Shown here: positions 1 to 64,000 of the stretch, piece after piece
Layout: the number at the start of each line of letters is the position of its first letter
Position numbering within the stretch: position 1 is the first letter of the stretch
From: Escherichia phage F2
Strand: one strand, 5' to 3'
Sequence record: NC_054913.1
Length of the DNA stretch: 64,000 nt
Made by a program: the position numbers and the translations under genes
Notes under the pieces: generated by a model
Seen by the model: only the letters and a program-made list of their open reading frames with translations
The model's database searches: none
Told to the model about the DNA's origin: nothing

Positions 1-337
1 ATCATCTGCCGGTATTAATCTTAAAGATAAGAAAGGTCACCATGCGTATGGAATGTTCCAAAATTATCTACCAACAATGAGGGCAAGAATTAACCGGCTT
101 GGTTATAATATGTCTGATGCCCAAATTAAGAAAATGCTATCTAAGCGGTCTAATTCAGCCAGATGGGCTTATATCGAATTTTCTTATTGGTTAAATATAC
201 ATAACGGGGATATAAGAAAAGCTATATCCTCATATAATGCGGGATGGAAGACGAGTGCTGGAAGTAAATATGCTTCTGAAGTCCTAGAAAAGGCTAATTA
301 CCTTAAATCAAACAAACTACTGGAAATAAAAGAATGA
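1..337 (+). CDS. lytic transglycosylase-like protein, 5'-truncated at window edge
   Basis: Reading frame open from base 2; SLT-like motifs (AYGMFQ, SYNAG); track ORF 53..337 is its 3' part. Confidence 0.5.
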   Translation, partial: SSAGINLKDKKGHHAYGMFQNYLPTMRARINRLGYNMSDAQIKKMLSKRSNSARWAYIEFSYWLNIHNGDIRKAISSYNAGWKTSAGSKYASEVLEKANYLKSNKLLEIKE

Positions 338-681
338 CCAAAATGTTGGCTTTAATAGTTGGCTTGGTTTCATTTAACGCTCTTGCTAATACTACATATA
401 CTGATGTAACGGAGTATACAAACAGAACGGCATCTGATTATTGTGGTCAAAGTCAAGAGTGTAAAGTAGATTTTTCACAAAAATTGTTATATGCGTATAA
501 AGACGGAGAAAAAGATGGGGCGTCTAGTAGGTTCAAGGCGTCTACCTTAATTAAAAGATACTATAAAAAATGGCAAATATTAGAATGCTCGGTGGCGGAA
601 CCTAAAGATAAGGCAGCATGCAATTCTATGGTGGACCGTCTAGTTGACTCTTATACTAGAGGACTTGCAGCAAGTGATTAA
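334..681 (+). CDS. hypothetical secreted protein
   Basis: ATG overlapping upstream stop (ATGA); hydrophobic N-terminal signal-peptide-like segment MTKMLALIVGLVSFNALA. Confidence 0.55.
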   Translation: MTKMLALIVGLVSFNALANTTYTDVTEYTNRTASDYCGQSQECKVDFSQKLLYAYKDGEKDGASSRFKASTLIKRYYKKWQILECSVAEPKDKAACNSMVDRLVDSYTRGLAASD

Positions 682-1141
682 AAACTATATCAAGGGCGAT
701 ATTGTCGCCCTGTTTTCTAAAGGTAATAATATTGCTCATGGGTGTAATTGTTTTCATACAATGGGCGCTGGTGTGGCAGGACAATTAGCAAAGGCTTATC
801 CAAAAATTCTAGAAGCCGATAAACTTCAAACCGAATTCGGAGACGAGTCTAAACTCGGGACTTATTCGGTTTATGAAAAATATTTTAAGACCCATAAAGC
901 TTATTGCTTTAATCTTTATACGCAGTTTGAGCCGGGACCTAATTTTGAGTACTATGCTTTAATGAATTGTATAATAGAATTAAATGAATTCGGAAAGAAT
1001 AAGATAACAAAGCCTGTAATTTATATGCCAAGAATTGGTGCAGGTATCGGTGGTGGAAACTGGGATGTCATCGAAGAGATTTTAGATACGTATTCCACTA
1101 AACTAGAAATTGTGATTGTTGATTGGGAACCGTTATTATGA
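644..1141 (+). CDS. macro domain (ADP-ribose binding/processing) protein
   Basis: Motifs HGCNCFHTMGAGVAGQL and IGAGIGGG typical of macro domains; ORF begins at TTG 644, GTG 674 is an alternative start; no ATG in frame. Confidence 0.6.
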   Translation: MTLILEDLQQVIKNYIKGDIVALFSKGNNIAHGCNCFHTMGAGVAGQLAKAYPKILEADKLQTEFGDESKLGTYSVYEKYFKTHKAYCFNLYTQFEPGPNFEYYALMNCIIELNEFGKNKITKPVIYMPRIGAGIGGGNWDVIEEILDTYSTKLEIVIVDWEPLL

Positions 1142-1350
1142 ATATACATTATCCACATCCATATGACCCAAAGAATAAGGCAGTAATTATTCGTCAATGG
1201 GAACGCATTTGTCGTACCAAATGTCCAATTAATAGTCCACATGATGTAGATAAAGACTACATCGGAACATTCGTTGAATATACCTTTATTGATAAGAAAG
1301 GTCGTAAACAACATGTAGAAGAATATTGCTTAAAGGTGACATGGCTATGA
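1138..1350 (+). CDS. hypothetical protein
   Basis: ATG overlapping upstream stop; ORF track 1123..1350. Confidence 0.5.
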   Translation: MNIHYPHPYDPKNKAVIIRQWERICRTKCPINSPHDVDKDYIGTFVEYTFIDKKGRKQHVEEYCLKVTWL

Positions 1351-1553
1351 GTCAAACAAAAATTCTTACAGGTGCTAAATGCGAAAAATGCGAATGGCCT
1401 GTAGTTTTTGCTTTATGCAATGACGAAATGGCTTGTGATTTTGATTATTGGTGTTACTGTTCGAACAAAGGTTGTAGCAATCATAAAGGTGAAGGGTTTT
1501 ACTCAGGATTTTACCCTTACCCGGATTTCGTTAAAGAAGGTGAACCTAAATGA
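1341..1553 (+). CDS. hypothetical Cys-rich protein
   Basis: ORF track 1326..1553; first ATG at 1341; multiple Cys pairs (CEKCEW, CYCSNKGC). Confidence 0.5.
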   Translation: MAMSQTKILTGAKCEKCEWPVVFALCNDEMACDFDYWCYCSNKGCSNHKGEGFYSGFYPYPDFVKEGEPK

Positions 1554-1732
1554 AATTAACTAAAGAAGAGAAAGCTAAACTGTTCGAACTTATCCATGAC
1601 CTATTGGATGAGCAAGCAGCCACCAATGCGTACGATGAATATGCTCCTTTGACGGATGAAGAATATCAAACATTGTTGGAATCATTTGACAGGAAAGAAC
1701 AAGAACTCATTGACTACGTGAATTCACTATAA
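1550..1732 (+). CDS. hypothetical acidic protein
   Basis: ORF with ATG overlapping upstream stop. Confidence 0.5.
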   Translation: MKLTKEEKAKLFELIHDLLDEQAATNAYDEYAPLTDEEYQTLLESFDRKEQELIDYVNSL

Positions 1733-1741
1733 GGGACTCTT

Positions 1742-2323
1742 ATGGCTAGTTTAATTTTTACATATGCCGCTATGAACGCTGGTAAGTCTGCTTCATTACT
1801 TACTGCCGCACATAACTATAAAGAACGTGGCATGGGTGTATTAGTTCTTAAACCGGCTATTGATACTCGCGATTCAAAAGGTGAAATAGTCTCTCGTATT
1901 GGTATTCGTCAGGAAGCCAATATAATTACAAAAGACATGGATATCTTTGAATTCTATAAATGGGCTGCAGCACAAAAGGATATTCATTGTGTATTTGTTG
2001 ACGAAGCTCAGTTCTTAACTACTGAAAAGGTGTATCAACTTAGTCGTATTGTTGACGTATACAATGTGCCGGTAATGGCATATGGACTACGAACAGATTT
2101 TAAAGGTAATCTATTTGAAGGTTCTCAAGCATTAATGGCTATTGCCGATAAGCTTGTTGAACTTAAAGGTGTCTGTCATTGTGGTAAAAAGGCCACAATG
2201 GTAGCTAGAGTCACGGAAGACGGACTTCCAATTACAGATGGCAGTCAAATTGAAATTGGTGATACCGATAGATATGTGTCATTATGCCGGAAGCATTGGA
2301 ATGATTTGACAGGGTTGTTATAA
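1742..2323 (+). CDS. tk: thymidine kinase
   Basis: P-loop NAGKSASLL, C-terminal CxCG zinc motif, 193 aa; strong resemblance to T4 Tk. Confidence 0.95.
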   Translation: MASLIFTYAAMNAGKSASLLTAAHNYKERGMGVLVLKPAIDTRDSKGEIVSRIGIRQEANIITKDMDIFEFYKWAAAQKDIHCVFVDEAQFLTTEKVYQLSRIVDVYNVPVMAYGLRTDFKGNLFEGSQALMAIADKLVELKGVCHCGKKATMVARVTEDGLPITDGSQIEIGDTDRYVSLCRKHWNDLTGLL

Positions 2324-2350
2324 ATACTAATATCTAACCAAGAGGTATAT

Positions 2351-2563
2351 ATGCAGCAATTAAACGAAAGACAACTTCGTAATCTTACTGTAACCCAATT
2401 GGATGAAATCCGAAGAGAATTAGGACATTCTATTTCTCATTTAAACGAGGATATCCGTCAAACTGGTTCTAAAGCTGATTATACACGCAAGCGCAAGCTG
2501 GAAAAATACCTCACAGATGTTAAGGCCGTCCAAAGGCGAAAAATAAATACTGGCCAAAATTAA
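2351..2563 (+). CDS. hypothetical protein
   Basis: ORF with RBS (GAGG) upstream. Confidence 0.5.
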
Positions 2564-2575
2564 CAGGAGGCCTAT

Positions 2576-2878
2576 ATGGCCTTAAGAGCGATAGCTGTCA
2601 TGGCGATGCTGGGGTTTTTTGCAGCAACAACTCCTATCGTTGGTACTGCGTATACCGACCCATATTTTGATAACTTTATGGAATCAGGGATTAAAAACGT
2701 ATATACTTTGTTTGAAATTCAAAATGTCGAGAATTCTGAAAAATTCTATAAGTATATGGCAAAGCATTACAAAAATAGCCCCTGTGATGATGCATTTGAA
2801 TGTCATGAACAAGGCATAAAAACTGCCAGACAATTTGCCGAGTTCATGAAAATAAAATTAGAGCCTACATCTATCTAA
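2576..2878 (+). CDS. hypothetical secreted/membrane-anchored protein
   Basis: N-terminal hydrophobic segment; RBS AGGAGG upstream. Confidence 0.55.
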   Translation: MALRAIAVMAMLGFFAATTPIVGTAYTDPYFDNFMESGIKNVYTLFEIQNVENSEKFYKYMAKHYKNSPCDDAFECHEQGIKTARQFAEFMKIKLEPTSI

Positions 2879-2884
2879 TTTACT

Positions 2885-2913
2885 AGCCCCTTCCTTACGG
2901 TTGGGGCTTTTTG
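2885..2913 (+). terminator. rho-independent terminator hairpin
   Basis: agcccc...ggggct stem followed by T-run. Confidence 0.6.
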
Positions 2914-2923
2914 GCATCTATCA

Positions 2924-2952
2924 GTTTACTTCTCCTCAGGTTGTGTTATAGT
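2924..2952 (+). promoter_or_regulatory. T4-type early promoter (GTTTAC-N17-TATAGT)
   Basis: -35 gtttac 2924-2929, -10 tatagt 2947-2952. Confidence 0.55.
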
Positions 2953-2979
2953 AGTCCTTACTTACTAGAGGAGAACGTT

Positions 2980-3159
2980 ATGTCACGTAAAGAAAAAATT
3001 TCTAAGTTAATGTTTTTGATTGAAGAGTACGCTAATGCGGTATCTGATTGGGAAAATGCTCATGGTTGCGAAGATGGAGACATCGACATTAACAGAGCTA
3101 TGAAAAAGATGGCTGATACGCACACCGAATTGCAAATGTACGTTAACGAGATTATGTGA
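2980..3159 (+). CDS. hypothetical protein
   Basis: ATG preceded by GAGGAG RBS; ORF track 2911..3159. Confidence 0.5.
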   Translation: MSRKEKISKLMFLIEEYANAVSDWENAHGCEDGDIDINRAMKKMADTHTELQMYVNEIM

Positions 3160-3166
3160 GGACATT

Positions 3167-3373
3167 ATGCTTTACGATTATACTGGAAAATCTGAAGACG
3201 GTGTACTTGAACTTTTACCTGAAAGCGCTGAAGATGATGATATGGTGATGATGTTTTGTAAAAATGGTCCTGGGGATAAGGGATGGATTTATCTTCGCCA
3301 AGAAAATGACTTAATTGTTTTAGACCCTAAACAAGTTGAAGAACTTTATCAACATTTAAAACACAATCGGTAG
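3167..3373 (+). CDS. hypothetical protein
   Basis: ORF, RBS GAGGA upstream. Confidence 0.5.
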   Translation: MLYDYTGKSEDGVLELLPESAEDDDMVMMFCKNGPGDKGWIYLRQENDLIVLDPKQVEELYQHLKHNR

Positions 3374-3402
3374 TTTACGTCTTGGTAGGACTATGTTATA
3401 GT
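3373..3402 (+). promoter_or_regulatory. T4-type early promoter
   Basis: gtttac 3373-3378, tatagt 3397-3402; embedded in perfect 12-bp inverted repeat 3382-3413. Confidence 0.55.
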
Positions 3403-3430
3403 AGTCCTACCAAAACAAATGGAGAACAAA

Positions 3431-3541
3431 ATGAAACTTTTGCTTATCGCTTATGTTGTAGTACAATACAATTATCCGATGTTTACTTATAACATGGTAA
3501 ACGGCATAGTGAATCTTATTGAAACGAGTATGGTAAAATGA
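3431..3541 (+). CDS. small hypothetical protein (36 aa)
   Basis: ATG with GGAGAA RBS; below ORF-track size cutoff. Confidence 0.3.
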   Translation: MKLLLIAYVVVQYNYPMFTYNMVNGIVNLIETSMVK

Positions 3542-3717
3542 CCCGTGAACAAGCTAATAAATTGATGGACCTTATCCGTGACTTACGTGAAGCCGATTCA
3601 GATTTGAATGATGTAGCTTATCATGCTGTAAATGATAACGGAGACTTTTATGAAAATCAGGTTGATGCTTGCCAGAATGCTTTGGTGAATTTTGTCGAAA
3701 CTTTAATTGGTGAATAA
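3538..3717 (+). CDS. small hypothetical protein (59 aa)
   Basis: ATG overlapping upstream stop (ATGA); tightly packed between neighbours. Confidence 0.4.
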   Translation: MTREQANKLMDLIRDLREADSDLNDVAYHAVNDNGDFYENQVDACQNALVNFVETLIGE

Positions 3718-3718
3718 T

Positions 3719-4249
3719 ATGAAAACTGTAATTGAAACAACCGAGTTGTTTGGTGATTTATGTATCGAAAAACGTGGTTATGTGTATGTTCTGACACAAG
3801 AAGATGATGCTGCTACTATTCTTCCTATGGAACTAGACAAGATTTTGAAACTCAATCCACCAGGTCATGCATCTGTAATTAACATTAACGAAGACCTTCA
3901 AGTTCGTTTTTATCATGGACTTTATAGTGGGGTTAATATCGAAACCGAAGACGAATGTTTTTCTATTAATAATTGGAAAACATTCGTCACTAAGGTGAAA
4001 GAATTAATGGAATCTGAAACAGCCAAAAAGGCCAAACTTCAATGGGCTAAATGCCGTAATGCTTTTATTACAAATCAGGACCGCCCTGACTATACAACAG
4101 TCCTAGGCGTTAATCCTTCTTATGAAGATGGTGATGTCGTAGTTATTCGTCAAATTGATGACCTTCGTCAACATATCATTACATTGGACAAAGATGAAGC
4201 AGTTGCTCTTAAAGCTTATCTTGATTCTATTATCCCGACTTTGAAATAA
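3719..4249 (+). CDS. hypothetical protein
   Basis: ORF track 3707..4249; ATG at 3719. Confidence 0.55.
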   Translation: MKTVIETTELFGDLCIEKRGYVYVLTQEDDAATILPMELDKILKLNPPGHASVININEDLQVRFYHGLYSGVNIETEDECFSINNWKTFVTKVKELMESETAKKAKLQWAKCRNAFITNQDRPDYTTVLGVNPSYEDGDVVVIRQIDDLRQHIITLDKDEAVALKAYLDSIIPTLK

Positions 4250-4258
4250 GGAATTATT

Positions 4259-4732
4259 ATGATTATCAATGAAAACTCTTGGCACTTTAAAATTTATGCC
4301 GCGTTCAATAATACATGGAATCGCCCTAAAACGTTGTGTGCTTATTTTTGGAAAACGTTAATCCCGGTATTATCTGTTTCAATTATTGGATTTGCGATTT
4401 TAGCAGCAGTAACAATCATTGGCCAGGAAATTTTAACTAGATTCTTTGTTTTTAGCAGTCTATGGACATTAGTTCCAGCCTCAATTGGCGTAGGCATTTT
4501 AATGGTATCAGTCATGGCTTTTATTTCTGCCGGGTTGATAATTGGTCCGTCTTGGTTGTTAGACAAATATAACGACAGAAAATATTATAAAGAAATTGAG
4601 CTCATTGCGCAAAACCAAGAACGAATTAAAAATGGACTTGAACCTATTGAACGTAAGAAATCATTAATAGGTGAATACCTTAAAGCTCGTAAAGAAAAAA
4701 TCTGTCCTACTCTTGAATATAAGGCTAAATGA
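4259..4732 (+). CDS. hypothetical membrane protein
   Basis: Two long hydrophobic segments. Confidence 0.55.
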   Translation: MIINENSWHFKIYAAFNNTWNRPKTLCAYFWKTLIPVLSVSIIGFAILAAVTIIGQEILTRFFVFSSLWTLVPASIGVGILMVSVMAFISAGLIIGPSWLLDKYNDRKYYKEIELIAQNQERIKNGLEPIERKKSLIGEYLKARKEKICPTLEYKAK

Positions 4733-5742
4733 TGAAAACAATTATGAAAGGCTACTTTGGTAGCCACCTTTATGGAACTTCTACTCCAGAATCTGATGTA
4801 GATTTTAAAGAAATCTTTGTTCCTCCTGCTCGCGATATTCTTATCGGAAATGTTAAAGAGCATATGAGTAAAAACACTAACAACACATCATCTAAAAACA
4901 CCAAAGATGATATTGACCATGAACTGTACAGTCTTAAGTATTTCTTTAAATTAGCAGCAGATGGTGAAACTGTAGCATTGGATATGCTTCACACTCCGCC
5001 TGAACTAGTGGTTAAATCTGATTTGCCTGATGTATGGAAATTTATCCAAGACAATCGTTCACGGTTTTATACAACTAACATGAAATCCTATTTAGGATAT
5101 GTCCGCAAGCAAGCTTCTAAATACGGTGTCAAGGGTTCTCGTTTGGCCGCATTACGTGATGTATTGAAAGTAGTTAATCAAATCCCTGACCAGTGGGTCG
5201 ACTATCAAGAAGGAATCCCTGATAGACTTCGTCGTACTAAGGTAGAAGATATCAAACACAGACTCCCTGAAAACGAGTTCTGTGAATGGGTATTCCATAA
5301 CCATGAGAAAACAGGCCCGCAAACGTTCTATACCGTGTTGGGTCGTAAATATCAGACAACACTTTCTCTTATTGAGCTTAAGCAGTCTTTGAATAAACTT
5401 GATGCTGAATATGGCGAACGTGCTCGTAAGGCTGAAGCGAATGAGGGCATTGACTGGAAAGCTCTAAGTCATGCTTGTCGTGGTGGACTCCAACTATTGG
5501 AAATTTACAAAACTGGTGACTTGGTTTATCCACTTCAAGACGCTCCATTTATTCTCGACGTGAAGCTGGGTAAACACCCATTTAAAACTGTTCAAGAGTT
5601 TTTGGAAGGTGTGGTCGATCAAGTAGAAGCAGCATCCATTGAAGCTTCTAAGAACGGTATGCAGCAAAAAGTAGACATGGGTTTTTGGGATGACTTCCTT
5701 GAACAAGTCTATCTCGAAAATCATAATTCTTACTATAAATAA
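4729..5742 (+). CDS. nucleotidyltransferase (Pol-beta superfamily fold)
   Basis: GS-x9-DVDF motif (GSHLYGTSTPESDVDF) at N-terminus; 337 aa. Confidence 0.65.
   Translation: MMKTIMKGYFGSHLYGTSTPESDVDFKEIFVPPARDILIGNVKEHMSKNTNNTSSKNTKDDIDHELYSLKYFFKLAADGETVALDMLHTPPELVVKSDLPDVWKFIQDNRSRFYTTNMKSYLGYVRKQASKYGVKGSRLAALRDVLKVVNQIPDQWVDYQEGIPDRLRRTKVEDIKHRLPENEFCEWVFHNHEKTGPQTFYTVLGRKYQTTLSLIELKQSLNKLDAEYGERARKAEANEGIDWKALSHACRGGLQLLEIYKTGDLVYPLQDAPFILDVKLGKHPFKTVQEFLEGVVDQVEAASIEASKNGMQQKVDMGFWDDFLEQVYLENHNSYYK
5734..5741 (+). promoter_or_regulatory. T4-type late promoter TATAAATA
   Basis: Exact TATAAATA upstream of 5774 ORF. Confidence 0.4.
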
Positions 5743-5773
5743 GTAGATAAATAACCATTAACTTGAGGTAAAT

Positions 5774-6055
5774 ATGAAAAAATTAGTAATTGGTTTATTC
5801 ACAGTAATGATGGCATTCTCTGTTGGTGCTACCACGGGTGCTGCTGGCGGTAGTGCAGGAGCTGGTGGTAACCAGTCTTCTGGGCCTTCTAATGGTTCGG
5901 TAAATGCATCACATTCTCAGGGTATTGAGAACATTAAATCAAGCTATATTAATAGCACGGCCGGACAAGCAACTGAAGCATGGTCAAAGGGACGAGTAGT
6001 TACTCGCTCCGTATTCTGTGATATGCCTAATTATGTTGCTAAGTGCGATAAGTAA
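5774..6055 (+). CDS. hypothetical secreted Gly/Ser-rich protein
   Basis: Signal peptide MKKLVIGLFTVMMAFSVGA followed by Gly-rich low-complexity region. Confidence 0.55.
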   Translation: MKKLVIGLFTVMMAFSVGATTGAAGGSAGAGGNQSSGPSNGSVNASHSQGIENIKSSYINSTAGQATEAWSKGRVVTRSVFCDMPNYVAKCDK

Positions 6056-6058
6056 ATG

Positions 6059-6080
6059 TGGGGACCTTCGGGTCCCTTTA
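6059..6080 (+). terminator. terminator hairpin (UUCG tetraloop)
   Basis: gggaccttcgggtccc followed by T-rich tract. Confidence 0.5.
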
Positions 6081-6107
6081 GGGGGTTAAAATATTTTTAA
6101 AAAAGTA

Positions 6108-6136
6108 GTGTACATGCTTTTAGGATATGTTATTAT
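6108..6136 (+). promoter_or_regulatory. T4-type early promoter
   Basis: gtgtac 6108-6113, tattat 6131-6136. Confidence 0.5.
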
Positions 6137-6174
6137 AGACCTATCGAAACGAAATGAGTAAATTGGAGAATAAA

Positions 6175-7155
6175 ATGTTCAACGTTCAAATCAAAAAAGG
6201 TATCTATCGTAATAACGAAATCTCTGGTTCTTATGTTGCCACAAAGACCTGGTTCCCGGCAAAGCTTAATCCTGAATGTTCCCACTTAGGTGATGGTAAA
6301 ATCTTCGTTATGATTGACGGTTCTGAACGTGGAGTATGGGTCTTCAAATCAGACATCGTAATGGAAGGAGTTGAGACATCACCAGTTGCAGTCGTTGAAA
6401 GCACTGAAGATATGAAAACTCGTATCAACAAACGCTTTAAAGTAATGAACATGATGACGAATGGCATTATCGATGGTAAAATTCGTTCACTCATTATTTC
6501 AGGTGCAGCTGGTATTGGTAAGACGTATTCTCTGGATAAAGCACTTAATAACGCTAATGATAATGGTTTCATCAAATACAAAAGCATTAATGGTAAAATC
6601 TCTGGTATCGGCCTTTACGAACAACTTTGGCTCAACCGTGATGCAGACAGCGTTCTCTTAATCGACGACGTTGACGTATTCTCAGATATGGACATCTTGA
6701 ACCTTCTTAAAGCAGCATTAGATACTGGAGATAAACGCAAAGTTTGTTGGAGCACTGCGTCATCTTATCTCGATGATAAGGGTATTGATAAAGAATTTGA
6801 GTTTGAAGGTACTATCGTTTTCATTACAAACGTTGATATCGATAAAGAGTTAGAACGCGGTTCGAAACTTGCCCCACACCTTCAAGCTTTAGTATCTCGT
6901 TCAGTGTATCTCGACCTTGGAGTACACTCTAATGAAGAGATTATGGTTCGAGTTGAAGATGTAATATTATCTACTGACATGATGCAGAAACGTGGTCTGA
7001 CGGATGCAGAAACGTATAAAGCATTGTCCTGGATGAAGGCTAACGTATCTCGTCTTCGCAATGTATCATTACGTACGGCTCTTTACGTAGCAGATTTTAT
7101 TTCAACTGATAAAGATGGTTGGGAAGAAATCTCGGAAGTTACTTTATTGAAATAA
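6175..7155 (+). CDS. P-loop NTPase (AAA-like ATPase)
   Basis: Walker A GAAGIGKT, Walker B LLIDDVD; ORF track 6154..7155, ATG 6175 has GGAG RBS. Confidence 0.65.
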   Translation: MFNVQIKKGIYRNNEISGSYVATKTWFPAKLNPECSHLGDGKIFVMIDGSERGVWVFKSDIVMEGVETSPVAVVESTEDMKTRINKRFKVMNMMTNGIIDGKIRSLIISGAAGIGKTYSLDKALNNANDNGFIKYKSINGKISGIGLYEQLWLNRDADSVLLIDDVDVFSDMDILNLLKAALDTGDKRKVCWSTASSYLDDKGIDKEFEFEGTIVFITNVDIDKELERGSKLAPHLQALVSRSVYLDLGVHSNEEIMVRVEDVILSTDMMQKRGLTDAETYKALSWMKANVSRLRNVSLRTALYVADFISTDKDGWEEISEVTLLK

Positions 7156-7293
7156 GCTTATAGGAAGTTCTGAGGTAACAAAAGCCATAAAGATGAATAA
7201 TCATATGGCTTACCTCAAAGAAGGACACCAGGAACCTACTGAGGGCATAGAAATATTTAAAAATAATGATGTACAAATCAAAGAGGATATGTT

Positions 7294-7581
7294 ATGGATT
7301 TTATGCAAAAAATTAAAGCCGCAGTAGAACTCTATGCTCATCGTATGGTTAGTTCTACAATGCAATATAGCGAGGAGGTTCGCCAGGACTCTTCCTTGAA
7401 AGGAAAAACTAAAGCCTTAATTACCTTAGATCGTTTGCAAAAGAATGCCATAGAGATGCTCCAGTACGACAAGGCTGTATATAAGAAAGAACAGGAAGAG
7501 AAACTTAAATCTGAAAAATTACAGAAAGTCCCGAAGTCTGTTTGGTTCAGTGGAAAAAATACCGAAAAAAGTTTCTTTTAG
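7294..7581 (+). CDS. hypothetical protein
   Basis: ORF with AGAGGA RBS. Confidence 0.5.
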   Translation: MDFMQKIKAAVELYAHRMVSSTMQYSEEVRQDSSLKGKTKALITLDRLQKNAIEMLQYDKAVYKKEQEEKLKSEKLQKVPKSVWFSGKNTEKSFF

Positions 7582-7583
7582 TT

Positions 7584-7612
7584 GTTTACAAGGTCTATGG
7601 TTATGTTATTAT
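7584..7612 (+). promoter_or_regulatory. T4-type early promoter
   Basis: gtttac 7584-7589, tattat 7607-7612. Confidence 0.6.
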
Positions 7613-7639
7613 AGACCTATCAACTACTGGAGGTAAAAC

Positions 7640-8188
7640 ATGAACGCTAAAGATATTTTCAACCTGGTAAATTATAACGACGGTAAATTTAAATCTGAAG
7701 CACAAAGCAAGTTCTTTAATGACATTGCTTATGGTAACGAGATTACCGTGGACGGAGGTCAGATTTTCAAATCTCGCTGGAATTGGATTGCTATCATCGA
7801 TTCAGTTGGAATTGTGGAAGTCTACAAAAACACTAACAAAAAACGTACATTATTCTGGTCTCGTGAAACTAACGAGCAGTACAAAAAGGATAAAGCATCT
7901 CGTTTATCCAAAGTAACCCAGGAAGATATCGAGTTTATCAAGAAAGATATCGAGTTTATCAAGAAAGATATCGAGATGTACGAAAATTTAATCGCTGAAG
8001 ACCAGGCAGTACTCGATAAGTTTGATGAAATTAAAGCTTCTCGTGAAATCCCTGACTTCATGAAAGAAACAGTAAACGAACGATACGCTCTCACTTCAGA
8101 ACGTATTGCAAACTATACAAAACAGAAAGCAGAACGTATTAGTACTCTTCGGAAATTTGAAGAACGTTTAAAGACGGTTCACGCATAA
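7640..8188 (+). CDS. hypothetical protein with internal tandem repeat
   Basis: ORF with GGAGG RBS; contains in-frame 21-bp tandem repeat. Confidence 0.55.
   Translation: MNAKDIFNLVNYNDGKFKSEAQSKFFNDIAYGNEITVDGGQIFKSRWNWIAIIDSVGIVEVYKNTNKKRTLFWSRETNEQYKKDKASRLSKVTQEDIEFIKKDIEFIKKDIEMYENLIAEDQAVLDKFDEIKASREIPDFMKETVNERYALTSERIANYTKQKAERISTLRKFEERLKTVHA
7925..7975 (+). repeat. 21-bp direct tandem repeat (about 2.4 copies) inside CDS
   Basis: gatatcgagtttatcaagaaa repeated, encoding DIEFIKK. Confidence 0.9.
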
Positions 8189-8190
8189 AC

Positions 8191-8215
8191 GCTTTACCCA
8201 AGGACGGGTTATAAT
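8191..8215 (+). promoter_or_regulatory. T4-type middle promoter (MotA box + -10)
   Basis: cGCTTTA 12-13 bp upstream of TATAAT 8210-8215. Confidence 0.45.
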
Positions 8216-8250
8216 GGTTTTGAGTTCCAATTCAATCTGAGGAAATAGTT

Positions 8251-9246
8251 ATGAGCATTACATCTGATGCGGTAAAACATGAAATTAACGGTTTATGTGC
8301 TTCACAGATTAAAGTGTGGTTTAAAGACCATAATGATCGCAGAGCACTTAATTATGAGCAAATTGCTATCCAAGTTCATCAATTACTGACTAGTAAATTT
8401 GATTTTCATATGCCGTCTGAAATCTATACTAACCTACCACGAGCGCTTATTAAAGCGTGTAAAGGTTACGGAAAATCAATGGCCGATGGAATCTTCAGCG
8501 CGCTGAATAAACTTAACGTTCTGTCGATGATTAACTCTAACAACATCCTGCGTAATCTAGGACGTACTGATTTGTTCGGCCGTGAACAGTGTAAAATGCC
8601 TTTGAAATGGATTGTTGCTCATCTTAACGAGAATCAAACACGTTTTATGGCCGTATCAGCACGCTTACAAATGGGCCTAGATCGTCAGATGAACTTTAAA
8701 ACTCATCCACGTTATTCAGGTTCAACAGACTTTTATAAATGTGAGCTTCAAAAGGTCGCAGGTAAAACTGTCTTAGTAGTTCGTGTAACGTTTGAAGGAC
8801 GACGTCAAGGATATTTTGACGTAATCGGCTCTGGACTTAAACATTGTGGATTTATCGACGAAGTTGATATCAAGCGAGACAGCATTGGATACCGTATTGG
8901 ATATGTTTGTACTCTTAAAGAAGAGATTTCAGGACCAGCACCAGGACTAAAAGACGTTAGATATAAAGACGAGCTCGTTGAAGAAATAAAAGAAGTTGAA
9001 TATGATATCAACCAAGAAGATGCTCTTAAAGACCTTATTGATGAACTAAACCAAGACGTTATTCCAGTTCAGAAATTTGAATCAAAACATGCTGAGCAAA
9101 TCAAATACTTTGAAGCTTTGATTAACGAACTTAATGTAACTATTCAACAGACTGACGATGAAATCTCACGATTAGCAGGCTTAAACGGTAAAAATAAAAC
9201 AGAACGAGCTAATCTTATTCAGGTAGTAAAACTTCTTAAGGAATGA
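8251..9246 (+). CDS. hypothetical protein with C-terminal coiled coil
   Basis: 331-aa ORF, GAGGAA RBS. Confidence 0.55.
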   Translation: MSITSDAVKHEINGLCASQIKVWFKDHNDRRALNYEQIAIQVHQLLTSKFDFHMPSEIYTNLPRALIKACKGYGKSMADGIFSALNKLNVLSMINSNNILRNLGRTDLFGREQCKMPLKWIVAHLNENQTRFMAVSARLQMGLDRQMNFKTHPRYSGSTDFYKCELQKVAGKTVLVVRVTFEGRRQGYFDVIGSGLKHCGFIDEVDIKRDSIGYRIGYVCTLKEEISGPAPGLKDVRYKDELVEEIKEVEYDINQEDALKDLIDELNQDVIPVQKFESKHAEQIKYFEALINELNVTIQQTDDEISRLAGLNGKNKTERANLIQVVKLLKE

Positions 9247-9275
9247 TGTACAACCAAGGATGGTTGGAGTATAAT
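9247..9275 (+). promoter_or_regulatory. T4-type early promoter (repeated cassette)
   Basis: -35-like atgtac, TATAAT 9270-9275; near-identical copy at 53471-53512. Confidence 0.5.
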
Positions 9276-9303
9276 CTTTCTATCTTAACGAGAGGAAAAT
9301 ATT

Positions 9304-10254
9304 ATGACACGTTCACATTATGTTGATTATTTTGCAGGTCTTATCGCTAACGTTCATGCCCAACGTGCTTCTGGTTCATTAGGATTTGATGTTCCACACC
9401 GAGTTGTAGTAAGTGGTATTCTTCGCGATTTTGGTACATACACAGGCCAAGAAAATCATATCTGTAAAGATACTCAGAATGCGTATTCTCATTCATTAGG
9501 GACACTGCTTCAATGGTTCAAACGTTCTCGTTTATTATCTTCTACTGTAGCTCGCGATAACATTAAAAACTTTATGAAGCCGAGCTTTATTAAATCTGTG
9601 ACATCTAAAACTGATTTAGTTGAATTTACTATTATTAACGATGTTAAAAAGACTCATTTGGCTGATTGGTTATCTACCATTCCTGAAACTAAATTTGCTG
9701 ATAAATTTGCTTGTGAATTCAATAACCAAGTGAATATGCTTTTTAAACATTCTCGTAAATTATTCACGGGCGGTGACGCCCGTACAAATAAAGTTCATGT
9801 TAAAGATTGGGTTACTGCAGTATTCAAACCAACTGGTAATGGTAACGCATCATTATCAATTGATATCCAGGTTCCTTATTACTACTCACGTAATCTCGGT
9901 ACCATGAAAGCCGAAGAAATTAAGAAGCACAATAAAACCGTTCGTTCGCTGTCTTATAAACTTCGTATGATGTTACAGACTATGGATGTTGTTGAAATGT
10001 TCAGCGAAACCGAAGATAATGGTTCAATGTTATACAGTTCTCGCATTCAAATTAAGTTGAAGAACCCTAACGAGTATAAGCCTAAGCCTATTAAAGAGCC
10101 TAAAGCAGAAAAAGTTGATAACTTAAGAGAAGAACGCGAATATCTCAAATCTCGTCTGAAAGAAGTCGAAGCCCAGATTGCAGAACAAACTAAATCGTTA
10201 AAAGCTCTGAATGCGAAAGCGGATGGTTTACGAAATGCCATTGAGGTGTTATAA
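9304..10254 (+). CDS. hypothetical protein with C-terminal coiled coil
   Basis: 316-aa ORF, GAGAGGA RBS. Confidence 0.55.
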   Translation: MTRSHYVDYFAGLIANVHAQRASGSLGFDVPHRVVVSGILRDFGTYTGQENHICKDTQNAYSHSLGTLLQWFKRSRLLSSTVARDNIKNFMKPSFIKSVTSKTDLVEFTIINDVKKTHLADWLSTIPETKFADKFACEFNNQVNMLFKHSRKLFTGGDARTNKVHVKDWVTAVFKPTGNGNASLSIDIQVPYYYSRNLGTMKAEEIKKHNKTVRSLSYKLRMMLQTMDVVEMFSETEDNGSMLYSSRIQIKLKNPNEYKPKPIKEPKAEKVDNLREEREYLKSRLKEVEAQIAEQTKSLKALNAKADGLRNAIEVL

Positions 10255-10559
10255 TGAAACTACGTCTTTTAGAGGATATTGATATGAGCACTAATCATGG
10301 CTTGGTTAAGTTTATTGACGATAGTTCAAAGATTGAATTTGTTCAGCGAGATAAAATCCACGGTGAAGAAGAGTTCGTTCCTCCGGCATGGAACGAAATA
10401 ATGAAAATGGTTGAACGACGTGAAAATGCTGCCAAATCGGCAGCAAAACATCCATGCCCGGAATGTGGAACTATCCAAGTCCAACTGGTTAACTGGACCA
10501 GTGATAACTTGAAATTGAAATGCCGTAAATGCTTCCACAAATTTGAGAGAACATTATAA
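10254..10559 (+). CDS. hypothetical zinc-ribbon protein
   Basis: CPECG...CRKC motif pair. Confidence 0.5.
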   Translation: MKLRLLEDIDMSTNHGLVKFIDDSSKIEFVQRDKIHGEEEFVPPAWNEIMKMVERRENAAKSAAKHPCPECGTIQVQLVNWTSDNLKLKCRKCFHKFERTL

Positions 10560-10972
10560 TGAGATATAGCCTTCGTTGTTTTATCGCAGCTTTAGTTTTT
10601 GCTATTATTCCATTCATTTGGAACAGCCAGAATACTTACATGGAAACTAAAGTAATTCCTGTGGAGGTAGTGGAATTAATCTCAGGCCAATCTACAGGAA
10701 AATATTCTAATTTAGAATTTATTGCAGTTTATAAAGATGAACAAGGCCGTGTTTTTGACAGGCATGTATCACCGTCGTTTTATACGCTTCTGAATAAAGG
10801 TGATACGATAGCTATAGAAATTCGTGAGATGGATATCAAACAAACTACTAAAGATAACTTGATTTGGTTCTTTGGTACAGTGTTGTTGGTTTCTATCTGT
10901 ATCACAGGTTTTATTACATGTATTGTATTTGGCGTTGCATATTTAATCGATGAAAGGAAAAATAATGTTTAA
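10559..10972 (+). CDS. hypothetical membrane protein
   Basis: N- and C-terminal hydrophobic segments. Confidence 0.5.
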   Translation: MRYSLRCFIAALVFAIIPFIWNSQNTYMETKVIPVEVVELISGQSTGKYSNLEFIAVYKDEQGRVFDRHVSPSFYTLLNKGDTIAIEIREMDIKQTTKDNLIWFFGTVLLVSICITGFITCIVFGVAYLIDERKNNV

Positions 10973-11228
10973 AGTGTACGGGTATGACTCTACTATTCAT
11001 AAATGCATTTATTGTGATAATGCGAAACGATTGCTGACTGTTAAGAAACAGCCATTCGAATTCATTAATGTTATGCCAGAAAAAGGTGTGTTCGATGATG
11101 AGAAAATTGCTGAGCTTCTGGTTAAGCTTGGACGTGAATCACAAGTCGGATTGACTATGCCTCAAGTGTTTGCTCCTGATGGAACTTCGATCGGTGGCTT
11201 TGACCAACTACGAGAATATTTTAAATGA
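10965..11228 (+). CDS. nrdC: thioredoxin/glutaredoxin NrdC
   Basis: MFKVYGYDSTIHKCIYCDNAK closely matches T4 NrdC; CxxC active site. Confidence 0.9.
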   Translation: MFKVYGYDSTIHKCIYCDNAKRLLTVKKQPFEFINVMPEKGVFDDEKIAELLVKLGRESQVGLTMPQVFAPDGTSIGGFDQLREYFK

Positions 11229-11581
11229 CATATTCATTAAATCTTAAAGATTTCCAAGATGTATACGAAGTTTGTGCCAATGAACTTGGTCCTGATGCTC
11301 CAACTATTATTGAAGTTTTAAATGTGCTCCCTTCATCATTAACTTACGAAGCCAAATCATGGGGTTGGAACGACACTGTCGTTCGTGATGACCTTTACGT
11401 CCTGATGAATGACATGATGATTAAAAAGGCAGAACCGGTTGCACCAATGGTTACCATTACCGTTGAAGAATATAATCGCCTGCAAGCCATTGAAGAGCTT
11501 CTGTGGAACATTGAATGTGACCTGCCGTCAGGGCTAGAATCCTGGATTGATTATGAAGAGCTCAATAAACTCCGGGGTTAA
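11225..11581 (+). CDS. hypothetical protein
   Basis: ORF overlapping nrdC stop. Confidence 0.5.
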   Translation: MTYSLNLKDFQDVYEVCANELGPDAPTIIEVLNVLPSSLTYEAKSWGWNDTVVRDDLYVLMNDMMIKKAEPVAPMVTITVEEYNRLQAIEELLWNIECDLPSGLESWIDYEELNKLRG

Positions 11582-11709
11582 GCCATGGTATTCTGCTCGT
11601 TGGGAGACTGTCGAGCCAGACGTTGAAACAGTTTATAACGACGAAGAAACGTGTTATGATGAACCTACAGTAAACGATATGATTGATTTGGAAATGGGAA
11701 GAGATTATT

Positions 11710-11880
11710 ATGCAAGTTAAATTATTGTACCGTTTATTAAAAAATGGCAAGCATGATTGGTATTTGCTTATTAAAACAGATCCGAATTTTTTCTCTGGAC
11801 AACCATTTACAGTTCGTCCTACTAAACGTCAGCTTCGCAAAGCTAAACGTTCTCATCGTAACTTTTATAGAGAATATTGA
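11710..11880 (+). CDS. small basic hypothetical protein
   Basis: ATG 11710 in ORF track 11683..11880; C-terminal VRPTKRQLRK tail shared with 43143..43355. Confidence 0.4.
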   Translation: MQVKLLYRLLKNGKHDWYLLIKTDPNFFSGQPFTVRPTKRQLRKAKRSHRNFYREY

Positions 11881-11881
11881 T

Positions 11882-12307
11882 ATGAATATTTCTGAAACTC
11901 GCGGTAAATGGTTCAAGATTGTTAAAGAAGATGAAGAACTACAAGTCAAGTTTCCTGAATTAAAGAAAGGAACAATCATCAAGGTAATTGGTACTACTAC
12001 CGAAGATGGTTATGGTGCCCATGGCATTATCGAAGTGATGTTGAACACAGGTGAGAAACTTTGCATCTATGACCGTGATACTTCTCTTTGGTGCTTCTGG
12101 GAATCACATTCAATAGATGAACTCGAAGAAATTGATTCGGCTGATATTGCGGATGTGCTAGGTAGTAAACTTGGCGAATTCGAAGGTGAACGAATTTCTT
12201 ATGCATTAGCTAAATTAGCCGGACAAGAAAATAACGACGGCTATGAAGGTAACCTGATGCAAGCAGCCGCAGAATACATTGAATATTTAGAAAGACGTTT
12301 AAGTTAA
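11882..12307 (+). CDS. hypothetical protein
   Basis: ATG 11882 right after upstream stop; ORF track 11744..12307. Confidence 0.5.
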   Translation: MNISETRGKWFKIVKEDEELQVKFPELKKGTIIKVIGTTTEDGYGAHGIIEVMLNTGEKLCIYDRDTSLWCFWESHSIDELEEIDSADIADVLGSKLGEFEGERISYALAKLAGQENNDGYEGNLMQAAAEYIEYLERRLS

Positions 12308-12342
12308 TAAATACCCTTATCTATTTAAGGTAAGGGTTTATC

Positions 12343-12816
12343 ATGTTATTATCAGGCGCAAAATATAAAGAAGAAAAACAAAAATTTTATGATGCACAGA
12401 ACGGTAAGTGTCCTATTTGCCACCGTGAATTAGACCCTGATGTTCAAGGTAACCATCTTGACCACGACCACGAATTAAACGGGCCAAAAGCAGGTAGAGT
12501 TCGTGGGTTACTCTGTAATCTGTGCAACGCAGCAGAAGGCCAAATGAAGCATAAGTTCAACCGTTCTGGTCTTAAAGGCCGTGATGTCGACTACCTAGAA
12601 TGGCTTGAAGCTCTTCTCGCTTATTTGAAACAAGATTATTCTGATAATAATATCCATCCTAATTTTGTTCCAGACAAAACTAAAGAGTTCTCAAGACTAG
12701 GTAAAGAGGAAATGATGACCGAGATGCTTCAAAGAGGATTTGAATATAATGAATCAGATACTAAAACACAATTAATAGCTTCATTCAAAAAGCAGCTTAG
12801 AAAGAGTTTAAAATGA
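12343..12816 (+). CDS. 49: recombination endonuclease VII (Holliday junction resolvase)
   Basis: 157 aa, near-identical to remembered T4 gp49 (CPICHRELD...HLDHDHELNGPKAG). Confidence 0.95.
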   Translation: MLLSGAKYKEEKQKFYDAQNGKCPICHRELDPDVQGNHLDHDHELNGPKAGRVRGLLCNLCNAAEGQMKHKFNRSGLKGRDVDYLEWLEALLAYLKQDYSDNNIHPNFVPDKTKEFSRLGKEEMMTEMLQRGFEYNESDTKTQLIASFKKQLRKSLK

Positions 12817-13350
12817 AAATTGAAAAAGAAATTGAAGGATTAATTCATAAAACTAATAAAGATCTTTTGAACGAGAATGCTAATAAAGATTCTCGTGTTT
12901 TTCCAACTCAACGGGACCTTATGGCTGGTATTGTGTCTAAGCACATTGCCAAAAATATGGTCCCGTCTTTTATTATGAAAGCACACGAAAGTGGAATTAT
13001 CCACATGCATGATATTGATTATTCTCCTGCTCTTCCATTTACTAATTGCTGTTTAGTCGATTTAAAGGGGATGCTTGAGAATGGATTTAAATTAGGCAAT
13101 GCTCAAATTGAAACGCCTAAATCGATTGGTGTTGCTACTGCAATTATGGCACAAATTACTGCGCAGGTTGCTTCCCATCAATACGGTGGAACTACATTTG
13201 CGAATGTAGATAAAGTCCTTTCTCCTTATGTTAAACGCACCTACGCAAAACATATTGAAGATGCAGAAAAATGGCAAATCGCTGATGCGCTGAATTATGC
13301 CCAATCTAAAACAGAAAAAGACGTATATGATGCATTCCAGGCGTATGAGT
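12813..13350 (+). CDS. nrdD: anaerobic ribonucleoside-triphosphate reductase NrdD, exon 1
   Basis: Matches T4 NrdD N-terminal part; frame enters intron and terminates at 13358. Confidence 0.85.
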
Positions 13351-13561
13351 TAATTTAATTCAGGCTCATGTAAAACCGGTCTAAACGGGGAACCTCTCTA
13401 GTAGACAATCCCGTGCTAAATGTTCTTTTGAACTAAATGCCTAACGACTAACCGTGATGAATGTAGCGGTGTAGAATAGAAGCTAATGCTATTCGAAACG
13501 GCCGGCATCGAAAGATGAAGATATAGTCTAATCTGCATGGCGACATGCAGCAGTCATCTTG

Positions 13562-13569
13562 TATAAATA
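13562..13569 (+). promoter_or_regulatory. T4-type late promoter TATAAATA inside intron
   Basis: Exact TATAAATA about 30 nt upstream of intron ORF. Confidence 0.45.
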
Positions 13570-13598
13570 AGATTATCTTATGAATACGAGGTGAAACA

Positions 13599-14369
13599 AT
13601 GAAATGGATAAAAAGACGTTGTACTAAAATAAAAGATAAAGACGCATTTACATACTTAGTTAAGTTTTCTAATGGTGACATTTATATCGGTTATAAAAAA
13701 TTTAGAACAATTAAAAACAAGCCCACAAACTGGAAAACTTACACAACGTCATCTAAGTATATAAATGAACGCTTAAAAACTGATACACCTACTAAATGGA
13801 TAATTTTAAAAACATTTGATAGTTATAAAGATGCATTAAAACACGAAGAAGAGGTCATACGTAAATATTTTTATAGCAAAAAATGTTTAAATAAATCCAT
13901 AGGCGGTAAAAAGTTTTATAAGCATCCGGATACTGAAGAACATATTCAAAAATTAAGAGATGCTCATAAGGGTAAAGTGTTATCCGAATCTCATAAAAAC
14001 AATATAAAATCTTCTGTAGCTGAATATTATGCTAAAAACGGAAGATCTAAGGAACATGTGCAAAATAATATCAATAGTCGAAAAAGTAAAAAACAAGTAT
14101 CGATAAAGCTTAAAAATAAAACTTTTAGAAGTTTTAAAAAAGCAGCGGAATATTTAAATTGCACTGAAAGTGAAGTCGAAACTCATCCTCTTGTTTTGAG
14201 TATTAAGACTACTATTCATAAAGTTCCTGAATATGTGGTTGTTGACGGTATTAAGTATACGTCTTATATAGAAGCAGCTAAAGCGCTAAATTTTCATCCT
14301 AGCACTATAAAAGAACGTTGCATATCTATGGACTATCCAAATTTTGTTGTTTCATATAAACGGGCATGA
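13599..14369 (+). CDS. GIY-YIG homing endonuclease (I-TevII-like, intron-encoded)
   Basis: GIY-YIG-like motif DIYIGY near N-terminus; Lys-rich DNA-binding C-terminal half; located within nrdD intron as I-TevII is in T4. Confidence 0.75.
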   Translation: MKWIKRRCTKIKDKDAFTYLVKFSNGDIYIGYKKFRTIKNKPTNWKTYTTSSKYINERLKTDTPTKWIILKTFDSYKDALKHEEEVIRKYFYSKKCLNKSIGGKKFYKHPDTEEHIQKLRDAHKGKVLSESHKNNIKSSVAEYYAKNGRSKEHVQNNINSRKSKKQVSIKLKNKTFRSFKKAAEYLNCTESEVETHPLVLSIKTTIHKVPEYVVVDGIKYTSYIEAAKALNFHPSTIKERCISMDYPNFVVSYKRA

Positions 14370-14383
14370 ATTTGCGACTCATG

Positions 14384-15675
14384 CTGAATATAATGATGAA
14401 GTAAATACACTTTTCAGCTCTAATGGACAGACGCCTTTTGTAACAATTACATTTGGTACTGGAACTGACTGGACTGAACGAATGATTCAGAAGGCAATTC
14501 TTAAAAACCGCATTAAAGGTCTTGGTCGCGACGGAATAACTCCTATTTTCCCTAAACTTGTTATGTTCGTTGAAGAAGGTGTTAATCTTTATAAAGACGA
14601 TCCGAATTATGATATTAAGCAGCTTGCTCTAGAGTGTGCAAGCAAAAGAATGTATCCTGATATTATTTCAGTTAAGAATAATAAAGCTATCACTGGTTCA
14701 TCTGTTCCTGTTTCTCCAATGGGCTGTCGTAGTTTCTTGAGCGTATGGAAAGATTCGACTGGTAATGAAATTCTTGATGGACGTAATAATCTTGGTGTTG
14801 TAACACTGAATCTTCCTCGTATTGCGTTAGATTCTTATATTGGAACACAGTTCAATGAACAGAAATTTGTTGAATTATTCAATGAACGAATGGATTTATG
14901 TTTTGAAGCATTGATGTGCAGAATTAGTTCCTTAAAAGGAGTTAAAGCTACTGTTGCTCCTATTCTTTACCAAGAAGGTGCATTCGGGGTTCGTCTTAAA
15001 CCTGATGACGATATAATTGAGTTATTTAAAAACGGCAGAAGTTCAGTGTCCCTAGGATACATTGGTATTCACGAATTGAATATTCTTGTCGGACGTGATA
15101 TTGGACAGGAAATTTTAACTAAAATGAATGCTCGTCTTAAGCAGTGGACTGAAAGAACCGGTTTTGCTTTTAGCCTGTATTCTACTCCTGCTGAAAACCT
15201 GTGCTATCGCTTCTGTAAACTTGATACTGAGAAATATGGAAGTGTAAAAGATGTTACTGATAAAGGCTGGTACACTAATAGTTTCCATGTTTCAGTAGAA
15301 GAAAATATCACTCCGTTTGAAAAGATTTCTCGCGAAGCCACATATCATTTCATTGCGACTGGCGGACATATTTCTTATGTTGAACTTCCTGATATGAAAA
15401 ATAACCTAAAAGGTCTTGAGGCTGTATGGGATTATGCTGCACAACATTTAGATTATTTTGGTGTTAATATGCCAGTAGATAAATGTTTTACATGCGGAAG
15501 TACTCATGAAATGACTCCTACTGAAAACGGATTTGTTTGTTCTATTTGTGGAGAAACTGATCCTAAAAAGATGAACACAATAAGAAGAACATGCGGATAT
15601 CTTGGAACTCCTAGCGTTGTTCCATGGAATTTAGGTAAAATGAAAGAAATGGTAAAACGAGTAAAACATGCATAG
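14384..15675 (+). CDS. nrdD: anaerobic ribonucleoside-triphosphate reductase NrdD, exon 2
   Basis: Glycyl-radical C-terminal region with C-terminal Zn ribbon CFTCG...CSICG. Confidence 0.85.
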
Positions 15676-16498
15676 GTATTATATAATTTATAAAATAACA
15701 AATATAATTAATTCAAAGGAATATATCGGTGCGCATAGCACCGATAACATAAATGACGGTTATATGGGGTCAGGAACATTGATTCGTGCCGCTTTATTAA
15801 AATATGGTAGAAAAAATTTTAATAAAGAAATTTTACATGTTTTTGATAATGAAAAACAAATGTATGATAAAGAAGCTGAACTTGTAACCGAAGAGTATTG
15901 TCTAAAAGAAAATACATATAATATTAAACCTGGTGGAAAAGGTGGAACTGCCTATGAACAGACACTTGAACATCGCCGCAAAAATAGTTTAGCAAATAAA
16001 GGTAAAAAGAGAACAGAAGAAACTAAAATAGCTATTTCACGTGCTTTAAAGAAATATAAACGTACGCCAGAGCATCAAGCAAATTTAAATAAAGCCGTAA
16101 GCATAGCTATGAAGCGAAAAGATGTTAGAAGTAAATTAGCTGGAGAGCGGTCTGAGAAAGATAAATTATCTATATCAAACGGTGTTAAAAAATATTACAA
16201 TTCTTTGAGTGAAGAAGAACGCGAACTTCATCGCAAGCGAATTATTGAAGGTAAAAAGAATTCTCCCATGTCATTGGAATCTAGACAAAAGCTTTCAAAA
16301 GCTTTAAAAGGACTTCAAGTTGGTTCAAAAAATCCAATGTATGGAAAAATTTCTCCAACTAGCAAAACCGTTTCAGTTGACGGTATTAAATATGATTCAA
16401 TTAAAAAGTGCTCAAATGCCATAAAAGTTTCTAGACATCTTATACTAAAACGCTGTAATTCTACTGATGAAGCTTGGAAAAATTGGATATTATTATGA
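15668..16498 (+). CDS. free-standing GIY-YIG homing endonuclease (Seg-like)
   Basis: N-terminal GIY-YIG motif (YYIIYKITN...EYIGAH); basic C-terminal repeats; inserted between nrdD and nrdG. Confidence 0.75.
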   Translation: MHRYYIIYKITNIINSKEYIGAHSTDNINDGYMGSGTLIRAALLKYGRKNFNKEILHVFDNEKQMYDKEAELVTEEYCLKENTYNIKPGGKGGTAYEQTLEHRRKNSLANKGKKRTEETKIAISRALKKYKRTPEHQANLNKAVSIAMKRKDVRSKLAGERSEKDKLSISNGVKKYYNSLSEEERELHRKRIIEGKKNSPMSLESRQKLSKALKGLQVGSKNPMYGKISPTSKTVSVDGIKYDSIKKCSNAIKVSRHLILKRCNSTDEAWKNWILL

Positions 16499-16965
16499 AT
16501 TATGACAGAATATACCCGTGCTGCTTTGTTAATGGCCCTGGTTGCAGGGTCGTTCTTTTCGTTACGGGTTGTTTGCATAAATGCGAAGGGTGTTATAATA
16601 AATCAACATGGAATGCTAGAAATGGTATTCCATTCACTGGTGAAACACTAGAACAATTGATTGAATGTTTGAATAATGATTATATAGAAGGATTAACTAT
16701 AACCGGAGGAGACCCTCTCTATCCTGATAACCGAGATGTTATTCATCGCATTGCTCAAACAGTAAAAAATCTTTATCCCAATAAAAGCATTTGGTTGTGG
16801 ACAGGATATAAGTTTGAAGATATTAAACAACTAGAAATGCTTAAATATGTTGATGTTATTATTGATGGTAAGTATGAGAAAAATCTTCCGACCAAAAAGT
16901 TGTGGCGAGGATCAGATAATCAGCGACTTTGGTCAAATACCAATGGGGTGTGGAAACATGATTAA
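16495..16965 (+). CDS. nrdG: anaerobic ribonucleotide reductase activating protein (radical SAM)
   Basis: Cys cluster CLHKCEGC, TITGGDPL; position after nrdD. Confidence 0.9.
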   Translation: MNYDRIYPCCFVNGPGCRVVLFVTGCLHKCEGCYNKSTWNARNGIPFTGETLEQLIECLNNDYIEGLTITGGDPLYPDNRDVIHRIAQTVKNLYPNKSIWLWTGYKFEDIKQLEMLKYVDVIIDGKYEKNLPTKKLWRGSDNQRLWSNTNGVWKHD

Positions 16966-17079
16966 ATTGAATTATATTATGGATACTATAAATGATATGA
17001 TTTTTCATTTTGGTCCAGAATTTTATTCACAGTGTAGTTTAGTGCTTATCAATGCTTGGTTAACCAATTAAGGGTAAAT

Positions 17080-17295
17080 ATGTATAAATTTCGTAAAGGT
17101 TTAGCTGATTTTCTTACAACTGTAACGTTCTTTTTGTTTATGGCAGTTGGAGCTATTTTTCTTATTCCTTTTACTGGTGTATTTTTCGTGATTGGTTTAA
17201 TTTCTCCAGAAAAGGGTTTATCCTCCAGCGAATTCAATGAACGTTTGGACAAAATTACTAATAAACTGAATTCTGTTCTTGATAAAAAGGCTTAA
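17080..17295 (+). CDS. small hypothetical membrane protein
   Basis: ATG 17080 within track ORF 17056..17295; hydrophobic core. Confidence 0.45.
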   Translation: MYKFRKGLADFLTTVTFFLFMAVGAIFLIPFTGVFFVIGLISPEKGLSSSEFNERLDKITNKLNSVLDKKA

Positions 17296-17297
17296 TT

Positions 17298-17615
17298 ATG
17301 ATTAGTTTTGAGCGGTATGTAGTAGAGAGTTGGAATGGTTTTGATATGTTCGGTAATGACTATTATTTCTATGAATGTAGTCTGAACCCAAGCTTCTGGG
17401 CTGGACGTGAACAAGACCTCGAAGAAATCAACGCTCGTGCCGATTTGTTAGGTGAACTGCCTACGGTTTATTTTACCTTTGATGAATCCGGCTTCGTTAT
17501 CCAGGTTTATTTTCCTGAAGAAAACTCTGGTGAGGATCCTGTTAATCCTCCTTATTGGGCTTACCAAGGAATTATTTCTCGTGGAACAAAACTCGAACTT
17601 AAAGAACAAGATTGA
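17298..17615 (+). CDS. hypothetical protein
   Basis: 105-aa ORF. Confidence 0.5.
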   Translation: MISFERYVVESWNGFDMFGNDYYFYECSLNPSFWAGREQDLEEINARADLLGELPTVYFTFDESGFVIQVYFPEENSGEDPVNPPYWAYQGIISRGTKLELKEQD

Positions 17616-17904
17616 AATCTATGGCATCCCTGAAGAAGTAGGACGTTGTCCAGGATGTTATACTGTTACAAAACTTTTAAAGGAGCTCAATGCTCCTTAT
17701 ACATTTTATAAAGTCCTCACTAATAATGGTAAGATTGAATACGACCGTCCTTTAATCGTATCTCTTGCTAAACGTGCAGGATTCACTTCACTTAATATTC
17801 GTTATCCTGTCATATTTTTAAATGATAAGAAACAAAAGAATATTGCAGAGTTTAAAAAGTCCTTGATTTCATTAGGATACGACTCTGATATCATAGAAGA
17901 TTGA
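17581..17904 (+). CDS. NrdH-like glutaredoxin/thioredoxin-fold protein (start codon uncertain)
   Basis: IEIYGIPEEVGRCPGC redox motif; no in-frame ATG, candidate starts GTG 17581 or ATT 17611. Confidence 0.55.
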   Translation: MEQNSNLKNKIEIYGIPEEVGRCPGCYTVTKLLKELNAPYTFYKVLTNNGKIEYDRPLIVSLAKRAGFTSLNIRYPVIFLNDKKQKNIAEFKKSLISLGYDSDIIED

Positions 17905-17921
17905 CCAGGTGCCGCCTGGTC
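17903..17921 (+). terminator. terminator-like hairpin
   Basis: gaccaggtgccgcctggtc followed by T-rich tract. Confidence 0.45.
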
Positions 17922-18070
17922 TTCTTTATCTCATTTCTAATATAATCCATTGGAATCTTCACTTCACTATCTCCTTGTGCCCCTCTCAAATCAAAAATAT
18001 TTTTCATAAAACAGTTTACATCCTCGATAGATATGTTAAGATTAAACCATCTGCTATAGAGGAAAACAAA

Positions 18071-18253
18071 ATGACAATTGAAGATAAAGAAATTAAGGTT
18101 GACCAGTATTATTCTGTCAATGGTAATGCAGTACGGATAACCAGAATTTCAAGCCTGGATGTTTGGTACCGTTCAATCAAATATCCAGAAATTGGTGAAA
18201 TGCTTTGTGACCGTAGTATCTTCTGTTCAATTGCGAAGGAAATTAAGCCATGA
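18071..18253 (+). CDS. small hypothetical protein
   Basis: ATG 18071 with GAGGAAAA RBS; track ORF 17909..18253. Confidence 0.4.
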   Translation: MTIEDKEIKVDQYYSVNGNAVRITRISSLDVWYRSIKYPEIGEMLCDRSIFCSIAKEIKP

Positions 18254-18498
18254 TTAGTTTAGATTCAAAGAAGGTTGTTCTAACCCTTAAAGTTAATGAC
18301 GAGCATCCGGTATTCATTACCATTTCCGATTTGCATGTTGAAATTGCTAATGGCGTTCGTACTTATCAAGCAAATAAAACTCAATGGGATTATATCCCGA
18401 TGTTGACGCTTACTCAGCGTTTAGAATCAATCGGTCTTAAAGACCTTTCAGTAAGTGAAGTGAATTTTATCAAACGCGTTGTATCGATCAACCTCTGA
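18250..18498 (+). CDS. hypothetical protein
   Basis: ORF overlapping upstream stop. Confidence 0.5.
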   Translation: MISLDSKKVVLTLKVNDEHPVFITISDLHVEIANGVRTYQANKTQWDYIPMLTLTQRLESIGLKDLSVSEVNFIKRVVSINL

Positions 18499-18505
18499 GG
18501 TACTT

Positions 18506-18799
18506 ATGGGTAAAACATATCGTCGTAAAGATTTGAAAGTTCGTGATTATGACTATTTTGGTAAGCGTAAAGCTCCTGATGGTGTTAGCCACAAAGACAT
18601 GGTTGAAAACATCTTCCGCTCAGATAAATGGAAACGTATGAAAGGCGTTGATTCTGAAGTCAAGAATGAAATGAATCGACAACTCCGCAAAGAAGTTCGT
18701 AAGTTGAAAAAAGATGTTTACAGTAAAGAAGATTATGATTATAATACTTCTCATACTGAAGCCAAACGTAAAGCTAACGAATGTTATCGTTACAGTTGA
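18506..18799 (+). CDS. hypothetical basic protein
   Basis: ATG 18506 with GAGG RBS; track ORF 18479..18799. Confidence 0.5.
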   Translation: MGKTYRRKDLKVRDYDYFGKRKAPDGVSHKDMVENIFRSDKWKRMKGVDSEVKNEMNRQLRKEVRKLKKDVYSKEDYDYNTSHTEAKRKANECYRYS

Positions 18800-18806
18800 G
18801 GAAATT

Positions 18807-18941
18807 ATGAATATCAAACGAATGCTTTTTAAGCAGGGATTATATACTTTAAATGTTAATCCAAAGGGTGATACAACTAAATGGTCTGTAAATGACTGGA
18901 TTAAGTTCATCGATGAAAATGGGACGTGGAACACAAAATGA
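18807..18941 (+). CDS. small hypothetical protein (44 aa)
   Basis: ATG 18807 with GAGGAAA RBS. Confidence 0.35.
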   Translation: MNIKRMLFKQGLYTLNVNPKGDTTKWSVNDWIKFIDENGTWNTK

Positions 18942-19138
18942 ATCCTGAAAATATTGTGTCATGGCAACTTCGTGAAGAACGTGCCGAATTCTTTGCCAAT
19001 ATGAAACTCAACGGCGTTGAGGATGAAGACTTTTTACGTTGGTTCTGGATTTACAAATACAAAGAATGTCAACATGCTGTGCTATTGACTTGCGCAACTA
19101 TGTACGAAGGCTGGAAAGGCGCTAAAAAGTTCGGTTAA
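18938..19138 (+). CDS. hypothetical protein
   Basis: ATG 18938 overlapping upstream stop. Confidence 0.5.
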   Translation: MNPENIVSWQLREERAEFFANMKLNGVEDEDFLRWFWIYKYKECQHAVLLTCATMYEGWKGAKKFG

Positions 19139-19150
19139 TAATATACAACG

Positions 19151-19182
19151 ATAGGAAGATAATAACATTCGTCTTCCTATCG
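19151..19182 (+). terminator. terminator-like hairpin
   Basis: gataggaagat...tcttcctatc inverted repeat. Confidence 0.4.
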
Positions 19183-19203
19183 TCTTAAAATGAGGAAAAT
19201 ATC

Positions 19204-19443
19204 ATGGCCCAAGAATTAGATTTTATCAAATTCAAAAAACACCTCGACGTTAAAATTTGGGATTCAATTGTTAGGATTGAGTATGACATTTTAACAGATG
19301 CTATTACTGTTAGTTGTGATGGAAATAGTTTCAGCTTCGATACAACCGAAAACAAATACCCAATCTATAAAGGCATCTTTGATATGGGTGTTGATATTAC
19401 TCCACGTGATACAAATTACTTACTTTTCATGCTTAAAAAATAG
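19204..19443 (+). CDS. hypothetical protein
   Basis: ORF with GAGGAAAA RBS. Confidence 0.5.
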   Translation: MAQELDFIKFKKHLDVKIWDSIVRIEYDILTDAITVSCDGNSFSFDTTENKYPIYKGIFDMGVDITPRDTNYLLFMLKK

Positions 19444-19509
19444 TATACAAACTCTTGAGAGCAGAGTATAATGCTCTCGTTGGATAATAAAATAACCGAG
19501 GAAAATAAT

Positions 19510-19842
19510 ATGTCTACTAAAATCAAAAACGTAGTTAATTCTTTCGCTTTCGATAAAGTTGTTGCTCTTCTGGAATCCGGCAATATTGTTACTCCTCAAG
19601 TTCTTGACGCATGGGAATTCCGTCTTTATGAAATCATGCAAAAACACGACCAGAAAATTGGACGTAATTCTATTCGTGAAATTCTAGTACAATATATTCT
19701 TTCTGAATTTGACGTTGCTGCATTTGGTGTTGAATCTAAAGCTTATCAGAAACATGAAATCTCTGAAAAGACCATCCGTCGTATGAAAAATCAACGTAAG
19801 AAAAAATTCGTTGACCTGAAAATTGTTAAGGCGGTAAAATGA
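19510..19842 (+). CDS. hypothetical protein
   Basis: ATG 19510 with GAGGAAAA RBS; track ORF 19471..19842. Confidence 0.5.
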   Translation: MSTKIKNVVNSFAFDKVVALLESGNIVTPQVLDAWEFRLYEIMQKHDQKIGRNSIREILVQYILSEFDVAAFGVESKAYQKHEISEKTIRRMKNQRKKKFVDLKIVKAVK

Positions 19843-20066
19843 GCGTATTAACAGAAACTTTGATTAATGACCTGCGTCTAGCTGGTTACGAAGTTGGTAC
19901 AAATAGCCTAGGTCTTCCTCAGATTGAAGGTCCTGGATTTATTCTTGAATACGAATTCAAACAATGGTGGTTATATGCTACGGTTGACGATGCGTTGAAT
20001 ATTGATTTCGTTGACCAATTTGATTCGTTGGATGCTGCCTTATTTGCAGCAAAGGAAATAGAATGA
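19839..20066 (+). CDS. hypothetical protein
   Basis: ORF overlapping upstream stop. Confidence 0.5.
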   Translation: MSVLTETLINDLRLAGYEVGTNSLGLPQIEGPGFILEYEFKQWWLYATVDDALNIDFVDQFDSLDAALFAAKEIE

Positions 20067-20156
20067 AACTATCTTGAATCGCTATAACCGAAGAAAAGTT
20101 TGGTGAATTTTAAGTCGACAACTTTATGAAAGTTACGTATCTTTGATAGTATCTCG

Positions 20157-20192
20157 TGCTTTAAGATAGGTCTCTAAATATTATGATATAAT
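20157..20192 (+). promoter_or_regulatory. promoter region upstream of gene 55 (MotA-box-like TGCTTTA and TATAAT elements)
   Basis: tgcttta 20157-20163, tataat 20187-20192; spacing not canonical. Confidence 0.3.
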
Positions 20193-20221
20193 AGACCTAT
20201 GAATTGAGCTAAGAGGTACTT

Positions 20222-20779
20222 ATGACTGAACAAAAACCTAAAAATAACTATGTGAATAATAAAGAGCTTCTCGCCGCTATAATCGAGTGGAAAAAGGAGC
20301 TCTTAAATAATAAAGACCCAAACAAAATTATTCGTCAGAATGATACCATCGGTTTAGCAATTATGCTTATCGCCGAAGGCCTGTCCAAACGTTTCAACTT
20401 TTCAGGATATACCCAGTCTTGGAAGCAGGAGATGATTGCAGATGGGATTGAAGCCTCTATTAAGGGACTTCATAATTTCGACGAAACTAAGTACAATAAC
20501 CCACATGCATACATAACTCGAGCTTGTTTTAATGCTTTTGTCCAACGTATCAAAAAAGAACGTAAGGAAGTTGCAAAGAAATATAGTTACTTCGTTCATA
20601 ATGTCTACGACAGTCATGACGATGATATGGTAGCGTTGGTAGATGAAACGTTTATTCAAGACATCTACGATAAAATGACGCATTATGAAGAATCCGCTTA
20701 TAAAGCTCCTGGGGCTGAAAAGAAGGAAGTTGTTAGCGATTCGCCTAGTTTGGATTTTTTATATGAGGATGACAATTGA
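20222..20779 (+). CDS. 55: late-transcription sigma factor gp55
   Basis: 185 aa, near-identical to remembered T4 gp55 ([10 protein letters not shown]...[28 protein letters not shown]). Confidence 0.95.
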
Positions 20780-20978
20780 CATCTCTAACTACTTAGAAGA
20801 ACCTTTTGACGAAGCAATCCCTTATTTGGTAAAACTGTTGGGTCGTGAATTTAAAATTAATTTTGACATCGACCCTTTGAACCCACATGACGTGTCATTT
20901 TCGATAAATGGGACTCCGGTTGAGTATGAGTTCTGTATTGAAGAGGATGGACGTTTTTATTTTAATTTAATGAGATAA
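20763..20978 (+). CDS. hypothetical protein
   Basis: ATG 20763 overlapping gene 55 end; track ORF 20685..20978. Confidence 0.45.
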
Positions 20979-20979
20979 T

Positions 20980-21303
20980 ATGACTACCGAGATTATTGAA
21001 AATAAAGAAGCAGAAGATGCAGTAGCTAAAATGCTACAAGAAATCCAAAAGAAAAATGAAGCTGAAGCACGTAAAAAATCCGAAAAGATTCTTAAAAAGA
21101 ATCGTTTTGAACTAAACCGTCTTTATGCTCATGCTCAAGAAGCAGCAATTCAAAACAACTTCGAAGCTTACGAATATGCTATTAAGAAATCTCGGGATAT
21201 TCTACGACAACCATACAATGACAAGTTAATTAAAATCCAGTGGGTTACTACTCGTCAGGCTATTGAGGACATCATTAATGGCGCTAGTTCAAACAAAGTT
21301 TAA
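20980..21303 (+). CDS. hypothetical protein
   Basis: 107-aa ORF. Confidence 0.5.
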   Translation: MTTEIIENKEAEDAVAKMLQEIQKKNEAEARKKSEKILKKNRFELNRLYAHAQEAAIQNNFEAYEYAIKKSRDILRQPYNDKLIKIQWVTTRQAIEDIINGASSNKV

Positions 21304-21484
21304 ACGTCTGAAGCTGAACGCAGGGTTCACCCTTAAATTGGGAGGTCCTCTTTGTGTTAAAATCTCTGAAAAGGAATATCACGACGGTTCTATTACAGAA
21401 ATTTGTCCACCTATTGTAAAGGCAGACCCAAAACAACTCGTATGGGTTGATTCATTTCAAGTTAAGAAATGGTGGAAACGATGA
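21278..21484 (+). CDS. hypothetical protein
   Basis: ATG 21278; track ORF 21263..21484. Confidence 0.45.
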   Translation: MALVQTKFKRLKLNAGFTLKLGGPLCVKISEKEYHDGSITEICPPIVKADPKQLVWVDSFQVKKWWKR

Positions 21485-21523
21485 GAGAAATCGATTTAGG
21501 TATTTTCTGAGAGGTGATTATGC

Positions 21524-21697
21524 ATGACGAACATCCCGACTTCTGAAAATTTCGATAAAATCCGTAAAGGCAAAGCAGAAAGAATGAGACGTTTTAAAGA
21601 GTCTTATGATAAAGCTAAAGCCGAAGGAACTATTACGTACAAGCCCATTCGATTTAAAAGTTCAAATGAGCCTCTGTACGGTGTACTATGTGGATAG
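21524..21697 (+). CDS. small hypothetical protein (57 aa)
   Basis: ATG with GAGGTGA RBS; followed by terminator. Confidence 0.4.
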   Translation: MTNIPTSENFDKIRKGKAERMRRFKESYDKAKAEGTITYKPIRFKSSNEPLYGVLCG

Positions 21698-21720
21698 GAA
21701 CTCTTCGGAGTTCCTTTTTT
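21697..21720 (+). terminator. rho-independent terminator (UUCG tetraloop)
   Basis: ggaactcttcggagttcc + tttttt. Confidence 0.7.
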
Positions 21721-21743
21721 GCTTTATAAACGGATGATAGAAT
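21720..21743 (+). promoter_or_regulatory. T4-type middle promoter
   Basis: TGCTTTA 21720-21726, 11-bp spacer, tagaat 21738-21743. Confidence 0.55.
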
Positions 21744-21766
21744 GAATTAACTAATGAGGAAATAAT

Positions 21767-22786
21767 ATGAAAATTTTGCACTTAGGCGACTTCCATATCG
21801 GAGTCAAACAGGACGACCCATGGGTTCAAGATATTCAACGTGATGGTATTCGTCAAGCAATTGAATACTCTAAGAAACACGGTATTAAAACTTGGATTCA
21901 GTACGGTGATTGGTTTGACGTCCGTAAAGCAATAACACATCGTACAATGGAATTCAATCGTGAAATCGTTGATATGATTTCTAAAGCAGGCATTCACGTT
22001 CATGTCACGATAGGAAACCATGACATGGCGTTTAAGAATACAATAACACCTAACACTGTTTCTGAATTGTTAACTCAATTTGAAAACTTTACTATTTACG
22101 AGCATCCAACTACTGTAGATTTTGACGGATGTCTGATTGATATCGTTCCATGGATGTGTGAAGAAAATACAGGTGAAATCTTAGAGCACATCAAGACTTC
22201 TTCTGCTGCGTATTGTGTTGGTCACTGGGAACTGAACGGCTTTTATTTCTATAAAGGAATGAAGTCTCATGGGCTTGAACCTGATTTCTTAAAGACCTAT
22301 AAACAAGTCTGGTCTGGCCACTTCCACACAATCTCTGAAGCTGCTAACGTCAAATATATTGGGACACCGTGGACCCTTACTGCAGGCGATGAGAACGACC
22401 CTCGCGGATTCTGGGTATTTGACACTGATGTTGAACGTATGGAATTTATTCCTAATGAAACAACATGGCATCGACGAATCACTTATCCATTTAAAGGCAA
22501 AATCAATTATTCTGATTATACTAATCTAGCCGTACGTGTTATAGTATCAGAAATTGATTCAGAGTTGACTAAGTTTGAATCTGAACTTGAAAAAGTAGTT
22601 CACTCTCTTCGTATGGTTTCTAAAGTTGATAACAGTGTTGAATCTGATGACGACCAGGAAATCGAGATTAAATCACTTCAAGATATCATTAAAGAATATA
22701 TTGACGCGATTCCAGATATCTCAGACGAAGACAGAGAAGCGCTGGTCAAATATTCCAACGAACTTTATATTGAGGCAACACAATGA
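21767..22786 (+). CDS. 47: recombination nuclease subunit gp47 (Mre11/SbcD-like)
   Basis: Phosphoesterase motifs LGDFHIG, GNHD; 339 aa. Confidence 0.95.
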   Translation: MKILHLGDFHIGVKQDDPWVQDIQRDGIRQAIEYSKKHGIKTWIQYGDWFDVRKAITHRTMEFNREIVDMISKAGIHVHVTIGNHDMAFKNTITPNTVSELLTQFENFTIYEHPTTVDFDGCLIDIVPWMCEENTGEILEHIKTSSAAYCVGHWELNGFYFYKGMKSHGLEPDFLKTYKQVWSGHFHTISEAANVKYIGTPWTLTAGDENDPRGFWVFDTDVERMEFIPNETTWHRRITYPFKGKINYSDYTNLAVRVIVSEIDSELTKFESELEKVVHSLRMVSKVDNSVESDDDQEIEIKSLQDIIKEYIDAIPDISDEDREALVKYSNELYIEATQ

Positions 22787-23040
22787 CTTTAGATGAATTT
22801 AACAATGCTGGGCTTGGGCTTGAAGTTGAAATGGACGTTAAAGATGACGATGGATTCGAGAACACTATCAAGTATTGGATTGAGCCATTATGCGTTGAAG
22901 GTAATGAAGTTAAAGCAGTTCATGTCTGCACCGACTGGGCTATTGAATTTAGCTTTAATATAATGGACAACGATACTCCTGGCTCTATTCTTAAAATGGC
23001 TGAAGCGTGTATTGAGGACGCGTATAATGACGAAGACTGA
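22783..23040 (+). CDS. hypothetical acidic protein
   Basis: ORF overlapping upstream stop. Confidence 0.5.
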   Translation: MTLDEFNNAGLGLEVEMDVKDDDGFENTIKYWIEPLCVEGNEVKAVHVCTDWAIEFSFNIMDNDTPGSILKMAEACIEDAYNDED

Positions 23041-23887
23041 TTATGAAACTCAAATTTATAAAATTCTTAAAACCTCCTTCCCTTCGTGGGAAGGACTTGA
23101 TGAGTATTTAAACTTTATAAAAACTAATTCCACTAATAAAGTAAAAGGACTGACTCAGGTTCACCATATACTACCAAAATCTATTTTTCCAGATTTTAAA
23201 ACATGTAAATGGAACTTGTGTCATTTAAGTCATTATAACCATTTTATTGCACATAGCATTTTGGCAAAAACTGGCAACCACAAGATGATTAACGCGCTTC
23301 AAAGAATGTATACCGGGCGATTTAATTTAAATTGTACAACGCATGAACTAAATAATATAGCCGAGGCGTATTCTTTAGAATTCGAAAATGTTTGTAAAGT
23401 TAATTCTATAAAAATGACATTATACTATTCCAATCAGGATAATAGAATTAAGATTAGTCAAGCTTTAAAAGCATGGTTTAAAAATCCGGAAAATTTAAAG
23501 AAACACAGAATTATGACAAGTTCAAAGGAATTTAAAGAAACCGTCTCTATTATGACCCAAAAGTGGTTTAGTGACCCTATTAATAAACAAAAACATTTGG
23601 ATGCTTGTCGTAAAATATCTAAAACAGCCGAATATAGAGAATCATTATCGGCTGGAGTTTCACGCAGTTGGAAAAATCCTAAAGTTAGAGACACTCAATT
23701 GAAATCTAGAAGAAAAGGATATCATTGGGAAAATTTTGATATGCTTTACGTTGAATGGGTTAAAATGAACAAACCTAAATATGTGACTTTTTCTAAAAAT
23801 TTAGTCAATTTAGGATATCCTATACAAAGTTCTTTACAGGCTTTAGTTTCTGAATTCATGAGGAAAAATTTAAGTGAAAACATTTAA
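23027..23887 (+). CDS. free-standing HNH homing endonuclease (Mob-like)
   Basis: HNH-like motif VHHILPKS...WNLCHLSHYNHFIAH; inserted between genes 47 and 46. Confidence 0.7.
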   Translation: MTKTDYETQIYKILKTSFPSWEGLDEYLNFIKTNSTNKVKGLTQVHHILPKSIFPDFKTCKWNLCHLSHYNHFIAHSILAKTGNHKMINALQRMYTGRFNLNCTTHELNNIAEAYSLEFENVCKVNSIKMTLYYSNQDNRIKISQALKAWFKNPENLKKHRIMTSSKEFKETVSIMTQKWFSDPINKQKHLDACRKISKTAEYRESLSAGVSRSWKNPKVRDTQLKSRRKGYHWENFDMLYVEWVKMNKPKYVTFSKNLVNLGYPIQSSLQALVSEFMRKNLSENI

Positions 23888-25562
23888 ATTAAATCGTGTT
23901 CGTTATAAAAATATAATGTCTGTTGGGCAAAATTTTATCGATATCCAATTAGATAAAGTCCAAAAGACCTTAATCACAGGTAAAAATGGTGGTGGTAAAT
24001 CTACGATGTTAGAAGCCATTACTTTCGGACTTTTCGGTAAACCATTTCGTGATGTTAAGAAAGGGCAAATCATTAATAGCACGAACAAGAAAGAGCTCTT
24101 AGTTGAGCTTTGGATGGAATTCGATGGTAAAAAATACTTCATTAAACGTGGCCAAAAACCCAATATTTTCGAAATCTCCGTTGACGGTGTTCGTCTTGAT
24201 GAATCTGCCAGCAGTCGTGACTTCCAAGAAGAATTTGAACGTAGCATCGGAATGTCATACGCGTCTTTTAAACAGATCGTTGTGCTTGGGACGGCAGGGT
24301 ATACCCCTTTCATGGCTCTTAGCACCCCTGCTCGCAGAAAGCTTGTTGAAGACCTTTTAGAAGTCGGCACACTCGCTGAAATGGATAAAATCAATAAGTC
24401 TCAAGTTCGAGAACTTAATTCCCAGGGACAAGTTCTCGATGCCAAGAAAGATGGTGTTATCCAACAAATTAAGATTTATAACGAGAATATCGAACGTCAA
24501 AAGAAATTATCTGGTGATAATGTAGCGCGTCTACAGAATATGTATGACGACCTAGCCAAAGAAGCTCGTTCATTAAAAGCAGAAATCGAAGAAGCTAATG
24601 AGAGACTACTTAATATAGTTCTTGACGAAGACCCTACTGAGGCATTCAACAAGATCGGACAAGAAGCATTCTTGATTAAATCTAAAATCGACTCATATAA
24701 CAAAGTTATTAAGATGTATCATGACGGTGGTACATGTCCTACTTGTGCATCACAGTTGCACCAGGGTGATCCTATTGTCTCTAAGATTACCGATAAGCTT
24801 CATGAATGTAATCACTCATTCGAGCAACTTACATGTCACAGAGATAATCTGAGTGTCCTAGTGGACGAATATAGAGCTAATGTTAAGACTAAACAGGACC
24901 TTGCATCTGATATTCGTACCAAGAAACAAGCAATGATTGCCACTATTGATAAAGCTAAGAAAGTTAAAGCTGCAATAGAACAAGCCTCGGCGGAATTTAT
25001 CGACCATGCTGATGAGATAGCTTTGCTTCAAAAAGAACTTGATAAAATCATTAAAACAAAATCAGATATCGTTCTTGAAAAATACCATCGTGGTATTATC
25101 ACAGATATGTTAAAAGATTCTGGTATTAAAGGTGCTATCATTAAAAAATATGTGCCTCTGTTCAACAAGCAGATTAACTATTATCTTAAAATCATGGAAG
25201 CTGATTACGTGTTTTCTATTGACGAAGAATTCAATGAATCTATAAAATCACGTGGTCGTGAAGATTTTAGCTATGCTTCATTTAGTCAAGGTGAAAAGGC
25301 ACGTATCGATATCGCATTGTTGTTTACATGGCGAGATATTGCTGAAAAGGTTTCTGGTGTTAGAATCAATACATTAATTATGGACGAAGTCATGGATTCC
25401 GCGACTGATTCTGAAGGTATTAAAGCTATTTCAACAATTCTTAACTCTCTAACCGATGCAAACGTGTTTATAATTAGCCACAGAGACCATGACCCACAAG
25501 CTTATGGACAACATTTGCAAATGAGCAAAGTTGGACGATTTACTGTAATGAAAGCCTCTTAA
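23874..25562 (+). CDS. 46: recombination ATPase subunit gp46 (Rad50/SbcC-like)
   Basis: Walker A GKNGGGKST, coiled coil, signature/Walker B at C-terminus; GTG start as in T4. Confidence 0.95.
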   Translation: MKTFKLNRVRYKNIMSVGQNFIDIQLDKVQKTLITGKNGGGKSTMLEAITFGLFGKPFRDVKKGQIINSTNKKELLVELWMEFDGKKYFIKRGQKPNIFEISVDGVRLDESASSRDFQEEFERSIGMSYASFKQIVVLGTAGYTPFMALSTPARRKLVEDLLEVGTLAEMDKINKSQVRELNSQGQVLDAKKDGVIQQIKIYNENIERQKKLSGDNVARLQNMYDDLAKEARSLKAEIEEANERLLNIVLDEDPTEAFNKIGQEAFLIKSKIDSYNKVIKMYHDGGTCPTCASQLHQGDPIVSKITDKLHECNHSFEQLTCHRDNLSVLVDEYRANVKTKQDLASDIRTKKQAMIATIDKAKKVKAAIEQASAEFIDHADEIALLQKELDKIIKTKSDIVLEKYHRGIITDMLKDSGIKGAIIKKYVPLFNKQINYYLKIMEADYVFSIDEEFNESIKSRGREDFSYASFSQGEKARIDIALLFTWRDIAEKVSGVRINTLIMDEVMDSATDSEGIKAISTILNSLTDANVFIISHRDHDPQAYGQHLQMSKVGRFTVMKAS

Positions 25563-26275
25563 TGAGGCTTATGTTTACAGTTATCAAAATGCCAACGATG
25601 CATATTAGCAGGGATCCCTATTTTATCGCAATGAGGACATTTAATTTTCTTGTCCTCTTTTTTCTTTCTGTTAGGATTTGATTTACAGAATTTTATATGC
25701 GGCTTTAACGCCGATAACTTAGTAGTTAAGCCACAAAACGGGCAAGAATCTTCTTTCCAAATTTTCGTGGCCATGGTTTTAATTATTTTATCCTTTGTTT
25801 CTTGATCAAGTTTTACTATTTTAGGTGTTGGACCTTGTTTACAATTATCGAAATGCCAACGTCGCATGTTTCCTTCAGTTCCAGTTAAACCACAATGTGG
25901 ACAGGTAATCTTTGGTTTATTTTTTGCCGACTCGGACATTTTCTTACGAGTTTCAGCAGTGAATTCTTTGTTCTTTTGAACTTCTTGATTCTTACGTCGA
26001 AGCCATCCAAATAATTTGTTTTTGCTTCTATCTGCTTTAGGAGATGAGATAGTCATCATACGAGCAGCATATATTAAAGAGGCATTATCTGGATGGATTT
26101 TTACCAACAGTTGATGTGCCAAATAATGTTCTTCTGGTGTTAAGTCTACTAAGTTTAAAGCATCATCACTTCCACCTAAACATTGTGGTATAATGTGATG
26201 ACGTTCTGTATAACCATCTAAACTTCTTGATTTAGCATTGGCGATAAGCTTTTCGTATATTGAGTTATAATTCAT
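25559..26275 (-). CDS. HNH homing endonuclease with three C-terminal zinc-finger repeats
   Basis: ERHHIIPQCLGG...LVDLTPEEHYLAH HNH motif; three CPHCG...RRWHFDNCK repeats; only large minus-strand gene in the block. Confidence 0.75.
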   Translation of the reverse strand: MNYNSIYEKLIANAKSRSLDGYTERHHIIPQCLGGSDDALNLVDLTPEEHYLAHQLLVKIHPDNASLIYAARMMTISSPKADRSKNKLFGWLRRKNQEVQKNKEFTAETRKKMSESAKNKPKITCPHCGLTGTEGNMRRWHFDNCKQGPTPKIVKLDQETKDKIIKTMATKIWKEDSCPFCGLTTKLSALKPHIKFCKSNPNRKKKEDKKIKCPHCDKIGIPANMHRWHFDNCKHKPH

Positions 26276-26320
26276 TTACTAAATCCTTATTTGATACAGC
26301 AACAGATAAATTGATAAACC

Positions 26321-26328
26321 TATTTATA
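26321..26328 (-). promoter_or_regulatory. T4-type late promoter TATAAATA (minus strand)
   Basis: TATAAATA on minus strand about 45 nt upstream of HNH gene ATG. Confidence 0.35.
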
Positions 26329-26352
26329 TTGCTTTAAACACGGAGATTTATA

Positions 26353-26544
26353 ATGGCGGAGTATTCAACTGGCCAACATCTTCTCGTTGTCCCTGAAATT
26401 AAAAAATATGTTTTGACCAATACGTTTTCAGGTGAAGAACATATTGTTACTGAACAAATGCTCAAATCTGCTTTTAAAGACGAGTATAATAAAATAATGT
26501 CTAATCGCAATTCCGCATGGACAGTTACCGACTTCTACGAATAA
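26353..26544 (+). CDS. hypothetical protein
   Basis: ORF with GGAG RBS. Confidence 0.5.
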   Translation: MAEYSTGQHLLVVPEIKKYVLTNTFSGEEHIVTEQMLKSAFKDEYNKIMSNRNSAWTVTDFYE

Positions 26545-26556
26545 GAGAGAAATAAT

Positions 26557-26973
26557 ATGTTTACTACTGCTAAAGGTTTCACTGCTGCTGATCTGAAAGT
26601 TACTTCTATCCGTACTGACGCTAACCCACATAACCATAATCGTGTTCGTAAAGCATGGGTCCTGCATTGTGATGACGCAAGTGCTAAAAAACTCCAATCT
26701 TTGCCACAAGAAACTCGTTTTATGATTTATGGTTTTATTGATAACGATGTATCTGATATGTGGATTCATCTGATGCGTAAGCACTATAAAGATTCTATTG
26801 AAGCCGGCGGAAAGATCGTTCTTGATAAAGATGGTTCTGAGCGTCTGGAAGATCTCTACTGTGTTGATGCCGACGAACAACTAATTGCAGCTGGCGAAAT
26901 TGTTGCTTCTAAAATTCCAGAATATATTGAATCACTGCCTGAAGCTATTAAAAAGCAAATGGTTGCTGCATAA
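26557..26973 (+). CDS. hypothetical protein (RpbA position between 46 and 45)
   Basis: Gene order only. Confidence 0.45.
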   Translation: MFTTAKGFTAADLKVTSIRTDANPHNHNRVRKAWVLHCDDASAKKLQSLPQETRFMIYGFIDNDVSDMWIHLMRKHYKDSIEAGGKIVLDKDGSERLEDLYCVDADEQLIAAGEIVASKIPEYIESLPEAIKKQMVAA

Positions 26974-27015
26974 TAAATTTGTTATAAACTTTGAATTGTC
27001 TTGAAAGGAAATAAA

Positions 27016-27702
27016 ATGAAACTGTCTAAAGATACTATCGCTATTCTGAAAAACTTTGCCTCTATTAACTCCGGTATTCTGCTGAGTCAAGGTAAATTTA
27101 TTATGACTCGTGCAGTTAATGGCACCACTTATGCGGAAGCAAATATCTCTGATGAAATTGATTTTGACGTAGCACTTTATGATTTGAATAGCTTCTTAAG
27201 CATTTTGAGTCTAGTGTCTGATGATGCTGAAATTTCAATGCACACCGATGGCAATATTAAAATTGCAGATACACGTTCCACGGTTTATTGGCCTGCCGCT
27301 GACAAGAGCACCATTGTTTTTCCTAATAAGCCAATTCAATTCCCAGTGGCTTCTGTGATTACTGAAATTAAAGCTGAAGACCTTCAACAATTGCTTCGAG
27401 TTTCACGTGGTCTTCAGATTGATACAATTGCTATTACAAATAAAGATGGTAAAATTGTTATCAATGGTTATAATAAAGTTGAAGATTCTGGTCTAACTCG
27501 TCCTAAGTATTCTTTGACTCTTACCGATTATGATGGTTCTAACAACTTTAACTTCGTAATCAATATGGCTAATATGAAAATCCAGCCAGGTAACTATAAA
27601 GTAATGTTGTGGGGAGCTGGTGATAAAGTTGCAGCCAAGTTTGAAAGCTCTCAAGTAAGTTATGTTATTGCGATGGAAGCCGATTCTACTCACGACTTCT
27701 AA
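27016..27702 (+). CDS. 45: sliding clamp gp45
   Basis: 228 aa, matches T4 gp45; ATG 27016 with AAGGAAA RBS. Confidence 0.9.
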   Translation: MKLSKDTIAILKNFASINSGILLSQGKFIMTRAVNGTTYAEANISDEIDFDVALYDLNSFLSILSLVSDDAEISMHTDGNIKIADTRSTVYWPAADKSTIVFPNKPIQFPVASVITEIKAEDLQQLLRVSRGLQIDTIAITNKDGKIVINGYNKVEDSGLTRPKYSLTLTDYDGSNNFNFVINMANMKIQPGNYKVMLWGAGDKVAAKFESSQVSYVIAMEADSTHDF

Positions 27703-27777
27703 GTCAAAGCTTTACGTTTATTGTGATACGATTATGGAGGAGAAATCCTCCAGTTTAATGATAATGAGGAAAATTAC

Positions 27778-28740
27778 ATGATTACTATCAATTCTAAAGA
27801 ACACATTCTAGAACAGAAATATCGTCCTTCTTCCATTGACGAATGTATTCTGCCTGCGTATGACCATGAAACATTCAAGTCTTTAGTATCTAAAGGAAAA
27901 CTTCCTCATATTATTTTGCACTCTCCTTCTCCTGGTACAGGTAAAACAACCGTAGCAAAAGCATTATGTAATGATATCAATGCCGAAATGATGTTCGTCA
28001 ACGGTTCTGATTGTAAGATTGATTTTGTGCGGGGTCCGTTAACCGCATTCGCTCGTTCAGTCTCAATGGAAGGAAAGCCTAAAGTTATTGTTATTGATGA
28101 ATTTGACCGTAGTGGCCTCGCCGAATCACAACGACACCTTCGTACGTTTATGGAAGAATTCTCTAGTAACTGCTCTATTGTTATTACTGCTAACAACATC
28201 GATGGAATTATTGAACCGTTACGTAGTCGTTGTCGAGTTATCGAATTCGGACGTCCAACCGAAGAAGATAAAATCTCTATGATGAAGAAAATGATTCATC
28301 GTATGGTTGAAATCTGTAAGAACGAAAATATCGAAATCGCTGATATGAAAGTTGTTGCAGCTCTGGTTAAAAAGAACTTCCCGGACTTTCGTCGCACAAT
28401 TGGTCAATTAGACCAGTACTCGTCTAAAGGTGTTCTTGATGCGGGTATTTTGTCTATCGTAACTAATGACCGTGGCACAGTCTCTGATGTTATCGAAGCA
28501 ATGAAGAACAAAGATATTAAACAGCTTCGTGCATTAGCTCCAAAATATGCCGCAGATTATTCATGGTTCATCGATAAATTAGTTTCAGAATGTTATGACC
28601 AAGTTGCACCTGGTAAAAGTATTATTTCGCTTTATGAAATTGCAGGCGAAAATAATAAGTTTCATGGATTAGCAAGTAATATTGAATTACATGTTATGTA
28701 TATGCTTCTTCAACTGACCTGCGAACTGACTTGGAAATAA
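27778..28740 (+). CDS. 44: clamp loader large subunit gp44
   Basis: Walker [13 protein letters not shown] box, SRC motif. Confidence 0.95.
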
Positions 28741-28741
28741 T

Positions 28742-29305
28742 ATGAACTTATTCGATGATGACGTCCAGCTTAACGAGCACCAAATTGCATGGAAGTCTAA
28801 TGACGCTGATGCGATTCAAAAATGTGCTGATATGTTTAAAGAAAAACCTGAGAATGAATTCTTTAAAATCATTAATGCTATTAATGAAAAGAAATCTATG
28901 TCAATTGCTCAGGTCGACTACTCAAAATTTATGGTTGAGAACTCATTATCCCAGTTCCCGGAATGTATGCCAGCTGTTTACATGATGAACTTAGTCGGTT
29001 CTGAATTAAGTGATGAAGCGCACTTCAACTATATGATGGCGGCAATTCCGCGTGGTCGTCGATTCTCTAAATGGGCTAAACTAGTCGAAGACACTTCAGA
29101 GTTACTAGTTATCAAACTGTTGATGAAACATTACACAATCAACATGAATGACGCTACCGAGTATAAGCGGCTCCTTGAAAAAAATAACAAGTTGCCAATA
29201 GTCCTTAAAGAACTGAAGGCCATGGTCACTGATGAATTTCTCAAAGAAGTTACCAAAAACGTGAAAGAACAAAAACAATTTAAAAAATTAGCATTGGAAT
29301 GGTAA
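28742..29305 (+). CDS. 62: clamp loader small subunit gp62
   Basis: 187 aa, position after gene 44. Confidence 0.8.
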
Positions 29306-29307
29306 AA

Positions 29308-29676
29308 ATGATTGAAATTAAATTGAAGAACCCTGAAGATTTTCTGAAAGTCAAAGAGACTTTGACCCGTATGGGCATCGCTAATAACAAGGATAAAGTC
29401 CTTTACCAGTCTTGTCATATCCTCCAAAAGCAAGGTAAGTACTATATTGTCCACTTTAAAGAAATGTTGCGTATGGATGGACGTCAGGTTGATATTGATG
29501 GTGAAGACTATCAGCGTCGTGATTCGATTGCTCAGTTGCTTGAAGACTGGGGCTTGATTGTTATTGAAGACTCTGCTCGTGAAGATCTGTTTGGCCTGAC
29601 TAATAACTTCCGTGTTATCTCTTTTAAACAGAAAGATGACTGGACTTTGAAAGCAAAATATACAATTGGTAATTAA
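29308..29676 (+). CDS. regA: translational repressor RegA
   Basis: 122 aa, matches T4 RegA; position before gene 43. Confidence 0.9.
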   Translation: MIEIKLKNPEDFLKVKETLTRMGIANNKDKVLYQSCHILQKQGKYYIVHFKEMLRMDGRQVDIDGEDYQRRDSIAQLLEDWGLIVIEDSAREDLFGLTNNFRVISFKQKDDWTLKAKYTIGN

Positions 29677-29679
29677 AGC

Positions 29680-29703
29680 AATGGGACTTCGGTCCCATTT
29701 GGA
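29680..29703 (+). terminator. terminator hairpin (UUCG tetraloop)
   Basis: atgggacttcggtcccat. Confidence 0.55.
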
Positions 29704-29758
29704 GTATAATAAGTTCCATCAACAAACAAAAGACAATAACTCGTCTAAAGGAAATTAA

Positions 29759-32470
29759 ATGAAAGAATTTTACTTAACGGTTGAACAGATTGGTGATTCA
29801 ATTTTTGAACGTTACATCGATTCTAACGGCCGTGAACGTACTCGTGAAGTAGAATATAAACCATCACTGTTTGCTCATTGTCCGGAAAGTCAGGCTACGA
29901 AATATTTCGATATCTACGGTAAGCCGTGTACTCGTAAGTTGTTCGCTAATATGCGTGATGCCTCACAATGGATTAAACGCATGGAAGATATCGGTCTTGA
30001 AGCACTTGGCATGGACGATTTCAAATTGGCGTATTTGTCTGACACTTATAACTATGAAATCAAATACGACCATACAAAAATTCGTGTGGCTAACTTCGAC
30101 ATCGAAGTAACATCTCCGGATGGGTTCCCTGAGCCATCACAAGCAAAACATCCGATTGATGCTATCACCCATTATGACTCAATTGACGACAGGTTCTACG
30201 TATTTGATCTATTGAATTCTCCATATGGTAATGTAGAAGAATGGTCTATCGAAATTGCGGCTAAGCTTCAAGAACAAGGTGGAGATGAAGTTCCATCTGA
30301 AATTATCGATAAAATCATTTATATGCCGTTCGATAACGAAAAAGAATTGTTGATGGAATATCTCAACTTCTGGCAACAGAAAACTCCTGTCATTTTGACT
30401 GGATGGAACGTTGAGTCATTTGATATTCCATATGTGTATAACCGAATCAAGAATATTTTTGGTGAATCTACTGCGAAACGTTTATCACCACATCGTAAAA
30501 CTCGTGTTAAAGTTATCGAAAACATGTATGGTTCTCGTGAAATCATTACATTGTTCGGTATCTCTGTTCTTGATTACATTGACCTTTACAAAAAATTCTC
30601 TTTTACCAATCAACCGTCATATTCTCTTGATTACATTTCAGAATTTGAATTGAACGTTGGTAAACTGAAATATGACGGCCCTATTTCTAAGCTTCGTGAA
30701 AGCAATCACCAACGATATATTTCTTATAACATTATCGACGTGTATCGTGTATTGCAAATTGATGCTAAGCGTCAGTTCATCAACTTGAGTTTGGACATGG
30801 GTTATTATGCTAAGATACAGATTCAATCTGTTTTTAGCCCAATTAAAACATGGGATGCTATTATTTTTAATAGCCTTAAAGAGCAGAACAAGGTGATTCC
30901 ACAAGGTCGTTCTCACCCGGTTCAACCTTATCCTGGCGCTTTTGTTAAGGAACCTATTCCAAATCGATACAAATATGTAATGAGTTTCGACCTTACATCT
31001 CTGTATCCAAGTATTATTCGCCAAGTGAATATTAGCCCAGAAACAATAGCAGGAACGTTTAAAGTAGCTCCATTGCATGATTATATTAACGCTGTTGCTG
31101 AACGTCCTTCTGATGTGTACAGTTGTTCTCCTAACGGCATGATGTATTATAAAGACCGTGATGGTGTTGTTCCAACTGAAATCACTAAGGTCTTTAATCA
31201 ACGTAAAGAACATAAAGGTTACATGCTTGCAGCTCAACGTAATGGTGAAATAATTAAAGAGGCATTGCATAATCCTAATCTTTCTGTTGACGAACCATTA
31301 GATGTTGATTATCGTTTCGACTTCAGTGATGAGATTAAAGAAAAGATTAAAAAGTTGTCTGCTAAATCTCTTAATGAAATGTTGTTTAGAGCTCAACGTA
31401 CTGAAGTTGCAGGTATGACTGCCCAAATTAACCGTAAATTGCTTATCAACTCACTTTATGGTGCACTTGGCAACGTTTGGTTCCGTTATTATGATTTGCG
31501 TAATGCTACTGCAATCACAACATTTGGTCAAATGGCTTTACAGTGGATTGAACGTAAAGTTAATGAATATCTGAATGAAGTTTGTGGCACAGAAGGTGAA
31601 GCTTTCGTTCTTTATGGTGATACAGACTCTATTTACGTATCTGCTGATAAAATTATCGATAAGGTTGGTGAATCTAAATTCCGTGATACCAACCATTGGG
31701 TAGACTTCTTAGATAAGTTTGCACGTGAACGTATGGAACCAGCTATTGATAGAGGTTTCCGTGAAATGTGTGAATACATGAACAATAAACAACACTTAAT
31801 GTTCATGGACCGAGAAGCTATCGCTGGGCCTCCACTCGGTTCTAAAGGTATTGGTGGATTCTGGACTGGTAAGAAACGTTATGCATTAAACGTGTGGGAT
31901 ATGGAAGGTACTCGTTACGCTGAGCCTAAACTCAAAATCATGGGTCTAGAGACTCAGAAATCTTCGACTCCTAAAGCAGTACAGAAAGCTCTTAAAGAAT
32001 GTATTCGTCGTATGCTTCAAGAAGGTGAAGAATCATTACAAGAATATTTTAAAGAGTTTGAAAAAGAATTCCGTCAATTGAATTATATTAGCATCGCGTC
32101 GGTATCTTCTGCGAATAACATTGCTAAATATGATGTAGGTGGATTCCCTGGTCCCAAATGTCCATTCCATATTCGTGGAATTCTGACGTATAACCGGGCT
32201 ATCAAAGGTAATATCGATGCACCGCAAGTTGTAGAAGGTGAAAAAGTATATGTTCTGCCTTTACGTGAAGGAAACCCATTCGGTGATAAATGTATCGCAT
32301 GGCCTTCTGGTACTGAAATCACAGATTTAATTAAAGACGACGTACTTCATTGGATGGACTACACTGTTCTCCTTGAGAAGACATTTATTAAACCACTTGA
32401 AGGATTCACATCAGCAGCGAAACTCGATTATGAGAAGAAAGCATCTCTGTTCGATATGTTCGATTTTTGA
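29759..32470 (+). CDS. 43: DNA polymerase gp43 (family B)
   Basis: 903 aa; N-terminus MKEFYLTVEQIGDSIFERY and exo/pol motifs (DIE, YGDTDS) match the RB69 polymerase as remembered. Confidence 0.98.
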   Translation: MKEFYLTVEQIGDSIFERYIDSNGRERTREVEYKPSLFAHCPESQATKYFDIYGKPCTRKLFANMRDASQWIKRMEDIGLEALGMDDFKLAYLSDTYNYEIKYDHTKIRVANFDIEVTSPDGFPEPSQAKHPIDAITHYDSIDDRFYVFDLLNSPYGNVEEWSIEIAAKLQEQGGDEVPSEIIDKIIYMPFDNEKELLMEYLNFWQQKTPVILTGWNVESFDIPYVYNRIKNIFGESTAKRLSPHRKTRVKVIENMYGSREIITLFGISVLDYIDLYKKFSFTNQPSYSLDYISEFELNVGKLKYDGPISKLRESNHQRYISYNIIDVYRVLQIDAKRQFINLSLDMGYYAKIQIQSVFSPIKTWDAIIFNSLKEQNKVIPQGRSHPVQPYPGAFVKEPIPNRYKYVMSFDLTSLYPSIIRQVNISPETIAGTFKVAPLHDYINAVAERPSDVYSCSPNGMMYYKDRDGVVPTEITKVFNQRKEHKGYMLAAQRNGEIIKEALHNPNLSVDEPLDVDYRFDFSDEIKEKIKKLSAKSLNEMLFRAQRTEVAGMTAQINRKLLINSLYGALGNVWFRYYDLRNATAITTFGQMALQWIERKVNEYLNEVCGTEGEAFVLYGDTDSIYVSADKIIDKVGESKFRDTNHWVDFLDKFARERMEPAIDRGFREMCEYMNNKQHLMFMDREAIAGPPLGSKGIGGFWTGKKRYALNVWDMEGTRYAEPKLKIMGLETQKSSTPKAVQKALKECIRRMLQEGEESLQEYFKEFEKEFRQLNYISIASVSSANNIAKYDVGGFPGPKCPFHIRGILTYNRAIKGNIDAPQVVEGEKVYVLPLREGNPFGDKCIAWPSGTEITDLIKDDVLHWMDYTVLLEKTFIKPLEGFTSAAKLDYEKKASLFDMFDF

Positions 32471-32510
32471 TATAATGTCATGGACGGTAAACTAATTAAA
32501 TGAGAGAAAT

Positions 32511-33146
32511 ATGAAAACTACTCCTATTACTATCGCTATTGACGCAATCATAAAACAAGCTTCTTCTTTGGCCGCTATGGCCAAAGTAATTAGTCAAAAC
32601 CCTGCTCGTTATAATGCTATTCTAGAAACTCTTCGACGCCCAGGACTTAGTAATTATGAAAGCCGAGTAATTATTACAGGTGTTGGTAAGAATGCTAATA
32701 TTGCAACTAAAGCTTCTGAGACATTTGCTTCACTCGGTATCCCGAGTATGTACTTGAACACTGGACATTATTCTCACGGTGATGCAGGATTCATTGCGCC
32801 TAATGATGTGTTGATTCATATTAGTCGTTCTGGTAAAACTGAAGAAATGATAGGCGTGGCTAAGCATCTTAAAATGATTCGTCCGAACGTCAAACAGATT
32901 CTGTTGCATTGTAACCCGGACATTCCACAAGAATACGAAGCTCTTTTTGATTATACGTTCTGTACAGGCATCGCAGTAGAGGTTGATGAGAATTCTCTGG
33001 CTCCGACCATGTCCACTACATTGTTGTTAGCGCTTATCGATACGTTTGCTATCAACCTTTCGTCTGAACGTGGATTTACCTCTAATGACTTCCTTAAGTT
33101 CCACCCTGGCGGTGCACTAGGTGCCATGTTACGAGGCGAACAATGA
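32511..33146 (+). CDS. SIS-domain sugar-phosphate isomerase (arabinose-5-phosphate isomerase-like)
   Basis: SIS motifs VIITGVGKNANIATKA and HISRSGKTEE. Confidence 0.75.
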   Translation: MKTTPITIAIDAIIKQASSLAAMAKVISQNPARYNAILETLRRPGLSNYESRVIITGVGKNANIATKASETFASLGIPSMYLNTGHYSHGDAGFIAPNDVLIHISRSGKTEEMIGVAKHLKMIRPNVKQILLHCNPDIPQEYEALFDYTFCTGIAVEVDENSLAPTMSTTLLLALIDTFAINLSSERGFTSNDFLKFHPGGALGAMLRGEQ

Positions 33147-33286
33147 AAGCAATAACAATAGGACTTTTACTATTGATGCTTGTCATGACTATCTACTGGA
33201 GCTTAACGGCTCCAGTAATGATTCCGACTCTTATAATCGGATGGATTATGATTGGACTACAAGCAAAGTATGAATGCTTTAACTAG
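33143..33286 (+). CDS. small hydrophobic protein (47 aa)
   Basis: ATG overlapping upstream stop; two predicted TM segments. Confidence 0.35.
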   Translation: MKAITIGLLLLMLVMTIYWSLTAPVMIPTLIIGWIMIGLQAKYECFN

Positions 33287-33299
33287 AATAGTGTACAAT
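33275..33299 (+). promoter_or_regulatory. T4-type middle promoter
   Basis: TGCTTTA 33275-33281, 12-bp spacer, tacaat 33294-33299. Confidence 0.55.
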
Positions 33300-33327
33300 A
33301 CTCCTACTTACCAATGAGGACCACAAC

Positions 33328-35013
33328 ATGAAAAAAGCTGTTATTCTTGGTGCTGGACTGGCAACTCGTTTGTATCCAATAACGCATCATATTCCTAAGG
33401 TGCTTGTTAACTATAAACAAGACACTATTCTGAGCAATTTGTATACAATTTATTCTGACCTTGGCGCAGATGAAATTATTGTAGTAGTTCATTCAAAATT
33501 TGCTGAAACTGTTCGAGCTTATTGTGAGCAAGAAGGGTTCAATGTGACTATTCGTACAGTTGATGAAGCGTATGGTTCTGCTTATGCTCTTGCTAAATTG
33601 CACAAAGATTTAGACGGCCATAATGTAATTGTTAACTGGTGTGATATTATTCCTGATTTTGGTTCATGGTCTTGGAATGTTAACGCAATCTATGTTAAGG
33701 GTGACGAATGTCGATATAATTTCGACGGTGAAAATATCACTAATGTAGGTTCAACAGGTGGTAATGTTGTAGGAATTTATCAGTTCAAAGACTGGGAATT
33801 CTATATGGGTTCTACTGATGAGGAAATTCATGAATACTGCAAAGGACGTGATTTCGTAGAATTCCTTTACGGCAGCGCATTCAATAAATCAGAGCTTATG
33901 AATCTAATTGATTTAGGTGATATGCCTAAACTTGAAAAAGCTCATGAAGTTCGTGAACTTAATCGTAGTTTTAATGCAGTTGAAATTGGTGAAGAAACTG
34001 TAACTAAATTCGCATTAACCGAACAGGGCCGAGCTCTTCAGAAAGATGAGATTTCATGGTATCTTAAAGTGAAATCAGATTCAGTTCCTCAGTTAGTTTC
34101 TGTTAATGAAAATAACTTTGAAATGGAACGCATTAAAGGTAAGCCGGCATTTGAATATATTAAATCCAAATCAAGTCTTGCTCGTCCACAAATTGTTGAT
34201 GCAATTTTAGATGCACTGAAATTCAGCACAGACACTTATTTTGTAAGTCCTGAAACTGTTCGTCGTGATTTCACTAAAGAATTCTATACTAAAGTTATTG
34301 ATCGTTGTGAAAGTATTCAACCATTGATTGATTCATTTGGTAAAATCACACATGTGAACTACACTAAGATCGGACGTCTGAAGCCAATGTTGAAACAAGC
34401 TTTAGAACACCTTATTCGTTATCATAACCGTTCTCAGGGACAGTACTCTGTTATTCATGGTGACCCGAACTTCAGTAATACTATGATTACTGATAACGGC
34501 GAAGTCAAGTTTATCGACCCTCGTGGATATTTTGGTGAAACCAAGATTTACGGGCCAAAATTGTATGATGAAGCTAAAGTGCTTTACGCTGTTTCAGGTT
34601 ATGATGAATTCAACGCTAATCCGACTTGGGGACAGTTTACTATTGATGAAACAACTTGTAATGTGACTATTAACATCAATCCATTAGTTTACAAATATGG
34701 AAAGATGAGTTCGTTTAACGAGTATCATCATTTGGCAGTGGCAATTATCTGGATTGCATTAGGTGGTTATTTCAAGAATAATCCACTTAAAGCGGTAGCC
34801 GCATATTATAAAGGTATGGAACTTCTGACTAAGCAATTACGTAATATGGGCCGTGTACTTCAAGACGGCTCTATTAGTTATGACGTAGCAGAACCTGTAA
34901 CGGCTACTCTGATTACAAAAAATCCTGGTAAATGGGTACTAACTGATAAAGAAACTGGTGTTTCCTATCGTCCAATCGGTGGCGATATCACTCATCAATG
35001 GGAACGAATCTAA
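33328..35013 (+). CDS. bifunctional sugar-1-phosphate nucleotidyltransferase / sugar kinase
   Basis: N-terminal GAGLATRLYPIT (RmlA-type NTP-transferase signature); C-terminal kinase-like HGDPNFSNTMI...KFIDPRG (APH/choline-kinase-like). Confidence 0.8.
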   Translation: MKKAVILGAGLATRLYPITHHIPKVLVNYKQDTILSNLYTIYSDLGADEIIVVVHSKFAETVRAYCEQEGFNVTIRTVDEAYGSAYALAKLHKDLDGHNVIVNWCDIIPDFGSWSWNVNAIYVKGDECRYNFDGENITNVGSTGGNVVGIYQFKDWEFYMGSTDEEIHEYCKGRDFVEFLYGSAFNKSELMNLIDLGDMPKLEKAHEVRELNRSFNAVEIGEETVTKFALTEQGRALQKDEISWYLKVKSDSVPQLVSVNENNFEMERIKGKPAFEYIKSKSSLARPQIVDAILDALKFSTDTYFVSPETVRRDFTKEFYTKVIDRCESIQPLIDSFGKITHVNYTKIGRLKPMLKQALEHLIRYHNRSQGQYSVIHGDPNFSNTMITDNGEVKFIDPRGYFGETKIYGPKLYDEAKVLYAVSGYDEFNANPTWGQFTIDETTCNVTININPLVYKYGKMSSFNEYHHLAVAIIWIALGGYFKNNPLKAVAAYYKGMELLTKQLRNMGRVLQDGSISYDVAEPVTATLITKNPGKWVLTDKETGVSYRPIGGDITHQWERI

Positions 35014-35399
35014 TGCACCGTGTAGAAAACATGCTTAATCTTTGTTTTGATGTCGACGATTGTATAACAGAGTGGAATAACAATCGTGATTACGTGAACT
35101 TCAAGCCAGACGTCGAAATGGTGACTGCCATTAATGCCCTGTATGATGCAGGGCATACCATAACGCTTTACACTGCTCGCGGTATGAAGTCAGTCGGTCC
35201 TGGTCGTATAGCAATTGACATTCTCCCAAGTCTGATTCAGAACTTGGCAAACATTGGATTGAAGTACCATAATTTGCTAACACATAAACCAGTATATGAT
35301 TGGATTATCGACGACAAAGCTATGCGTCCTGACGAATTCAAAGCTCTTATGAATAAAGGCGAATTCGAAACATTTAAATCATATAAACCGAATCTATAA
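35013..35399 (+). CDS. HAD-superfamily phosphatase
   Basis: Motif I FDVDDCIT; motif II TLYTARG; ATG 35013 overlaps upstream stop. Confidence 0.65.
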   Translation: MHRVENMLNLCFDVDDCITEWNNNRDYVNFKPDVEMVTAINALYDAGHTITLYTARGMKSVGPGRIAIDILPSLIQNLANIGLKYHNLLTHKPVYDWIIDDKAMRPDEFKALMNKGEFETFKSYKPNL

Positions 35400-35446
35400 T
35401 AATTTAAGTAAGACCTGCAAAAACCATCGCATCAATTAACGGCGAG

Positions 35447-36616
35447 ATGCAAAAAATGAATACCTTTAAAATCGGAACGAATTTTGATTTAGCTCTTCTT
35501 GATAAAATCGTAGAGCTCAATAAAACTTATCCTAATAGCTTGATAAACGAAGTATACGGCTCTACAAGAGAAATGGCTTTTGTAGCAGCCAGACCTGATT
35601 TTAGGCTTCCTGACGTTGACAAAAAGATGTTAGAAGATTACGTTAAACGTTGTAACGAATTAGGTATTTGCTTTAACTATACACTCAACACGATAAATCC
35701 TGGTTCAAAAAGAGAACTAGTTGAGTGGAAGAAGAAAGCTATTCAGGACTATGTTCAGTATCTTTGGTCAATAGGCGTATGGCGTATTACTATCGCTAAC
35801 CCTGTTGTTATGGAAATTGTTCGTGAAGTCAATAAAGACATTGAGATTGAAGTTTCAACAATTCTACATGTCGATGCTGTAACTCAAATCAAATACTTGC
35901 ATGACCAATATAATATCAAAAAGGTCTGCTGTGGAATTCATAAGAACCGTTCAGTTTCTTTCCTGAAGCGTGCAGCAGAGTTTTGTAATAAGAACAATAT
36001 AATATTTGAAGTTCTTGTAAATGAGTTCTGTTCTAATGCTGGTAAAGGGTATACAACACATTGTAGCTATCGTGACTCTTGCTATATTTTCCATAGCACC
36101 GATGTTACAGTAGATGATGCCAAATCCTTAAATGGATATCCAATGCAGCACTGTATTAAAGCTCGTGATACAGACCCATTTAACTGGTTGAGAACTCGTT
36201 TTGTTCGTCCTCAAGATTTGAAACTTTATAATGATATTGGTATCACTCAATTCAAAGTTTCAGGACGTACAGGTAGCACCGACTACATTTTGAAAGTTCT
36301 TGAAGCTTACGCTTCTGAAAAGTTTGAAGGTAATTTGTTGGAATTGTGGAAGCCTTTAGAGACCATTTTCACTCTTGAAAATGAGACTGAGTTTTCACAT
36401 ACGGTAAATATTGAAACCTCTTTGTTAGATGGCTTTTTAGAAAAAAGGTGGTTCAAACATCCAGATTTCGATTGTGCTAATGAAATCTGCGGGACGACGT
36501 GTACATATTGTGAAAGATATTATAAACGTCAGTTATCTAAAAATGGGTTATCAGAAAACTCTATATCTATTATTGATATAACTAACTCTGATGACGCTTT
36601 GAGGTACCCAGAATGA
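35447..36616 (+). CDS. hypothetical enzyme, Cys-rich (function unassigned)
   Basis: 389-aa ORF with GGCGAG RBS; C-terminal Cys cluster CANEICGTTCTYCERYY. Confidence 0.55.
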   Translation: MQKMNTFKIGTNFDLALLDKIVELNKTYPNSLINEVYGSTREMAFVAARPDFRLPDVDKKMLEDYVKRCNELGICFNYTLNTINPGSKRELVEWKKKAIQDYVQYLWSIGVWRITIANPVVMEIVREVNKDIEIEVSTILHVDAVTQIKYLHDQYNIKKVCCGIHKNRSVSFLKRAAEFCNKNNIIFEVLVNEFCSNAGKGYTTHCSYRDSCYIFHSTDVTVDDAKSLNGYPMQHCIKARDTDPFNWLRTRFVRPQDLKLYNDIGITQFKVSGRTGSTDYILKVLEAYASEKFEGNLLELWKPLETIFTLENETEFSHTVNIETSLLDGFLEKRWFKHPDFDCANEICGTTCTYCERYYKRQLSKNGLSENSISIIDITNSDDALRYPE

Positions 36617-36762
36617 TTTCTAGAAAAACTTTTAACCACCAACTTAACGAAGAGATTTTGACTATTAAAATTAACAGCAACGAACAAATTCTTAAAAAGG
36701 CCCTTATGGGCCTGTTTGAAACTAAAGCGGCTAAAGTGATTAAAGAACCTGTTCAATTGTAA
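36613..36762 (+). CDS. small hypothetical protein (49 aa)
   Basis: ATG overlapping upstream stop. Confidence 0.3.
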   Translation: MISRKTFNHQLNEEILTIKINSNEQILKKALMGLFETKAAKVIKEPVQL

Positions 36763-36850
36763 TACTACGCTGATGCATTTCTTCATAGTGTTCTTGGAAG
36801 TATCGATGCTGAAGCTTTACGTTATATCAACATCGCTAAGAAATTCAAAT

Positions 36851-36875
36851 AAGCTTTATGAATTGAGTATATAAT
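36851..36875 (+). promoter_or_regulatory. T4-type middle promoter
   Basis: aGCTTTA 36851-36857, 12-bp spacer, tataat 36870-36875. Confidence 0.5.
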
Positions 36876-36894
36876 AAATTGTATTGAGGTAAAC

Positions 36895-37611
36895 ATGGGA
36901 AAACATAACACAATGAAATATATTAAAGCCGCAGATTTTCAATCCGCATTTAAAGCTGTCAATCGTGAAATTTTAGAAAACCCGGAATTCGTTACTGATT
37001 CTCGTATTGGACGTTGTAATGAAATTGGGTCTATGACAGTAGTTGTTGATACCCCTTCATCATTCAAAATGACAGACCCACGTATTAATCGCATCTCTTA
37101 TGAATATGCTGAAGATTTCTGGAAATTTATGATTTCTGGTGGTACTGATGCAGAAGAAGCATTTAAGGCATATCCTAACGTTGCTAAATTTATTTCTAAA
37201 CCTAAATCAGATGCTTTGCCTGCAAACTTCAACACTTTCTACGGTCCACGAATTGCGGCCCAGTTACCAACTCTTCTAAAAGAACTTAAAGAAAAACCTA
37301 ACTCTCGAAGAGTTGTGTTCCAAATTCTAGAAAGTTCTGATCAGGCTTTGCTTGATTCAGACGAAACACTTGAATATCCATGTACTGACTCAGTGACTTA
37401 TTATATTCGTGATGGTAAGCTTTATACCCACTGTCATATGCGTTCTCAGAACTGTGCTGTTGTTATGCAGTTGGATTTTTATCTCCAAGGAAAATTACTT
37501 CATTATATCGCTAACGAATGTGGTGTAGAAGTTGGTGATTATACTCATACCATGGTAAGTGCCCATGTGTTTGAACGTGATTTTGATTATGTTAAAGGAT
37601 TCCTTGTCTAA
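36895..37611 (+). CDS. 42: dCMP hydroxymethylase (thymidylate-synthase fold)
   Basis: Position and conserved pattern NSRR...CTDSVTYYIRD...MRSQN...SAHVFERDF resembling T4 gp42. Confidence 0.7.
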   Translation: MGKHNTMKYIKAADFQSAFKAVNREILENPEFVTDSRIGRCNEIGSMTVVVDTPSSFKMTDPRINRISYEYAEDFWKFMISGGTDAEEAFKAYPNVAKFISKPKSDALPANFNTFYGPRIAAQLPTLLKELKEKPNSRRVVFQILESSDQALLDSDETLEYPCTDSVTYYIRDGKLYTHCHMRSQNCAVVMQLDFYLQGKLLHYIANECGVEVGDYTHTMVSAHVFERDFDYVKGFLV

Positions 37612-38510
37612 TGGCTATTTTCCGCGTACCTATCTTGAGTATGCGGTCTTATGAAACTGGACAGTATGCTATCCTTAAGGATGGCAACTTCCAACTTCAT
37701 TTGCACCGTGCTAATCCGGGTGATGTGATTACATATCCACGTAATGCATCTGATATTAAAGAATGCGAACGTCTTTTCCCAGAATTTAAGTTTGTTCCAT
37801 TATGGTATAAAGATAACGCATATAACACTCGTAAATATTTCTGGTCTGAAAATGAATTTGTGGTTGATTCATTAATTGATTATTATGATTGTGATTTTCT
37901 AATCACAGATATCACTGGATATGACGGCAATTTTGACGTAGAATTCAATTTCAATATCACTGCAGACCCTAATAAACCACGTTTTTATATTGACGAATTC
38001 TTAAAAACCGACATGTTGTCTGTTAATCGTTCACTTCAAACTACTGTGTTGAATGAACGTCAAAAAGAAGTGCTGGTTAACGCAGGTGCAGATGGTAATA
38101 AGATTATCGTAACGCAGAAAGTTATACGTCCTTCCATCATGCAGCGTCTTGTAGGTGATTTGGCTCCTATTCATCTAGATGGTATTTTTCATCCATTTCG
38201 AATTAGTGACCCGTGCTATCGTTTTGAACAAGTGGTTGAATGTGCAATTCAATTAGGTCAACCGCTTTATATAACCGATCCAAATAATAGCTTCGACAGA
38301 AATAAGTATCCTGAAGAAGCGCTGATTCGAATTTTTAAACCAACTAAAACTGAGTACTATCAAATTCTTAAAGGACGTCCGAAGATTCAATACTTCGAAA
38401 ATCCTGAAGAAGTATTCCATCCAGGTCTTGGCGAGTTCATCTACTTTAATGCTTTAATTTCTTCGCCGTATAATATACCTAAATATGAAGATGTCGTAAT
38501 CGAGGAATAA
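37611..38510 (+). CDS. hypothetical protein in beta-gt position (candidate DNA sugar transferase)
   Basis: 299-aa ORF replacing T4 beta-gt between 42 and uvsX; no recognisable beta-gt similarity. Confidence 0.5.
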   Translation: MAIFRVPILSMRSYETGQYAILKDGNFQLHLHRANPGDVITYPRNASDIKECERLFPEFKFVPLWYKDNAYNTRKYFWSENEFVVDSLIDYYDCDFLITDITGYDGNFDVEFNFNITADPNKPRFYIDEFLKTDMLSVNRSLQTTVLNERQKEVLVNAGADGNKIIVTQKVIRPSIMQRLVGDLAPIHLDGIFHPFRISDPCYRFEQVVECAIQLGQPLYITDPNNSFDRNKYPEEALIRIFKPTKTEYYQILKGRPKIQYFENPEEVFHPGLGEFIYFNALISSPYNIPKYEDVVIEE

Positions 38511-38511
38511 A

Positions 38512-39060
38512 ATGGCTAAAATTATTTTAGTAGATGGCCCGGATAATGCTGGTAAAACAACTTTCATTAATGACATAATGGAAATTAGTGAAAGATATGT
38601 AAAGATTGATTTCCCTAAACGAACAGTTGATGGACGTTTCGATGTTAAGTCTCGAAATGAAGTTGGCTGTTTCGAAACGATGTTGAATTATTTAGACCCT
38701 ACTAAGATTTATCTGTTAGACCGTGGATATATTAGTAACTGGGTTTATGGACGTATTCGACAAGATGCGGACTCGGTTCTTGACGTTTATGAACAGGATT
38801 ATGTTCGTCTTTGCCAAAACCATGATGTGTTCACAATTATTTTAACACGTAACGAAATGACTGAAAGTTTTGAAGACGACCTTATTACTTTGTCTTCATT
38901 CAGGTTTAATACAGTCATTTCGTATTTTGAAGAGTTTGCAATTCATAACGAAATCCAAACGTATCAATTACTTAATCATGATGGTGCTAACAAAGTTATA
39001 GGATTTAATGCAAGCGAACGTAATAATTTGATTACAGAAATTATCAAATGGGCTCGTTAA
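38512..39060 (+). CDS. P-loop nucleoside/nucleotide kinase-like protein
   Basis: Walker A VDGPDNAGKTT at N-terminus; 182 aa. Confidence 0.6.
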   Translation: MAKIILVDGPDNAGKTTFINDIMEISERYVKIDFPKRTVDGRFDVKSRNEVGCFETMLNYLDPTKIYLLDRGYISNWVYGRIRQDADSVLDVYEQDYVRLCQNHDVFTIILTRNEMTESFEDDLITLSSFRFNTVISYFEEFAIHNEIQTYQLLNHDGANKVIGFNASERNNLITEIIKWAR

Positions 39061-39159
39061 GAGCCTGTTTAAAGTTTTAAATGCTGTATAACCCTTAGTA
39101 TATAATCGTCTTATCTTTTAAACATGAGTAAAATATAATGATGCCTATGGAAAAATACA

Positions 39160-40332
39160 ATGTCTGATTTAAAATCTCGTCTGATTAAAGCTTCTACTTC
39201 TAAAATGACTGCAGACTTGACTAAGTCTAAGCTGTTTAATAATCGTGATGAAGTCCCTACTCGTATTCCGATGTTGAATATTGCATTAGGTGGTGCACTG
39301 AATGCTGGGTTGCAATCAGGCTTAACTATTTTTGCTGCTCCTTCTAAACACTTTAAAACGTTGTTTGGACTGACCATGGTTGCAGCATATATGAAGAAAT
39401 ATAAAGATGCAATTTGTTTGTTCTATGATTCGGAATTTGGTGCTTCAGAATCTTATTTTCGTTCAATGGGTGTTGATTTAGACCGTGTAGTTCATACTCC
39501 GATTCAATCTGTCGAACAACTTAAAGTTGATATGACTAATCAGCTTGACGCGATTGAACGCGGTGATAAAGTTATTATCTTTATCGATTCAATCGGTAAT
39601 ACTGCATCTAAGAAAGAAACTGAAGATGCATTGAACGAGAAAGTTGTAGGTGATATGTCTCGTGCTAAGGCACTTAAATCTCTGTTCCGCATTGTGACTC
39701 CTTATCTGACTATTAAAGATATTCCATGTGTTGCAATCAACCATACAGCAATGGAAATCGGTGGATTGTATCCTAAAGAGATTATGGGTGGTGGTACAGG
39801 TATTCTTTACTCTGCTAACACTGTATTCTTTATCTCTAAACGTCAGGTTAAAGAAGGTACAGAATTGACCGGTTATGACTTCACGTTGAAAGCAGAAAAA
39901 TCTCGCACCGTTAAAGAAAAATCTACTTTCCCAATCACGGTTAATTTCGATGGTGGTATTGACCCATTCAGTGGCTTGTTAGAAATGGCAACTGAAATCG
40001 GTTTTGTAGTTAAGCCTAAAGCCGGGTGGTATGCTCGAGAATTCCTTGACGAAGAAACAGGCGAAATGATTCGTGAAGAGAAATCATGGCGTGCTAAAGC
40101 TACTGATTGTGTAGAATTCTGGGGACCGTTGTTTAAACACAAACCTTTCCGAGATGCAATTGAAACTAAATATAAACTAGGTGCTATCTCTTCTATTAAA
40201 GAAGTTGATGATGCTGTTAACGACCTTATTAATTGCAAAGCAACAACTAAAGTTCCGGTTAAAACTTCTGATGCTCCTTCTGCAGCAGATATAGAAAACG
40301 ACCTTGACGAAATGGAAGATTTCGATGAATAA
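39160..40332 (+). CDS. uvsX: recombinase UvsX (RecA-like)
   Basis: 390 aa; Walker A GAPSKHFKT; matches T4 UvsX. Confidence 0.95.
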   Translation: MSDLKSRLIKASTSKMTADLTKSKLFNNRDEVPTRIPMLNIALGGALNAGLQSGLTIFAAPSKHFKTLFGLTMVAAYMKKYKDAICLFYDSEFGASESYFRSMGVDLDRVVHTPIQSVEQLKVDMTNQLDAIERGDKVIIFIDSIGNTASKKETEDALNEKVVGDMSRAKALKSLFRIVTPYLTIKDIPCVAINHTAMEIGGLYPKEIMGGGTGILYSANTVFFISKRQVKEGTELTGYDFTLKAEKSRTVKEKSTFPITVNFDGGIDPFSGLLEMATEIGFVVKPKAGWYAREFLDEETGEMIREEKSWRAKATDCVEFWGPLFKHKPFRDAIETKYKLGAISSIKEVDDAVNDLINCKATTKVPVKTSDAPSAADIENDLDEMEDFDE

Positions 40333-40666
40333 TCTCGATGATTTAAATCTAGAAATCGTTGATGAATCCCCTTCTTCGGAAGGGGAAGACATTCGCAAAG
40401 AACGAGTGTTTAATGAATCTCTTAAAATTATCCGTTCAGCAATGGAAAATGTCATTCAAGAGATTCTGATTACACTTGAAGATGGTTCTCATCATATAGT
40501 CTATATTACAAAACTAGACTGGGTTGATGGTAAAATCGTAATGGACTTTGCAGTTCTTGACCAAGACAGAAAAGCAGAACTTGCACCACATGTTGAAAAA
40601 TGTGTTACAATGCAAGTACAACAAGCTTTTAATGAACGGACCAAGAAAAAATTTAAATTCTTTTAA
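40325..40666 (+). CDS. 40: gp40-like protein (positional)
   Basis: ATG 40325 overlapping uvsX end; between uvsX and 41 as in T4. Confidence 0.45.
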   Translation: MNNLDDLNLEIVDESPSSEGEDIRKERVFNESLKIIRSAMENVIQEILITLEDGSHHIVYITKLDWVDGKIVMDFAVLDQDRKAELAPHVEKCVTMQVQQAFNERTKKKFKFF

Positions 40667-40675
40667 GGAGTTATC

Positions 40676-42118
40676 GTGGTAGAAATTATTTTGTCTCATC
40701 TAGTATACGACCAGGCTTATTTTTCTAAGGTCTGGCCTTATATGGATTCTGAGTATTTTGAGCGTGGACCGGCAAAAAATGTCTTTAAAATTATAAAGAG
40801 CCACGTTAACGAATATAATGCAATGCCGTCTATCAATGCATTAAAGGTGGCTTTAGATAACAGTTCTTTAACTGAAGCCGAATATAAAGGAACTTCAGAC
40901 CTAATTGAAAAATTGGCTGATACTCCTGAAGACCACGAATGGTTGGTTAAAGAAACTGAGAAATATGTCCAGCAAAAAGCGATGTATAATGCTACATCCA
41001 AAATCATTGAGATTCAGTCTAATGCTGAACTACCTCCAGAACAACGTAACAAGAAAATGCCTGACGTAGGAGCTATTCCTGATATTATGCGTCAAGCACT
41101 TTCAATTTCGTTTGATAGTTATGTTGGACATGACTGGATGGAAGACTATGAAACCCGCTGGCTTTCTTATCTGAACAAAGCACGTAAGGTCCCGTTCAAA
41201 TTAAACATTTTGAATAAAATCACTAAAGGTGGTGCAGAAACAGGTACACTGAATGTTTTAATGGCCGGTGTTAACGTTGGTAAATCTTTAGGCCTTTGTT
41301 CACTTGCTGCAGATTATCTTCAAACAGGTCATAATGTTCTTTATATTTCTATGGAAATGGCTGAAGAAGTTTGTGCTAAGCGTATAGATGCAAACATGCT
41401 TGACGTATCGCTCGATGATATCGATGATGGTAACGTATCTTATGCTGAATATAAAGCCAAGATGGAAAAATGGCGTTCAAAAACAACATTAGGACGTTTA
41501 GTAGTTAAACAGTATCCTACTGGTGGAGCTAATGCTAATACATTCCGTGCATTGCTTAATGAATTGAAACTCAAGAAGAACTTTGTGCCATCTGTAATCA
41601 TGGTTGATTACTTAGGTATTTGTGGGTCTTGTCGTATCAGAGTTTACACTGAAAATAGTTACACATTAGTTAAAGCTATCGCAGAAGAACTTCGTGCATT
41701 AGCAGTAGAATCTGAAACAGTTCTATGGACTGCAGCTCAAGTAGGACGTGCAGCATGGGATGCGTCGGATATGAACATGAGTGATATTGCAGAATCAGCA
41801 GGTTTACCAGCAACGGCAGATTTCATGTTGGCTGTAATTGAAACCGAAGAACTTGCACAAGCTGAACAACAACTTATCAAACAAATCAAATCACGATATG
41901 GTGATAAGAATAAGTGGAATAAATTCCTGATGGGTGTACGTAAAGGCAACCAGAAATGGATTGAGATTGAGCAAGAAGGCATGAACACACCTAACACAGT
42001 AAATGAAAACGCAGGTGCTCAGATGCGTCAGGCAGAGGTGAATCGTACGGAACGCGTAGGTAAAGCCAAAGCAACACGTGCTGACCTAGATAGCTTAGCC
42101 AATGAGTTAAAATTTTAA
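40676..42118 (+). CDS. 41: replicative DNA helicase gp41 (DnaB-like)
   Basis: Walker A GVNVGKS; GTG start with MVEIILSHL N-terminus as in T4. Confidence 0.95.
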   Translation: MVEIILSHLVYDQAYFSKVWPYMDSEYFERGPAKNVFKIIKSHVNEYNAMPSINALKVALDNSSLTEAEYKGTSDLIEKLADTPEDHEWLVKETEKYVQQKAMYNATSKIIEIQSNAELPPEQRNKKMPDVGAIPDIMRQALSISFDSYVGHDWMEDYETRWLSYLNKARKVPFKLNILNKITKGGAETGTLNVLMAGVNVGKSLGLCSLAADYLQTGHNVLYISMEMAEEVCAKRIDANMLDVSLDDIDDGNVSYAEYKAKMEKWRSKTTLGRLVVKQYPTGGANANTFRALLNELKLKKNFVPSVIMVDYLGICGSCRIRVYTENSYTLVKAIAEELRALAVESETVLWTAAQVGRAAWDASDMNMSDIAESAGLPATADFMLAVIETEELAQAEQQLIKQIKSRYGDKNKWNKFLMGVRKGNQKWIEIEQEGMNTPNTVNENAGAQMRQAEVNRTERVGKAKATRADLDSLANELKF

Positions 42119-42123
42119 TAAAA

Positions 42124-42150
42124 GGAGACTTCGGTCTCCTTTCGGGGTTT
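42124..42150 (+). terminator. terminator hairpin (UUCG tetraloop)
   Basis: ggagacttcggtctcc + T-rich. Confidence 0.6.
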
Positions 42151-42205
42151 ACATCTTCCTCTAGGCATGATATGATGTACTTACACAAACCAAGAGGAAA
42201 ACACT

Positions 42206-42580
42206 ATGAATATGTCTCAAGCAATTTTTACTGCAATCACCGAAAACACAACTGTTGAAGTAGCTTCTCCGCTGGCAACCTACGTTATTCTTGCTCCTAA
42301 AACCATTGTATCTCGTATGGAAAACATGGGCAAACGTATCGTACAAATTGTTGGAGCCGGAAATCAAAAACTTGATTATCTGCGAACCATCAAAGCTTAT
42401 GAACATTTCCAACTCGAAAAAGGTTCTCCTATCCAGGTAGAACTCGTAAATGGTGATATCGTTCGAGCAATGTTCCATCATTTCTATGCATTGAATGACC
42501 CATCTAAAGCGGTTCGTTTAATTGCATACGACGCAAACCAAAACGAAATCAACGCAGATGTATCTAAATTACGTTTTTAA
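42206..42580 (+). CDS. hypothetical protein
   Basis: ORF with AGAGGAAAA RBS. Confidence 0.5.
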   Translation: MNMSQAIFTAITENTTVEVASPLATYVILAPKTIVSRMENMGKRIVQIVGAGNQKLDYLRTIKAYEHFQLEKGSPIQVELVNGDIVRAMFHHFYALNDPSKAVRLIAYDANQNEINADVSKLRF

Positions 42581-42609
42581 GTTTACTTCTCCAGCAGTTG
42601 TGTTATTAT
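42581..42609 (+). promoter_or_regulatory. T4-type early promoter
   Basis: gtttac 42581-42586, tattat 42604-42609. Confidence 0.6.
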
Positions 42610-42635
42610 AGACCTATCAACTACTGGAGAACAAA

Positions 42636-42953
42636 ATGAAAACCATTGATTGTAAAGCAGAATTTAAGATTTTTTATCACGGTTCAAGCAGTTCAGCTAA
42701 CATTGAAAACATGCTTTGTCCTCCTGAGGAAACAGGAGTTCTGTCTGAAACTGGACGTAAGAAAAACTTGGACCGTGTATTCTTTACCGAAGATATCGGT
42801 TTAGCAAAGATTTATGCAGGACGAGCAGCACGCTCTTATGGAGGTGAACCACGTCTCTATCGAGTAATTTCTCCGGTAGACGTAGTTCAAATGAATAATA
42901 CTAAAGGTGCTACAGTTTATCACGCTGAATGGGCATTTTGCGAGGAAATATGA
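42636..42953 (+). CDS. hypothetical protein
   Basis: ORF with GGAGAA RBS. Confidence 0.5.
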   Translation: MKTIDCKAEFKIFYHGSSSSANIENMLCPPEETGVLSETGRKKNLDRVFFTEDIGLAKIYAGRAARSYGGEPRLYRVISPVDVVQMNNTKGATVYHAEWAFCEEI

Positions 42954-43141
42954 GCAAATTAACTAAAGTTACTTTTATTGGTTGGTTTAAAAGCGGTGAG
43001 ATGTTCACTAAAGATATCATGTTATCAGGTGATCGCGAAGAAATCGAGTGGGTTGCTGTACAACTTGCTGAAGTGAACAACGCATTAGTTAAAGCATTTG
43101 TTAATGACGAGAAAGTTTTTGAAGCTGATTTCAGAGGATAA
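42950..43141 (+). CDS. hypothetical protein
   Basis: ATG 42950 overlapping upstream stop. Confidence 0.45.
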   Translation: MSKLTKVTFIGWFKSGEMFTKDIMLSGDREEIEWVAVQLAEVNNALVKAFVNDEKVFEADFRG

Positions 43142-43142
43142 T

Positions 43143-43355
43143 ATGTATTCAACTGTGTTTAAACCATCAACATACGAATTTGCATCAACTACACAATGGA
43201 AAGCTCTTATTCTGGAAGGATGGGAACTAATGATGGACTGTGAAGCATCTGAAAAGTTTCCACACGGCAAAGTGGACTTCGTTAAATTTGCTGTACGTCC
43301 GACTAAACGACAGATTCGTCAAGAAAAACGCAAATTTCGCAAAAGTTTAAAATAA
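43143..43355 (+). CDS. small basic hypothetical protein
   Basis: ATG 43143; C-terminal VRPTKRQIRQ tail shared with 11710..11880. Confidence 0.45.
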   Translation: MYSTVFKPSTYEFASTTQWKALILEGWELMMDCEASEKFPHGKVDFVKFAVRPTKRQIRQEKRKFRKSLK

Positions 43356-43415
43356 CTGTTTACAAGCACCACATACTGTGTTACTATCTTTTTATCAACT
43401 ACAGAGGAAATTGAA

Positions 43416-43784
43416 ATGAAAAAATTAATCGCTTTAGCAATGGTATTTGGATTAACCGGATGTGGTGCCCATGGCTTTATCCCTAATAACGTTGGCCAAC
43501 TGATTTACAATCCTAATGTTAAACAGTATGACCAACCTAAAGTTGAAGTGGAAGACCCGGTTACTGTAGGTAATCGAATGATTCAAGCTGATGCCCATGC
43601 TCAACGTTATCGTGACTCTGATACTGTAGCATTGTCAAAAGAACAACGCGTTAAAGAACATTGTCTACAGGCTACTGAAATCGCATTCATTCGCTATGTT
43701 GAAACAACTGGTAAAGAGCCTTCCAAGAAACAAATCGCGAATAACTACGTCCAGTGTATTGAACGTTTAAACAAATTTAATTAA
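43416..43784 (+). CDS. hypothetical lipoprotein
   Basis: Signal peptide with lipobox LTGC. Confidence 0.6.
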   Translation: MKKLIALAMVFGLTGCGAHGFIPNNVGQLIYNPNVKQYDQPKVEVEDPVTVGNRMIQADAHAQRYRDSDTVALSKEQRVKEHCLQATEIAFIRYVETTGKEPSKKQIANNYVQCIERLNKFN

Positions 43785-43844
43785 TTGGTTACACCAAAGT
43801 TAAAATAAGATACTATAAACATAACAAATCAAGAGGAAATTAAC

Positions 43845-44093
43845 ATGGAATTATTCGTAGCTAGTTCAGTAGCAGTTTTAATCGCAGGTATTGGTTCAAT
43901 CATCATTTACATGTTGCCTTGGGTAATCGCACTTATTCGTGGCACAAAAAGCACAACAGCAATCTTCTTTGTATCTTTACTCTTTAACTGGACGATGATT
44001 GGTTGGATTGGAACTTTAATTTGGTCTATCGTTGCCGAAAAGAAATCTGCTCAGCAGCCTCAACAAGTAATTATTATTCGCGAAAAAGAATAA
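43845..44093 (+). CDS. superinfection-immunity-like membrane protein (Imm-family motif)
   Basis: YMLPWVIALIRG...NWTMIGWIGTLIW resembles the Imm superinfection-immunity domain. Confidence 0.55.
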   Translation: MELFVASSVAVLIAGIGSIIIYMLPWVIALIRGTKSTTAIFFVSLLFNWTMIGWIGTLIWSIVAEKKSAQQPQQVIIIREKE

Positions 44094-44097
44094 AGTT

Positions 44098-44127
44098 GTT
44101 TACATTATAGATGGACTATGGTATAGT
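44098..44127 (+). promoter_or_regulatory. T4-type early promoter
   Basis: gtttac 44098-44103, tatagt 44122-44127. Confidence 0.55.
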
Positions 44128-44156
44128 AGTCCTATCAAATCAACTAAGGAGTTAAA

Positions 44157-44450
44157 ATGAAAAAGTTATCATTGGCAGCAATCTTACTTGCGGTATCATG
44201 TGCACCAGCTCCAGTTACAGCAGGTTATGATAAAGACCTCTGTGAGTGGTCAATGACTGCAAATCAAGAAGATGTTGAACAACAAATCTTCTCTGATATC
44301 ATGAACATCACTAAACGAGACCGTCCTAATATGGTTAATAAAGTTGTTGAACAACTTAAGTCTGGTGGTATTATGCAGTACAATTATGTTTTGTATTGTG
44401 ACCCTAATTTCGATAACAAAGATATCGTAACCGAAATCACAGGTGAATAA
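44157..44450 (+). CDS. sp: spackle-like periplasmic protein
   Basis: 97 aa, signal peptide, GYDKDLCEWSMTA...MQYNYVLYCD matches remembered T4 Sp. Confidence 0.7.
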   Translation: MKKLSLAAILLAVSCAPAPVTAGYDKDLCEWSMTANQEDVEQQIFSDIMNITKRDRPNMVNKVVEQLKSGGIMQYNYVLYCDPNFDNKDIVTEITGE

Positions 44451-44451
44451 T

Positions 44452-45102
44452 ATGATTTATTACATGCACAAAAACGCACCATTTAAATATGGTAAATTTC
44501 CTAATGCACAATGTTATAATATAACGCCGAATGAAAATAATAACGGATACCGTATTGGTGTAATTTTTGTAATTGTTAAAGATAACGAAATCGTTGCCTG
44601 GGCAGATTTTAAAGGTACAACATATGATGTTAATCCTGTGCCTTTCACATATTACAATATAATGGATTTGGCATATGATTATAATTGGTTTACTCATGAC
44701 ACGTTGGCTCATATTGAAGGTGTAGGATTTGACATCTCTTATTCTAGCTATTCATTATGTCCTATGAGCCGAGCTCACGGTAAAGATGTATCATATCTTT
44801 CAATTCGGAAACGTGTAAACTTCAAACGTAGTACAGAGTATGTTGGTGGACTCTTTGTTAAAGATAATAAAATAACCCGTATTAGTTATCCTTTAAGTGT
44901 AGGTCAAAAAGATGTTGATGTTGATTTAGACTTAACTGAAAGTAACATTAATCGTATTGCTTCTGTATATTTTGATATCGATGAAAAAATTGTAGTGTGT
45001 GGATACGAATTACCACCTGAAGAAAAGGCTGAAACAATTGAAGTCGAATTAGAAATTTCTGTTGATGACCAAATATTTAACGCATTTATGAATCGAGGTT
45101 AA
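44452..45102 (+). CDS. hypothetical protein
   Basis: ATG 44452; track ORF 44443..45102. Confidence 0.5.
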   Translation: MIYYMHKNAPFKYGKFPNAQCYNITPNENNNGYRIGVIFVIVKDNEIVAWADFKGTTYDVNPVPFTYYNIMDLAYDYNWFTHDTLAHIEGVGFDISYSSYSLCPMSRAHGKDVSYLSIRKRVNFKRSTEYVGGLFVKDNKITRISYPLSVGQKDVDVDLDLTESNINRIASVYFDIDEKIVVCGYELPPEEKAETIEVELEISVDDQIFNAFMNRG

Positions 45103-45103
45103 A

Positions 45104-45301
45104 ATGACTACTGCAATTTGCACTGGTTCTAAAATTAGTGTTTTTACAAGTTTTGAAGATTATGGAGTTGTTTCAAAACACCAATGCCATATTAGCGTAA
45201 AAGCTAATGGTGGTGTAATTTGGAATATTCCGCACTATGAAGACACTACATATGAAGTCACAGATGCGAACGGTGATAAAGCGATCTTTGTGATTGATTA
45301 A
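45104..45301 (+). CDS. hypothetical protein
   Basis: 65-aa ORF. Confidence 0.45.
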   Translation: MTTAICTGSKISVFTSFEDYGVVSKHQCHISVKANGGVIWNIPHYEDTTYEVTDANGDKAIFVID

Positions 45302-45320
45302 ATATACTCAGGAGGTACCT

Positions 45321-45788
45321 ATGGGTATTATTAACACTGCAATAGATTCTGTTTACGCATATAAGTTTATTCGACTAATGCAAAAACCTTTTACCGAATG
45401 GAAAGCATACGAAGCCAAAATCATCGATGAACGTGGAAGTGTTCTTAAACGTCCTTCTACTCCCGAAGAAAAAGCGGCTTATACACCTTTTCATGCTTCA
45501 GTTCGTTCAATGAAGCGAATGATGAGCACTGTTCCAGGTCTTAATGGAATGGCCTCAATGATGTCTGCCTGGAGTGCTGTAGCTTCACGCTATAACATTA
45601 CGGAAGAACAACAGAAAGAAATATTTAAAGAACTCCCTTTATTTGAGGATATGGTTGCTGGTGATTCAGGCGGTAGTCCTCAAGCTATTGCATCAGGAAC
45701 AACTACAGGTGCAGTCGTAAATAAAGGTCCAGAACAAATTCCTTCCAAGAAAAGAAAGCGAATTAAAGTAAATATTAATAAGTTGTGA
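45321..45788 (+). CDS. hypothetical protein
   Basis: ATG 45321 with AGGAGG RBS. Confidence 0.55.
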   Translation: MGIINTAIDSVYAYKFIRLMQKPFTEWKAYEAKIIDERGSVLKRPSTPEEKAAYTPFHASVRSMKRMMSTVPGLNGMASMMSAWSAVASRYNITEEQQKEIFKELPLFEDMVAGDSGGSPQAIASGTTTGAVVNKGPEQIPSKKRKRIKVNINKL

Positions 45789-45827
45789 TATGATGGCCTT
45801 ATTAATTTAAGGCCTCTGGAGAATACT

Positions 45828-46850
45828 ATGGCTGAATGGATAGATAATGAATTTGCTTATCGTGCGTTTTCTCACCTACCTCGTTTTAGACAAATCAATA
45901 ATTCAAGTACATTTAAATTAACATTTCGATGTCCAGTTTGTGGCGACTCCCAGACAGATGCAATGAAAGCTCGTGGATGGTATTATGGCGGTACTCCTGG
46001 TAATGTACATTGCTATAATTGTCAATACCACAATACAATTTCCGGATACTTAAAAGAGTATGATGAAGAGCTTTACCGCGAATATCTAATGGAAGTTCGT
46101 AAAGAAAAAGCTAGAATGGAACCAAAGATTGAAAAGGTTCCTGAACATAAACCAGAACCGGAGAAAAAGACTATAAATTCTTTGCCGTCTTGTTCTCGTC
46201 TGGACAAGCTGCCTGAAGAGCATCCTATTGTGAAATATGTTAAGTCTCGATGCATTCCTAAAGAATCATGGAACAGATTATGGTTCACATTAGAATGGCC
46301 TAAATTGGTCAACAAGATTCAACCAGGCACATATAAGAAAGAGATTCCAGAACCACGTTTAGTGATTCCTATTTTTAATAAAGACGGGAAGGCTGAGTCA
46401 TTCCAAGGACGTGCACTTCGTAAAGATGCTCCTCAGAAATATATCACTATTAAAGCGTTTGAGTCCGCAACAAAAATTTATGGTGTTGAACGTGTTAAGG
46501 AAGGGGACGTCTGGGTAATGGAAGGCCCTATTGATAGTTTATTCATACCCAATGCAATCGCTATTACAGGCGGCTCAATAGATTTAGATGTGGTACCATT
46601 TAAAGAACGTCGGGTATGGGTAATGGATAATGAACCTAGGCATCCAGATACTATAGCTCGCATGAAGCGATTAGTTGATGCAGGCGAACGTGTCATGTTC
46701 TGGGACCGAGCTCCGTGGAGATCAAAGGATGTGAATGATATGGTAATGAAAGAAAATGCAACACCACAAGAAATTTTAGAATATATGAAACAGAATATTT
46801 CAAGTGGGTTGCATGCTAAAATGAGATTATCTCGTTATTCGAAGATTTAA
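45828..46850 (+). CDS. 61: DNA primase gp61
   Basis: N-terminal zinc ribbon CPVCGDS...CYNC, TOPRIM-like C-terminal region; 340 aa. Confidence 0.9.
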   Translation: MAEWIDNEFAYRAFSHLPRFRQINNSSTFKLTFRCPVCGDSQTDAMKARGWYYGGTPGNVHCYNCQYHNTISGYLKEYDEELYREYLMEVRKEKARMEPKIEKVPEHKPEPEKKTINSLPSCSRLDKLPEEHPIVKYVKSRCIPKESWNRLWFTLEWPKLVNKIQPGTYKKEIPEPRLVIPIFNKDGKAESFQGRALRKDAPQKYITIKAFESATKIYGVERVKEGDVWVMEGPIDSLFIPNAIAITGGSIDLDVVPFKERRVWVMDNEPRHPDTIARMKRLVDAGERVMFWDRAPWRSKDVNDMVMKENATPQEILEYMKQNISSGLHAKMRLSRYSKI

Positions 46851-47044
46851 ACAAGCCCTATAATAGCAAAGGCCAAATCAACTACAGTATCCAATGGAAC
46901 AGAAGGAACTATAATACCATGGGCAACTAACAATGGTGCAATCCAGAAGTTCCATGAAATAATGCCACCTACAACTATTGCAGCGATAGCAGTTTTCTTT
47001 TTATTGCCTTTAATAGCGTTGATTAACGATGGAAGTTTAAACAT
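46847..47044 (-). CDS. small hypothetical membrane protein (minus strand)
   Basis: Strong RBS AAGGAG 5 nt upstream on minus strand; hydrophobic. Confidence 0.5.
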   Translation of the reverse strand: MFKLPSLINAIKGNKKKTAIAAIVVGGIISWNFWIAPLLVAHGIIVPSVPLDTVVDLAFAIIGLV

Positions 47045-47075
47045 AATATCTCCTTAGTTACCTTATTATTTATTA

Positions 47076-47100
47076 TGCTTTATAAAATTAATGTTAGAAT
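47076..47100 (+). promoter_or_regulatory. T4-type middle promoter
   Basis: TGCTTTA 47076-47082, 12-bp spacer, tagaat 47095-47100. Confidence 0.55.
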
Positions 47101-47133
47101 TAACTCTCTTATACTGAATTGAAAGGAAAAATA

Positions 47134-47655
47134 ATGGCACACTTTAACGAATGTTCACAACTTATTTCTGGTGTTGATAAAGCAGAAGAAGCTTATTTTA
47201 ATGCCCTGATTCACGAAGATAAAGACCCGCTGCAGGTAATGCTTGATATGCAGAAATCTTTACAGGTTCGTCTGGCAAATGACAAGCCTGAACATAACAA
47301 ACATCCTGATGAATTGGCTACTGCTGGTGATGTTGTTGATTGGCTGCGTAATCAGAAAGATTATATTGATGATGAATTCCGTGAACTGCTGACTTCACTT
47401 GGTGGTATGAGCAATGGTGAAAAGGCCGCTAGCTCTGTATGGAAGCCGTGGAAGGCCCAGCATGCTGAATATCGAAATCGTCGTATCGATGAACTGTCTC
47501 CTGAAGACCAGCTTGAAATTAAATTCGAGATGATTGATATTCTGCATTTCGTTCTAAATATGTTCCAAGGTCTAGGACTTTCTGCTGAAGAAATCTTCAA
47601 ACTGTATTACCTGAAAAACCAACACAACTTTGAACGCCAGGATAATGGTTACTAA
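47134..47655 (+). CDS. 56: dCTP pyrophosphatase gp56
   Basis: MAHFNEC...DPLQVMLDMQ...LEIKFEMIDILHFVLNMF matches T4 gp56. Confidence 0.95.
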   Translation: MAHFNECSQLISGVDKAEEAYFNALIHEDKDPLQVMLDMQKSLQVRLANDKPEHNKHPDELATAGDVVDWLRNQKDYIDDEFRELLTSLGGMSNGEKAASSVWKPWKAQHAEYRNRRIDELSPEDQLEIKFEMIDILHFVLNMFQGLGLSAEEIFKLYYLKNQHNFERQDNGY

Positions 47656-47661
47656 TTAAGT

Positions 47662-47669
47662 TATAAATA
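47662..47669 (+). promoter_or_regulatory. T4-type late promoter TATAAATA
   Basis: Exact TATAAATA upstream of 47701. Confidence 0.3.
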
Positions 47670-47700
47670 CACCTGTAATTAAACAACAAAGGAGTTAATT

Positions 47701-47937
47701 ATGGGTGGTTATGTAAACATCAAAACCTTTACGCATCCTGCAGGTGAAGGCAAAGAAGTTAAAGGTATGGAAGTTTCTGTACCGTTTGAGATTTATTCAA
47801 ACGAACATCGGATTGCAGATTCTCATTATCAGACTTTCCCGTCTGAAAAAGCTGCTTATACAACGGTAGTAACTGATGCTGCTGACTGGAAGACCAAGAA
47901 CGCAGCAATGTTCACGCCTACACCAGTAAGCGGTTAA
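47701..47937 (+). CDS. hypothetical protein
   Basis: ORF with AGGAG RBS. Confidence 0.5.
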   Translation: MGGYVNIKTFTHPAGEGKEVKGMEVSVPFEIYSNEHRIADSHYQTFPSEKAAYTTVVTDAADWKTKNAAMFTPTPVSG

Positions 47938-47946
47938 ATAATTTAA

Positions 47947-47970
47947 GGAATCCTTCGGGATTCCTTTTTT
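47947..47970 (+). terminator. rho-independent terminator (UUCG tetraloop)
   Basis: ggaatccttcgggattcc + tttttt. Confidence 0.7.
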
Positions 47971-48037
47971 GTTTCTACAGTTTACAACCACTAAAAACTG
48001 TGTTAAGATATTCTTACTTACTCAAGAGGAGAACAAT

Positions 48038-48265
48038 ATGTTAAATCGTTGGATTAAACCTAATAACACATTAGGTGCTTTGATTGCTCAAGAAGTTTCG
48101 TTGAAATACGGCCTTGGATATTATGATGATGTAGTCGTACACTCGTTCATGATGGATGGTGAAGACGTCAAATTTAATGCCGAAATCCGTTGGGATGACG
48201 GTGGTGTTCGTTTTGTTCGAGGAACAATTAATGCTTACGATGCTGAAGAAGTTGTTTGCTGTTAA
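48038..48265 (+). CDS. hypothetical protein
   Basis: ATG 48038 with AGAGGAGAA RBS. Confidence 0.5.
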   Translation: MLNRWIKPNNTLGALIAQEVSLKYGLGYYDDVVVHSFMMDGEDVKFNAEIRWDDGGVRFVRGTINAYDAEEVVCC

Positions 48266-48278
48266 ACCAGGCGAAGGT

Positions 48279-48479
48279 ATGATGCCGATTCCTGATACAC
48301 ACGAAAAAAGTTGGGAATATATCGGCGACGGAATGATGGAAGAAGTTGTTCGTCCAAAAACAAAACAGGTTAATGCTTCAAGCTCTTCCGATTATAATCA
48401 TTCATACGTATCGTCTTGGCCTGGTGATTCCGGGTCAAGTTATTCTGATTGTGGTTCAAGCTCAGGGAGCTGCGAATGA
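48279..48479 (+). CDS. hypothetical Ser-rich protein
   Basis: ATG 48279 in track ORF 48156..48479. Confidence 0.4.
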   Translation: MMPIPDTHEKSWEYIGDGMMEEVVRPKTKQVNASSSSDYNHSYVSSWPGDSGSSYSDCGSSSGSCE

Positions 48480-48655
48480 ACAAGATAGTTAAATGGTTTA
48501 AAAGCTGGGACGATGGTGTCGGTCCAGAAGATTGGCTGGATGTTCTTGAAGAGAATATGGCTAAAGAATTCCAGAAACATGAAGAGAAGCTCGTCGAAGA
48601 TGAAGGCGAACGTATTGTAAAACTTTATATGGGTGAACCATCGAGGAAATTATAA
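48476..48655 (+). CDS. hypothetical protein
   Basis: ATG overlapping upstream stop. Confidence 0.45.
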   Translation: MNKIVKWFKSWDDGVGPEDWLDVLEENMAKEFQKHEEKLVEDEGERIVKLYMGEPSRKL

Positions 48656-49119
48656 TGGATGCTATGCTATTTAAAATGTATTTGCTTGAAGCCAAGTCAT
48701 TTAAACATATACCAGTGGAAGATAAGACTCCACTAGAAATAGCTATTCTCATTAACAAAAGTCTAAATAATCCGCAATATATCGTAGAAGAATTCTGCAA
48801 ATTGCAGATTCCTAAAGGTTACAAAATTCGTGTAGAGCGAGTTGGAGCTATTACTCGTTCTAAAAATTCTCCGTTTAGTCTTGAAGAAGGCATAAAGGAC
48901 TTAGGTTATGAATCTACGGAAAATGCCGTTTATGTGAATCCTGAAAAGCGTTTAGACTTGTTTGAAAAGCGAGATCACAAGTATTTTGCCAAAAAATACT
49001 TTATTACATCATTAGCAGATTTAATCCACTTGCAACGGGCTATTTGGAAATTTTTTAAGACAAAAGGCGTAGCACTAGAAACATTCTCTGAACCTGCTAG
49101 TTTTTATCTCGGTGAATAA
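48655..49119 (+). CDS. hypothetical protein
   Basis: 154-aa ORF. Confidence 0.5.
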   Translation: MDAMLFKMYLLEAKSFKHIPVEDKTPLEIAILINKSLNNPQYIVEEFCKLQIPKGYKIRVERVGAITRSKNSPFSLEEGIKDLGYESTENAVYVNPEKRLDLFEKRDHKYFAKKYFITSLADLIHLQRAIWKFFKTKGVALETFSEPASFYLGE

Positions 49120-49120
49120 T

Positions 49121-49300
49121 ATGGACCTGATGAGTATGTTTGATGAGCCCGAAGTTGAGGCTCCTAAAGTGCATCGTAGTGAACTTGTTGATGAACTAGA
49201 TAGTATTATACAACGTCACGGCTTTAGTTTACCTGTCGAAGCCCTGAAAGACCTTGCATCTTATTATGACGACCCTCCACCATGGAGTCCTTGGAAATGA
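49121..49300 (+). CDS. hypothetical protein
   Basis: ATG 49121. Confidence 0.45.
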   Translation: MDLMSMFDEPEVEAPKVHRSELVDELDSIIQRHGFSLPVEALKDLASYYDDPPPWSPWK

Positions 49301-49461
49301 AAGAGAAATTTAAAGAGAAATTCTTACTAGAAATCAAGGAAAAAGACTTTGAGATATGGTATCGAATGGTGAAAGGGTTGACATTGCTTTTTAAAGCATC
49401 CTTATTCATGTTAGAACAACCTGGCCCTGATGGGCCTTTAGTAGGAAAGCTTAAAAAGTAG
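49297..49461 (+). CDS. small hypothetical protein (54 aa)
   Basis: ATG overlapping upstream stop; below track cutoff. Confidence 0.3.
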   Translation: MKEKFKEKFLLEIKEKDFEIWYRMVKGLTLLFKASLFMLEQPGPDGPLVGKLKK

Positions 49462-49647
49462 TTTACATTCCCTCCTCTCGTGTTATGATAGGCTTATCTT
49501 TAAATGGAGGTCTATCATGACATGTCAATCTGAACTTCAAGAACGCGAATACCTAACAAAATCATTCATTTAAAAATGTTGAATTTTTAGTGTACAAACT
49601 CTTCCGATGATGATACTATACCTTTATCAACCACAGGAGAAACCTAA

Positions 49648-50256
49648 ATGTTTATGCCGTATAACGAGTGTGAAATTGAAGAAATGGTTCGTCGTGCTCA
49701 AAACCCAGAATATCAAGATGTATTGCAGTATGAAATTGATAGTCAATTCAGCGACATTGAACAAAGTGTACTGTGGCAGTGTATGGAAAACAAGCCAGAC
49801 TGTATTCAACAGGAGTTAAGTTCAATCGTTCGTAGAAATTGGACGTCTTCTGTTCCTGAGACAATGTATCGTGGAATCTCTAAGAAAACTATGGCCACAC
49901 TCGATGATAAAGGCATTGGTAGTATTATTAAATTTGACAGAGTAATGAGCTTCAGTCCGGTGTTTGGTGTAGCACGTAACTTCGCTTCATATAATTTTTA
50001 TGGAACATTTAATATGTTCTGCATCAAAGATGCACCATTTGCTTTCAACTTCCGTGAACATATGCTTAATATGATTCTGGCTGCACCATCTTGTGAGTTC
50101 AATGGAGCTTTCCCTGAAGCGACAAGACGGTCTAATGCTAGACTTATATCTGACGAATGTGAATTTATGCTCCCTATAGGGACTACACTGCGTGTAGATT
50201 CTATTATTCAAGATGGACGTTATACAATCTGGAATCTGTCTATTGTTGGTTACTGA
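49648..50256 (+). CDS. ADP-ribosyltransferase (ModA/ModB-like)
   Basis: R-S-ExE triad candidates: MYRGIS, SFSPVFGVA, DECEF; about 200 aa as T4 Mod proteins; GGAGAA RBS. Confidence 0.65.
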   Translation: MFMPYNECEIEEMVRRAQNPEYQDVLQYEIDSQFSDIEQSVLWQCMENKPDCIQQELSSIVRRNWTSSVPETMYRGISKKTMATLDDKGIGSIIKFDRVMSFSPVFGVARNFASYNFYGTFNMFCIKDAPFAFNFREHMLNMILAAPSCEFNGAFPEATRRSNARLISDECEFMLPIGTTLRVDSIIQDGRYTIWNLSIVGY

Positions 50257-50407
50257 CTGGATTGGAATAACCGGATGGAACTCAGAACCATTATAACACA
50301 TAAAAAATTAAAGCATTTTATGAAAAAGAGTGTACACTACCTGAGGGCATGATATTATAGACCTATCAGCTAAATGACCTAACGTCCGTAAGACAGAGGA
50401 AAATATT

Positions 50408-51154
50408 ATGTTATCAAATAATAAAATTAACAAAATCAATCGTCGTCTTGACCACACCAGAGCTTCTGCGAAGAGACGCTCTAAGGATTTTAACTTAGAC
50501 TTTAATTACCTTAAAAACATTCTTGATCAAAAGGTCTGCGCTTACTCAGGTGAATCTTTCAATAACTCTGTTGAAGGTGAGAAATTATCCTTAGAACGTT
50601 TTAATAACGATATAGGCTACATTAAAGGTAATGTTATCCCAGTTAAGAAAAAATATAACACGGCTCGTTCTGATTTAACATTAGAAGAACTTATTGAAAA
50701 ACGTGATGCCATTGCAAGACGTATCGCTAATCCTTCTGCCCGTAAAGTAGAGAAACTTAATCTCGACGAGAAGAAATGGGCCCAAATTAAAAAGGTTTAT
50801 GGTACTATTTTAAAAATCCGAGCAAAACGTGAAAATCGTGTTAAGCATATGGCGAACATGATGAAAAATCAACCTTTATCTAACGAATCTAAACTTAGAA
50901 TTGTTGCTTTGAAAGCACGCATTAATGGCTCACATCAAGCAGAAGGCCATGAACTTACTAAACTCAACGTTCTTCTTAAAGGCTCTGACTGGAAAACTAA
51001 AACTAAATTAACTGACGCTGAATCGCTTTTCGATACATATGATAAAGTTATCCAAGGTCTGCAACGTTTTGAAAAGATTGGTTTCATTGGTAAATTAAAA
51101 TTGAAACGTGGCTTACCACTTAGCGCATCATTATTCCAACTGATTAAAGGTTAA
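50408..51154 (+). CDS. hypothetical basic protein (Srd position)
   Basis: Gene order (between mod and dda) only. Confidence 0.5.
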   Translation: MLSNNKINKINRRLDHTRASAKRRSKDFNLDFNYLKNILDQKVCAYSGESFNNSVEGEKLSLERFNNDIGYIKGNVIPVKKKYNTARSDLTLEELIEKRDAIARRIANPSARKVEKLNLDEKKWAQIKKVYGTILKIRAKRENRVKHMANMMKNQPLSNESKLRIVALKARINGSHQAEGHELTKLNVLLKGSDWKTKTKLTDAESLFDTYDKVIQGLQRFEKIGFIGKLKLKRGLPLSASLFQLIKG

Positions 51155-51156
51155 TT

Positions 51157-51468
51157 ATGGTTTATGTATATGCAATAGTTTATCGAGATATGGAAGGATT
51201 TACTGTCCCGGTTCCACTTGATGAGCATCGTCCTGCAGTATTTTTTAGAAAGGATATTGCAGATAAAGTTTTTGATACTTTGAAAACACAGTATAAAACA
51301 GATTTAAAAATGGGAGTTCTAAGAATGGTCGAAACTCCGCGTAAGTTCTGGTTTAATAAGCTTGAAATGAAACACGTTAAACTAGATGCGGAGACGCAAA
51401 AATTGTATCAACGAATCCTGGACACAGGCCGTATTGTTAGTATTCCAATTGCAGGGACTTTACGATGA
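51157..51468 (+). CDS. hypothetical protein (dda.1 position)
   Basis: Gene order only. Confidence 0.45.
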   Translation: MVYVYAIVYRDMEGFTVPVPLDEHRPAVFFRKDIADKVFDTLKTQYKTDLKMGVLRMVETPRKFWFNKLEMKHVKLDAETQKLYQRILDTGRIVSIPIAGTLR

Positions 51469-52778
51469 CATTTGATGATTTGACTGAAGGTCAGAAAAAC
51501 GCCTTCAACGTTGTTATGAACGCTATTAAAGAAAAGAAACATCACGTAACTATTAATGGGCCTGCCGGTACAGGTAAAACAACCCTTACTAGATTCATCG
51601 TTGAAGCCCTTATTTCTTCTGGAGAATCAGGTATTATTTTAGCAGCCCCTACACATGCTGCTAAAAAGGTTCTAAGCAAACTCGCTGGTCAAGAAGCATC
51701 GACTATTCATAGCATTCTTAAAATCAACCCAACTACATACGAAGAAAACGTATTGTTTGAACAGAAAAAGGTCCCAGACTTAGCCTTGTGTCGTGTACTG
51801 TTATTTGATGAAGCGTCAATGTGCGACCGTTCTCTGTTTAAAATAATGTTAGCTAGTATCCCTAAATGGTGTACAGTAATTGGAATCGGCGACCGTTGCC
51901 AGATTCGTCCGGTAGACCCAGGCGAATCAACTGCGTATCTAAGTCCTTTCTTCACTCACAAAGACTTCGTGCAATGCAACCTTACAGAAGTTAAACGTAG
52001 CAATGCACCAATTATTGATGTTGCGACTGATATTCGTAATGGGAAATGGATTTACGATAAAGTAGTTGATGGACATGGTGTTCACGGATATACCGACCTT
52101 AAATCGTATATGATGAACTATTTTAACGTCGTTAAAACTCCTGAAGACCTTTTCGAAAATCGAATGATGGCATTCACAAATAAGTCGGTGGACAAGTTAA
52201 ATTCAATTATTCGCCGAAAACTTCTTGAAACAGAAAAACCATTTATTAAAGACGAAGTCATTGTTCTACAAGAGCCGTTTACTAAGACATATAAGCTAGA
52301 TGGTAAAAATATGACCGAAATGCTTTTCAATAACGGCCAATTCGTTCGTATTCGAGATGCTGTAGAAACGTCTACATTCGTTAAAGCACGTGGTGTTTCA
52401 GGCGAATATATGATACGATACTGGAATCTTACAGTAGAAACATACGGGGATGATGAAGAATACATCCGCGAAGATATAAAGGTTATTTCTTCTGAAGAAG
52501 AGCTTTATAAATTCAATTTGTTTTTGGCTAAGACCGCAGAAACATACAAATTTTGGAATAAAGGTGGTAAAGCTCCATGGAGCGAATTCTGGGATGCTAA
52601 ACGTATGTTCACTAAGGTGAAGGCACTACCAGTATCGACCTTCCATAAGGCCCAGGGTATGTCTGTTGACACGGCCTTTGTTTATACACCGTGTATCCAT
52701 TATGCTGATTCAGAATTAGCTAAACAGTTATTGTATGTTGGCACAACTCGTGGTCGGTTTGACGTCCATTTTATTTGA
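51465..52778 (+). CDS. dda: SF1 DNA helicase Dda
   Basis: Walker A GPAGTGKTT, Walker B LLFDEASM; 437 aa. Confidence 0.9.
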   Translation: MTFDDLTEGQKNAFNVVMNAIKEKKHHVTINGPAGTGKTTLTRFIVEALISSGESGIILAAPTHAAKKVLSKLAGQEASTIHSILKINPTTYEENVLFEQKKVPDLALCRVLLFDEASMCDRSLFKIMLASIPKWCTVIGIGDRCQIRPVDPGESTAYLSPFFTHKDFVQCNLTEVKRSNAPIIDVATDIRNGKWIYDKVVDGHGVHGYTDLKSYMMNYFNVVKTPEDLFENRMMAFTNKSVDKLNSIIRRKLLETEKPFIKDEVIVLQEPFTKTYKLDGKNMTEMLFNNGQFVRIRDAVETSTFVKARGVSGEYMIRYWNLTVETYGDDEEYIREDIKVISSEEELYKFNLFLAKTAETYKFWNKGGKAPWSEFWDAKRMFTKVKALPVSTFHKAQGMSVDTAFVYTPCIHYADSELAKQLLYVGTTRGRFDVHFI

Positions 52779-52787
52779 GAGAAAATT

Positions 52788-53465
52788 ATGAGCACTGATG
52801 TTATTATAGATTTTGAAACATTCGGCAATACATCAAAAGCGGCTGTTATTGACCTTGCGGTTATTGCATATGATTCCGACCCTGAAGTTGTTGAATCATT
52901 TGAAGAACTTGTTCAACGAGGTAAGCGAATTAAATTTAATTTAGCTTCTCAGAAAGGGAAGCGAGTTTTCGCTAAATCCACTATGAAATGGTGGAAAGAA
53001 CAATCGGCCGAAGCACGTAAAAACTTGGCTCCGTCTGAAGACGATGTCACTACGCTTGAAGGCATTAAAATCTTTTTAGATTATTGCCGAGCTAATAAAG
53101 TTGACCAATGGAAATCACAGATGTGGTGCCGTGGTATGAGCTTTGACTTCCCGATCTTGGTCGATTTGATTCGTGACCTCTATCGTGATGAAGGTGTTCT
53201 TGAACCAGATATTGATACTGATAAATTAGAACCGGTTAAATTCTGGGCTCAACGCGATATTCGTACTGCAATCGAAGCTTACTCGTTGACACGAGGATTA
53301 AGTATGTGTCCATTACCGATGGGTACGCTAAAAGGATTCGTTGCCCATGATAGTATTCATGATTGTGCTAAAGATATTTTGATGTTAAAATATGCTCAGC
53401 GTTATGCGCTTGGTCTTGAAGATGTCCCTGAGAATCCTGACCCGTTAAGTGTAAAACAGCGATAA
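52788..53465 (+). CDS. dexA: exonuclease A (DEDD 3'-5' exonuclease)
   Basis: N-terminal IIDFETFG exo motif, 225 aa, position after dda. Confidence 0.85.
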   Translation: MSTDVIIDFETFGNTSKAAVIDLAVIAYDSDPEVVESFEELVQRGKRIKFNLASQKGKRVFAKSTMKWWKEQSAEARKNLAPSEDDVTTLEGIKIFLDYCRANKVDQWKSQMWCRGMSFDFPILVDLIRDLYRDEGVLEPDIDTDKLEPVKFWAQRDIRTAIEAYSLTRGLSMCPLPMGTLKGFVAHDSIHDCAKDILMLKYAQRYALGLEDVPENPDPLSVKQR

Positions 53466-53470
53466 AACCA

Positions 53471-53500
53471 GTTTACAACCAAGGACGGTTGGAGTATAAT
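53471..53500 (+). promoter_or_regulatory. T4-type early promoter (repeated cassette)
   Basis: gtttac 53471-53476, tataat 53495-53500. Confidence 0.55.
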
Positions 53501-53531
53501 CTTTCTATCTTAACCAAACAGGAAAAACATT

Positions 53532-54026
53532 ATGAATATCAATACTACGGCTACTTACATCCTGAAAGACGAAAAACAAATCAACTGGTACGGTGCTTCA
53601 GTGCGAGCTTACGAAAAGTTTTGTGAAATTTTAGGTGCCACTCAAGGTAATAGTTTCACTATTGTTAACTTTATCAAACAAGCTGAAGGCCCTTGGTTAT
53701 TCTTAGAAATTAAAAATTCATACGGTACAATTTCTACTACCGCCATTCCAAGCACCGACTTTGAACTGTTGATTGAAGAAGCACCTGTTAAAGATGGTCT
53801 CCACTTTGATATGGATATCGCTTGTATGTACGGTACTCTGATTAAGCCTATTGAGCCTACTGATTTGTTGTGTAAAGCTGTTTCAATTCGACGACCATTC
53901 GCTGGACCGGTAAGTGGCTGGGTAACTGACCAGTGGATTGAAGATGGGGTTGAACTTCTGAACGTTGTTCATGCCGGTGATTTTAGTGTGGTTCCACGTA
54001 GTGCTGTGGTTAATATCCTTAATTAA
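53532..54026 (+). CDS. hypothetical protein, tandem paralog A
   Basis: C-terminal GWVTDQWIEDGVELLNVVHAGDFSVV shared with two downstream ORFs. Confidence 0.55.
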   Translation: MNINTTATYILKDEKQINWYGASVRAYEKFCEILGATQGNSFTIVNFIKQAEGPWLFLEIKNSYGTISTTAIPSTDFELLIEEAPVKDGLHFDMDIACMYGTLIKPIEPTDLLCKAVSIRRPFAGPVSGWVTDQWIEDGVELLNVVHAGDFSVVPRSAVVNILN

Positions 54027-54028
54027 TG

Positions 54029-54058
54029 TTGTACATCCAAGGATGGATGGAGTATAAT
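54029..54058 (+). promoter_or_regulatory. T4-type early promoter
   Basis: ttgtac -35-like, tataat 54053-54058. Confidence 0.45.
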
Positions 54059-54088
54059 GAATTCAACTTAAACAAAGAGAGAAAAAAT

Positions 54089-54586
54089 ATGATTACTATT
54101 GGTGAAATCCTTCGTGTATCTCCTGCTTCTCGTTCTAAAGCTGCAGGTCGTCTGGTTGAAGTAGCAGGGCTTCGTACTAACGGCATGGGACGTGTTAAAG
54201 AAGTTAAAGTTCGAATCATGCCCAGTTTTGGCGGACAAGATGCCCAGTATGCTTACGTAAGTCCTAAATTCCTGGAAAAACATATACGAGTCCAATTTGC
54301 TTCAAGCGAAGAAGTTGCACCTGCACACTTTGCTTCAAGCGATATCGTTGAGCCTAATGTACAGTTCAAATGGGCCTTGTGTAAAGGCGTTGAATTTATA
54401 ACCGATAAAGAATTCGATTACATCGACGAATACGGTTATCCAAGCACAACCGATACCATGTGTGGCTTCATTAGTGACCAATGGGTAGAAGATGGCGAAA
54501 AGTTATACAATATCGTATTCTTAGGTGACTTCCGAGTTGTTAAAGAATCTGAAATCACTCGCTATGTGTCTCCTCGTAAAGCTTAA
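54089..54586 (+). CDS. hypothetical protein, tandem paralog B
   Basis: ASRSKAAGRLVEV...GFISDQWVEDGEKLYNIVFLGDF shared with paralog C. Confidence 0.55.
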   Translation: MITIGEILRVSPASRSKAAGRLVEVAGLRTNGMGRVKEVKVRIMPSFGGQDAQYAYVSPKFLEKHIRVQFASSEEVAPAHFASSDIVEPNVQFKWALCKGVEFITDKEFDYIDEYGYPSTTDTMCGFISDQWVEDGEKLYNIVFLGDFRVVKESEITRYVSPRKA

Positions 54587-54595
54587 GGAATTATT

Positions 54596-55015
54596 ATGAA
54601 TATTGTAAATCTCTCTACAGGTGATTACGTATATGTATCTGTTGCTTCTCGCTCTAAAGTTGCCGGGAAGTTGGTTGAAGTTCTTTCTGTGAGTGATCCG
54701 GTTTTTGGACGTAACGAAGTTAAAGTTCGTGACGCTGATGGTAACATTGGTTATGTTAAAAGCCAATTCATTGAGCCAGAAGAACGTGTGTTCAAATGGA
54801 AACTGTGCAGGTCTGTTTTAGTTGTAAAAGACCGTGAATTCACTATTGCTGCGGCAACCGATGGAACGCCGTGGAAAACTAAGCAAATCGCCGGATTTAT
54901 TAGCGACCGTTGGGTAGAAGATGGTGTTAAGCTTTATAACATCGTTTTCGCCGGACAGTTCATGGTAGTTCCTGAGTTCCAAATCAAAAAATATTGTCCA
55001 GCATCTTTTGCATAA
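54596..55015 (+). CDS. hypothetical protein, tandem paralog C
   Basis: ASRSKVAGKLVEV...GFISDRWVEDGVKLYNIVFAGQF. Confidence 0.55.
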   Translation: MNIVNLSTGDYVYVSVASRSKVAGKLVEVLSVSDPVFGRNEVKVRDADGNIGYVKSQFIEPEERVFKWKLCRSVLVVKDREFTIAAATDGTPWKTKQIAGFISDRWVEDGVKLYNIVFAGQFMVVPEFQIKKYCPASFA

Positions 55016-55019
55016 AGTA

Positions 55020-55048
55020 GTTTACTTCTCCTCTAGATGTGTTACTAT
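55020..55048 (+). promoter_or_regulatory. T4-type early promoter
   Basis: gtttac 55020-55025, tactat 55043-55048. Confidence 0.55.
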
Positions 55049-55076
55049 AGACCTATCAAAACAAGAGGAGAATATT

Positions 55077-55304
55077 ATGAAACGTCAAATCATTAAAAAC
55101 GTAACTACTGATTCAAACATCGATGAGTTTGAAGATGTTCTGTTTAATCCTGATTTAGTTGTTGTACAGAAAAACTGGACCGAATTTTTATGCTACACCG
55201 AAGTGGTTTACGTTTACGAAAAACTCGGTGATGAAATGCCTATCTATGGCATCTTCCGTGAAATCACTGAAAACGGTACAACTTATTGGAAGGAAACTTA
55301 CTAA
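55077..55304 (+). CDS. hypothetical protein
   Basis: ATG 55077 with AGAGGAGAA RBS. Confidence 0.5.
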
Positions 55305-55714
55305 TGGCTAATAAATTCCGCGTTAACTCATGGTACCAATTTATAGATAAACGTGCCCAAGAAGAGTTTATTAAAGACCACACTGATAATGGGATTTATG
55401 CACGACGTCTTGGCATGGAACCATTTAAAGTATTAGATGTTGACCATCTTGGTCGTCCTACTAAAATTTTAACATCTACTGGCACGGTTGGATACGCAAC
55501 AGGCGGTGATATCCTTGATGAAAACTTTATCTGGCTCTCCACGAATGAAGCAGAGTTCTTTGACGAAGTTGAAAATCCATATCAAGCGTCTGAAGAGCAA
55601 GATTCTGGTGAACTTGGTGAATTGTCTGAATTTCCTGTGATGACGATTACTATCGAAAATAATGACCAGGCATGGTCTTTGTATCAAATGTTGAAAGCAC
55701 ATTTTAAGGAATAA
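55304..55714 (+). CDS. hypothetical protein
   Basis: ATG 55304 overlapping upstream stop. Confidence 0.5.
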
Positions 55715-55716
55715 TA

Positions 55717-55896
55717 ATGCCATTATACGACTATAAATGTCAATCTGAAGATTGTGGCCATGAATATGAAAAAATTAAAAGAATTTCTGAACGAGAAAAC
55801 GATGTTTGCCCTGAATGTCATCGTCTGTCTACTCGTCGGGTTTCTGCTCCTAAACATGTGAACGGTGGTTTTTACGACTTACTTAAGAAGGGTTAA
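55717..55896 (+). CDS. small zinc-ribbon protein (59 aa)
   Basis: CQSEDCG...CPECH two CxxC pairs; below track cutoff. Confidence 0.45.
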   Translation: MPLYDYKCQSEDCGHEYEKIKRISERENDVCPECHRLSTRRVSAPKHVNGGFYDLLKKG

Positions 55897-55898
55897 TT

Positions 55899-56324
55899 AT
55901 GGCTTTTAAAGGTTTTGAAGTTGGTAAGAAATATCGTATTATCAAAGGACAGGAAGATAATTTCTTGAGAATTCTTAATACGACTGGTAAACGTCTTAAT
56001 ACTAATCTGCATACTACTTTATTGTCCAAAGATTTTATTGTAGAAGAGATGATTGGTTACGGTGTTTCGGTTATTGCCGTAGAAGCCGTAGGCGATTATG
56101 GCCGAACTATTCATAGTATGCAAGGTGATATTCTGCTTTATGGTGCAGAATTTAAATTCTTTGAAGAAGTTCCGGAACCAGATACAGCTGTCGATTTCAA
56201 AAAAGGCTCTGTAGAATTTGTTGATGGTTCGGTGATCGTATCAGGTGATGTGGTCATTACAGTTAAAAGTGAACAAGGGCGTTTGGCTGCAATTGATGCA
56301 CTTCAGAAAATTAAATTTAAATAA
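55899..56324 (+). CDS. hypothetical protein
   Basis: 141-aa ORF, followed by terminator. Confidence 0.5.
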   Translation: MAFKGFEVGKKYRIIKGQEDNFLRILNTTGKRLNTNLHTTLLSKDFIVEEMIGYGVSVIAVEAVGDYGRTIHSMQGDILLYGAEFKFFEEVPEPDTAVDFKKGSVEFVDGSVIVSGDVVITVKSEQGRLAAIDALQKIKFK

Positions 56325-56341
56325 GGGCTTCGGCCCTTTTT
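56325..56341 (+). terminator. terminator hairpin (UUCG tetraloop)
   Basis: gggcttcggccc + ttttt. Confidence 0.6.
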
Positions 56342-56365
56342 GCTTTAGATTTCGGATGATAGAAT
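56341..56365 (+). promoter_or_regulatory. T4-type middle promoter
   Basis: TGCTTTA 56341-56347, 12-bp spacer, tagaat 56360-56365. Confidence 0.55.
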
Positions 56366-56387
56366 ACCTTCATAACGAGGAGACAAC

Positions 56388-58205
56388 ATGATTAAAAATG
56401 AAATTAAGGTATTGTCAGATGTAGAACATATTAAGAAACGAAGTGGCATGTATATTGGTTCTTCGGCCAAAGAAGCCCACGAGCGTTTTTTGTTTGGTAA
56501 ATATCAACAAGTTGAATATGTTCCTGGTCTGGTTAAATTAATCGATGAGATTATTGACAACTCGGTTGATGAAGCTATTCGTACATCATTTAAGTTTGCA
56601 AATAAAATTGATGTGCAAATTAAAAATAATCAAGTCTCAGTAGAAGATAACGGACGTGGTATTCCTCAAGGTTTAGTTACCGACCAAACAGGTGAACAAA
56701 TTCCTGGGCCTGTAGCAGCCTGGACTATTCCAAAGGCCGGCGGTAACTTTGGTGATGACTCTGAACGTAAGACCGGTGGTATGAACGGCGTCGGGAGTAG
56801 TTTAACTAATATCTTCTCTACGTTGTTTACAGGCATCACGTCAGATGGCGAAAATGAAATCACTGTTAACTGTTCAAACGGAATGGAAAACAAATCATGG
56901 TCTTCTAAGAAATCTAAAGGTAAAGGCACTAAAGTAATCTTCACTCCCGATTTCTCTTCATTTGAAGAGCATAATTTATCTCAAATTTATTTAGATATTA
57001 CTTTAGACCGACTTCAAACATTGGCAGTCGTTTATCCTGATATCAAGTTCACATTTAATGGTAAAAAGGTTGATGGTAATTTTAAACGATTTGCTAAACA
57101 ATTTGGTGAAGATAACATCATTCAAGAAAATGATAAAGTCTCTATAGCATTCACAACATCACCAGACGGCTTCCGTCATTTAACTTATGTGAATAACATT
57201 CATACTAAAAATGGTGGTCATCATGTTGAATGTGTAATGGATGATATCTGCGAACATCTTTTGCCCGGCATTAAAAAGAAATATAAGGGTATTGAAGTCA
57301 CTAAAGCTCGTGTTAAAGAATGTCTCACAATGTTGATGTTTATTAGAGACATGAGCAACATGCGTTTTGATTCTCAGACTAAAGAACGTTTAACGTCAAC
57401 GTATGGTGATATTCGTAATCATATCCAATTAGATGCTAAGAAAATTGCTCAGGCACTTCTTAAAAATGAAGCTTTGATTATGCCTATTGTTGAAGCAGCA
57501 TTAGCTCGTAAATTGGCAGCAGAAAAGGCTGCAGAAACTAAAGCAGCTAAAAAGGCAACTAAAGCTAAGGTTCATAAGCATATTAAAGCTAACCAATGTG
57601 GTAAAGATGCGGATACGACATTGTTTTTAACAGAAGGTGATTCGGCAATTGGTTATCTCATTGATGTTCGTGACCGTGAACTACACGGCGGATTCCCATT
57701 ACGTGGTAAGGTGATGAATAGCTGGGGTATGTCATATGCTGATATGATGAAGAACAAAGAGCTCTTTGATATCTGTGCTATCACAGGTCTTATTCTTGGT
57801 GAAAAGGCAGAGAATACAAACTATCGTAATATTGCAATTATGACTGATGCCGATCATGATGGTCTTGGAAGTATTTATCCGGCTTTGCTTGCTTTCTTTA
57901 GTAATTGGCCTGAATTGTTTGAACAAGGACGTATTCGCTTTGTTAAAACGCCTGTAATTATTGCACAAATTGGCAAAACACAAAAATGGTTTTATACTGT
58001 AGCTGAGTATGAAGAAGCTAAAGATACACTTCCTAAGCATAGTATTCGATACATCAAGGGATTGGGCTCCCTTGAAAAGTCAGAATATCGTGAAATGATT
58101 CAGAACCCTGTGTACGACGTAGTTAAACTTCCTGAAAATTGGAAAGAACTCTTTGAAATGTTGTTGGGTGATGATTCAGAACTTCGTAAAGAATGGATGT
58201 CCTAA
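56388..58205 (+). CDS. 39: DNA topoisomerase II large subunit (GyrB-like; gp39 and gp60 equivalents in one ORF)
   Basis: GHKL ATPase motifs, TOPRIM region; 605 aa uninterrupted. Confidence 0.9.
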   Translation: MIKNEIKVLSDVEHIKKRSGMYIGSSAKEAHERFLFGKYQQVEYVPGLVKLIDEIIDNSVDEAIRTSFKFANKIDVQIKNNQVSVEDNGRGIPQGLVTDQTGEQIPGPVAAWTIPKAGGNFGDDSERKTGGMNGVGSSLTNIFSTLFTGITSDGENEITVNCSNGMENKSWSSKKSKGKGTKVIFTPDFSSFEEHNLSQIYLDITLDRLQTLAVVYPDIKFTFNGKKVDGNFKRFAKQFGEDNIIQENDKVSIAFTTSPDGFRHLTYVNNIHTKNGGHHVECVMDDICEHLLPGIKKKYKGIEVTKARVKECLTMLMFIRDMSNMRFDSQTKERLTSTYGDIRNHIQLDAKKIAQALLKNEALIMPIVEAALARKLAAEKAAETKAAKKATKAKVHKHIKANQCGKDADTTLFLTEGDSAIGYLIDVRDRELHGGFPLRGKVMNSWGMSYADMMKNKELFDICAITGLILGEKAENTNYRNIAIMTDADHDGLGSIYPALLAFFSNWPELFEQGRIRFVKTPVIIAQIGKTQKWFYTVAEYEEAKDTLPKHSIRYIKGLGSLEKSEYREMIQNPVYDVVKLPENWKELFEMLLGDDSELRKEWMS

Positions 58206-58226
58206 GCTCCTTCGGGAGCTTCATTT
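58206..58226 (+). terminator. terminator hairpin (UUCG tetraloop)
   Basis: agctccttcgggagct + T-rich. Confidence 0.55.
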
Positions 58227-58247
58227 TAATTTTAATAAGGCTTAATT

Positions 58248-59348
58248 ATGAAAGTTATGTTTATCCCATCTCGTGCAGTCCCGTTTAATCCTGACCGTGT
58301 ACAAGGTGGCCTTGAAGCAGTACATTTAAATGTGTTGAAATATCTTGTGTCCATCGGCGCTGATATTGATTATATCGGCTTTGATAATGACACGTTTGGT
58401 GATTGGAAAGTTACACACCATCCTGTTGGTCATCTGACTAAATTCAGTCTAGGTATGAGTTATACTATGGCTCGTAAGATTGTTGAACTAGCCGGCATCC
58501 ATGAATACGATTTTGTTGTTACTATGGAACCGACTAAACTAACCGTTCAGGCAATTAAAGACGCAGGTCTCTCTAAAGTTCATAAGAATTTTATGGCAAC
58601 ACCATTTGAACCGGTATCTCGTGGCATTGTTCAAATTTGGGACCAGACTATTCAAATTCATAAGAATGGTGGTAAGAGTTATGCTCCTACTAAAGCCTTC
58701 CGTGAATTTGAACGCAAATATTGTTATATGACTTCAGGTCTGACTGACAAAATTGATTATGATTATTGGCGAGCAAATCCGTTGTTTGAAGCCGAAGATT
58801 ATCCGGTTATTTGTTTGAATGAGAAACCTGAAGTTCTTCCGGCGACTGATCTGATTATTAGTGCACAACGTTATGACACTAAAATGCGTCGCACTGATGT
58901 TGCTCTTGAAGCAATTAAAGCACTAGGCGAAAATGGTGTAGGATACTGTCCAAGCAAATGGGCACCACCAGCTAAATATCCTGTTATTATTGATGCTCCA
59001 CACAGTGAAATCATGGAACGTCTTAAAACAGCTAAAGCACTTATTAATACTTGTCCTGACACAGGTACAGTAGAGAATAGTTCTATTGAAGCCATCTCTA
59101 AAGGTGTCCCTGTAATCCAGTTAGTTTTTAAGGATTATCCTCATGCGACATTTGAATACGACCCAGATACTGTGCGTGTAGAAATTGATTCCTCTACTCC
59201 TAAGAAAGAAGTAGTTGCGCTTTACACAAAAGCTGTATTAGAATTCACTGATACATACGAAGCTCGAGTTAAACGTGCTGAAGCAGTATGGAAGAAGTAT
59301 AACCGAGATGCAGTTGTTGCGATGTGGGATAAAATCTTCACAGCGTAA
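58248..59348 (+). CDS. putative GT-B-fold glycosyltransferase (candidate hmC sugar transferase)
   Basis: N-terminal GT4-like pattern PDRVQGGLEAVHLNVLKYL; 366 aa; located between 39 and rIIA. Confidence 0.55.
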   Translation: MKVMFIPSRAVPFNPDRVQGGLEAVHLNVLKYLVSIGADIDYIGFDNDTFGDWKVTHHPVGHLTKFSLGMSYTMARKIVELAGIHEYDFVVTMEPTKLTVQAIKDAGLSKVHKNFMATPFEPVSRGIVQIWDQTIQIHKNGGKSYAPTKAFREFERKYCYMTSGLTDKIDYDYWRANPLFEAEDYPVICLNEKPEVLPATDLIISAQRYDTKMRRTDVALEAIKALGENGVGYCPSKWAPPAKYPVIIDAPHSEIMERLKTAKALINTCPDTGTVENSSIEAISKGVPVIQLVFKDYPHATFEYDPDTVRVEIDSSTPKKEVVALYTKAVLEFTDTYEARVKRAEAVWKKYNRDAVVAMWDKIFTA

Positions 59349-59440
59349 ATCCTGAATAGCCTGAGGCACTATTACACATAAGATGATAGATTATATGGTC
59401 TTTAGTAATAGTGCCCTAGGAATCTACTGAAGAGAATATT

Positions 59441-59641
59441 ATGAGAACATATAACGTGGACTTGGAACTTTTTGATAAAGCTGTGCTCCGGGAATTCCGG
59501 CTTATCCAAAGATTTTTTGATATCGAATCAGCTGAAGCCTTTAAAGAACGCTTTAAGGAAATTCGATATAAAATACAAACCGATACAGCTACTAAAGAAG
59601 AACTTCTTGAAGTAGCAGAAATTTTTAAACGTAACTTGTGA
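59441..59641 (+). CDS. hypothetical protein
   Basis: 66-aa ORF with GAAGAGAA RBS. Confidence 0.45.
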   Translation: MRTYNVDLELFDKAVLREFRLIQRFFDIESAEAFKERFKEIRYKIQTDTATKEELLEVAEIFKRNL

Positions 59642-59653
59642 TGAGAGAAAAAT

Positions 59654-61867
59654 ATGATTATTGAAACGGCTAAAGAAACGATTATTGGTTCAGGTGGTAA
59701 GAGCACAGCATTTACTATTCAAGGCAATAGCAAAGTTTATAAGATTTTGTCTAATGACCTTTATACAAACAAAGAATTGGCTTGTGTACGTGAATTAATC
59801 ACAAACTGTATCGATGGTCAAATTCTTAATGGTTGCACTGATAAGTTTATTGTTCAGGCTCCAGGTCGTTTAGACCCACGTTTTGTAGTTCGAGACTTTG
59901 GTCCTGGTATGAGTGATTTCACCATTCGAGGTAATGACGAAGAGCCAGGAATCTATAACTCATATTTCGCTTCAACTAAAACATCGAGTAACGATTTCAT
60001 TGGTGGATTCGGACTCGGCTCTAAAGCTCCACTAGCGTATACCGATACGTTTAACCTTACGTCTTATCACAACGGTGAAGTTCGTGGTTATGTAATTTAT
60101 CAAGATGACAGTGGTCCACAGATTAAGCCGACCTTCGTAGATAAGATGGGCCCTGATGACCGGACCGGCGTTGAAGTAGTTGTGCCTGTTAACCCAGAAG
60201 ATTTTGAAAAGTTCGCATCCGAAATTGCTTATGTTATGCGTCCTCTCGGCGATATTGCAGAAGTTCGTGGTGTTAAAGATATCAAATACTTCCCGGAATT
60301 CGATGATGTATATTTGGCCAAGGAAGCTCCATGGGGTGAACGTGGTAATATCATGGCTGTTTATGGTGGTATTGTATATCCAATCGGAAGTGTTATTAAA
60401 GAACAAACATGGATGATGACGCGATGCACTACAGCTTATATTAAATTCCCTATGGGTGAACTAGATGTAGCCCCGTCTCGTGAAGCATTGTCATTTGATA
60501 AACGTACAGTAGCAAATATCCATAAACGTGTTGCAGAAATCGATGCAAAATTATTTGCTGAAGACTCTAAGAAATGGATTGATTGTGAATATCCACGTCA
60601 TGTATTCCGTGAAATCGATTCTCTTGGTTACTCTGCTCGTAGATACATGGAAAAAGCCGGTTCTAATATTGAATCACTGAAATATTCTAAAGAACAGCTA
60701 ACTTATTCTGAGTTGTACAAACGTTTTAAAATGGGTCCTGAATGGTGCAACCTTGGTGTTGTATACGATATCGTTTCAGATCCACGACTTCGTCGTATTC
60801 GTGAAAGCGGAAGCTCGTCTTCAACTATTTCAATTAATAGCCTGCTAGGTATTAGTCGTAAGCATATTGATATTGTTATTGACGATGTGAAAGGCCGCGT
60901 ACCAATGATGCGTGCTCTGAACGATGCTTTGACTTCCACCGATGCATCAACACTCGTTGATAAGGTTCCTTCCGGATGGGGTAGTAGCGTATTATTCGTT
61001 AATCCGGAAGATGAAGTTGCAATGAAACTTCTAGAACGATTAAAGGTTATTTTCGCTGGTGATAGCCTTAAATTTTATAAGACCTCTGAAATTCTTGCAT
61101 TAGTTAAACCGTGGATTGAAGTTAAAGAACGTTCATCACAGCCTCGTCCTAAATCACCGAGTGCTCATCGGTTCTTTAAGAATGAAAACGATGTTTGGGT
61201 ATCAGAAGATCTCTTTATTCCGGCCGGTAAAGCTGATGAGATTCAAGGTTATGTTGTAATTCGTAATCGTTCTAACGCTGAATGTCTTGACGCAGATAAA
61301 GGTTGGTTGAACTATGATTCTAGTTTCTTGACTCGTATTGCCGATTTATCAGGTATTAAAGAGTTCACTGTAGTCCGTCCACAGATTGCTAAGAAAGTTC
61401 GTAAACTTGGTGAAGTAGAATGCTTGTTCGAAAAATCAATTAATGACTATATTACGCTAATTGATAAAGTGGATTATGATGAGTATGTATCGCCAAGTCG
61501 TAGAGCACAGCCTTATTTGAATCATATTACTCGTAATGAAGAGCTTAACTTCCTTAGTAAGTATTTTAGCTCTAAGAACAAAGAAATCAGTAAAGATTTT
61601 GCAAAACTTTCAACAGTAAATAATCGTTGGGGATGGAATCGATTCGCAGGTGCTGATAATAGAGACCTGAACAGGAAGTTAGAATTGTGTGCTAAAATTT
61701 TCGATAAGCTTAAAGATAATGCTTACGATAATGATGATAAAATGGTTATTGAATTTGAAACCAATTATCATATTGTGTCAGAATACATGGGACGACGTGG
61801 TACTCTTTCTAAAGAACAGGTCGCTCAAATCGTTAAATTCATGAAGGCCGTGGAAGCGGCCAAATAA
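59654..61867 (+). CDS. rIIA: rIIA protein
   Basis: 737 aa; N-terminal region RELITNCID resembles T4 rIIA; gene order 39-rIIA-rIIB. Confidence 0.8.
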   Translation: MIIETAKETIIGSGGKSTAFTIQGNSKVYKILSNDLYTNKELACVRELITNCIDGQILNGCTDKFIVQAPGRLDPRFVVRDFGPGMSDFTIRGNDEEPGIYNSYFASTKTSSNDFIGGFGLGSKAPLAYTDTFNLTSYHNGEVRGYVIYQDDSGPQIKPTFVDKMGPDDRTGVEVVVPVNPEDFEKFASEIAYVMRPLGDIAEVRGVKDIKYFPEFDDVYLAKEAPWGERGNIMAVYGGIVYPIGSVIKEQTWMMTRCTTAYIKFPMGELDVAPSREALSFDKRTVANIHKRVAEIDAKLFAEDSKKWIDCEYPRHVFREIDSLGYSARRYMEKAGSNIESLKYSKEQLTYSELYKRFKMGPEWCNLGVVYDIVSDPRLRRIRESGSSSSTISINSLLGISRKHIDIVIDDVKGRVPMMRALNDALTSTDASTLVDKVPSGWGSSVLFVNPEDEVAMKLLERLKVIFAGDSLKFYKTSEILALVKPWIEVKERSSQPRPKSPSAHRFFKNENDVWVSEDLFIPAGKADEIQGYVVIRNRSNAECLDADKGWLNYDSSFLTRIADLSGIKEFTVVRPQIAKKVRKLGEVECLFEKSINDYITLIDKVDYDEYVSPSRRAQPYLNHITRNEELNFLSKYFSSKNKEISKDFAKLSTVNNRWGWNRFAGADNRDLNRKLELCAKIFDKLKDNAYDNDDKMVIEFETNYHIVSEYMGRRGTLSKEQVAQIVKFMKAVEAAK

Positions 61868-61876
61868 GGAAACATT

Positions 61877-62812
61877 ATGTACAATATCAAATGCTTGTCC
61901 CAAGAAGAACAGTTAGAAGCTTACGACCTGGTCAAATCAGGCAAATGGACCCGTAAAGAAATTGCCGATTACTTTGACATTTCAACAGATACTCTTCGTA
62001 AGATTGTTAAGAATTTTAAAGCTGAAGAGAAAGCAGCTGAATTTGAAGACGAAGAACAGGTCCCAGAAAATAATGAACCTATTATTACAGGTCATCGTCC
62101 AGAAATCGTATGGAACGCGTCATCTAAATTTATTTCAATCATTGAAGGACGCGTAGCATACAATGCGACCCCATCAAGTCATGCAAATTTTGAAGAAATT
62201 AAAGCCAATTTGGTCGCAGGAAACCTTAGTAAAGCTGTCGAACTTATTAACATCAAGAAAGCTATTACTAAGTTTGTTGACGGTAATGTTACTATTGAAG
62301 GTGGTAGTTTATTTTATCAAGGTATAGAGATTCGTTCAGGGCTGGTTAACCGTATTATTGATTCCATGGAAAAAGGCGAAGACTTTAAATTCTATCTGCC
62401 GTTCCTTGAAAACCTGTTAGAAAACCCAAGCGAAAAAGCTGTACAACGTTTATTCGACTTCTTGGTTGCAAACGATATTGAAATCACTGAAGACGGACAT
62501 TTCTATGCGTGGAAAGTAGTTCGTAAAGACTATTTAGATTGCTATAGCGGCACATTTGATAACTCGCCTGGTAAAGTTGTTTCAATGCCTCGTACTCGTG
62601 TTAACGATGATGATACTCAAACCTGCTCTCGTGGTCTACATGTTTGTGCTAAATCATATATTCGTTACTTTGGTTCTAGCTCAGATAAAGTTGTTAAGGT
62701 TAAAGTTCATCCACGTGATGTTGTGTCCATCCCAGTTGACTATGGCGATGCTAAGATGCGTACTTGTCGTTATGAAGTAATTTCAGACGTTACTGAATTA
62801 TTTGCAGAATAA
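61877..62812 (+). CDS. rIIB: rIIB protein
   Basis: 311 aa, MYNIKCL N-terminus, follows rIIA. Confidence 0.8.
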   Translation: MYNIKCLSQEEQLEAYDLVKSGKWTRKEIADYFDISTDTLRKIVKNFKAEEKAAEFEDEEQVPENNEPIITGHRPEIVWNASSKFISIIEGRVAYNATPSSHANFEEIKANLVAGNLSKAVELINIKKAITKFVDGNVTIEGGSLFYQGIEIRSGLVNRIIDSMEKGEDFKFYLPFLENLLENPSEKAVQRLFDFLVANDIEITEDGHFYAWKVVRKDYLDCYSGTFDNSPGKVVSMPRTRVNDDDTQTCSRGLHVCAKSYIRYFGSSSDKVVKVKVHPRDVVSIPVDYGDAKMRTCRYEVISDVTELFAE

Positions 62813-62816
62813 TAAT

Positions 62817-62838
62817 TGGGGACTTCGGTCCCCTTTTT
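62817..62838 (+). terminator. rho-independent terminator (UUCG tetraloop)
   Basis: ggggacttcggtcccc + tttttt. Confidence 0.7.
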
Positions 62839-62853
62839 TCTTTAGGGGTAATT

Positions 62854-63141
62854 ATGATTCATCCATTTGACGTATCAGAATCCAAAATTGCTAATCTTCG
62901 TGGTCATCATAAGTGTAAATCAGTTTATTGTGCTAAATTGGTAAAACATCCTGGCGATGCACACTATGGTTGGTTAGAATGCGACGAAGTTGTTATTGAA
63001 ATCCCACCGGTAGATGCAGAATATCTTGAAGAAGGTGACCGCATTTATTTTGGCGAACTACACATCAGAGGTATCTATGGTAAAGACGAACTTGGGACTG
63101 TTGAGACTGAAGAATCTTCCGACATTTATCCTGTCGAATGA
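62854..63141 (+). CDS. hypothetical protein
   Basis: 95-aa ORF. Confidence 0.5.
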   Translation: MIHPFDVSESKIANLRGHHKCKSVYCAKLVKHPGDAHYGWLECDEVVIEIPPVDAEYLEEGDRIYFGELHIRGIYGKDELGTVETEESSDIYPVE

Positions 63142-63157
63142 GTTTTTGACTAGTGAA

Positions 63158-63634
63158 ATGAAGGTGAAGATTGCTGACACTGCTCGGTACTCGTTGAAAC
63201 AAGATCCAGGCCAAAACAAAGAAGATGTAGTTCGACGTTGTAAGGTTGCGGTCTTTGCAGAGTATGTAGTAGCAAATTGGTTAGACGGATATGTTAATAA
63301 AGGTATTGAAGACGTAGAAGACCCGTACACGTATGCATGGGACGTGTTAGCCCATCCCAAGTATTGTGGAATTCGTGTAGAAGTCAAGACACACCAGATA
63401 GATTCTAAATGGATTTCGGTTACCACAGGATACAGTGGTGATTATCCGGGTGGTAATGGAATCAATATAGGGCCCTTCTTGAACCATCGAGTCGCAGATT
63501 GCATTATTATATTAGATGTCAAAGAAACCTCACCTGACGTCTTCTCCTATTCTATAAAGTTCGTGGGAGACCATGAAGACCTAAAGAAAATCGTCCGCAA
63601 GAGCAACTACAACGGGTGGTATCTTCATCTTTAA
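63158..63634 (+). CDS. hypothetical protein (possible PD-(D/E)xK-like nuclease; start uncertain)
   Basis: D...VEVK pattern; track ORF 63014..63634 begins at an alternative codon and overlaps the upstream gene. Confidence 0.4.
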   Translation: MKVKIADTARYSLKQDPGQNKEDVVRRCKVAVFAEYVVANWLDGYVNKGIEDVEDPYTYAWDVLAHPKYCGIRVEVKTHQIDSKWISVTTGYSGDYPGGNGINIGPFLNHRVADCIIILDVKETSPDVFSYSIKFVGDHEDLKKIVRKSNYNGWYLHL

Positions 63635-63646
63635 TTTCATAAAAGT

Positions 63647-63676
63647 GTTTACAACTAAGTAGGACTATGATATAGT
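63647..63676 (+). promoter_or_regulatory. T4-type early promoter
   Basis: gtttac 63647-63652, tatagt 63671-63676. Confidence 0.55.
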
Positions 63677-63702
63677 AGTCTTATCTAAAAGAGGATAACA
63701 TC

Positions 63703-63966
63703 ATGAAATTTAAATTTTTCTACGCAAAACATAAAGTAACAGGCGAATTTGTTTCAATGTACAACACTGCAGATGACGAAGGGATGATTTATACCCATTT
63801 AGGACTATCTCATTGGGACTCAGACGTGCCTTATATGTCATCTGAAGCAGAAATAACTCGTTTAGTTAATGGACATATGAATGACCATTTTAGTGTTATT
63901 CTTTCTAAAGACCTTAAAGATGTTATCAACAAAGGATATATGGAACTCGCGGAAGTTGAGATATGA
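63703..63966 (+). CDS. hypothetical protein
   Basis: ORF with AGAGGA RBS. Confidence 0.5.
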   Translation: MKFKFFYAKHKVTGEFVSMYNTADDEGMIYTHLGLSHWDSDVPYMSSEAEITRLVNGHMNDHFSVILSKDLKDVINKGYMELAEVEI

Positions 63967-64000
63967 GCTCTAAAATGTGGATCGGAATATGGTTGCTTAG

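What the first reader, a model, noticed from the sequence alone, without database searches (positions are those of the whole stretch)
17581..17904. NrdH-like redoxin ORF lacks any canonical start codon next to its first beta-strand
The thioredoxin-fold sequence IEIYGIPEEVGRCPGC begins right where the upstream 105-aa ORF stops (TGA 17613-17615), in the +1 frame. There is no in-frame ATG; the only candidates are GTG 17581, ATT 17611 or a +1 frameshift fusing the two ORFs. This could be unusual initiation, programmed frameshifting or a sequencing indel.
Basis: seen in the sequence. Interest (0 to 1): 0.5.

Follow-up and report, generated by a model that had tools for sequence, protein, structure and literature searches.

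The report
Phage nrdH gene starts at GTG
This is the ordinary T4-type nrdH glutaredoxin gene of a T4-like coliphage, which starts at a GTG codon behind a normal ribosome-binding site, as annotated in phage T4 itself, so no frameshift, exotic start or sequencing error is needed.

Summary
The window is a T4-like coliphage (Mosigvirus; 99.4% identical to PhAPEC2 and JK45). The ORF at 17581-17904 is the orthologue of T4 nrdH (gene 55.7), a CPGC glutaredoxin.

IEIYG begins at 17611. The upstream 105-aa ORF stops at TGA 17613-17615, and nrdH lies in the +1 frame. Two points are wrong. GTG is a canonical bacterial start codon. There is also an in-frame ATG at 17482.

GTG 17581 is the start:
- It has the only good Shine-Dalgarno sequence among six candidate starts: AAGGA at 17566-17570, -5.4 kcal/mol, against -2.4 or weaker for the others.
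- GTG and the Shine-Dalgarno sequence are conserved in all 17 loci aligned from four genera, and in Kanagawavirus.
- The homologous codon is ATG in Karamvirus.
- In T4 and phage RZ, an in-frame stop just upstream leaves GTG as the only start.
- T4 RefSeq already annotates nrdH with this GTG.

A programmed frameshift is contradicted. T4 has no upstream ORF to fuse with. In close relatives that ORF stops 6 nt earlier, through a change that is silent in nrdH. A sequencing indel is contradicted by 140 independent records at 95% identity or more.

Verdict: ordinary and already known.

The parts
17581..17904 (+). nrdH (T4 gene 55.7 orthologue) coding sequence: 107 codons plus TGA stop, read as fMet-EQNSNLKNKIEIYGIPEEVGRCPGC...
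   Evidence: tblastn gives 86% identity to T4 nrdH over residues 8-107 and 99% to Mosigvirus records. phrog_22 thioredoxin domain, E=1.2e-15. Annotated with exactly these limits in phage mogra and, in homologous positions, in YUEEL01, RZ, PSD2001, dhabil and T4.
17581..17583 (+). GTG initiation codon of nrdH
   Evidence: Conserved as GTG in all 17 aligned loci of Mosig-, Tequatro-, Gapriver- and Dhakavirus and in Kanagawavirus. It is ATG in Karamvirus. In T4 and RZ an in-frame stop lies 3 and 2 codons upstream of the GTG (8 and 9 open codons before IEIYG), so it is the only possible start.
17566..17570 (+). Shine-Dalgarno sequence AAGGA, 10 nt before the GTG
   Evidence: Predicted anti-SD duplex of -5.4 kcal/mol, the best of six in-frame candidate starts and within the top 8% of sampled window positions. 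AAGGA(A/G) is conserved in the alignment. Orthologous sites score -5.4 to -8.6 kcal/mol.
17647..17658 (+). CPGC redox-active motif (TGT CCA GGA TGT)
   Evidence: Direct reading. Same motif as T4 NrdH. Aligns with the CVYC/CGPC site of T4 glutaredoxin structures 1AAZ/1ABA.
17298..17615 (+). Upstream 105-aa gene (RB69ORF082c-like, unknown function) that overlaps the first 35 nt of nrdH in another frame
   Evidence: phrog_2749, E=1e-49. Annotated as a separate CDS in PhAPEC2, mogra and YUEEL01. Absent from T4.
17080..17295 (+). Gene 55.8 homologue (small predicted membrane protein), the gene that directly precedes nrdH in T4
   Evidence: phrog_1930, E=3e-35. PhAPEC2 annotation note and T4 gene order.
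17903..17931 (+). Intrinsic-terminator-like hairpin (GACCAGG-TGCCG-CCTGGTC) plus T-rich tail that overlaps the last 2 nt of the nrdH stop codon
   Evidence: Terminator scan. Annotated as a terminator in PhAPEC2.
17482..17484 (+). It is an alternative start used by the PhAPEC2 annotation and is rejected here.
   Evidence: No Shine-Dalgarno sequence (-2.4 kcal/mol at a 13-nt spacer). The frame upstream of the GTG is closed by stops in T4 and RZ.
17611..17613 (+). ATT, the Ile codon of IEIYG.
   Evidence: No Shine-Dalgarno sequence (-0.9 kcal/mol). In orthologues with ATG starts the ATG precedes this Ile codon.

Best explanation
The ORF is the phage's nrdH gene (T4 gene 55.7), a small CPGC glutaredoxin-fold redoxin encoded downstream of the anaerobic ribonucleotide reductase genes nrdD and nrdG. 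Translation starts conventionally at GTG 17581, read as fMet. The ribosome is positioned by the Shine-Dalgarno sequence AAGGA at 17566-17570. The product has 107 residues, with a 10-residue hydrophilic N-terminal extension (MEQNSNLKNK) before beta-strand 1 (IEIYG). The start and its Shine-Dalgarno sequence lie inside the 3' end of an unrelated upstream gene (17298-17615), giving a 35-nt out-of-frame overlap of the kind common in T4-like genomes.

Shown here: gene identity, conservation of GTG plus Shine-Dalgarno sequence, and exclusion of other starts in relatives. Inferred: that ribosomes actually initiate at the GTG, and the biochemical activity of the protein.
For: 1. Identity. The locus is 99.4% identical to Mosigvirus PhAPEC2 and JK45, with 444 matching records. 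The protein is 86% identical to T4 nrdH. Gene order is the same: nrdD, nrdG, 55.8, (ORF082c), nrdH, 55.6.
2. T4 RefSeq NP_049686 is annotated from GTG, with AAGGA 6 nt upstream and an in-frame TAA 4 codons upstream.
3. In an alignment of 17 loci from four genera, GTG is invariant. AAGGA(A/G) is conserved in 16 loci, and the seventeenth (L005) has GGGGG in its place. In T4-type loci and in RZ the frame is closed just upstream, so GTG is the only start common to all.
4. Kanagawavirus keeps the GTG (GAAGGTGG Shine-Dalgarno sequence, -8.6 kcal/mol). Karamvirus has ATG at the homologous codon: MENSQLRAKIYG against V-EQNSNLKNKIEIYG.
5. Among six in-frame candidate starts in the window, only GTG 17581 has a real Shine-Dalgarno sequence: -5.4 kcal/mol, against +0.3 to -2.4 for the others.
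6. The segment between GTG and IEIYG varies by 15, 21 or 30 nt, always in frame and without stops.
7. In L004, L006-L009 and L013, a C-to-T change is synonymous in the nrdH frame (AAC to AAT, Asn) but creates an earlier TAA in the upstream ORF. The overlap therefore appears constrained as nrdH coding sequence.
Against: There is no direct protein-level evidence (N-terminal sequence, ribosome profiling) for this phage. The 1996 paper that characterised T4 NrdH was not available to read.

The 10-nt spacer between the Shine-Dalgarno sequence and the start is at the long end of the efficient range. The predicted local mRNA fold pairs part of the Shine-Dalgarno region, so initiation may be weak.

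Annotators disagree. PhAPEC2 uses ATG 17482, and Q7622 uses an upstream ATG.
Confidence: 0.9

Rival explanations
1. Translation starts at the in-frame ATG 17482, as annotated in PhAPEC2, giving a 140-aa protein with a 43-residue N-terminal extension encoded inside the upstream gene.
For: ATG 17482 is in frame with no stop before the redoxin domain. The PhAPEC2 RefSeq annotation uses it. It is present in the Mosigvirus and Tequatrovirus loci that carry ORF082c.
Against: There is no Shine-Dalgarno sequence (-2.4 kcal/mol at a 13-nt spacer). The extension (MNPASLSRFIFLKKTLVRILLILLIGLTKELFL) is an out-of-frame read of another conserved gene. The frame is closed by stops 2-3 codons upstream of the GTG in T4-type loci and RZ. 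Redoxin orthologues are 89-107 aa long.
Confidence: 0.04
2. Non-canonical initiation at ATT 17611, directly at beta-strand 1, possibly alongside the GTG.
For: It would give an N-terminus (M-EIYG) like the distant orthologues that begin MIEIYG or MKIEIYG. AUU is a known rare start in E. coli, as in infC (own knowledge).
Against: There is no Shine-Dalgarno sequence upstream (-0.9 kcal/mol). The ATT is simply the conserved Ile codon. Where orthologues start near the strand, they use an ATG placed before that Ile. A conserved GTG with a Shine-Dalgarno sequence lies 30 nt upstream, so the ATT is not needed.
Confidence: 0.03
3. A programmed +1 ribosomal frameshift at the end of the upstream ORF fuses it to the redoxin domain.
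For: The redoxin is in the +1 frame, and the upstream stop TGA (17613-17615) lies exactly at the start of IEIYG.
Against: - T4, T2 and loci L010-L012 have nrdH with the same GTG and Shine-Dalgarno sequence and no ORF082c. There the preceding gene 55.8 ends 2 nt before the GTG, in a different relative frame.
- In L004, L006-L009 and L013 the upstream ORF stops 6 nt earlier (TAA). In Gapriver- and Dhakavirus the overlap is 20 nt, so there is no conserved shift site.
- The codons before the stop (GAT TGA A) do not form a prfB-like slippery site, and no Shine-Dalgarno sequence lies 3 nt upstream (direct reading, plus own knowledge of prfB).
- Distant orthologues have their own ATG behind varied upstream genes.
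Confidence: 0.01
4. A sequencing or assembly indel destroyed the true ATG or the true frame.
For: None beyond the lack of an adjacent ATG.
Against: 38 records are at least 99% identical across the 701-nt query around the locus, and 102 more are 95-99% identical, from many laboratories. The 17 loci inspected all keep the frame and the GTG, including the T4 reference genome.
Confidence: 0.01

Closest known systems
Bacteriophage T4 NrdH glutaredoxin (gene 55.7; NP_049686.1)
   Same: Orthologue: 86% protein identity over residues 8-107, the same CPGC motif, and the same genomic position downstream of nrdD-nrdG-55.8 and upstream of 55.6. It has the same GTG start preceded by AAGGA.
   Different: The window's protein has a 10-residue stretch before IEIYG, including the initiator, where T4 has 5 (an in-frame 15-nt difference). 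A 105-aa gene (RB69ORF082c-like) lies between 55.8 and nrdH and overlaps the nrdH start by 35 nt. T4 lacks that gene.
T4 glutaredoxin / 'T4 thioredoxin' NrdC (PDB 1AAZ, 1ABA)
   Same: The only solved structures found by sequence search. The glutaredoxin fold aligns from beta-strand 1 (KVYG against EIYG) through residue 83, with the CxxC motif in the same place.
   Different: The similarity is weak (E about 0.01). The motif is CVYC rather than CPGC. NrdC starts with ATG two residues before the strand. It is a different gene at a different locus.
Bacterial NrdH-redoxin (NCBIfam TIGR02194, C[V/M]QC motif, electron donor for class Ib RNR)
   Same: A small glutaredoxin-fold redoxin associated with ribonucleotide reductase genes, and it shares the gene name.
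   Different: No NCBIfam hit to that family at E<=1. The motif is CPGC. The gene is linked to class III (anaerobic) nrdD/nrdG rather than to nrdEF. The phage 'nrdH' is a gene name and does not indicate membership of the bacterial family.
prfB-type programmed +1 frameshifting and infC-type AUU initiation (E. coli)
   Same: Only a superficial resemblance: a +1 frame relationship at a stop codon, and an ATT at the first strand.
   Different: There is no slippery codon, no closely spaced Shine-Dalgarno stimulator and no conservation of the site. There is no Shine-Dalgarno sequence in front of the ATT.

Membership tests
T4-type NrdH (gene 55.7) orthologue group | Sequence similarity to T4 NP_049686 across the whole redoxin domain | tested here: met
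   tblastn gives 86.0% identity over residues 8-107 to T4 and T2 records, E=3e-53.
T4-type NrdH (gene 55.7) orthologue group | Conserved position: downstream of nrdD-nrdG-55.8 and upstream of 55.6 | tested here: met
   Annotations of PhAPEC2, mogra and T4. NrdG confirmed by Pfam Fer4_12/Radical_SAM. 55.8 confirmed by phrog_1930.
T4-type NrdH (gene 55.7) orthologue group | CPGC active-site motif after beta-strand 1 | tested here: met
   TGT CCA GGA TGT at 17647-17658. Identical in T4.
T4-type NrdH (gene 55.7) orthologue group | GTG start with an AAGGA Shine-Dalgarno sequence, as in the T4 reference annotation | tested here: met
T4-type NrdH (gene 55.7) orthologue group | Glutathione-dependent glutaredoxin activity | not testable with these tools
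   Activity was reported for T4 NrdH by Gvakharia et al. 1996 (cited in PMC8022965). That paper is not held.
Pfam Glutaredoxin (PF00462) | Score at or above the gathering threshold (22.9 bits) | tested here: not met
   21.0 bits, E=3.8e-4, just below the cut-off. The fold assignment rests instead on phrog_22 (E=1.2e-15) and on the alignment to 1ABA/1AAZ.
Bacterial NrdH-redoxin (TIGR02194) | Match to the family model and a C(V/M)QC motif | tested here: not met
   NCBIfam scan at E<=1 returns only a weak GlrX_YruB hit (13.6 bits, cut-off 88.55). The motif is CPGC.
Programmed +1 ribosomal frameshift (prfB-like) | Conserved slippery codon plus in-frame stop plus closely spaced upstream Shine-Dalgarno sequence, and obligatory linkage of the two ORFs across orthologues | tested here: not met
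   The upstream ORF is absent in T4-type loci. Its stop position varies (TGA 17613 against TAA 6 nt earlier, and 20-nt overlaps in Gapriver- and Dhakavirus). The codons are GAT TGA, not CTT TGA.
Non-AUG/GUG/UUG initiation (AUU, infC-like) | AUU preceded by a functional Shine-Dalgarno sequence, with no better start available | tested here: not met
   Anti-SD duplex of -0.9 kcal/mol before ATT 17611, against -5.4 before GTG 17581.

The most novel reading that the evidence does not exclude
The nrdH start site may have migrated during Tevenvirinae evolution. Distant genera (Jiaoda-, Slopek-, Krisch-, Pseudotevenvirus) keep an ATG directly before IEIYG. In the T4, Mosigvirus, Gaprivervirus and Dhakavirus clade that codon is Lys in all but one sampled locus (AAG/AAA, one base from ATG). 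There, initiation has moved 5-10 codons upstream to a weaker GTG buried in the 3' end of the preceding gene.

This could set a low, translationally coupled level of NrdH. Some minor second initiation at ATT 17611 is also not excluded.
Probability: 0.3. Interest if true: 0.15.

Novelty: already known. Interest (0 to 1): 0.08.

Why it matters
It matters mainly for annotation. Public records of near-identical phages disagree on the nrdH start (140 aa from ATG in PhAPEC2, 107 aa from GTG in mogra and others, 113 aa in Q7622). The comparative evidence here fixes it at the conserved GTG. It has no wider mechanistic consequence: GTG starts and short out-of-frame gene overlaps are routine in T4-like phages.

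Tried and rejected
- ATG 17482, GTG 17530, TTG 17479 and GTG 17452 as starts. None has a Shine-Dalgarno sequence, and the frame is not open in T4 or RZ.
- ATT 17611 as a start. It has no Shine-Dalgarno sequence.
- A +1 frameshift fusion. The upstream ORF is absent in T4, and its stop position varies.
- A sequencing indel. The arrangement recurs in 140 records at 95% identity or more.
- Membership of the bacterial NrdH-redoxin family. There is no model hit.
- Reading the primary T4 literature. Miller et al. 2003 (PMC150520) and Gvakharia et al. 1996 (doi 10.1074/jbc.271.26.15307) are not held, so no published N-terminal sequence could be cited.
- Two paper searches failed on the term-length rule.
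- The IMG/VR scan gave only 9 loci, so the comparative set came mostly from GenBank phage records.
- The large protein-database searches, structure prediction and fold search were not used, because they could not bear on start-codon choice.

Full report
**What is in the sequence**

- The frame that encodes IEIYGIPEEVGRCPGC... ends at TGA 17902-17904.
- IEIYG begins at ATT 17611.
- The upstream 105-aa ORF (17298-17615) ends at TGA 17613-17615, and the redoxin is in the +1 frame relative to it.
- GTG 17581 is in frame, 10 codons before IEIYG.

Two statements do not hold. First, the frame is open back to 17452 and contains an in-frame ATG at 17482, along with TTG 17479, GTG 17530 and GTG 17452. 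Second, GTG is itself a canonical bacterial initiation codon, so 'lacks any canonical start' is overstated.

**What the gene is**

- Megablast of 17250-17950 finds 444 phage records. The best, at 99.4%, are Mosigvirus genomes (PhAPEC2, JK45). 38 records are at least 99% identical and 102 are 95-99% identical.
- A 10-kb context search confirms a Mosigvirus background.
- In these records the ORF is annotated as glutaredoxin / 'T4-like nrdH, anaerobic glutaredoxin'.
- The neighbourhood is nrdD, nrdG, a 33-aa ORF, 55.8, an RB69ORF082c-like gene, nrdH, a terminator and 55.6. T4 has the same order without ORF082c.
- tblastn finds the protein in 1350 phage records. Identity to T4 and T2 is 86% over residues 8-107.
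- Family scans give phrog_22 'thioredoxin domain' at E=1.2e-15. Pfam Glutaredoxin scores 21.0 bits, just under its 22.9-bit threshold. There is no hit to the bacterial NrdH-redoxin model in NCBIfam.
- The only solved relatives by sequence are the T4 glutaredoxin NrdC structures 1ABA and 1AAZ. They align from beta-strand 1 (KVYG against EIYG), with the CxxC motif in register.

So the protein is a T4-type 'NrdH' glutaredoxin. The name is a phage gene name and does not place it in the bacterial NrdH-redoxin family.

**Where translation starts**

*The T4 reference.* T4 RefSeq annotates nrdH (NP_049686) from a GTG. The sequence reads ...AGTAAGGAATAGTT-GTG-AAA-CAA-AAT-AAG-ATT-GAA-GTC-TAT-GGA. AAGGA lies 6 nt upstream of the GTG, and an in-frame TAA lies 4 codons upstream. 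In T4 the GTG is therefore the only possible NTG start.

*Close relatives.* I aligned the start regions of 17 loci: the window, Mosigvirus, Tequatrovirus with and without ORF082c, Gaprivervirus, Dhakavirus and IMG/VR contigs.
- GTG is invariant.
- The AAGGA(A/G) Shine-Dalgarno sequence is conserved. One contig has GGGGG instead.
- In RZ (Gaprivervirus) and the T4-type loci the frame is closed 2-3 codons upstream of the GTG.
- The ATG equivalent to 17482 exists only where the out-of-frame ORF082c sequence happens to supply it.

*More distant genera*.
- Kanagawavirus Q7622 keeps the homologous GTG (GTG GAA AAC CAA TCA CTA AAG ATT GAG) behind GAAGGTGG, at -8.6 kcal/mol. Its annotators chose an upstream ATG.
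- Karamvirus KMB17 has ATG at the homologous codon (MENSQLRAKIYG).
- Jiaoda-, Slopek-, Krisch- and Pseudotevenvirus, the Acinetobacter phage Apostate and phage Ursula start with ATG 1-2 codons before the strand (MIEIYG, MKIEIYG, MNIEIYG). Gelderlandvirus starts 3 codons before it (MSAKIEIYG).

*Shine-Dalgarno strength in the window*. Anti-SD duplex energies for the six in-frame candidates are:

| Candidate start | Energy (kcal/mol) | Note |
|---|---|---|
| GTG 17581 | -5.4 | AAGGA, about 10-nt spacer |
| ATG 17482 | -2.4 | |
| TTG 17479 | -2.4 | |
| GTG 17530 | -1.0 | |
| ATT 17611 | -0.9 | |
| GTG 17452 | +0.3 | |

Only 8% of sampled window positions reach -5 kcal/mol.

*The segment between GTG and IEIYG.* It differs in length among lineages (15, 21 or 30 nt), always in frame and free of stops.

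**Frameshift and indel readings**

A fusion of ORF082c to NrdH is not needed and is contradicted by four observations.
- T4-type genomes have nrdH with the same GTG and Shine-Dalgarno sequence but no ORF082c. Gene 55.8 ends 2 nt before the GTG, in a different relative frame.
- In L004 (a 99%-identical Mosigvirus) and in L006-L009 and L013, a C-to-T change makes the upstream ORF stop 6 nt earlier (CAA to TAA). The same change is synonymous in nrdH (AAC to AAT). The overlap therefore appears constrained as nrdH coding sequence, and the GAT-TGA junction is not conserved.
- Overlap lengths vary: 35, 29, 20, 4 and 1 nt, or a 2-nt gap, across genera.
- GAT TGA A is not a prfB-like slippery site, and no Shine-Dalgarno sequence lies 3 nt upstream (direct reading, plus own knowledge of prfB).

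A sequencing indel is excluded by the many independent genomes with the same arrangement.

**Mechanism**

Shown here: gene identity, the conserved GTG and Shine-Dalgarno sequence, and the exclusion of other starts in relatives.

Inferred: ribosomes initiate at GTG 17581 with fMet and make a 107-residue glutaredoxin-fold protein, whose first 10 residues form a variable hydrophilic extension.

The start lies inside the preceding gene. Ribosomes finishing ORF082c would therefore pass over it, and some translational coupling is plausible but untested. A hairpin plus T-tract at 17903-17931 follows the stop (annotated as a terminator in PhAPEC2). An early-type promoter-like site at 18015-18042 precedes the 55.6 homologue. 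nrdH is therefore probably the last gene of its transcription unit.

Function is inferred from T4. Gvakharia et al. 1996 showed that the T4 protein is a functional glutaredoxin. That paper is cited in PMC8022965, but I could not read it.

**Novelty and score**

The GTG start of nrdH is already in the T4 reference annotation and in most annotations of related phages. Nothing here departs from standard bacterial initiation.

The residual points of mild interest are these:
- Published annotations of near-identical genomes are inconsistent (140, 107 and 113 aa).
- The start may have moved from an ATG adjacent to beta-strand 1, kept in distant genera, to an upstream GTG in the T4/Mosigvirus clade. 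In that clade the old ATG position is a Lys codon in all but one sampled locus, one base away from ATG.

Interest is low.

Noticed in passing
window 15668-16498 (+): A 276-aa homing endonuclease lies between nrdD and nrdG and overlaps the nrdG ATG (16495); it has Pfam NUMOD3 and a sub-threshold I-TevI DNA-binding match, and I call it GIY-YIG-type by eye from its N-terminus. It is 100% identical over 921 nt to the 'SegH homing endonuclease' region of Tequatrovirus genomes (PP01, EC121, N2) and is present in only 79 records. The flanking genome is Mosigvirus, about 87% identical to Tequatrovirus at nrdH. PhAPEC2 has no gene at this spot, and T4 has mobC (HNH) there. This looks like recent transfer of a mobile segH cassette between genera.
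   Followed up: partly
window 17298-17615 (+): A conserved 105-aa gene of unknown function (phrog_2749, RB69ORF082c-like) lies between 55.8 and nrdH. It is present in Mosig-, Gapriver- and Dhakavirus and in some Tequatroviruses, but absent in T4 and T2. In T4 the deletion boundary lies immediately upstream of the AAGGAAT Shine-Dalgarno sequence of nrdH, so the Shine-Dalgarno sequence and GTG are preserved.
   Followed up: partly
L001 (PhAPEC2 NC_024794) 1733-2155; L017 (Q7622 NC_070778) 665-1006: RefSeq annotations of nrdH in these phages start at upstream ATGs (140 aa and 113 aa) inside the preceding gene, not at the conserved GTG. These are probably start-site mis-annotations.
   Followed up: yes
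window 17903-17931 and 18015-18042 (+): An intrinsic-terminator-like hairpin with a T-tract overlaps the end of the nrdH stop codon. An early-type promoter-like site (TTTACA, 16 nt, TAAGAT, with an upstream TG) lies ahead of the gene 55.6 homologue, which starts at 18072.
   Followed up: no
window 16474-16965 (+): The mechanical ORF for nrdG begins at TTG 16474. The orthologous annotation (156 aa) and the Pfam match fit ATG 16495 (MNYDRIYPCC...), which overlaps the segH stop as ATGA.
   Followed up: partly

What the first reader, a model, noticed from the sequence alone, without database searches (positions are those of the whole stretch)
25559..26275. Minus-strand HNH endonuclease with three tandem zinc-finger repeats
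It is the only sizeable gene on the opposite strand in a 64-kb co-directional block. It has an N-terminal HNH motif and three CPHC...RRWHFDNCK repeats, plus a TATAAATA late-promoter motif on its own strand. Convergent placement against gene 46 implies an independently acquired mobile gene.
Basis: seen in the sequence. Interest (0 to 1): 0.5.

Follow-up and report, generated by a model that had tools for sequence, protein, structure and literature searches.

The report
Free-standing HNH homing endonuclease gene
This is an intact selfish "homing" nuclease gene sitting backwards between two replication/recombination genes of an RB69-like T4-type phage; about 8% of its close relatives carry it, it is already annotated as a homing endonuclease in other records, and it is a well-documented but fairly ordinary case.

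Summary
The 238-codon minus-strand ORF at 25559-26275 is real. The window is an RB69-like Mosigvirus, and the ORF lies between gene 46 and gene 45.2.

**Protein.** The N-terminal domain is a MobE-type HNH domain, 44% identical to RB3 MobE. It is followed by three CX2CX11-12HX3C zinc fingers. Fingers 2 and 3 are homologous to the zinc-binding finger pair of I-TevIII that is required for DNA binding.

**Insertion.** An 801-nt cassette replaces 65 nt of the empty allele, with identical junctions in 7 carriers. In the phage collection, 141 records have the intact empty site and 12 have the filled site.

**Distribution.** Same-site, same-orientation 238-aa homologues occur in Tequatrovirus (60 of 504 records), Dhakavirus and Gaprivervirus.

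**Evidence of transfer and function.**
- RB33 shows a ~290-nt divergent tract in gene 46 next to the gene.
- ESCO47 has a near-identical cassette in a divergent right flank.
- dN/dS is 0.01-0.36.

**Regulatory parts.** The cassette carries a positionally conserved TATAAATA late promoter. This lies back-to-back with a MotA-type middle promoter, and a strong hairpin spans both stop codons.

**Verdict.** It is a new member of a known kind: a Mob-like free-standing homing endonuclease, already annotated as such in several records but never characterised. No nuclease activity or target site has been shown.

The parts
25552..26352 (-). Inserted cassette: 801 nt present in carriers, replacing 65 nt of the empty allele (the last 3 codons plus stop of gene 46 and the 54-nt 46/45.2 intergenic region). 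A 3-nt extra codon follows the 45.2 ATG.
   Evidence: Junction comparison of 7 HNH+ and 8 HNH- Mosigviruses: 819 nt against 80 nt between fixed anchors. The megablast match of the empty genomes ends at window 25551.
25559..26275 (-). Endonuclease ORF, 238 aa
   Evidence: PHROG 655 'homing endonuclease', E 1.4e-66. 2588 homologues. All 11 copies examined are intact 238-codon ORFs, with dN/dS 0.01-0.36.
25961..26275 (-). N-terminal HNH (beta-beta-alpha-metal) catalytic domain, residues 1-105; H26 H27 N41 H50 H54
   Evidence: 44% identity to RB3 MobE residues 1-94, E 4e-23. The five residues are invariant. AF2 domain model has pLDDT 95 with beta 24-27, beta 42-45, helix 47-60. The top Foldseek hits are nearly all HNH domains, but with non-significant E-values.
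25841..25903 (-). Zinc finger 1, residues 125-145: CPHCGLTGTEGNMRRWHFDNC (CX2CX12HX3C)
   Evidence: AF2 gives beta-beta-alpha at 122-144.
25685..25744 (-). Zinc finger 2, residues 178-197: CPFCGLTTKLSALKPHIKFC (CX2CX11HX3C)
   Evidence: Aligns to I-TevIII finger 1.
25577..25639 (-). Zinc finger 3, residues 213-233: CPHCDKIGIPANMHRWHFDNC (CX2CX12HX3C)
   Evidence: All four ligands are invariant in 94 homologues. Aligns to I-TevIII finger 2.
26321..26328 (-). T4-type late promoter motif TATAAATA for the endonuclease gene
   Evidence: only minus-strand copy in the window. Positionally conserved in Bp7, FB and RB33. Function is inferred.
26284..26288 (-). Shine-Dalgarno AAGGA, 8 nt before the ATG
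   Evidence: Read from the sequence. An equivalent AAGG(A/G) is present in four other genera-level homologues.
26330..26354 (+). MotA-box middle promoter TGCTTTA-N12-TATAAT carried at the cassette's right end. Its -10 overlaps the 45.2 ATG, and it abuts the late promoter on the other strand.
   Evidence: 5 matches in the window against 0.02 expected by chance. Exactly one copy at the 46/45.2 junction in every Mosigvirus locus, filled or empty. Function is inferred.
25537..25585 (.). Two-tier hairpin spanning both convergent stop codons. The inner stem, 25552-25558 pairing with 25564-70, starts at the first base of the insert.
   Evidence: dG -19.9 kcal/mol (+ strand) and -18.6 (- strand), z about -6.2, 0 of 200 shuffles as stable. 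Also strong in the Dhakavirus and Gaprivervirus homologues (z -4.4, -4.2) and weak in RB33. No T-run, so it is not a canonical terminator.
23874..25562 (+). Gene 46 (Rad50/SbcC-like), left flank. Its last three codons are rewritten by the cassette (MTVS* to MKAS*).
26353..26544 (+). Gene 45.2, right flank. It starts MAEYS in carriers and MEYS in the empty allele.

Best explanation
This is a functional free-standing homing endonuclease gene of the T4 'Mob-like' HNH class.

Shown:
- An 801-nt cassette occupies one exact site between genes 46 and 45.2 in a minority of RB69-like phages.
- The protein combines a MobE-type HNH catalytic domain with three I-TevIII-type CCHC zinc fingers.
- The protein is under purifying selection.

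Inferred:
- The gene is transcribed late, from its own TATAAATA promoter, antisense to the early/middle 46-45 transcription unit.
- In a mixed infection with a relative that has the empty site, the fingers bind a conserved sequence around the gene 46 3' end and the 46/45.2 middle promoter.
- The HNH domain then nicks or cuts nearby.
- T4-type recombination-dependent repair copies the cassette, and sometimes adjacent gene 46 sequence, from the carrier genome.
- The carrier allele is immune because the cassette has replaced 65 nt of the site.
- The cassette restores what it displaced: a stop for gene 46, a MotA middle promoter, and an SD plus ATG for 45.2.
For: Homology:
- PHROG 655 'homing endonuclease', E 1.4e-66.
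- 44% identity, E 4e-23, to RB3 MobE over the HNH domain.
- 38% identity, E 1e-10, to the I-TevIII finger pair. Its CX2CX12-13HX3C motifs bind zinc and are needed for DNA binding (PMC1865063).
- HNH residues and the last finger's ligands are invariant in 94 homologues.
- AF2 pLDDT 93-95, with a beta-beta-alpha HNH core and beta-beta-alpha fingers.

Polymorphism:
- 141 empty against 12 filled records in Mosigvirus, with exact junctions.
- 60 of 504 Tequatrovirus records are filled.
- Same site and orientation in Dhakavirus and Gaprivervirus.

Transfer:
- In RB33 against an HNH-minus Tequatrovirus, gene 46 is 96-100% identical over nt 101-1400 (87% in the first 100 nt), then falls to 85, 75 and 75% over the last ~290 nt next to the gene.
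- ESCO47 has a 99% identical protein, but gp45.2 is 78% and RpbA 86% identical.
- The similarity ranking is reversed between host gene and endonuclease. gp46 of the window is 82% identical to RB33 and 66% to FB. The endonuclease is 58% identical to RB33 and 72% to FB.

Function: dN/dS 0.01-0.36, and all copies are intact.

Promoter conservation.
Against: - No cleavage, nicking or biased inheritance has been shown for this family. Three literature searches found no paper on it.
- Pfam and NCBIfam give nothing above their cut-offs.
- Within Mosigvirus, no flanking SNP is fixed between carriers and non-carriers, so no co-conversion tract is visible there.
- TATAAATA is not enriched by count.
- The patchy distribution could partly reflect repeated loss rather than gain.
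Confidence: 0.8

Rival explanations
1. It is a once-mobile endonuclease that no longer homes. It persists because the cassette now supplies essential parts (the gene 46 stop, the middle promoter for rpbA/45, the 45.2 start), or because the protein is kept as a DNA-binding regulator of the adjacent promoters in the way I-TevI autorepresses.
For: The cassette carries the only MotA-type promoter of the 46/45.2 junction. That promoter abuts the late promoter. Part of the empty-site sequence (GCTTTAA..CACG..TATAATG) is retained right beside the late promoter. Embedded host promoters are known to favour retention of HEGs, and I-TevI autorepresses through an operator that resembles its homing site (PMC2988022).
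Against: All HNH catalytic residues are invariant, and the HNH domain has the lowest dN/dS, 0.08-0.14, in most between-genus comparisons. There are recent-transfer signatures in ESCO47 and RB33. Occupancy of only 8-12% is not what a fixed domesticated gene would show.
Confidence: 0.1
2. It is a nuclease used mainly against competitors or the host (marker exclusion or superinfection interference). It cuts related phage DNA at sites other than its own insertion site, so its spread is a by-product.
For: MobE nicks inside a neighbouring conserved gene rather than at its insertion point, and it mobilises unrelated DNA in trans (PMC2790892). The neighbourhood is rich in other HEG-like inserts.
Against: The same exact site and orientation in four genera argues that the target is at or very near the 46/45.2 junction. 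Nothing computed here points to another target.
Confidence: 0.07
3. It is a chance ORF, or a decaying pseudogene with no product.
For: No curated Pfam or NCBIfam family is matched above cut-off. Several deposited records leave it unannotated or 'hypothetical'.
Against: 2588 homologues. Eleven intact 238-codon copies, with dN/dS well below 1. A conserved SD and promoter. AF2 pLDDT 93.
Confidence: 0.01

Closest known systems
MobE of phage T4/RB3 (free-standing HNH homing endonuclease between nrdA and nrdB)
   Same: The N-terminal 95 residues are 44% identical, with the same MNYxxIY...HHIxPxCxGGxDD..NLV.LT..EH..AH signature. Both are free-standing genes between conserved genes of a T4-type phage, with patchy distribution.
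   Different: MobE has no zinc fingers; its C-terminal half is unrelated. MobE is co-oriented with its neighbours and lacks its own promoter (PMC2988022). This gene is antisense and has a late-promoter motif. The insertion site differs.
I-TevIII of phage RB3 (nrdB-intron HNH endonuclease with two zinc fingers)
   Same: Fingers 2-3 are 38% identical to the I-TevIII finger pair, including the inter-finger NPNR linker. The motif is the same CX2CX12-13HX3C that was shown to bind zinc and to be required for DNA binding and dimerisation (PMC1865063). phrog_12324 matches at 3e-7.
   Different: I-TevIII is intron-encoded, has two fingers rather than three, and its HNH domain is not alignable with this one. 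Finger 2 here has an 11-residue spacer.
segD of T4 (free-standing GIY-YIG gene antisense to genes 23/24)
   Same: A free-standing endonuclease gene in the opposite transcriptional orientation to its essential neighbours (PMC2988022).
   Different: It belongs to a different nuclease family. segD has no identifiable promoter of its own, whereas this gene has a conserved TATAAATA.
'Mob-like HNH' genes counted in RB32 and other T4 relatives (Petrov et al. 2010, Table 5); GenBank annotations 'homing endonuclease' (a20, NHEP10, Bp7) and 'site-specific intron-like DNA endonuclease' (RB33)
   Same: Same gene family and same locus. RB33 is classified under Tequatrovirus RB32. That RB32's two mob-like genes include this one is my inference.
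   Different: These are annotations only. No activity, target or regulation has been described. RB69 itself is listed as having no HEGs (PMC2993671), so the window's phage differs from the type phage in this respect.

Membership tests
Free-standing HNH homing endonuclease (T4 Mob-like) | HNH / beta-beta-alpha-metal catalytic motif with conserved His-Asn-His residues | tested here: met
   H26 H27 N41 H50 H54 are invariant in 94 homologues. 44% identity to the MobE HNH domain. AF2 gives a beta-beta-alpha core. The top structural hits are HNH domains, but statistically weak.
Free-standing HNH homing endonuclease (T4 Mob-like) | Not inside an intron or intein; lies between conserved genes | tested here: met
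   It lies between gene 46 and 45.2, both of which are intact.
Free-standing HNH homing endonuclease (T4 Mob-like) | Presence/absence polymorphism at one fixed site among close relatives | tested here: met
   141 empty against 12 filled records, with identical junctions. 60 of 504 filled in Tequatrovirus.
Free-standing HNH homing endonuclease (T4 Mob-like) | Signs of transfer with co-conversion of flanking DNA | tested here: met
   RB33 has a ~290-nt divergent gene 46 tract next to the gene. ESCO47 has divergent flanks around a near-identical cassette, and the similarity ranking is reversed between endonuclease and flanks. The signal is not visible within most Mosigvirus carriers.
Free-standing HNH homing endonuclease (T4 Mob-like) | Site-specific nick or break in the empty allele, and super-Mendelian inheritance in crosses | not testable with these tools
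   This needs phage crosses and cleavage mapping.
I-TevIII-type zinc-finger DNA-binding domain | Tandem CX2CX12-13HX3C motifs | tested here: met
   Fingers 1 and 3 have X12, and finger 2 has X11. Among 120 homologues the spacers are 11, 12 or 13 residues (23, 165 and 6 motifs).
I-TevIII-type zinc-finger DNA-binding domain | Sequence homology to the I-TevIII finger pair | tested here: met
   BLASTP E 1e-10, 38% identity over 74 aa. phrog_12324 matches profile positions 197-265 of 269.
I-TevIII-type zinc-finger DNA-binding domain | Zinc occupancy, DNA binding and dimerisation through the fingers | not testable with these tools
   Shown only for I-TevIII itself (PMC1865063).
I-TevIII (as a whole protein / intron-encoded endonuclease) | Encoded in a group I intron, with an I-TevIII-type HNH domain | tested here: not met
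   The gene is free-standing, and no alignment exists between the two N-terminal domains. It is not a member; only the finger module is shared.
Pfam HNH families / NUMOD3 | Score above the gathering threshold | tested here: not met
   The best HNH model, HNH_5, scores 13.5 bits against a 27.5 cut-off. There is no NUMOD3 match among the 25 Pfam families listed of 27, although many homologues carry PF07460. NCBIfam has no hit above cut-off.
Terminase-associated HNH endonuclease of cos phages | Adjacent to terminase/cos; [CxxC]2 zinc site inside the HNH core | tested here: not met
   The neighbours are genes 46 and 45.2, and the HNH core lacks paired CxxC. This family was considered only because PMC3592412 surfaced in the literature search.

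The most novel reading that the evidence does not exclude
The cassette may be more than a selfish gene. The endonuclease could double as a regulator. A remnant of its own homing site (GCTTTAA..CACG..TATAATG, which is the MotA middle promoter) sits 1 nt from its late promoter. Finger binding there could therefore repress its own late promoter, the rpbA/45 middle promoter, or both, as I-TevI does at its operator. The finger array would also be a modular specificity module, with 1-7 fingers among homologues and a finger 2-3 swap in mar005p1, so that it can be exchanged to retarget the enzyme.
Probability: 0.12. Interest if true: 0.5.

Novelty: new member of a known kind. Interest (0 to 1): 0.27.

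Why it matters
It gives a cleanly defined, uncharacterised homing endonuclease with:
- an exact insertion site;
- abundant natural empty-site genomes, including RB69 itself, for crosses;
- a hybrid architecture (MobE-type nuclease plus three I-TevIII-type fingers) that bears on how these enzymes swap DNA-binding modules.

It also shows how an antisense insertion can rebuild the host signals it displaces. For genome annotation it matters because several deposited records leave the gene unannotated or 'hypothetical', and Pfam and NCBIfam have no model that detects it. None of this would surprise a specialist in T4 mobile elements.

Tried and rejected
- **Domain-only model.** Its top hits were nearly all HNH domains, but with E of at least 0.4. 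I use this as consistency, not proof.
- **PDB sequence search.** Nothing significant.
- **Pfam and NCBIfam.** Nothing above cut-off.
- **IMG/VR scan.** It returned mostly distant relatives in unrelated contexts and was of little use for the synteny question.
- **Co-conversion within Mosigvirus.** No SNP is fixed between carriers and non-carriers. Only a synonymous CTT to TTG change at 25516-25518 occurs in 4 of 7 carriers.
- **Terminator role for the 3' hairpin.** The consensus scan finds no terminator and there is no T-run, so I leave its function open.
- **Literature.** Searches for a description of a homing endonuclease between genes 46 and 45.2 found nothing.
- **Numbering coincidence.** H26/H27 coincide in number with I-TevIII's catalytic H26/H27, but the two N-terminal domains do not align.

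Full report
**What is there.** The window is an RB69-like T4-type phage (Mosigvirus). The best match over 23000-28800 is phage G2469 at 97.9%. The region reads: gene 47, 46.2, a Mob-like ORF, gene 46 (23874-25562), the flagged ORF (25559-26275, minus strand, 238 aa), 45.2 (26353-26544), rpbA, 45, 44. A greedy ORF map shows the flagged ORF is the only non-overlapped minus-strand ORF of at least 100 aa in the 64 kb. Two small minus-strand candidates remain, of 65 and 61 aa. The stop codons of gene 46 and the flagged ORF share the tetranucleotide TTAA at 25559-25562.

**The protein.**
- PHROGs assigns it to phrog_655 'homing endonuclease' (E 1.4e-66). The C-terminal 72 residues also match phrog_12324 'intron-like DNA endonuclease' over profile positions 197-265 of 269.
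- Pfam and NCBIfam give nothing above their cut-offs.
- I fetched RB3's experimentally studied I-TevIII and its MobE and compared them directly.
  - Residues 1-95 are 44% identical to MobE (E 4e-23).
  - Residues 163-234 (fingers 2 and 3) are 38% identical to the I-TevIII finger pair (E 1e-10).
  - The I-TevIII HNH domain does not align with this one, and MobE has no fingers.
  - The protein therefore combines two modules known separately.
- The fingers are C125-C145, C178-C197 and C213-C233, with the pattern CX2CX12HX3C, CX2CX11HX3C and CX2CX12HX3C. For I-TevIII this motif was shown to hold one zinc each and to be required for DNA binding and dimerisation (PMC1865063).
- In an alignment of 94 homologues, H26, H27, N41, H50, H54 and the four ligands of the last finger are invariant.
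- Among the 120 best homologues the number of such fingers is 1 (80 proteins), 2 (12), 3 (26), 5 (1) or 7 (1). Many carry NUMOD3 motifs instead.
- AlphaFold2 gives a confident model (pLDDT 93). It has a beta-beta-alpha HNH core (strands 24-27 and 42-45, helix 47-60) and beta-beta-alpha fingers, two of them preceded by a helix.

**Is it an insertion?** Yes.
- RB69 and pEK20 have gene 46, a 54-nt spacer, then 45.2.
- Comparing 7 carriers with 8 non-carriers, the junctions are identical. To the left everything matches up to window 25551 (...ACTGTAATGA). To the right it matches from the 45.2 ATG at 26353.
- Carriers have 801 nt where non-carriers have 65 nt, plus one extra codon after the 45.2 ATG.
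- The cassette rewrites the last three codons of gene 46 (MTVS* becomes MKAS*).
- A census with junction-spanning queries finds 141 records with the intact empty site and 12 with the filled junction.

**Distribution beyond the genus.** A 238-aa homologue sits at the same place in the same antisense orientation in:
- Dhakavirus Bp7 and FB;
- Gaprivervirus PSD2001;
- Tequatrovirus RB33. In that genus 60 of 504 records have the filled form.

Petrov et al. list RB69 as having no homing endonuclease genes and RB32 as having two 'mob-like HNH' genes (PMC2993671). The family has therefore been counted but not studied. Searches for a description of this locus found none.

**Evidence for movement and function.**
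- **RB33 tract.** Against an HNH-minus Tequatrovirus, gene 46 is 96-100% identical over nt 101-1400 (87% in the first 100 nt). Identity then falls to 85, 75 and 75% in the last ~290 nt next to the endonuclease gene. By megablast the right flank, within 45.2, is 100% identical over the ~110 nt matched. This is what co-conversion from a divergent donor would leave.
- **ESCO47.** Its endonuclease is 99% identical to the window's, but gp45.2 is 78% and RpbA 86% identical, with the change starting at the junction.
- **Reversed ranking.** gp46 and gp45 of the window are closest to RB33 (82% and 79%) and furthest from FB (66% and 57%). The endonuclease is closest to FB (72%) and furthest from RB33 (58%). 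This rests on four taxa only and is suggestive.
- **Selection.** All 11 copies examined are intact, and dN/dS is 0.01-0.36.
- **No tract within Mosigvirus.** No flank SNP is fixed between carriers and non-carriers there, so any tract is very short.

**Signals carried by the cassette.**
- TATAAATA lies at 26321-26328 (minus strand), starting 53 nt before the ATG, and AAGGA lies 8 nt before the ATG.
  - The motif is not enriched by count: 5 in the window against 7.8 expected.
  - It is nevertheless the only minus-strand copy, and it recurs 41-44 nt upstream of the ATG in Bp7, FB and RB33.
- One base away on the plus strand is TGCTTTA-N12-TATAAT (26330-26354), a MotA-box middle-promoter pattern.
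  - It has 5 matches in the window against 0.02 expected.
  - Every Mosigvirus locus, filled or empty, has exactly one at this junction.
  - In the filled allele its -10 overlaps the 45.2 start codon. A transcript from it would probably miss 45.2 and serve rpbA and 45. This is inference.
- At the other end, a two-tier hairpin (25537-25585) spans both stop codons. Its stability is -19.9 kcal/mol, z -6.2. It starts at the first inserted base and recurs in the Dhakavirus and Gaprivervirus homologues.
  - It has no T-run and is not called a terminator, so its role is open.

**Most likely mechanism.**
- The enzyme is expressed late.
- Its fingers bind conserved sequence at the empty site. The blocks GTTGGnCGATTTACTGTAATG, GCTTTAA, TATAAT and ATGGAGnAnAACATGGA are shared by the RB69-type and T4-type empty sites.
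- The MobE-type HNH domain nicks or cuts nearby. MobE was found to nick, and I-TevIII to make a double-strand break as a dimer (PMC2790892, PMC1865063).
- Recombinational repair then copies the cassette from the carrier.
- Everything after 'expressed late' is inferred from the homologues.

**Verdict.** This is a new, uncharacterised member of a well-known kind, already labelled 'homing endonuclease' in several GenBank records. Interest is modest.

Noticed in passing
window 23027-23887 (+) (TTG alternative start at 23012): A second Mob-type HNH gene (286 aa; phrog_655 E 3e-31; 29% identical to the flagged protein over the HNH core) occupies the place of gene 46.1 between 46.2 and 46, overlapping both neighbours. 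It is also polymorphic: present in pEK20, SQ17, AV112 and G2469, while RB69, ST0 and a20 have 46.1 instead. Submitters label it 'MobD-like' or 'MobE'.
   Followed up: partly
L092 3921-4810; L100 3582-4469; L004 4656-5234: Other relatives carry extra ORFs at further sites in the same gene cluster: two ORFs between rpbA and 45 in G2285, a 295-aa ORF between rpbA and 45 in SHBML-50-1, and a 192-aa ORF between 45 and 44 in Bp7. The 47-44 replication/recombination cluster looks like a hot spot for insertions. I did not identify these ORFs.
   Followed up: no
L088 (Mosigvirus mar005p1, OZ035759) about 2277-2993: This copy of the endonuclease is a mosaic. Over residues 1-105 it is 97% identical to the window's copy, and the DNA match extends through finger 1. 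From residue 151 to the end, which covers fingers 2-3, it is only 50% identical. All zinc ligands are kept and the insertion site is the same. This suggests exchange of the DNA-binding module.
   Followed up: partly
window 46847-47044 (-): A 65-aa hydrophobic minus-strand ORF lies convergent with the primase gene (61) and overlaps its stop by 4 nt, the same geometry as the flagged gene. The segment is conserved in 152 Mosigvirus records, and a 'hypothetical protein' is annotated there in several. It is a likely second, small, opposite-strand gene in the window.
   Followed up: partly
window 25516-25518: A synonymous Leu codon change, CTT to TTG, lies 34-36 nt left of the junction in gene 46. 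It is found in 4 of 7 carriers and 0 of 8 non-carriers. It could be hitch-hiking or a target-site change, and is unexplained.
   Followed up: partly
L003 4517-5258; L004 818-2318: Gene 45 is annotated as two overlapping pieces in G2469, and gene 46 as two pieces in Bp7. These are either frameshifts or sequencing errors in the deposited records.
   Followed up: no
window 12725-12750 (+), 38450-38474 (+), 48374-48398 (+), 50290-50315 (-): These are four further exact matches to the MotA-box middle-promoter pattern TGCTTYA-N11-13-TATAAT, against 0.02 expected by chance. One of them is on the minus strand.
   Followed up: no

What the first reader, a model, noticed from the sequence alone, without database searches (positions are those of the whole stretch)
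32511..38510. Sugar-nucleotide biosynthesis cassette between genes 43 and 42, replacing the T4 imm / beta-gt arrangement
Four adjacent genes encode a SIS sugar-phosphate isomerase (32511-33146), a bifunctional RmlA-type nucleotidyltransferase plus APH-like kinase (33328-35013), a HAD phosphatase (35013-35399) and an unassigned Cys-rich enzyme (35447-36616). They flank dCMP hydroxymethylase (gene 42) and a 299-aa ORF where T4 has beta-gt. The domain set is what is needed to turn a pentose phosphate into a free sugar, re-phosphorylate it at C1 and activate it as an NDP-sugar, i.e. a phage-encoded donor supply for hmC glycosylation with a sugar other than glucose. RB69-type phages are reported to carry arabinosyl-hmC, and gp43 here matches RB69; the enzymology of each step is inference.
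Basis: partly seen in the sequence, partly recalled or inferred. Interest (0 to 1): 0.85.

Follow-up and report, generated by a model that had tools for sequence, protein, structure and literature searches.

The report
Known phage arabinosyl-hydroxycytosine DNA-modification cluster
This is the already published gene cluster with which RB69-type phages replace cytosine in their DNA by arabinose-decorated 5-hydroxycytosine; only one gene in it (a U32-family iron-sulfur enzyme) has no assigned role in the papers I could read, and here it looks like an oxygen-independent second route to the hydroxylated base.

Summary
The ORFs are real and sit at the stated coordinates. The window is a Mosigvirus, 97.7% identical to RB69 across the cassette.

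The cassette is already known. Thomas 2018 proposed it as the UDP-arabinose supply. Lee 2026 characterised it, citing He 2026 and Mahler 2025.

- The acceptor base is 5-hydroxycytosine, not hydroxymethylcytosine.
- "Gene 42" is a flavin/O2-dependent dCMP 5-hydroxylase. It carries the D169N/N177D/L143E signature and is 234/237 identical to PDB 9iqc.
- The sugar goes Ara5P → Ara-1,5-P2 → Ara1P → UDP-Araf, without a free-sugar step.

The 299-aa ORF is a GT-B arabinosyltransferase, and imm has moved rather than been lost.

The "Cys-rich enzyme" is a U32-family protein with no assigned role in the papers I could read.
- It keeps the Glu-Cys-Cys motif of the prephenate-dependent C5-pyrimidine hydroxylases RlhA and TrhP.
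- It is the most conserved protein in the region.
- In 30 unrelated phage lineages with no thymidylate-synthase-type hydroxylase nearby, it sits beside the same glycosyltransferase family (19/30).
- In 4/30 it sits beside a phage DAHP synthase, twice fused to chorismate mutase.

I infer an O2-independent route to 5-hydroxycytosine.

The parts
32511..33146 (+). SIS-domain D-arabinose-5-phosphate isomerase (RB69 gp55 homologue). It converts Ru5P to Ara5P. It has the SIS domain only and lacks the CBS domains of KdsD/GutQ.
   Evidence: PF01380 1.7e-10. KpsF/GutQ 2.2e-32 and KdsD 1.2e-30, covering model positions 47-202 of 328. phrog_5670 2e-116. Role as assigned in PMC13326640.
33328..35013 (+). 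Bifunctional AfhE-type enzyme (RB69 gp53:52). The C-terminal APH-like kinase converts Ara5P to Ara-1,5-P2. The N-terminal nucleotidyltransferase converts Ara1P + UTP to UDP-Araf.
   Evidence: NTP_transferase at residues 3-99, 8.5e-10; weak kinase-family hits at 344-409. phrog_4098 4e-295. It is a single intact 561-aa ORF here, whereas the RB69 GenBank record splits it. Activities are those cited from He 2026 in PMC13326640.
35013..35399 (+). HAD-family phosphatase (RB69 gp51, AfhF-type). It converts Ara-1,5-P2 to Ara1P.
   Evidence: TIGR01689 capsule-biosynthesis phosphatase 4e-13. phrog_1238 1.6e-42. DVDD motif near the N-terminus. Role as described in PMC13326640.
35447..36616 (+). U32-family Fe-S-type protein (RB69 gp50), with no assigned role in the papers I could read. 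Inferred here to be an O2-independent, probably prephenate-dependent, C5 hydroxylase that makes 5-hydroxy-dCMP or 5hoC in DNA.
36613..36762 (+). Truncated homologue of RB69 ORF049c (phrog_8601, unknown function). It is 49 aa here against 79 aa in RB69, because of a GAA-to-TAA change.
36895..37611 (+). Thymidylate-synthase-fold, flavin- and O2-dependent dCMP 5-hydroxylase (5hodCMP synthase, RB69 gp48). It is not a dCMP hydroxymethylase.
   Evidence: PF00303 2.2e-15. ThyA positions N177 to D, L143 to E, D169 to N, W80 to A, W83 to I, with C146 kept; T4 gp42 keeps D169 and W80. 234/237 identical to PDB 9iqc/9ir2. RB69 gp48 activity, 18O2 labelling and FMN binding are reported in PMC13326640.
37611..38510 (+). 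GT-B-fold DNA arabinosyltransferase 1 (RB69 gp47:46, phrog_3891). It puts the first arabinose on 5hoC in DNA.
   Evidence: No Pfam hit. phrog_3891 4e-156. AF2 pLDDT 95.1. Foldseek top hits are the GT-B enzymes MshA 3c4q and 6kih. It is a single intact ORF here. Putative role from PMC13326640.
38512..39060 (+). Thymidylate-kinase-like P-loop nucleotide kinase (RB69 gp45). Presumed to phosphorylate the modified nucleotide.
   Evidence: phrog_761 4e-45. Weak dTMP-kinase hit. Listed as 'nucleotide kinase' in PMC13326640 Table 1. Homologues travel with U32 in 10/30 unrelated lineages.
58248..59348 (+). Second DNA arabinosyltransferase (RB69 ORF003c homologue). It lies outside the finding, between gene 39 and rIIA.1.
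   Evidence: 99% identical to RB69 ORF003c. 835 bits against PDB 9iqz/9ir0, 'phage HY126 glycosyltransferase'.
47134..47655 (+). gp56 dCTPase. It removes dCTP and supplies dCMP to the hydroxylase.
   Evidence: 97% identical to RB69 gp56.

Best explanation
The region is the Mosigvirus (RB69/HY126-type) cluster that replaces cytosine in phage DNA with mono- and di-arabinofuranosyl-5-hydroxycytosine.

Base branch (shown for RB69/HY126 homologues in the literature):
- gp56 dCTPase yields dCMP.
- The thymidylate-synthase-fold enzyme at 36895-37611 hydroxylates dCMP at C5, using a flavin and O2.
- Kinases raise the product to the triphosphate, and the polymerase incorporates it.

Sugar branch (reported for HY126 AfhE/AfhF; inferred here by homology):
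- The SIS isomerase makes Ara5P from Ru5P.
- The kinase half of the 561-aa enzyme makes Ara-1,5-P2.
- The HAD phosphatase removes the 5-phosphate.
- The nucleotidyltransferase half makes UDP-Araf.

Transfer (inferred from fold and homology): the GT-B enzyme at 37611-38510 adds the first arabinose to 5hoC in DNA, and the ORF003c homologue at 58248-59348 adds the second.

My own inference, not shown anywhere I could read: the U32 protein at 35447-36616 is a second, O2-independent, prephenate-dependent C5 hydroxylase. It would let the phage make 5hoC when its facultatively anaerobic host grows without oxygen. This parallels the E. coli pairs TrhO/TrhP and UbiIHF/UbiUV. I put this step at about 0.45-0.5.
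For: Identity of the cluster:
- 97.7% nucleotide identity to RB69 24507-30709, with the same gene order.
- Domains as expected.
- Hydroxylase signature D169N/N177D/L143E.
- 234/237 identity to solved 9iqc.
- GT2 is near-identical to the HY126 glycosyltransferase 9ir0.
- GT1 has a GT-B fold.
- Biochemistry is in PMC13326640, PMC6024577 and PMC13390438.

U32 inference:
- PF01136 hit and U32 fold.
- Profile match to TrhP/RlhA/UbiU/UbiV, E 4e-10. The three residues essential in TrhP and RlhA are conserved (PMC6599085).
- RlhA is required for 5-hydroxycytidine formation in 23S rRNA (annotation; PMC6599085).
- Nine invariant cysteines.
- U32 is the best-conserved protein of the region: 89% against Marfa where gp43 is 70% and AfhE 44%; 80% against Thanatos where gp43 is 65%.
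- In 30 non-Straboviridae phage lineages, the commonest neighbour is the same GT family: 19/30 lineages, directly adjacent to U32 in 8. AfhE follows at 11/30, the kinase at 10/30 and SIS at 8/30. No TS-type hydroxylase is found within 10 kb; the single TS hit is a canonical ThyA.
- 4/30 lineages carry a DAHP synthase next to U32, fused to chorismate mutase in 2 of them. Such genes occur in only 11 of 50,697 phage records.
- The Acinetobacter phage locus examined (Lazarus) has the cassette without U32, Lee 2026 lists no U32 in the DLP3 cluster, and Acinetobacter is not among the named organisms carrying U32, against 57 Acinetobacter-phage records with AfhE and 57 with the TS-type hydroxylase. 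Acinetobacter hosts are strict aerobes (from my own knowledge).
- The phage also encodes anaerobic ribonucleotide reductase NrdD/NrdG.
Against: For the known part:
- Nothing in the sequence argues against it.
- I could not read He 2026 or Mahler 2025 directly.

For the U32 step:
- There is no biochemical evidence.
- Pairwise similarity to the E. coli U32 proteins is insignificant, and the Cys spacing differs from the canonical motif.
- About 40 E. coli phage records (Dhakavirus, e.g. QL01) carry the cassette without U32 although their host is a facultative anaerobe.
- Absence of a TS-type hydroxylase in the metagenomic phages was tested only within 10 kb of U32.
- DAHP synthase next to an A5P isomerase and a KdsC-like phosphatase could instead signal a KDO-like sugar pathway.
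- No U32 protein has yet been shown to be a hydroxylase in vitro (PMC10990095).
- He 2026 may already have tested this gene.
Confidence: 0.85

Rival explanations
1. This is a donor-supply cassette for arabinosyl-hydroxymethylcytosine. Gene 42 makes hmdCMP. The pentose phosphate is dephosphorylated to the free sugar, re-phosphorylated at C1 and activated.
For: It matches the 2018 model (PMC6024577). It also matches the function labels still printed in Table 1 of PMC13326640 ('dephosphorylates Araf5p to Ara'). The domain set is compatible with it.
Against: RB69 and Mosigvirus NP DNA carry arabinose on 5-hydroxycytosine with no methylene bridge (PMC13326640, PMC13390438). The TS homologue has D169N and lacks W80/W83, and is 234/237 identical to the solved 9iqc protein. 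The route reported for HY126 goes through Ara-1,5-bisphosphate (He 2026, as cited).
Confidence: 0.04
2. The U32 protein belongs to the sugar branch, as a reductase, epimerase or other tailoring enzyme acting on the pentose or its nucleotide. Lee 2026 label it 'sugar or heterocycle reductase'. BASEL-collection records label it 'putative enzyme involved in UDP-arabinose biosynthesis'.
For: It lies between the HAD phosphatase and the hydroxylase gene. It co-occurs with AfhE in 11/30 and SIS in 8/30 unrelated lineages. The annotations appear. The TIM-barrel fold is common among sugar enzymes.
Against: The Ru5P to UDP-Araf route is complete without it. Acinetobacter phages (DLP3, Lazarus) carry the cassette without any U32, and DLP3 DNA is arabinosylated; Dhakavirus phages also carry the cassette without it. 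In 8 lineages U32 travels with only the GT and a nucleotide kinase, without AfhE or SIS. Every characterised U32 family member is tied to hydroxylation of an aromatic or pyrimidine ring, not to sugar chemistry (PMC10990095, PMC6599085).
Confidence: 0.15
3. The U32 protein is a redox partner of the TS-type hydroxylase. It would be an Fe-S electron carrier or flavin reductase that keeps the FMN reduced.
For: The hydroxylase needs reduced flavin. In RB69-type and Marfa-type genomes U32 sits directly upstream of it. It has many invariant cysteines.
Against: RB69 gp48 with a kinase makes 5hodC in E. coli without gp50. Acinetobacter and Dhakavirus phages lack U32. U32 is widespread in phages that have no TS-type hydroxylase nearby.
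Confidence: 0.08
4. The U32 protein acts on host or phage RNA as RlhA and TrhP do (ho5C or ho5U in rRNA or tRNA), or is a true peptidase. In either case it is unrelated to the DNA modification.
For: The characterised relatives RlhA and TrhP modify RNA (PMC6599085). Database annotation calls it 'peptidase'.
Against: It lacks the C-terminal regions of TrhP and RlhA (389 aa against 453 and 653). It is tightly and repeatedly linked, often by overlapping genes, to a DNA glycosyltransferase family and to nucleotide kinases, dUTPase and dCMP deaminase.
Confidence: 0.05

Closest known systems
RB69 / HY126 arabinosyl-5-hydroxycytosine cluster (RB69 gp45-gp55 plus ORF003c; HY126 'Afh' genes). Sources: Thomas 2018, Mahler 2025, He 2026, Lee 2026.
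   Same: Same genes in the same order at 97.7% nucleotide identity. The hydroxylase is 234/237 identical to PDB 9iqc. GT2 is near-identical to 9iqz/9ir0.
   Different: - The two ORF pairs that are frameshifted in the RB69 GenBank record are intact here.
- The small ORF049c homologue is cut to 49 aa.
- Otherwise the window is a member of this cluster, not a variant of it.
T4 glucosyl-hydroxymethylcytosine system (gp42 dCMP hydroxymethylase, alpha-gt and beta-gt, host UDP-glucose).
   Same: Same genomic slot between gene 43 and uvsX. Same logic: dCTPase, a TS-fold enzyme that modifies dCMP, then post-replicative glycosylation.
   Different: - The chemistry is hydroxylation by flavin and O2, not folate-dependent hydroxymethylation (PMC13326640).
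- The sugar donor is made by the phage instead of the host.
- The transferase has no sequence match to T4 beta-gt (no Pfam hit).
- imm is moved elsewhere.
Prephenate-dependent U32 hydroxylation proteins of E. coli: RlhA (ho5C2501 in 23S rRNA), TrhP (ho5U34 in tRNA) and UbiU/UbiV (anaerobic ubiquinone).
   Same: Same Pfam family and fold, and the conserved Glu-Cys-Cys motif. RlhA is tied to the same chemical change, C5-hydroxylation of cytosine. Each pairs with an O2-dependent alternative (TrhO; UbiI/H/F), just as gp50 would pair with gp48.
   Different: - Pairwise similarity is insignificant.
- The Cys spacing differs, and there is an extra C-terminal CX4CX3CX2C cluster.
- There is no counterpart of the TrhP/RlhA C-terminal regions.
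- The presumed substrate is a deoxynucleotide or DNA.
- The function is untested.
Acinetobacter phage DLP3 / Lazarusvirus and E. coli Dhakavirus arabinosylation clusters.
   Same: They carry homologous hydroxylase, AfhE, HAD, kinase and GT1 genes.
   Different: They lack the U32 gene. Dhakavirus also lacks the SIS isomerase. DLP3 adds a third arabinose (PMC13326640).

Membership tests
RB69/HY126-type arabinosyl-5-hydroxycytosine modification cluster | TS-fold dCMP 5-hydroxylase with ThyA-numbered D169N, N177D and L143E and the catalytic Cys retained | tested here: met
   Alignment with E. coli ThyA, T4 gp42 and RB69 gp48. 234/237 identity to PDB 9iqc.
RB69/HY126-type arabinosyl-5-hydroxycytosine modification cluster | Bifunctional nucleotidyltransferase plus kinase (AfhE type), with an adjacent HAD phosphatase (AfhF type) and an A5P isomerase | tested here: met
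   Domain hits. Over 99% protein identity to the RB69 homologues. Enzyme activities themselves were not tested here.
RB69/HY126-type arabinosyl-5-hydroxycytosine modification cluster | Two DNA arabinosyltransferases of GT-B fold | tested here: met
   GT1 model has pLDDT 95 and its top Foldseek hits are GT-B enzymes. GT2 is 99% identical to RB69 ORF003c and near-identical to solved 9iqz/9ir0.
RB69/HY126-type arabinosyl-5-hydroxycytosine modification cluster | Virion DNA actually contains ara-5hoC and ara-ara-5hoC | not testable with these tools
   Needs LC-MS or NMR of this phage's DNA. It has been shown for RB69 and for Mosigvirus NP (PMC13326640, PMC13390438).
T4-type glucosyl-hmC system | Folate-dependent dCMP hydroxymethylase (gp42 type: Asp at ThyA position 169, Trp at position 80) | tested here: not met
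   The window protein has N at position 169 and A at position 80. T4 gp42 has D and W.
T4-type glucosyl-hmC system | Alpha- or beta-glucosyltransferase homologue | tested here: not met
   The 299-aa ORF has no Pfam hit and belongs to phrog_3891, not to a T4 gt family. It shares only the general GT-B fold.
U32 prephenate-dependent hydroxylase family (RlhA/TrhP/UbiU/UbiV) | Peptidase_U32 domain and U32 TIM-barrel fold | tested here: met
U32 prephenate-dependent hydroxylase family (RlhA/TrhP/UbiU/UbiV) | Conserved Glu and two Cys that are essential in TrhP (E162, C170, C177) and RlhA (E161, C169, C176) | tested here: met
   hhalign pairs E188, C206 and C212 with them. C206 and C212 are invariant and E188 is at least 90% conserved across 72 family members. 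A plain MAFFT alignment places C195 opposite C170 instead, so the exact register is uncertain.
U32 prephenate-dependent hydroxylase family (RlhA/TrhP/UbiU/UbiV) | Four-cysteine [4Fe-4S] site | tested here: inconclusive
   Invariant core cysteines at 161, 195, 206, 212 and 236, plus a C-terminal CX4CX3CX2C cluster. The spacing differs from UbiU/UbiV, and model coordinates could not be inspected for clustering.
U32 prephenate-dependent hydroxylase family (RlhA/TrhP/UbiU/UbiV) | Dependence on prephenate and independence from O2 | not testable with these tools
   Contextual evidence only. DAHP synthase lies next to U32 in 4/30 phage lineages and is fused to chorismate mutase in 2 of them.
RlhA / TrhP orthologues (RNA hydroxylation) | C-terminal extension beyond the U32 core, as found in TrhP (453 aa) and RlhA (653 aa) | tested here: not met
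   The phage protein ends about 100 residues after the core, and its tail is an unrelated Cys cluster.

The most novel reading that the evidence does not exclude
The U32 protein (35447-36616; RB69 gp50) would be the first U32-family enzyme acting on DNA precursors or on DNA. It would be an O2-independent, prephenate-dependent cytosine C5 hydroxylase.

In Mosigvirus and other phages of Enterobacterales it would back up the flavin/O2-dependent hydroxylase, so that the phage can fully replace cytosine in an anoxic gut host. In many uncultured phages that lack the TS-type enzyme nearby, it would be the only source of the 5-hydroxypyrimidine that their glycosyltransferases decorate. Some of those phages even carry DAHP synthase-chorismate mutase, which would boost the oxygen donor.

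I could not read He 2026 or Mahler 2025, so part of this may already be published.
Probability: 0.45. Interest if true: 0.8.

Novelty: already known. Interest (0 to 1): 0.45.

Why it matters
The cassette as described adds nothing new. It is the RB69/HY126 system, which has already been dissected.

The value lies in the one member whose role is not addressed in the papers I could read. If the U32 protein is an anaerobic dCMP or DNA-cytosine hydroxylase, three things follow:

1. It would explain how a phage that depends on an O2-requiring hydroxylase can still replicate in the anoxic gut.
2. It would extend glycosylated 5-hydroxypyrimidine DNA to many uncultured phages that have no thymidylate-synthase-type hydroxylase near the U32 gene.
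3. It would give the U32 field a small, soluble, highly conserved enzyme with a simple nucleotide substrate. According to PMC10990095, no U32 hydroxylation has yet been reconstituted in vitro.

Tried and rejected
- Pairwise BLAST of the U32 protein against E. coli RlhA, TrhP and UbiU was insignificant. Only profile methods showed the relationship.
- A sequence search of the PDB found nothing for U32, AfhE or GT1.
- The promoter and terminator scan gave counts no higher than shuffled sequence, so it is uninformative.
- The afdb50 fold library was unavailable.
- He 2026 and Mahler 2025 are not held.
- Literature searches linking U32 to phage DNA modification found nothing relevant.
- The Thanatos paper did not test its U32 gene.
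- I considered a clean 'strict aerobe host = no U32' rule. I rejected it as sufficient, because about 40 E. coli phage records (Dhakavirus, e.g. QL01) also lack U32.
- I considered that the DAHP_synth_1 neighbours are KDO8P synthases. I judged this less likely: DAHP synthase models score 221-237 bits against 61-67 for KDO8P synthase in the two unfused proteins (131-163 against 47-53 in the two fused ones), and two of the proteins are fused to chorismate mutase. I have not excluded it.
- A human-faecal contig with a DAHPS-CM homologue (L068) shows no U32. The gene sits at the cut end of the contig, so this is uninformative.
- Rfam found no group I intron in the nrdD insertion at gathering threshold.

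Full report
**1. Observation**

- SIS protein, 32511-33146: PF01380 1.7e-10; KpsF/GutQ 2e-32; KdsD 1e-30, SIS domain only.
- 561-aa protein, 33328-35013: NTP_transferase domain at residues 3-99, plus weak kinase-family hits at 344-409.
- 128-aa protein, 35013-35399: related to HAD capsule-biosynthesis phosphatases (TIGR01689 4e-13), with a DVDD motif near its N-terminus.
- 389-aa 'Cys-rich enzyme', 35447-36616: Peptidase_U32, PF01136 6.4e-11, above Pfam's cut-off.
- Downstream: a thymidylate-synthase-fold ORF (36895-37611), a 299-aa ORF (37611-38510) and a P-loop kinase (38512-39060).

GC content is even across the block, at 0.32-0.39.

**2. What genome this is**

The 6.2-kb block is 98.0-98.7% identical to many Escherichia and Shigella Mosigvirus genomes, and 97.7% identical to RB69 24507-30709, with the same gene order.

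T4 has 43 - imm.1 - imm - 42 - b-gt - segA - uvsX in this slot, so the synteny comparison is correct. However, imm and imm.1 are not lost. They lie at 43416-44093.

The RB69 GenBank record splits two genes by frameshift (ORF053c/052c and ORF047c/046c). Both are single intact ORFs here. This agrees with the published view that the RB69 splits are sequencing errors (PMC6024577 section 3.4; PMC13326640).

**3. What is already known**

- Thomas et al. 2018 (PMC6024577) found arabinose on RB69 DNA. They proposed ORF055c and ORF53_52c as the UDP-arabinose supply and ORF003c as the transferase.
- Lee et al. 2026 (PMC13326640) showed by MS and NMR that the sugar is attached directly to 5-hydroxycytosine.
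- They also showed that RB69 gp48 (the TS homologue) makes 5-hydroxy-dCMP from dCMP. The oxygen comes from O2 (18O2 labelling) and the enzyme binds FMN.
- Citing He et al. 2026 on phage HY126, they state that the bifunctional AfhE phosphorylates Ara5P to Ara-1,5-P2, that the HAD enzyme AfhF removes the 5-phosphate, and that the AfhE N-terminal domain makes UDP-arabinofuranose.
- A further Mosigvirus, NP, has the same bases (PMC13390438).

**4. Tests of membership here**

- In an alignment with E. coli ThyA and T4 gp42, the window's TS homologue keeps the catalytic Cys146. It has N177D, L143E and D169N, the signature Lee et al. give for 5hodCMP synthases.
- It replaces the folate-site residues W80 and W83 with A and I. 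T4 gp42 keeps D169 and W80.
- It is 234/237 identical to solved structures 9iqc/9ir2.
- The ORF003c homologue at 58248-59348 is near-identical to 9iqz/9ir0, 'phage HY126 glycosyltransferase'. HY126 is therefore a close relative of this phage.
- The 299-aa protein has no Pfam hit, but it models confidently (pLDDT 95.1) as a GT-B glycosyltransferase. Its top hits are MshA 3c4q and 6kih, as Lee et al. reported for RB69 gp46:47.
- The dCTPase gp56 is at 47134-47655.

The cassette is thus a member of a published, partly reconstituted system.

**5. The unassigned gene**

Lee et al. list RB69 gp50 only in a table, as 'sugar or heterocycle reductase', and never discuss it. BASEL-collection records call it a 'putative enzyme involved in UDP-arabinose biosynthesis'. 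The Thanatos paper did not test its homologue. Three full-text searches found no paper linking U32 proteins to phage DNA modification.

The characterised U32 proteins are all tied to O2-independent, prephenate-dependent hydroxylation (PMC6599085, PMC10990095):
- RlhA is required for 5-hydroxycytidine at position 2501 of 23S rRNA.
- TrhP is required for 5-hydroxyuridine in tRNA.
- UbiU and UbiV hydroxylate ubiquinone precursors.

Each has an O2-dependent counterpart (TrhO; the flavin monooxygenases UbiI/H/F).

**6. Evidence gathered on the phage U32 protein**

(a) Family and fold.
- Pairwise BLAST to the E. coli paralogues is insignificant.
- A 72-member profile matches a TrhP/RlhA/UbiU/UbiV profile at 96.7% probability, E 4e-10, over 211 columns.
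- That match aligns E188, C206 and C212 with TrhP E162, C170 and C177, the residues shown to be essential in TrhP and RlhA (PMC6599085).
- The AlphaFold model is confident (pLDDT 92.6, pTM 0.91).
- Nine cysteines are invariant across the family (161, 195, 206, 212, 236, 343, 348, 352, 355) and C180 is 98% conserved. The last four invariant ones form a C-terminal CX4CX3CX2C cluster.
- The protein lacks the C-terminal regions of TrhP and RlhA.

(b) Constraint. Percent protein identity to the window:

| Phage | gp43 | UvsX | U32 | Hydroxylase | GT1 | HAD | AfhE | Kinase |
|---|---|---|---|---|---|---|---|---|
| Klebsiella phage Marfa | 70 | 88 | 89 | 79 | 70 | 66 | 44 | 37 |
| Shewanella phage Thanatos-2 | 65 | 68 | 80 | 71 | 48 | 62 | 54 | 43 |

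U32 is the best-conserved protein in the region.

(c) Distribution in cultured phages.
- The TS-type hydroxylase is in 341 records: Escherichia 175, Acinetobacter 57 and others.
- U32 is in 220 records, all at 80% identity or more. Every host named in the output is from Enterobacterales or is Shewanella, which are facultative anaerobes by my own knowledge. Acinetobacter is not among the ten organisms named.
- The Lazarus locus (Acinetobacter) and the DLP3 cluster have the cassette without U32.
- E. coli Dhakavirus phages such as QL01 also lack it, so the correlation with host oxygen use is only partial.

(d) Context outside Straboviridae.
- Homologues at 44-58% identity are numerous in metagenomic phage contigs.
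- I pooled 8 loci from exact-protein look-ups with 32 non-Straboviridae loci from IMG/VR. They collapse to 30 lineages at 90% or less U32 identity.
- The most frequent neighbour is the phrog_3891 family, which is the family of the window's GT1. It occurs in 19/30 lineages at a median offset of -979 bp. In 8 lineages it ends within 100 bp of the U32 start, often overlapping it.
- AfhE homologues occur in 11/30, thymidylate-kinase-like kinases in 10/30 and SIS in 8/30.
- dUTPase/DCD, dCMP deaminase and TAGT-type transferases also recur.
- I searched called ORFs and all six frames with an HMM built from 5hodCMP synthases, T4 gp42 and ThyA. It found no TS-fold protein in any of these loci except one canonical ThyA, which has N177, D169, L143, W80 and W83.
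- All 15 Straboviridae-type loci carry both U32 and the TS-type hydroxylase.

(e) Link to prephenate.
- In 4/30 lineages a DAHP_synth_1 protein lies within two genes of U32.
- For the two unfused proteins (L010, L031), NCBIfam scores them as 3-deoxy-7-phosphoheptulonate synthase (E 2e-65 to 3e-70; 221-237 bits). KDO8P synthase models reach only 1e-16 to 3e-17 (61-67 bits).
- The two fused proteins (L043, L045) score 4e-38 to 1e-47 as DAHP synthase, against about 1e-12 to 1e-14 for KDO8P synthase.
- In those 2 lineages the protein is fused to a C-terminal chorismate mutase type II domain (CM_2 5e-20 and 8e-18).
- Chorismate mutase makes prephenate.
- Homologues of this protein occur in only 11 of 50,697 phage records, mostly short unverified contigs.

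(f) Plausibility. The window also encodes the anaerobic ribonucleotide reductase NrdD/NrdG. The phage is therefore equipped to replicate without oxygen, a condition under which an O2-dependent hydroxylase could not supply its only cytosine substitute.

**7. Interpretation and caveats**

The simplest reading of 6(a)-(f) is as follows. The U32 protein makes the C5 hydroxyl on the pyrimidine without O2. It would be the sole hydroxylase in many uncultured phages, and a second, anaerobic route in Mosigvirus and its relatives.

Co-occurrence with nucleotide kinases, dCMP deaminase and dUTPase suggests that it acts on the mononucleotide. Action on DNA is not excluded.

This is inference only. The main weaknesses are:
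- The TS-type enzyme's absence was tested only within 10 kb of U32.
- Dhakavirus phages of E. coli lack U32.
- The DAHP synthase sometimes sits with an A5P isomerase and a KdsC-like phosphatase, which could point to a KDO-like sugar instead.
- The Cys register differs between alignment methods.
- No U32 protein has yet been shown to hydroxylate anything in vitro (PMC10990095).
- I could not read He 2026 or Mahler 2025, which may have addressed this gene.

I put the hypothesis at about 0.45-0.5. The rival roles are a sugar-tailoring enzyme (0.15), a redox partner of gp48 (0.08), and an RNA hydroxylase or protease (0.05).

**8. Verdict**

The finding as stated is already known. I score it moderately rather than low only because the cluster contains one gene whose role is not addressed in the papers I could read. 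For that gene, the comparative evidence assembled here gives a specific, cheaply testable and potentially important hypothesis.

Noticed in passing
window 36613-36762: The homologue of RB69 ORF049c (phrog_8601, unknown function; it overlaps the U32 stop codon) is cut to 49 aa by a GAA-to-TAA change. RB69 has 79 aa. Thanatos-2 also has a small ORF directly after its U32 gene (L003 10134-10391).
   Followed up: partly
window 12813-15675: [quoted passage not shown] The insertion carries a 256-aa ORF (13599-14369) with a GIY-YIG-like 'DIYIGY' motif. RB69 has an uninterrupted 605-aa nrdD. From memory this resembles the T4 nrdD (sunY) group I intron with I-TevII. Rfam found no intron at gathering threshold.
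   Followed up: partly
window 43416-44093: imm and imm.1 lie between genes 43 and 42 in T4. Here, as in RB69, they sit about 5-6 kb downstream of the cassette, between the genes corresponding to RB69 gp61.4 and sp.
   Followed up: yes
window 33328-35013 and 37611-38510, compared with L001 3930-5616 and 8213-9113: Both genes that are split by frameshifts in the RB69 GenBank record are single intact ORFs in this window. This supports the published view that the RB69 splits are sequencing errors.
   Followed up: yes
L013 7474-15179 (Logan SRR33454321 contig, 60.9 kb): In this uncultured phage, U32 is preceded by a phrog_3891 glycosyltransferase that overlaps it. It is followed by a TAGT-like transferase, a dUTPase/DCD protein and a UDP-galactopyranose mutase, and no TS-fold gene is present. 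This looks like a hexofuranosyl 5-hydroxypyrimidine DNA modification with U32 as the only candidate hydroxylase.
   Followed up: partly
L043 8411-9430; L045 7302-8354; L044 9-968; L010 9145-9888; L031 9384-10127: Phage-encoded DAHP synthases lie next to the U32 gene in four lineages. In two of them (three of these five loci) the enzyme is fused to a C-terminal chorismate mutase domain. From memory, that architecture is known in Prevotella and Porphyromonas enzymes, which would suggest anaerobic Bacteroidota hosts. Shikimate-pathway genes are otherwise almost absent from phage genomes (11 of 50,697 records).
   Followed up: partly
L009 and L011 (contigs of 466 kb and 60 kb): In these phages, which use a DNA polymerase III alpha-type replicase, U32 directly follows a dCMP deaminase and lies near a thymidylate-kinase-like gene and UDG-family proteins. 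No phrog_3891 transferase is present. The substrate there might be a uracil rather than a cytosine nucleotide.
   Followed up: no
L005 (Escherichia phage QL01, Dhakavirus) and L002 (Klebsiella phage Marfa): Cassette composition varies among relatives. QL01 lacks both the SIS isomerase and U32. Marfa lacks SIS but keeps U32 directly upstream of the hydroxylase. Phages without SIS presumably rely on host KdsD/GutQ for Ara5P.
   Followed up: partly
PMC12838424 compared with L003 7534-8436: The Thanatos paper assigns UDP-xylose pyrophosphorylase activity to TH1_063. That protein is the homologue of the GT-B transferase modelled here (48% identity to the window's 299-aa protein). The paper found no activity for the AfhE homologue TH1_060. 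These assignments are the reverse of what fold and the RB69/HY126 work suggest.
   Followed up: no
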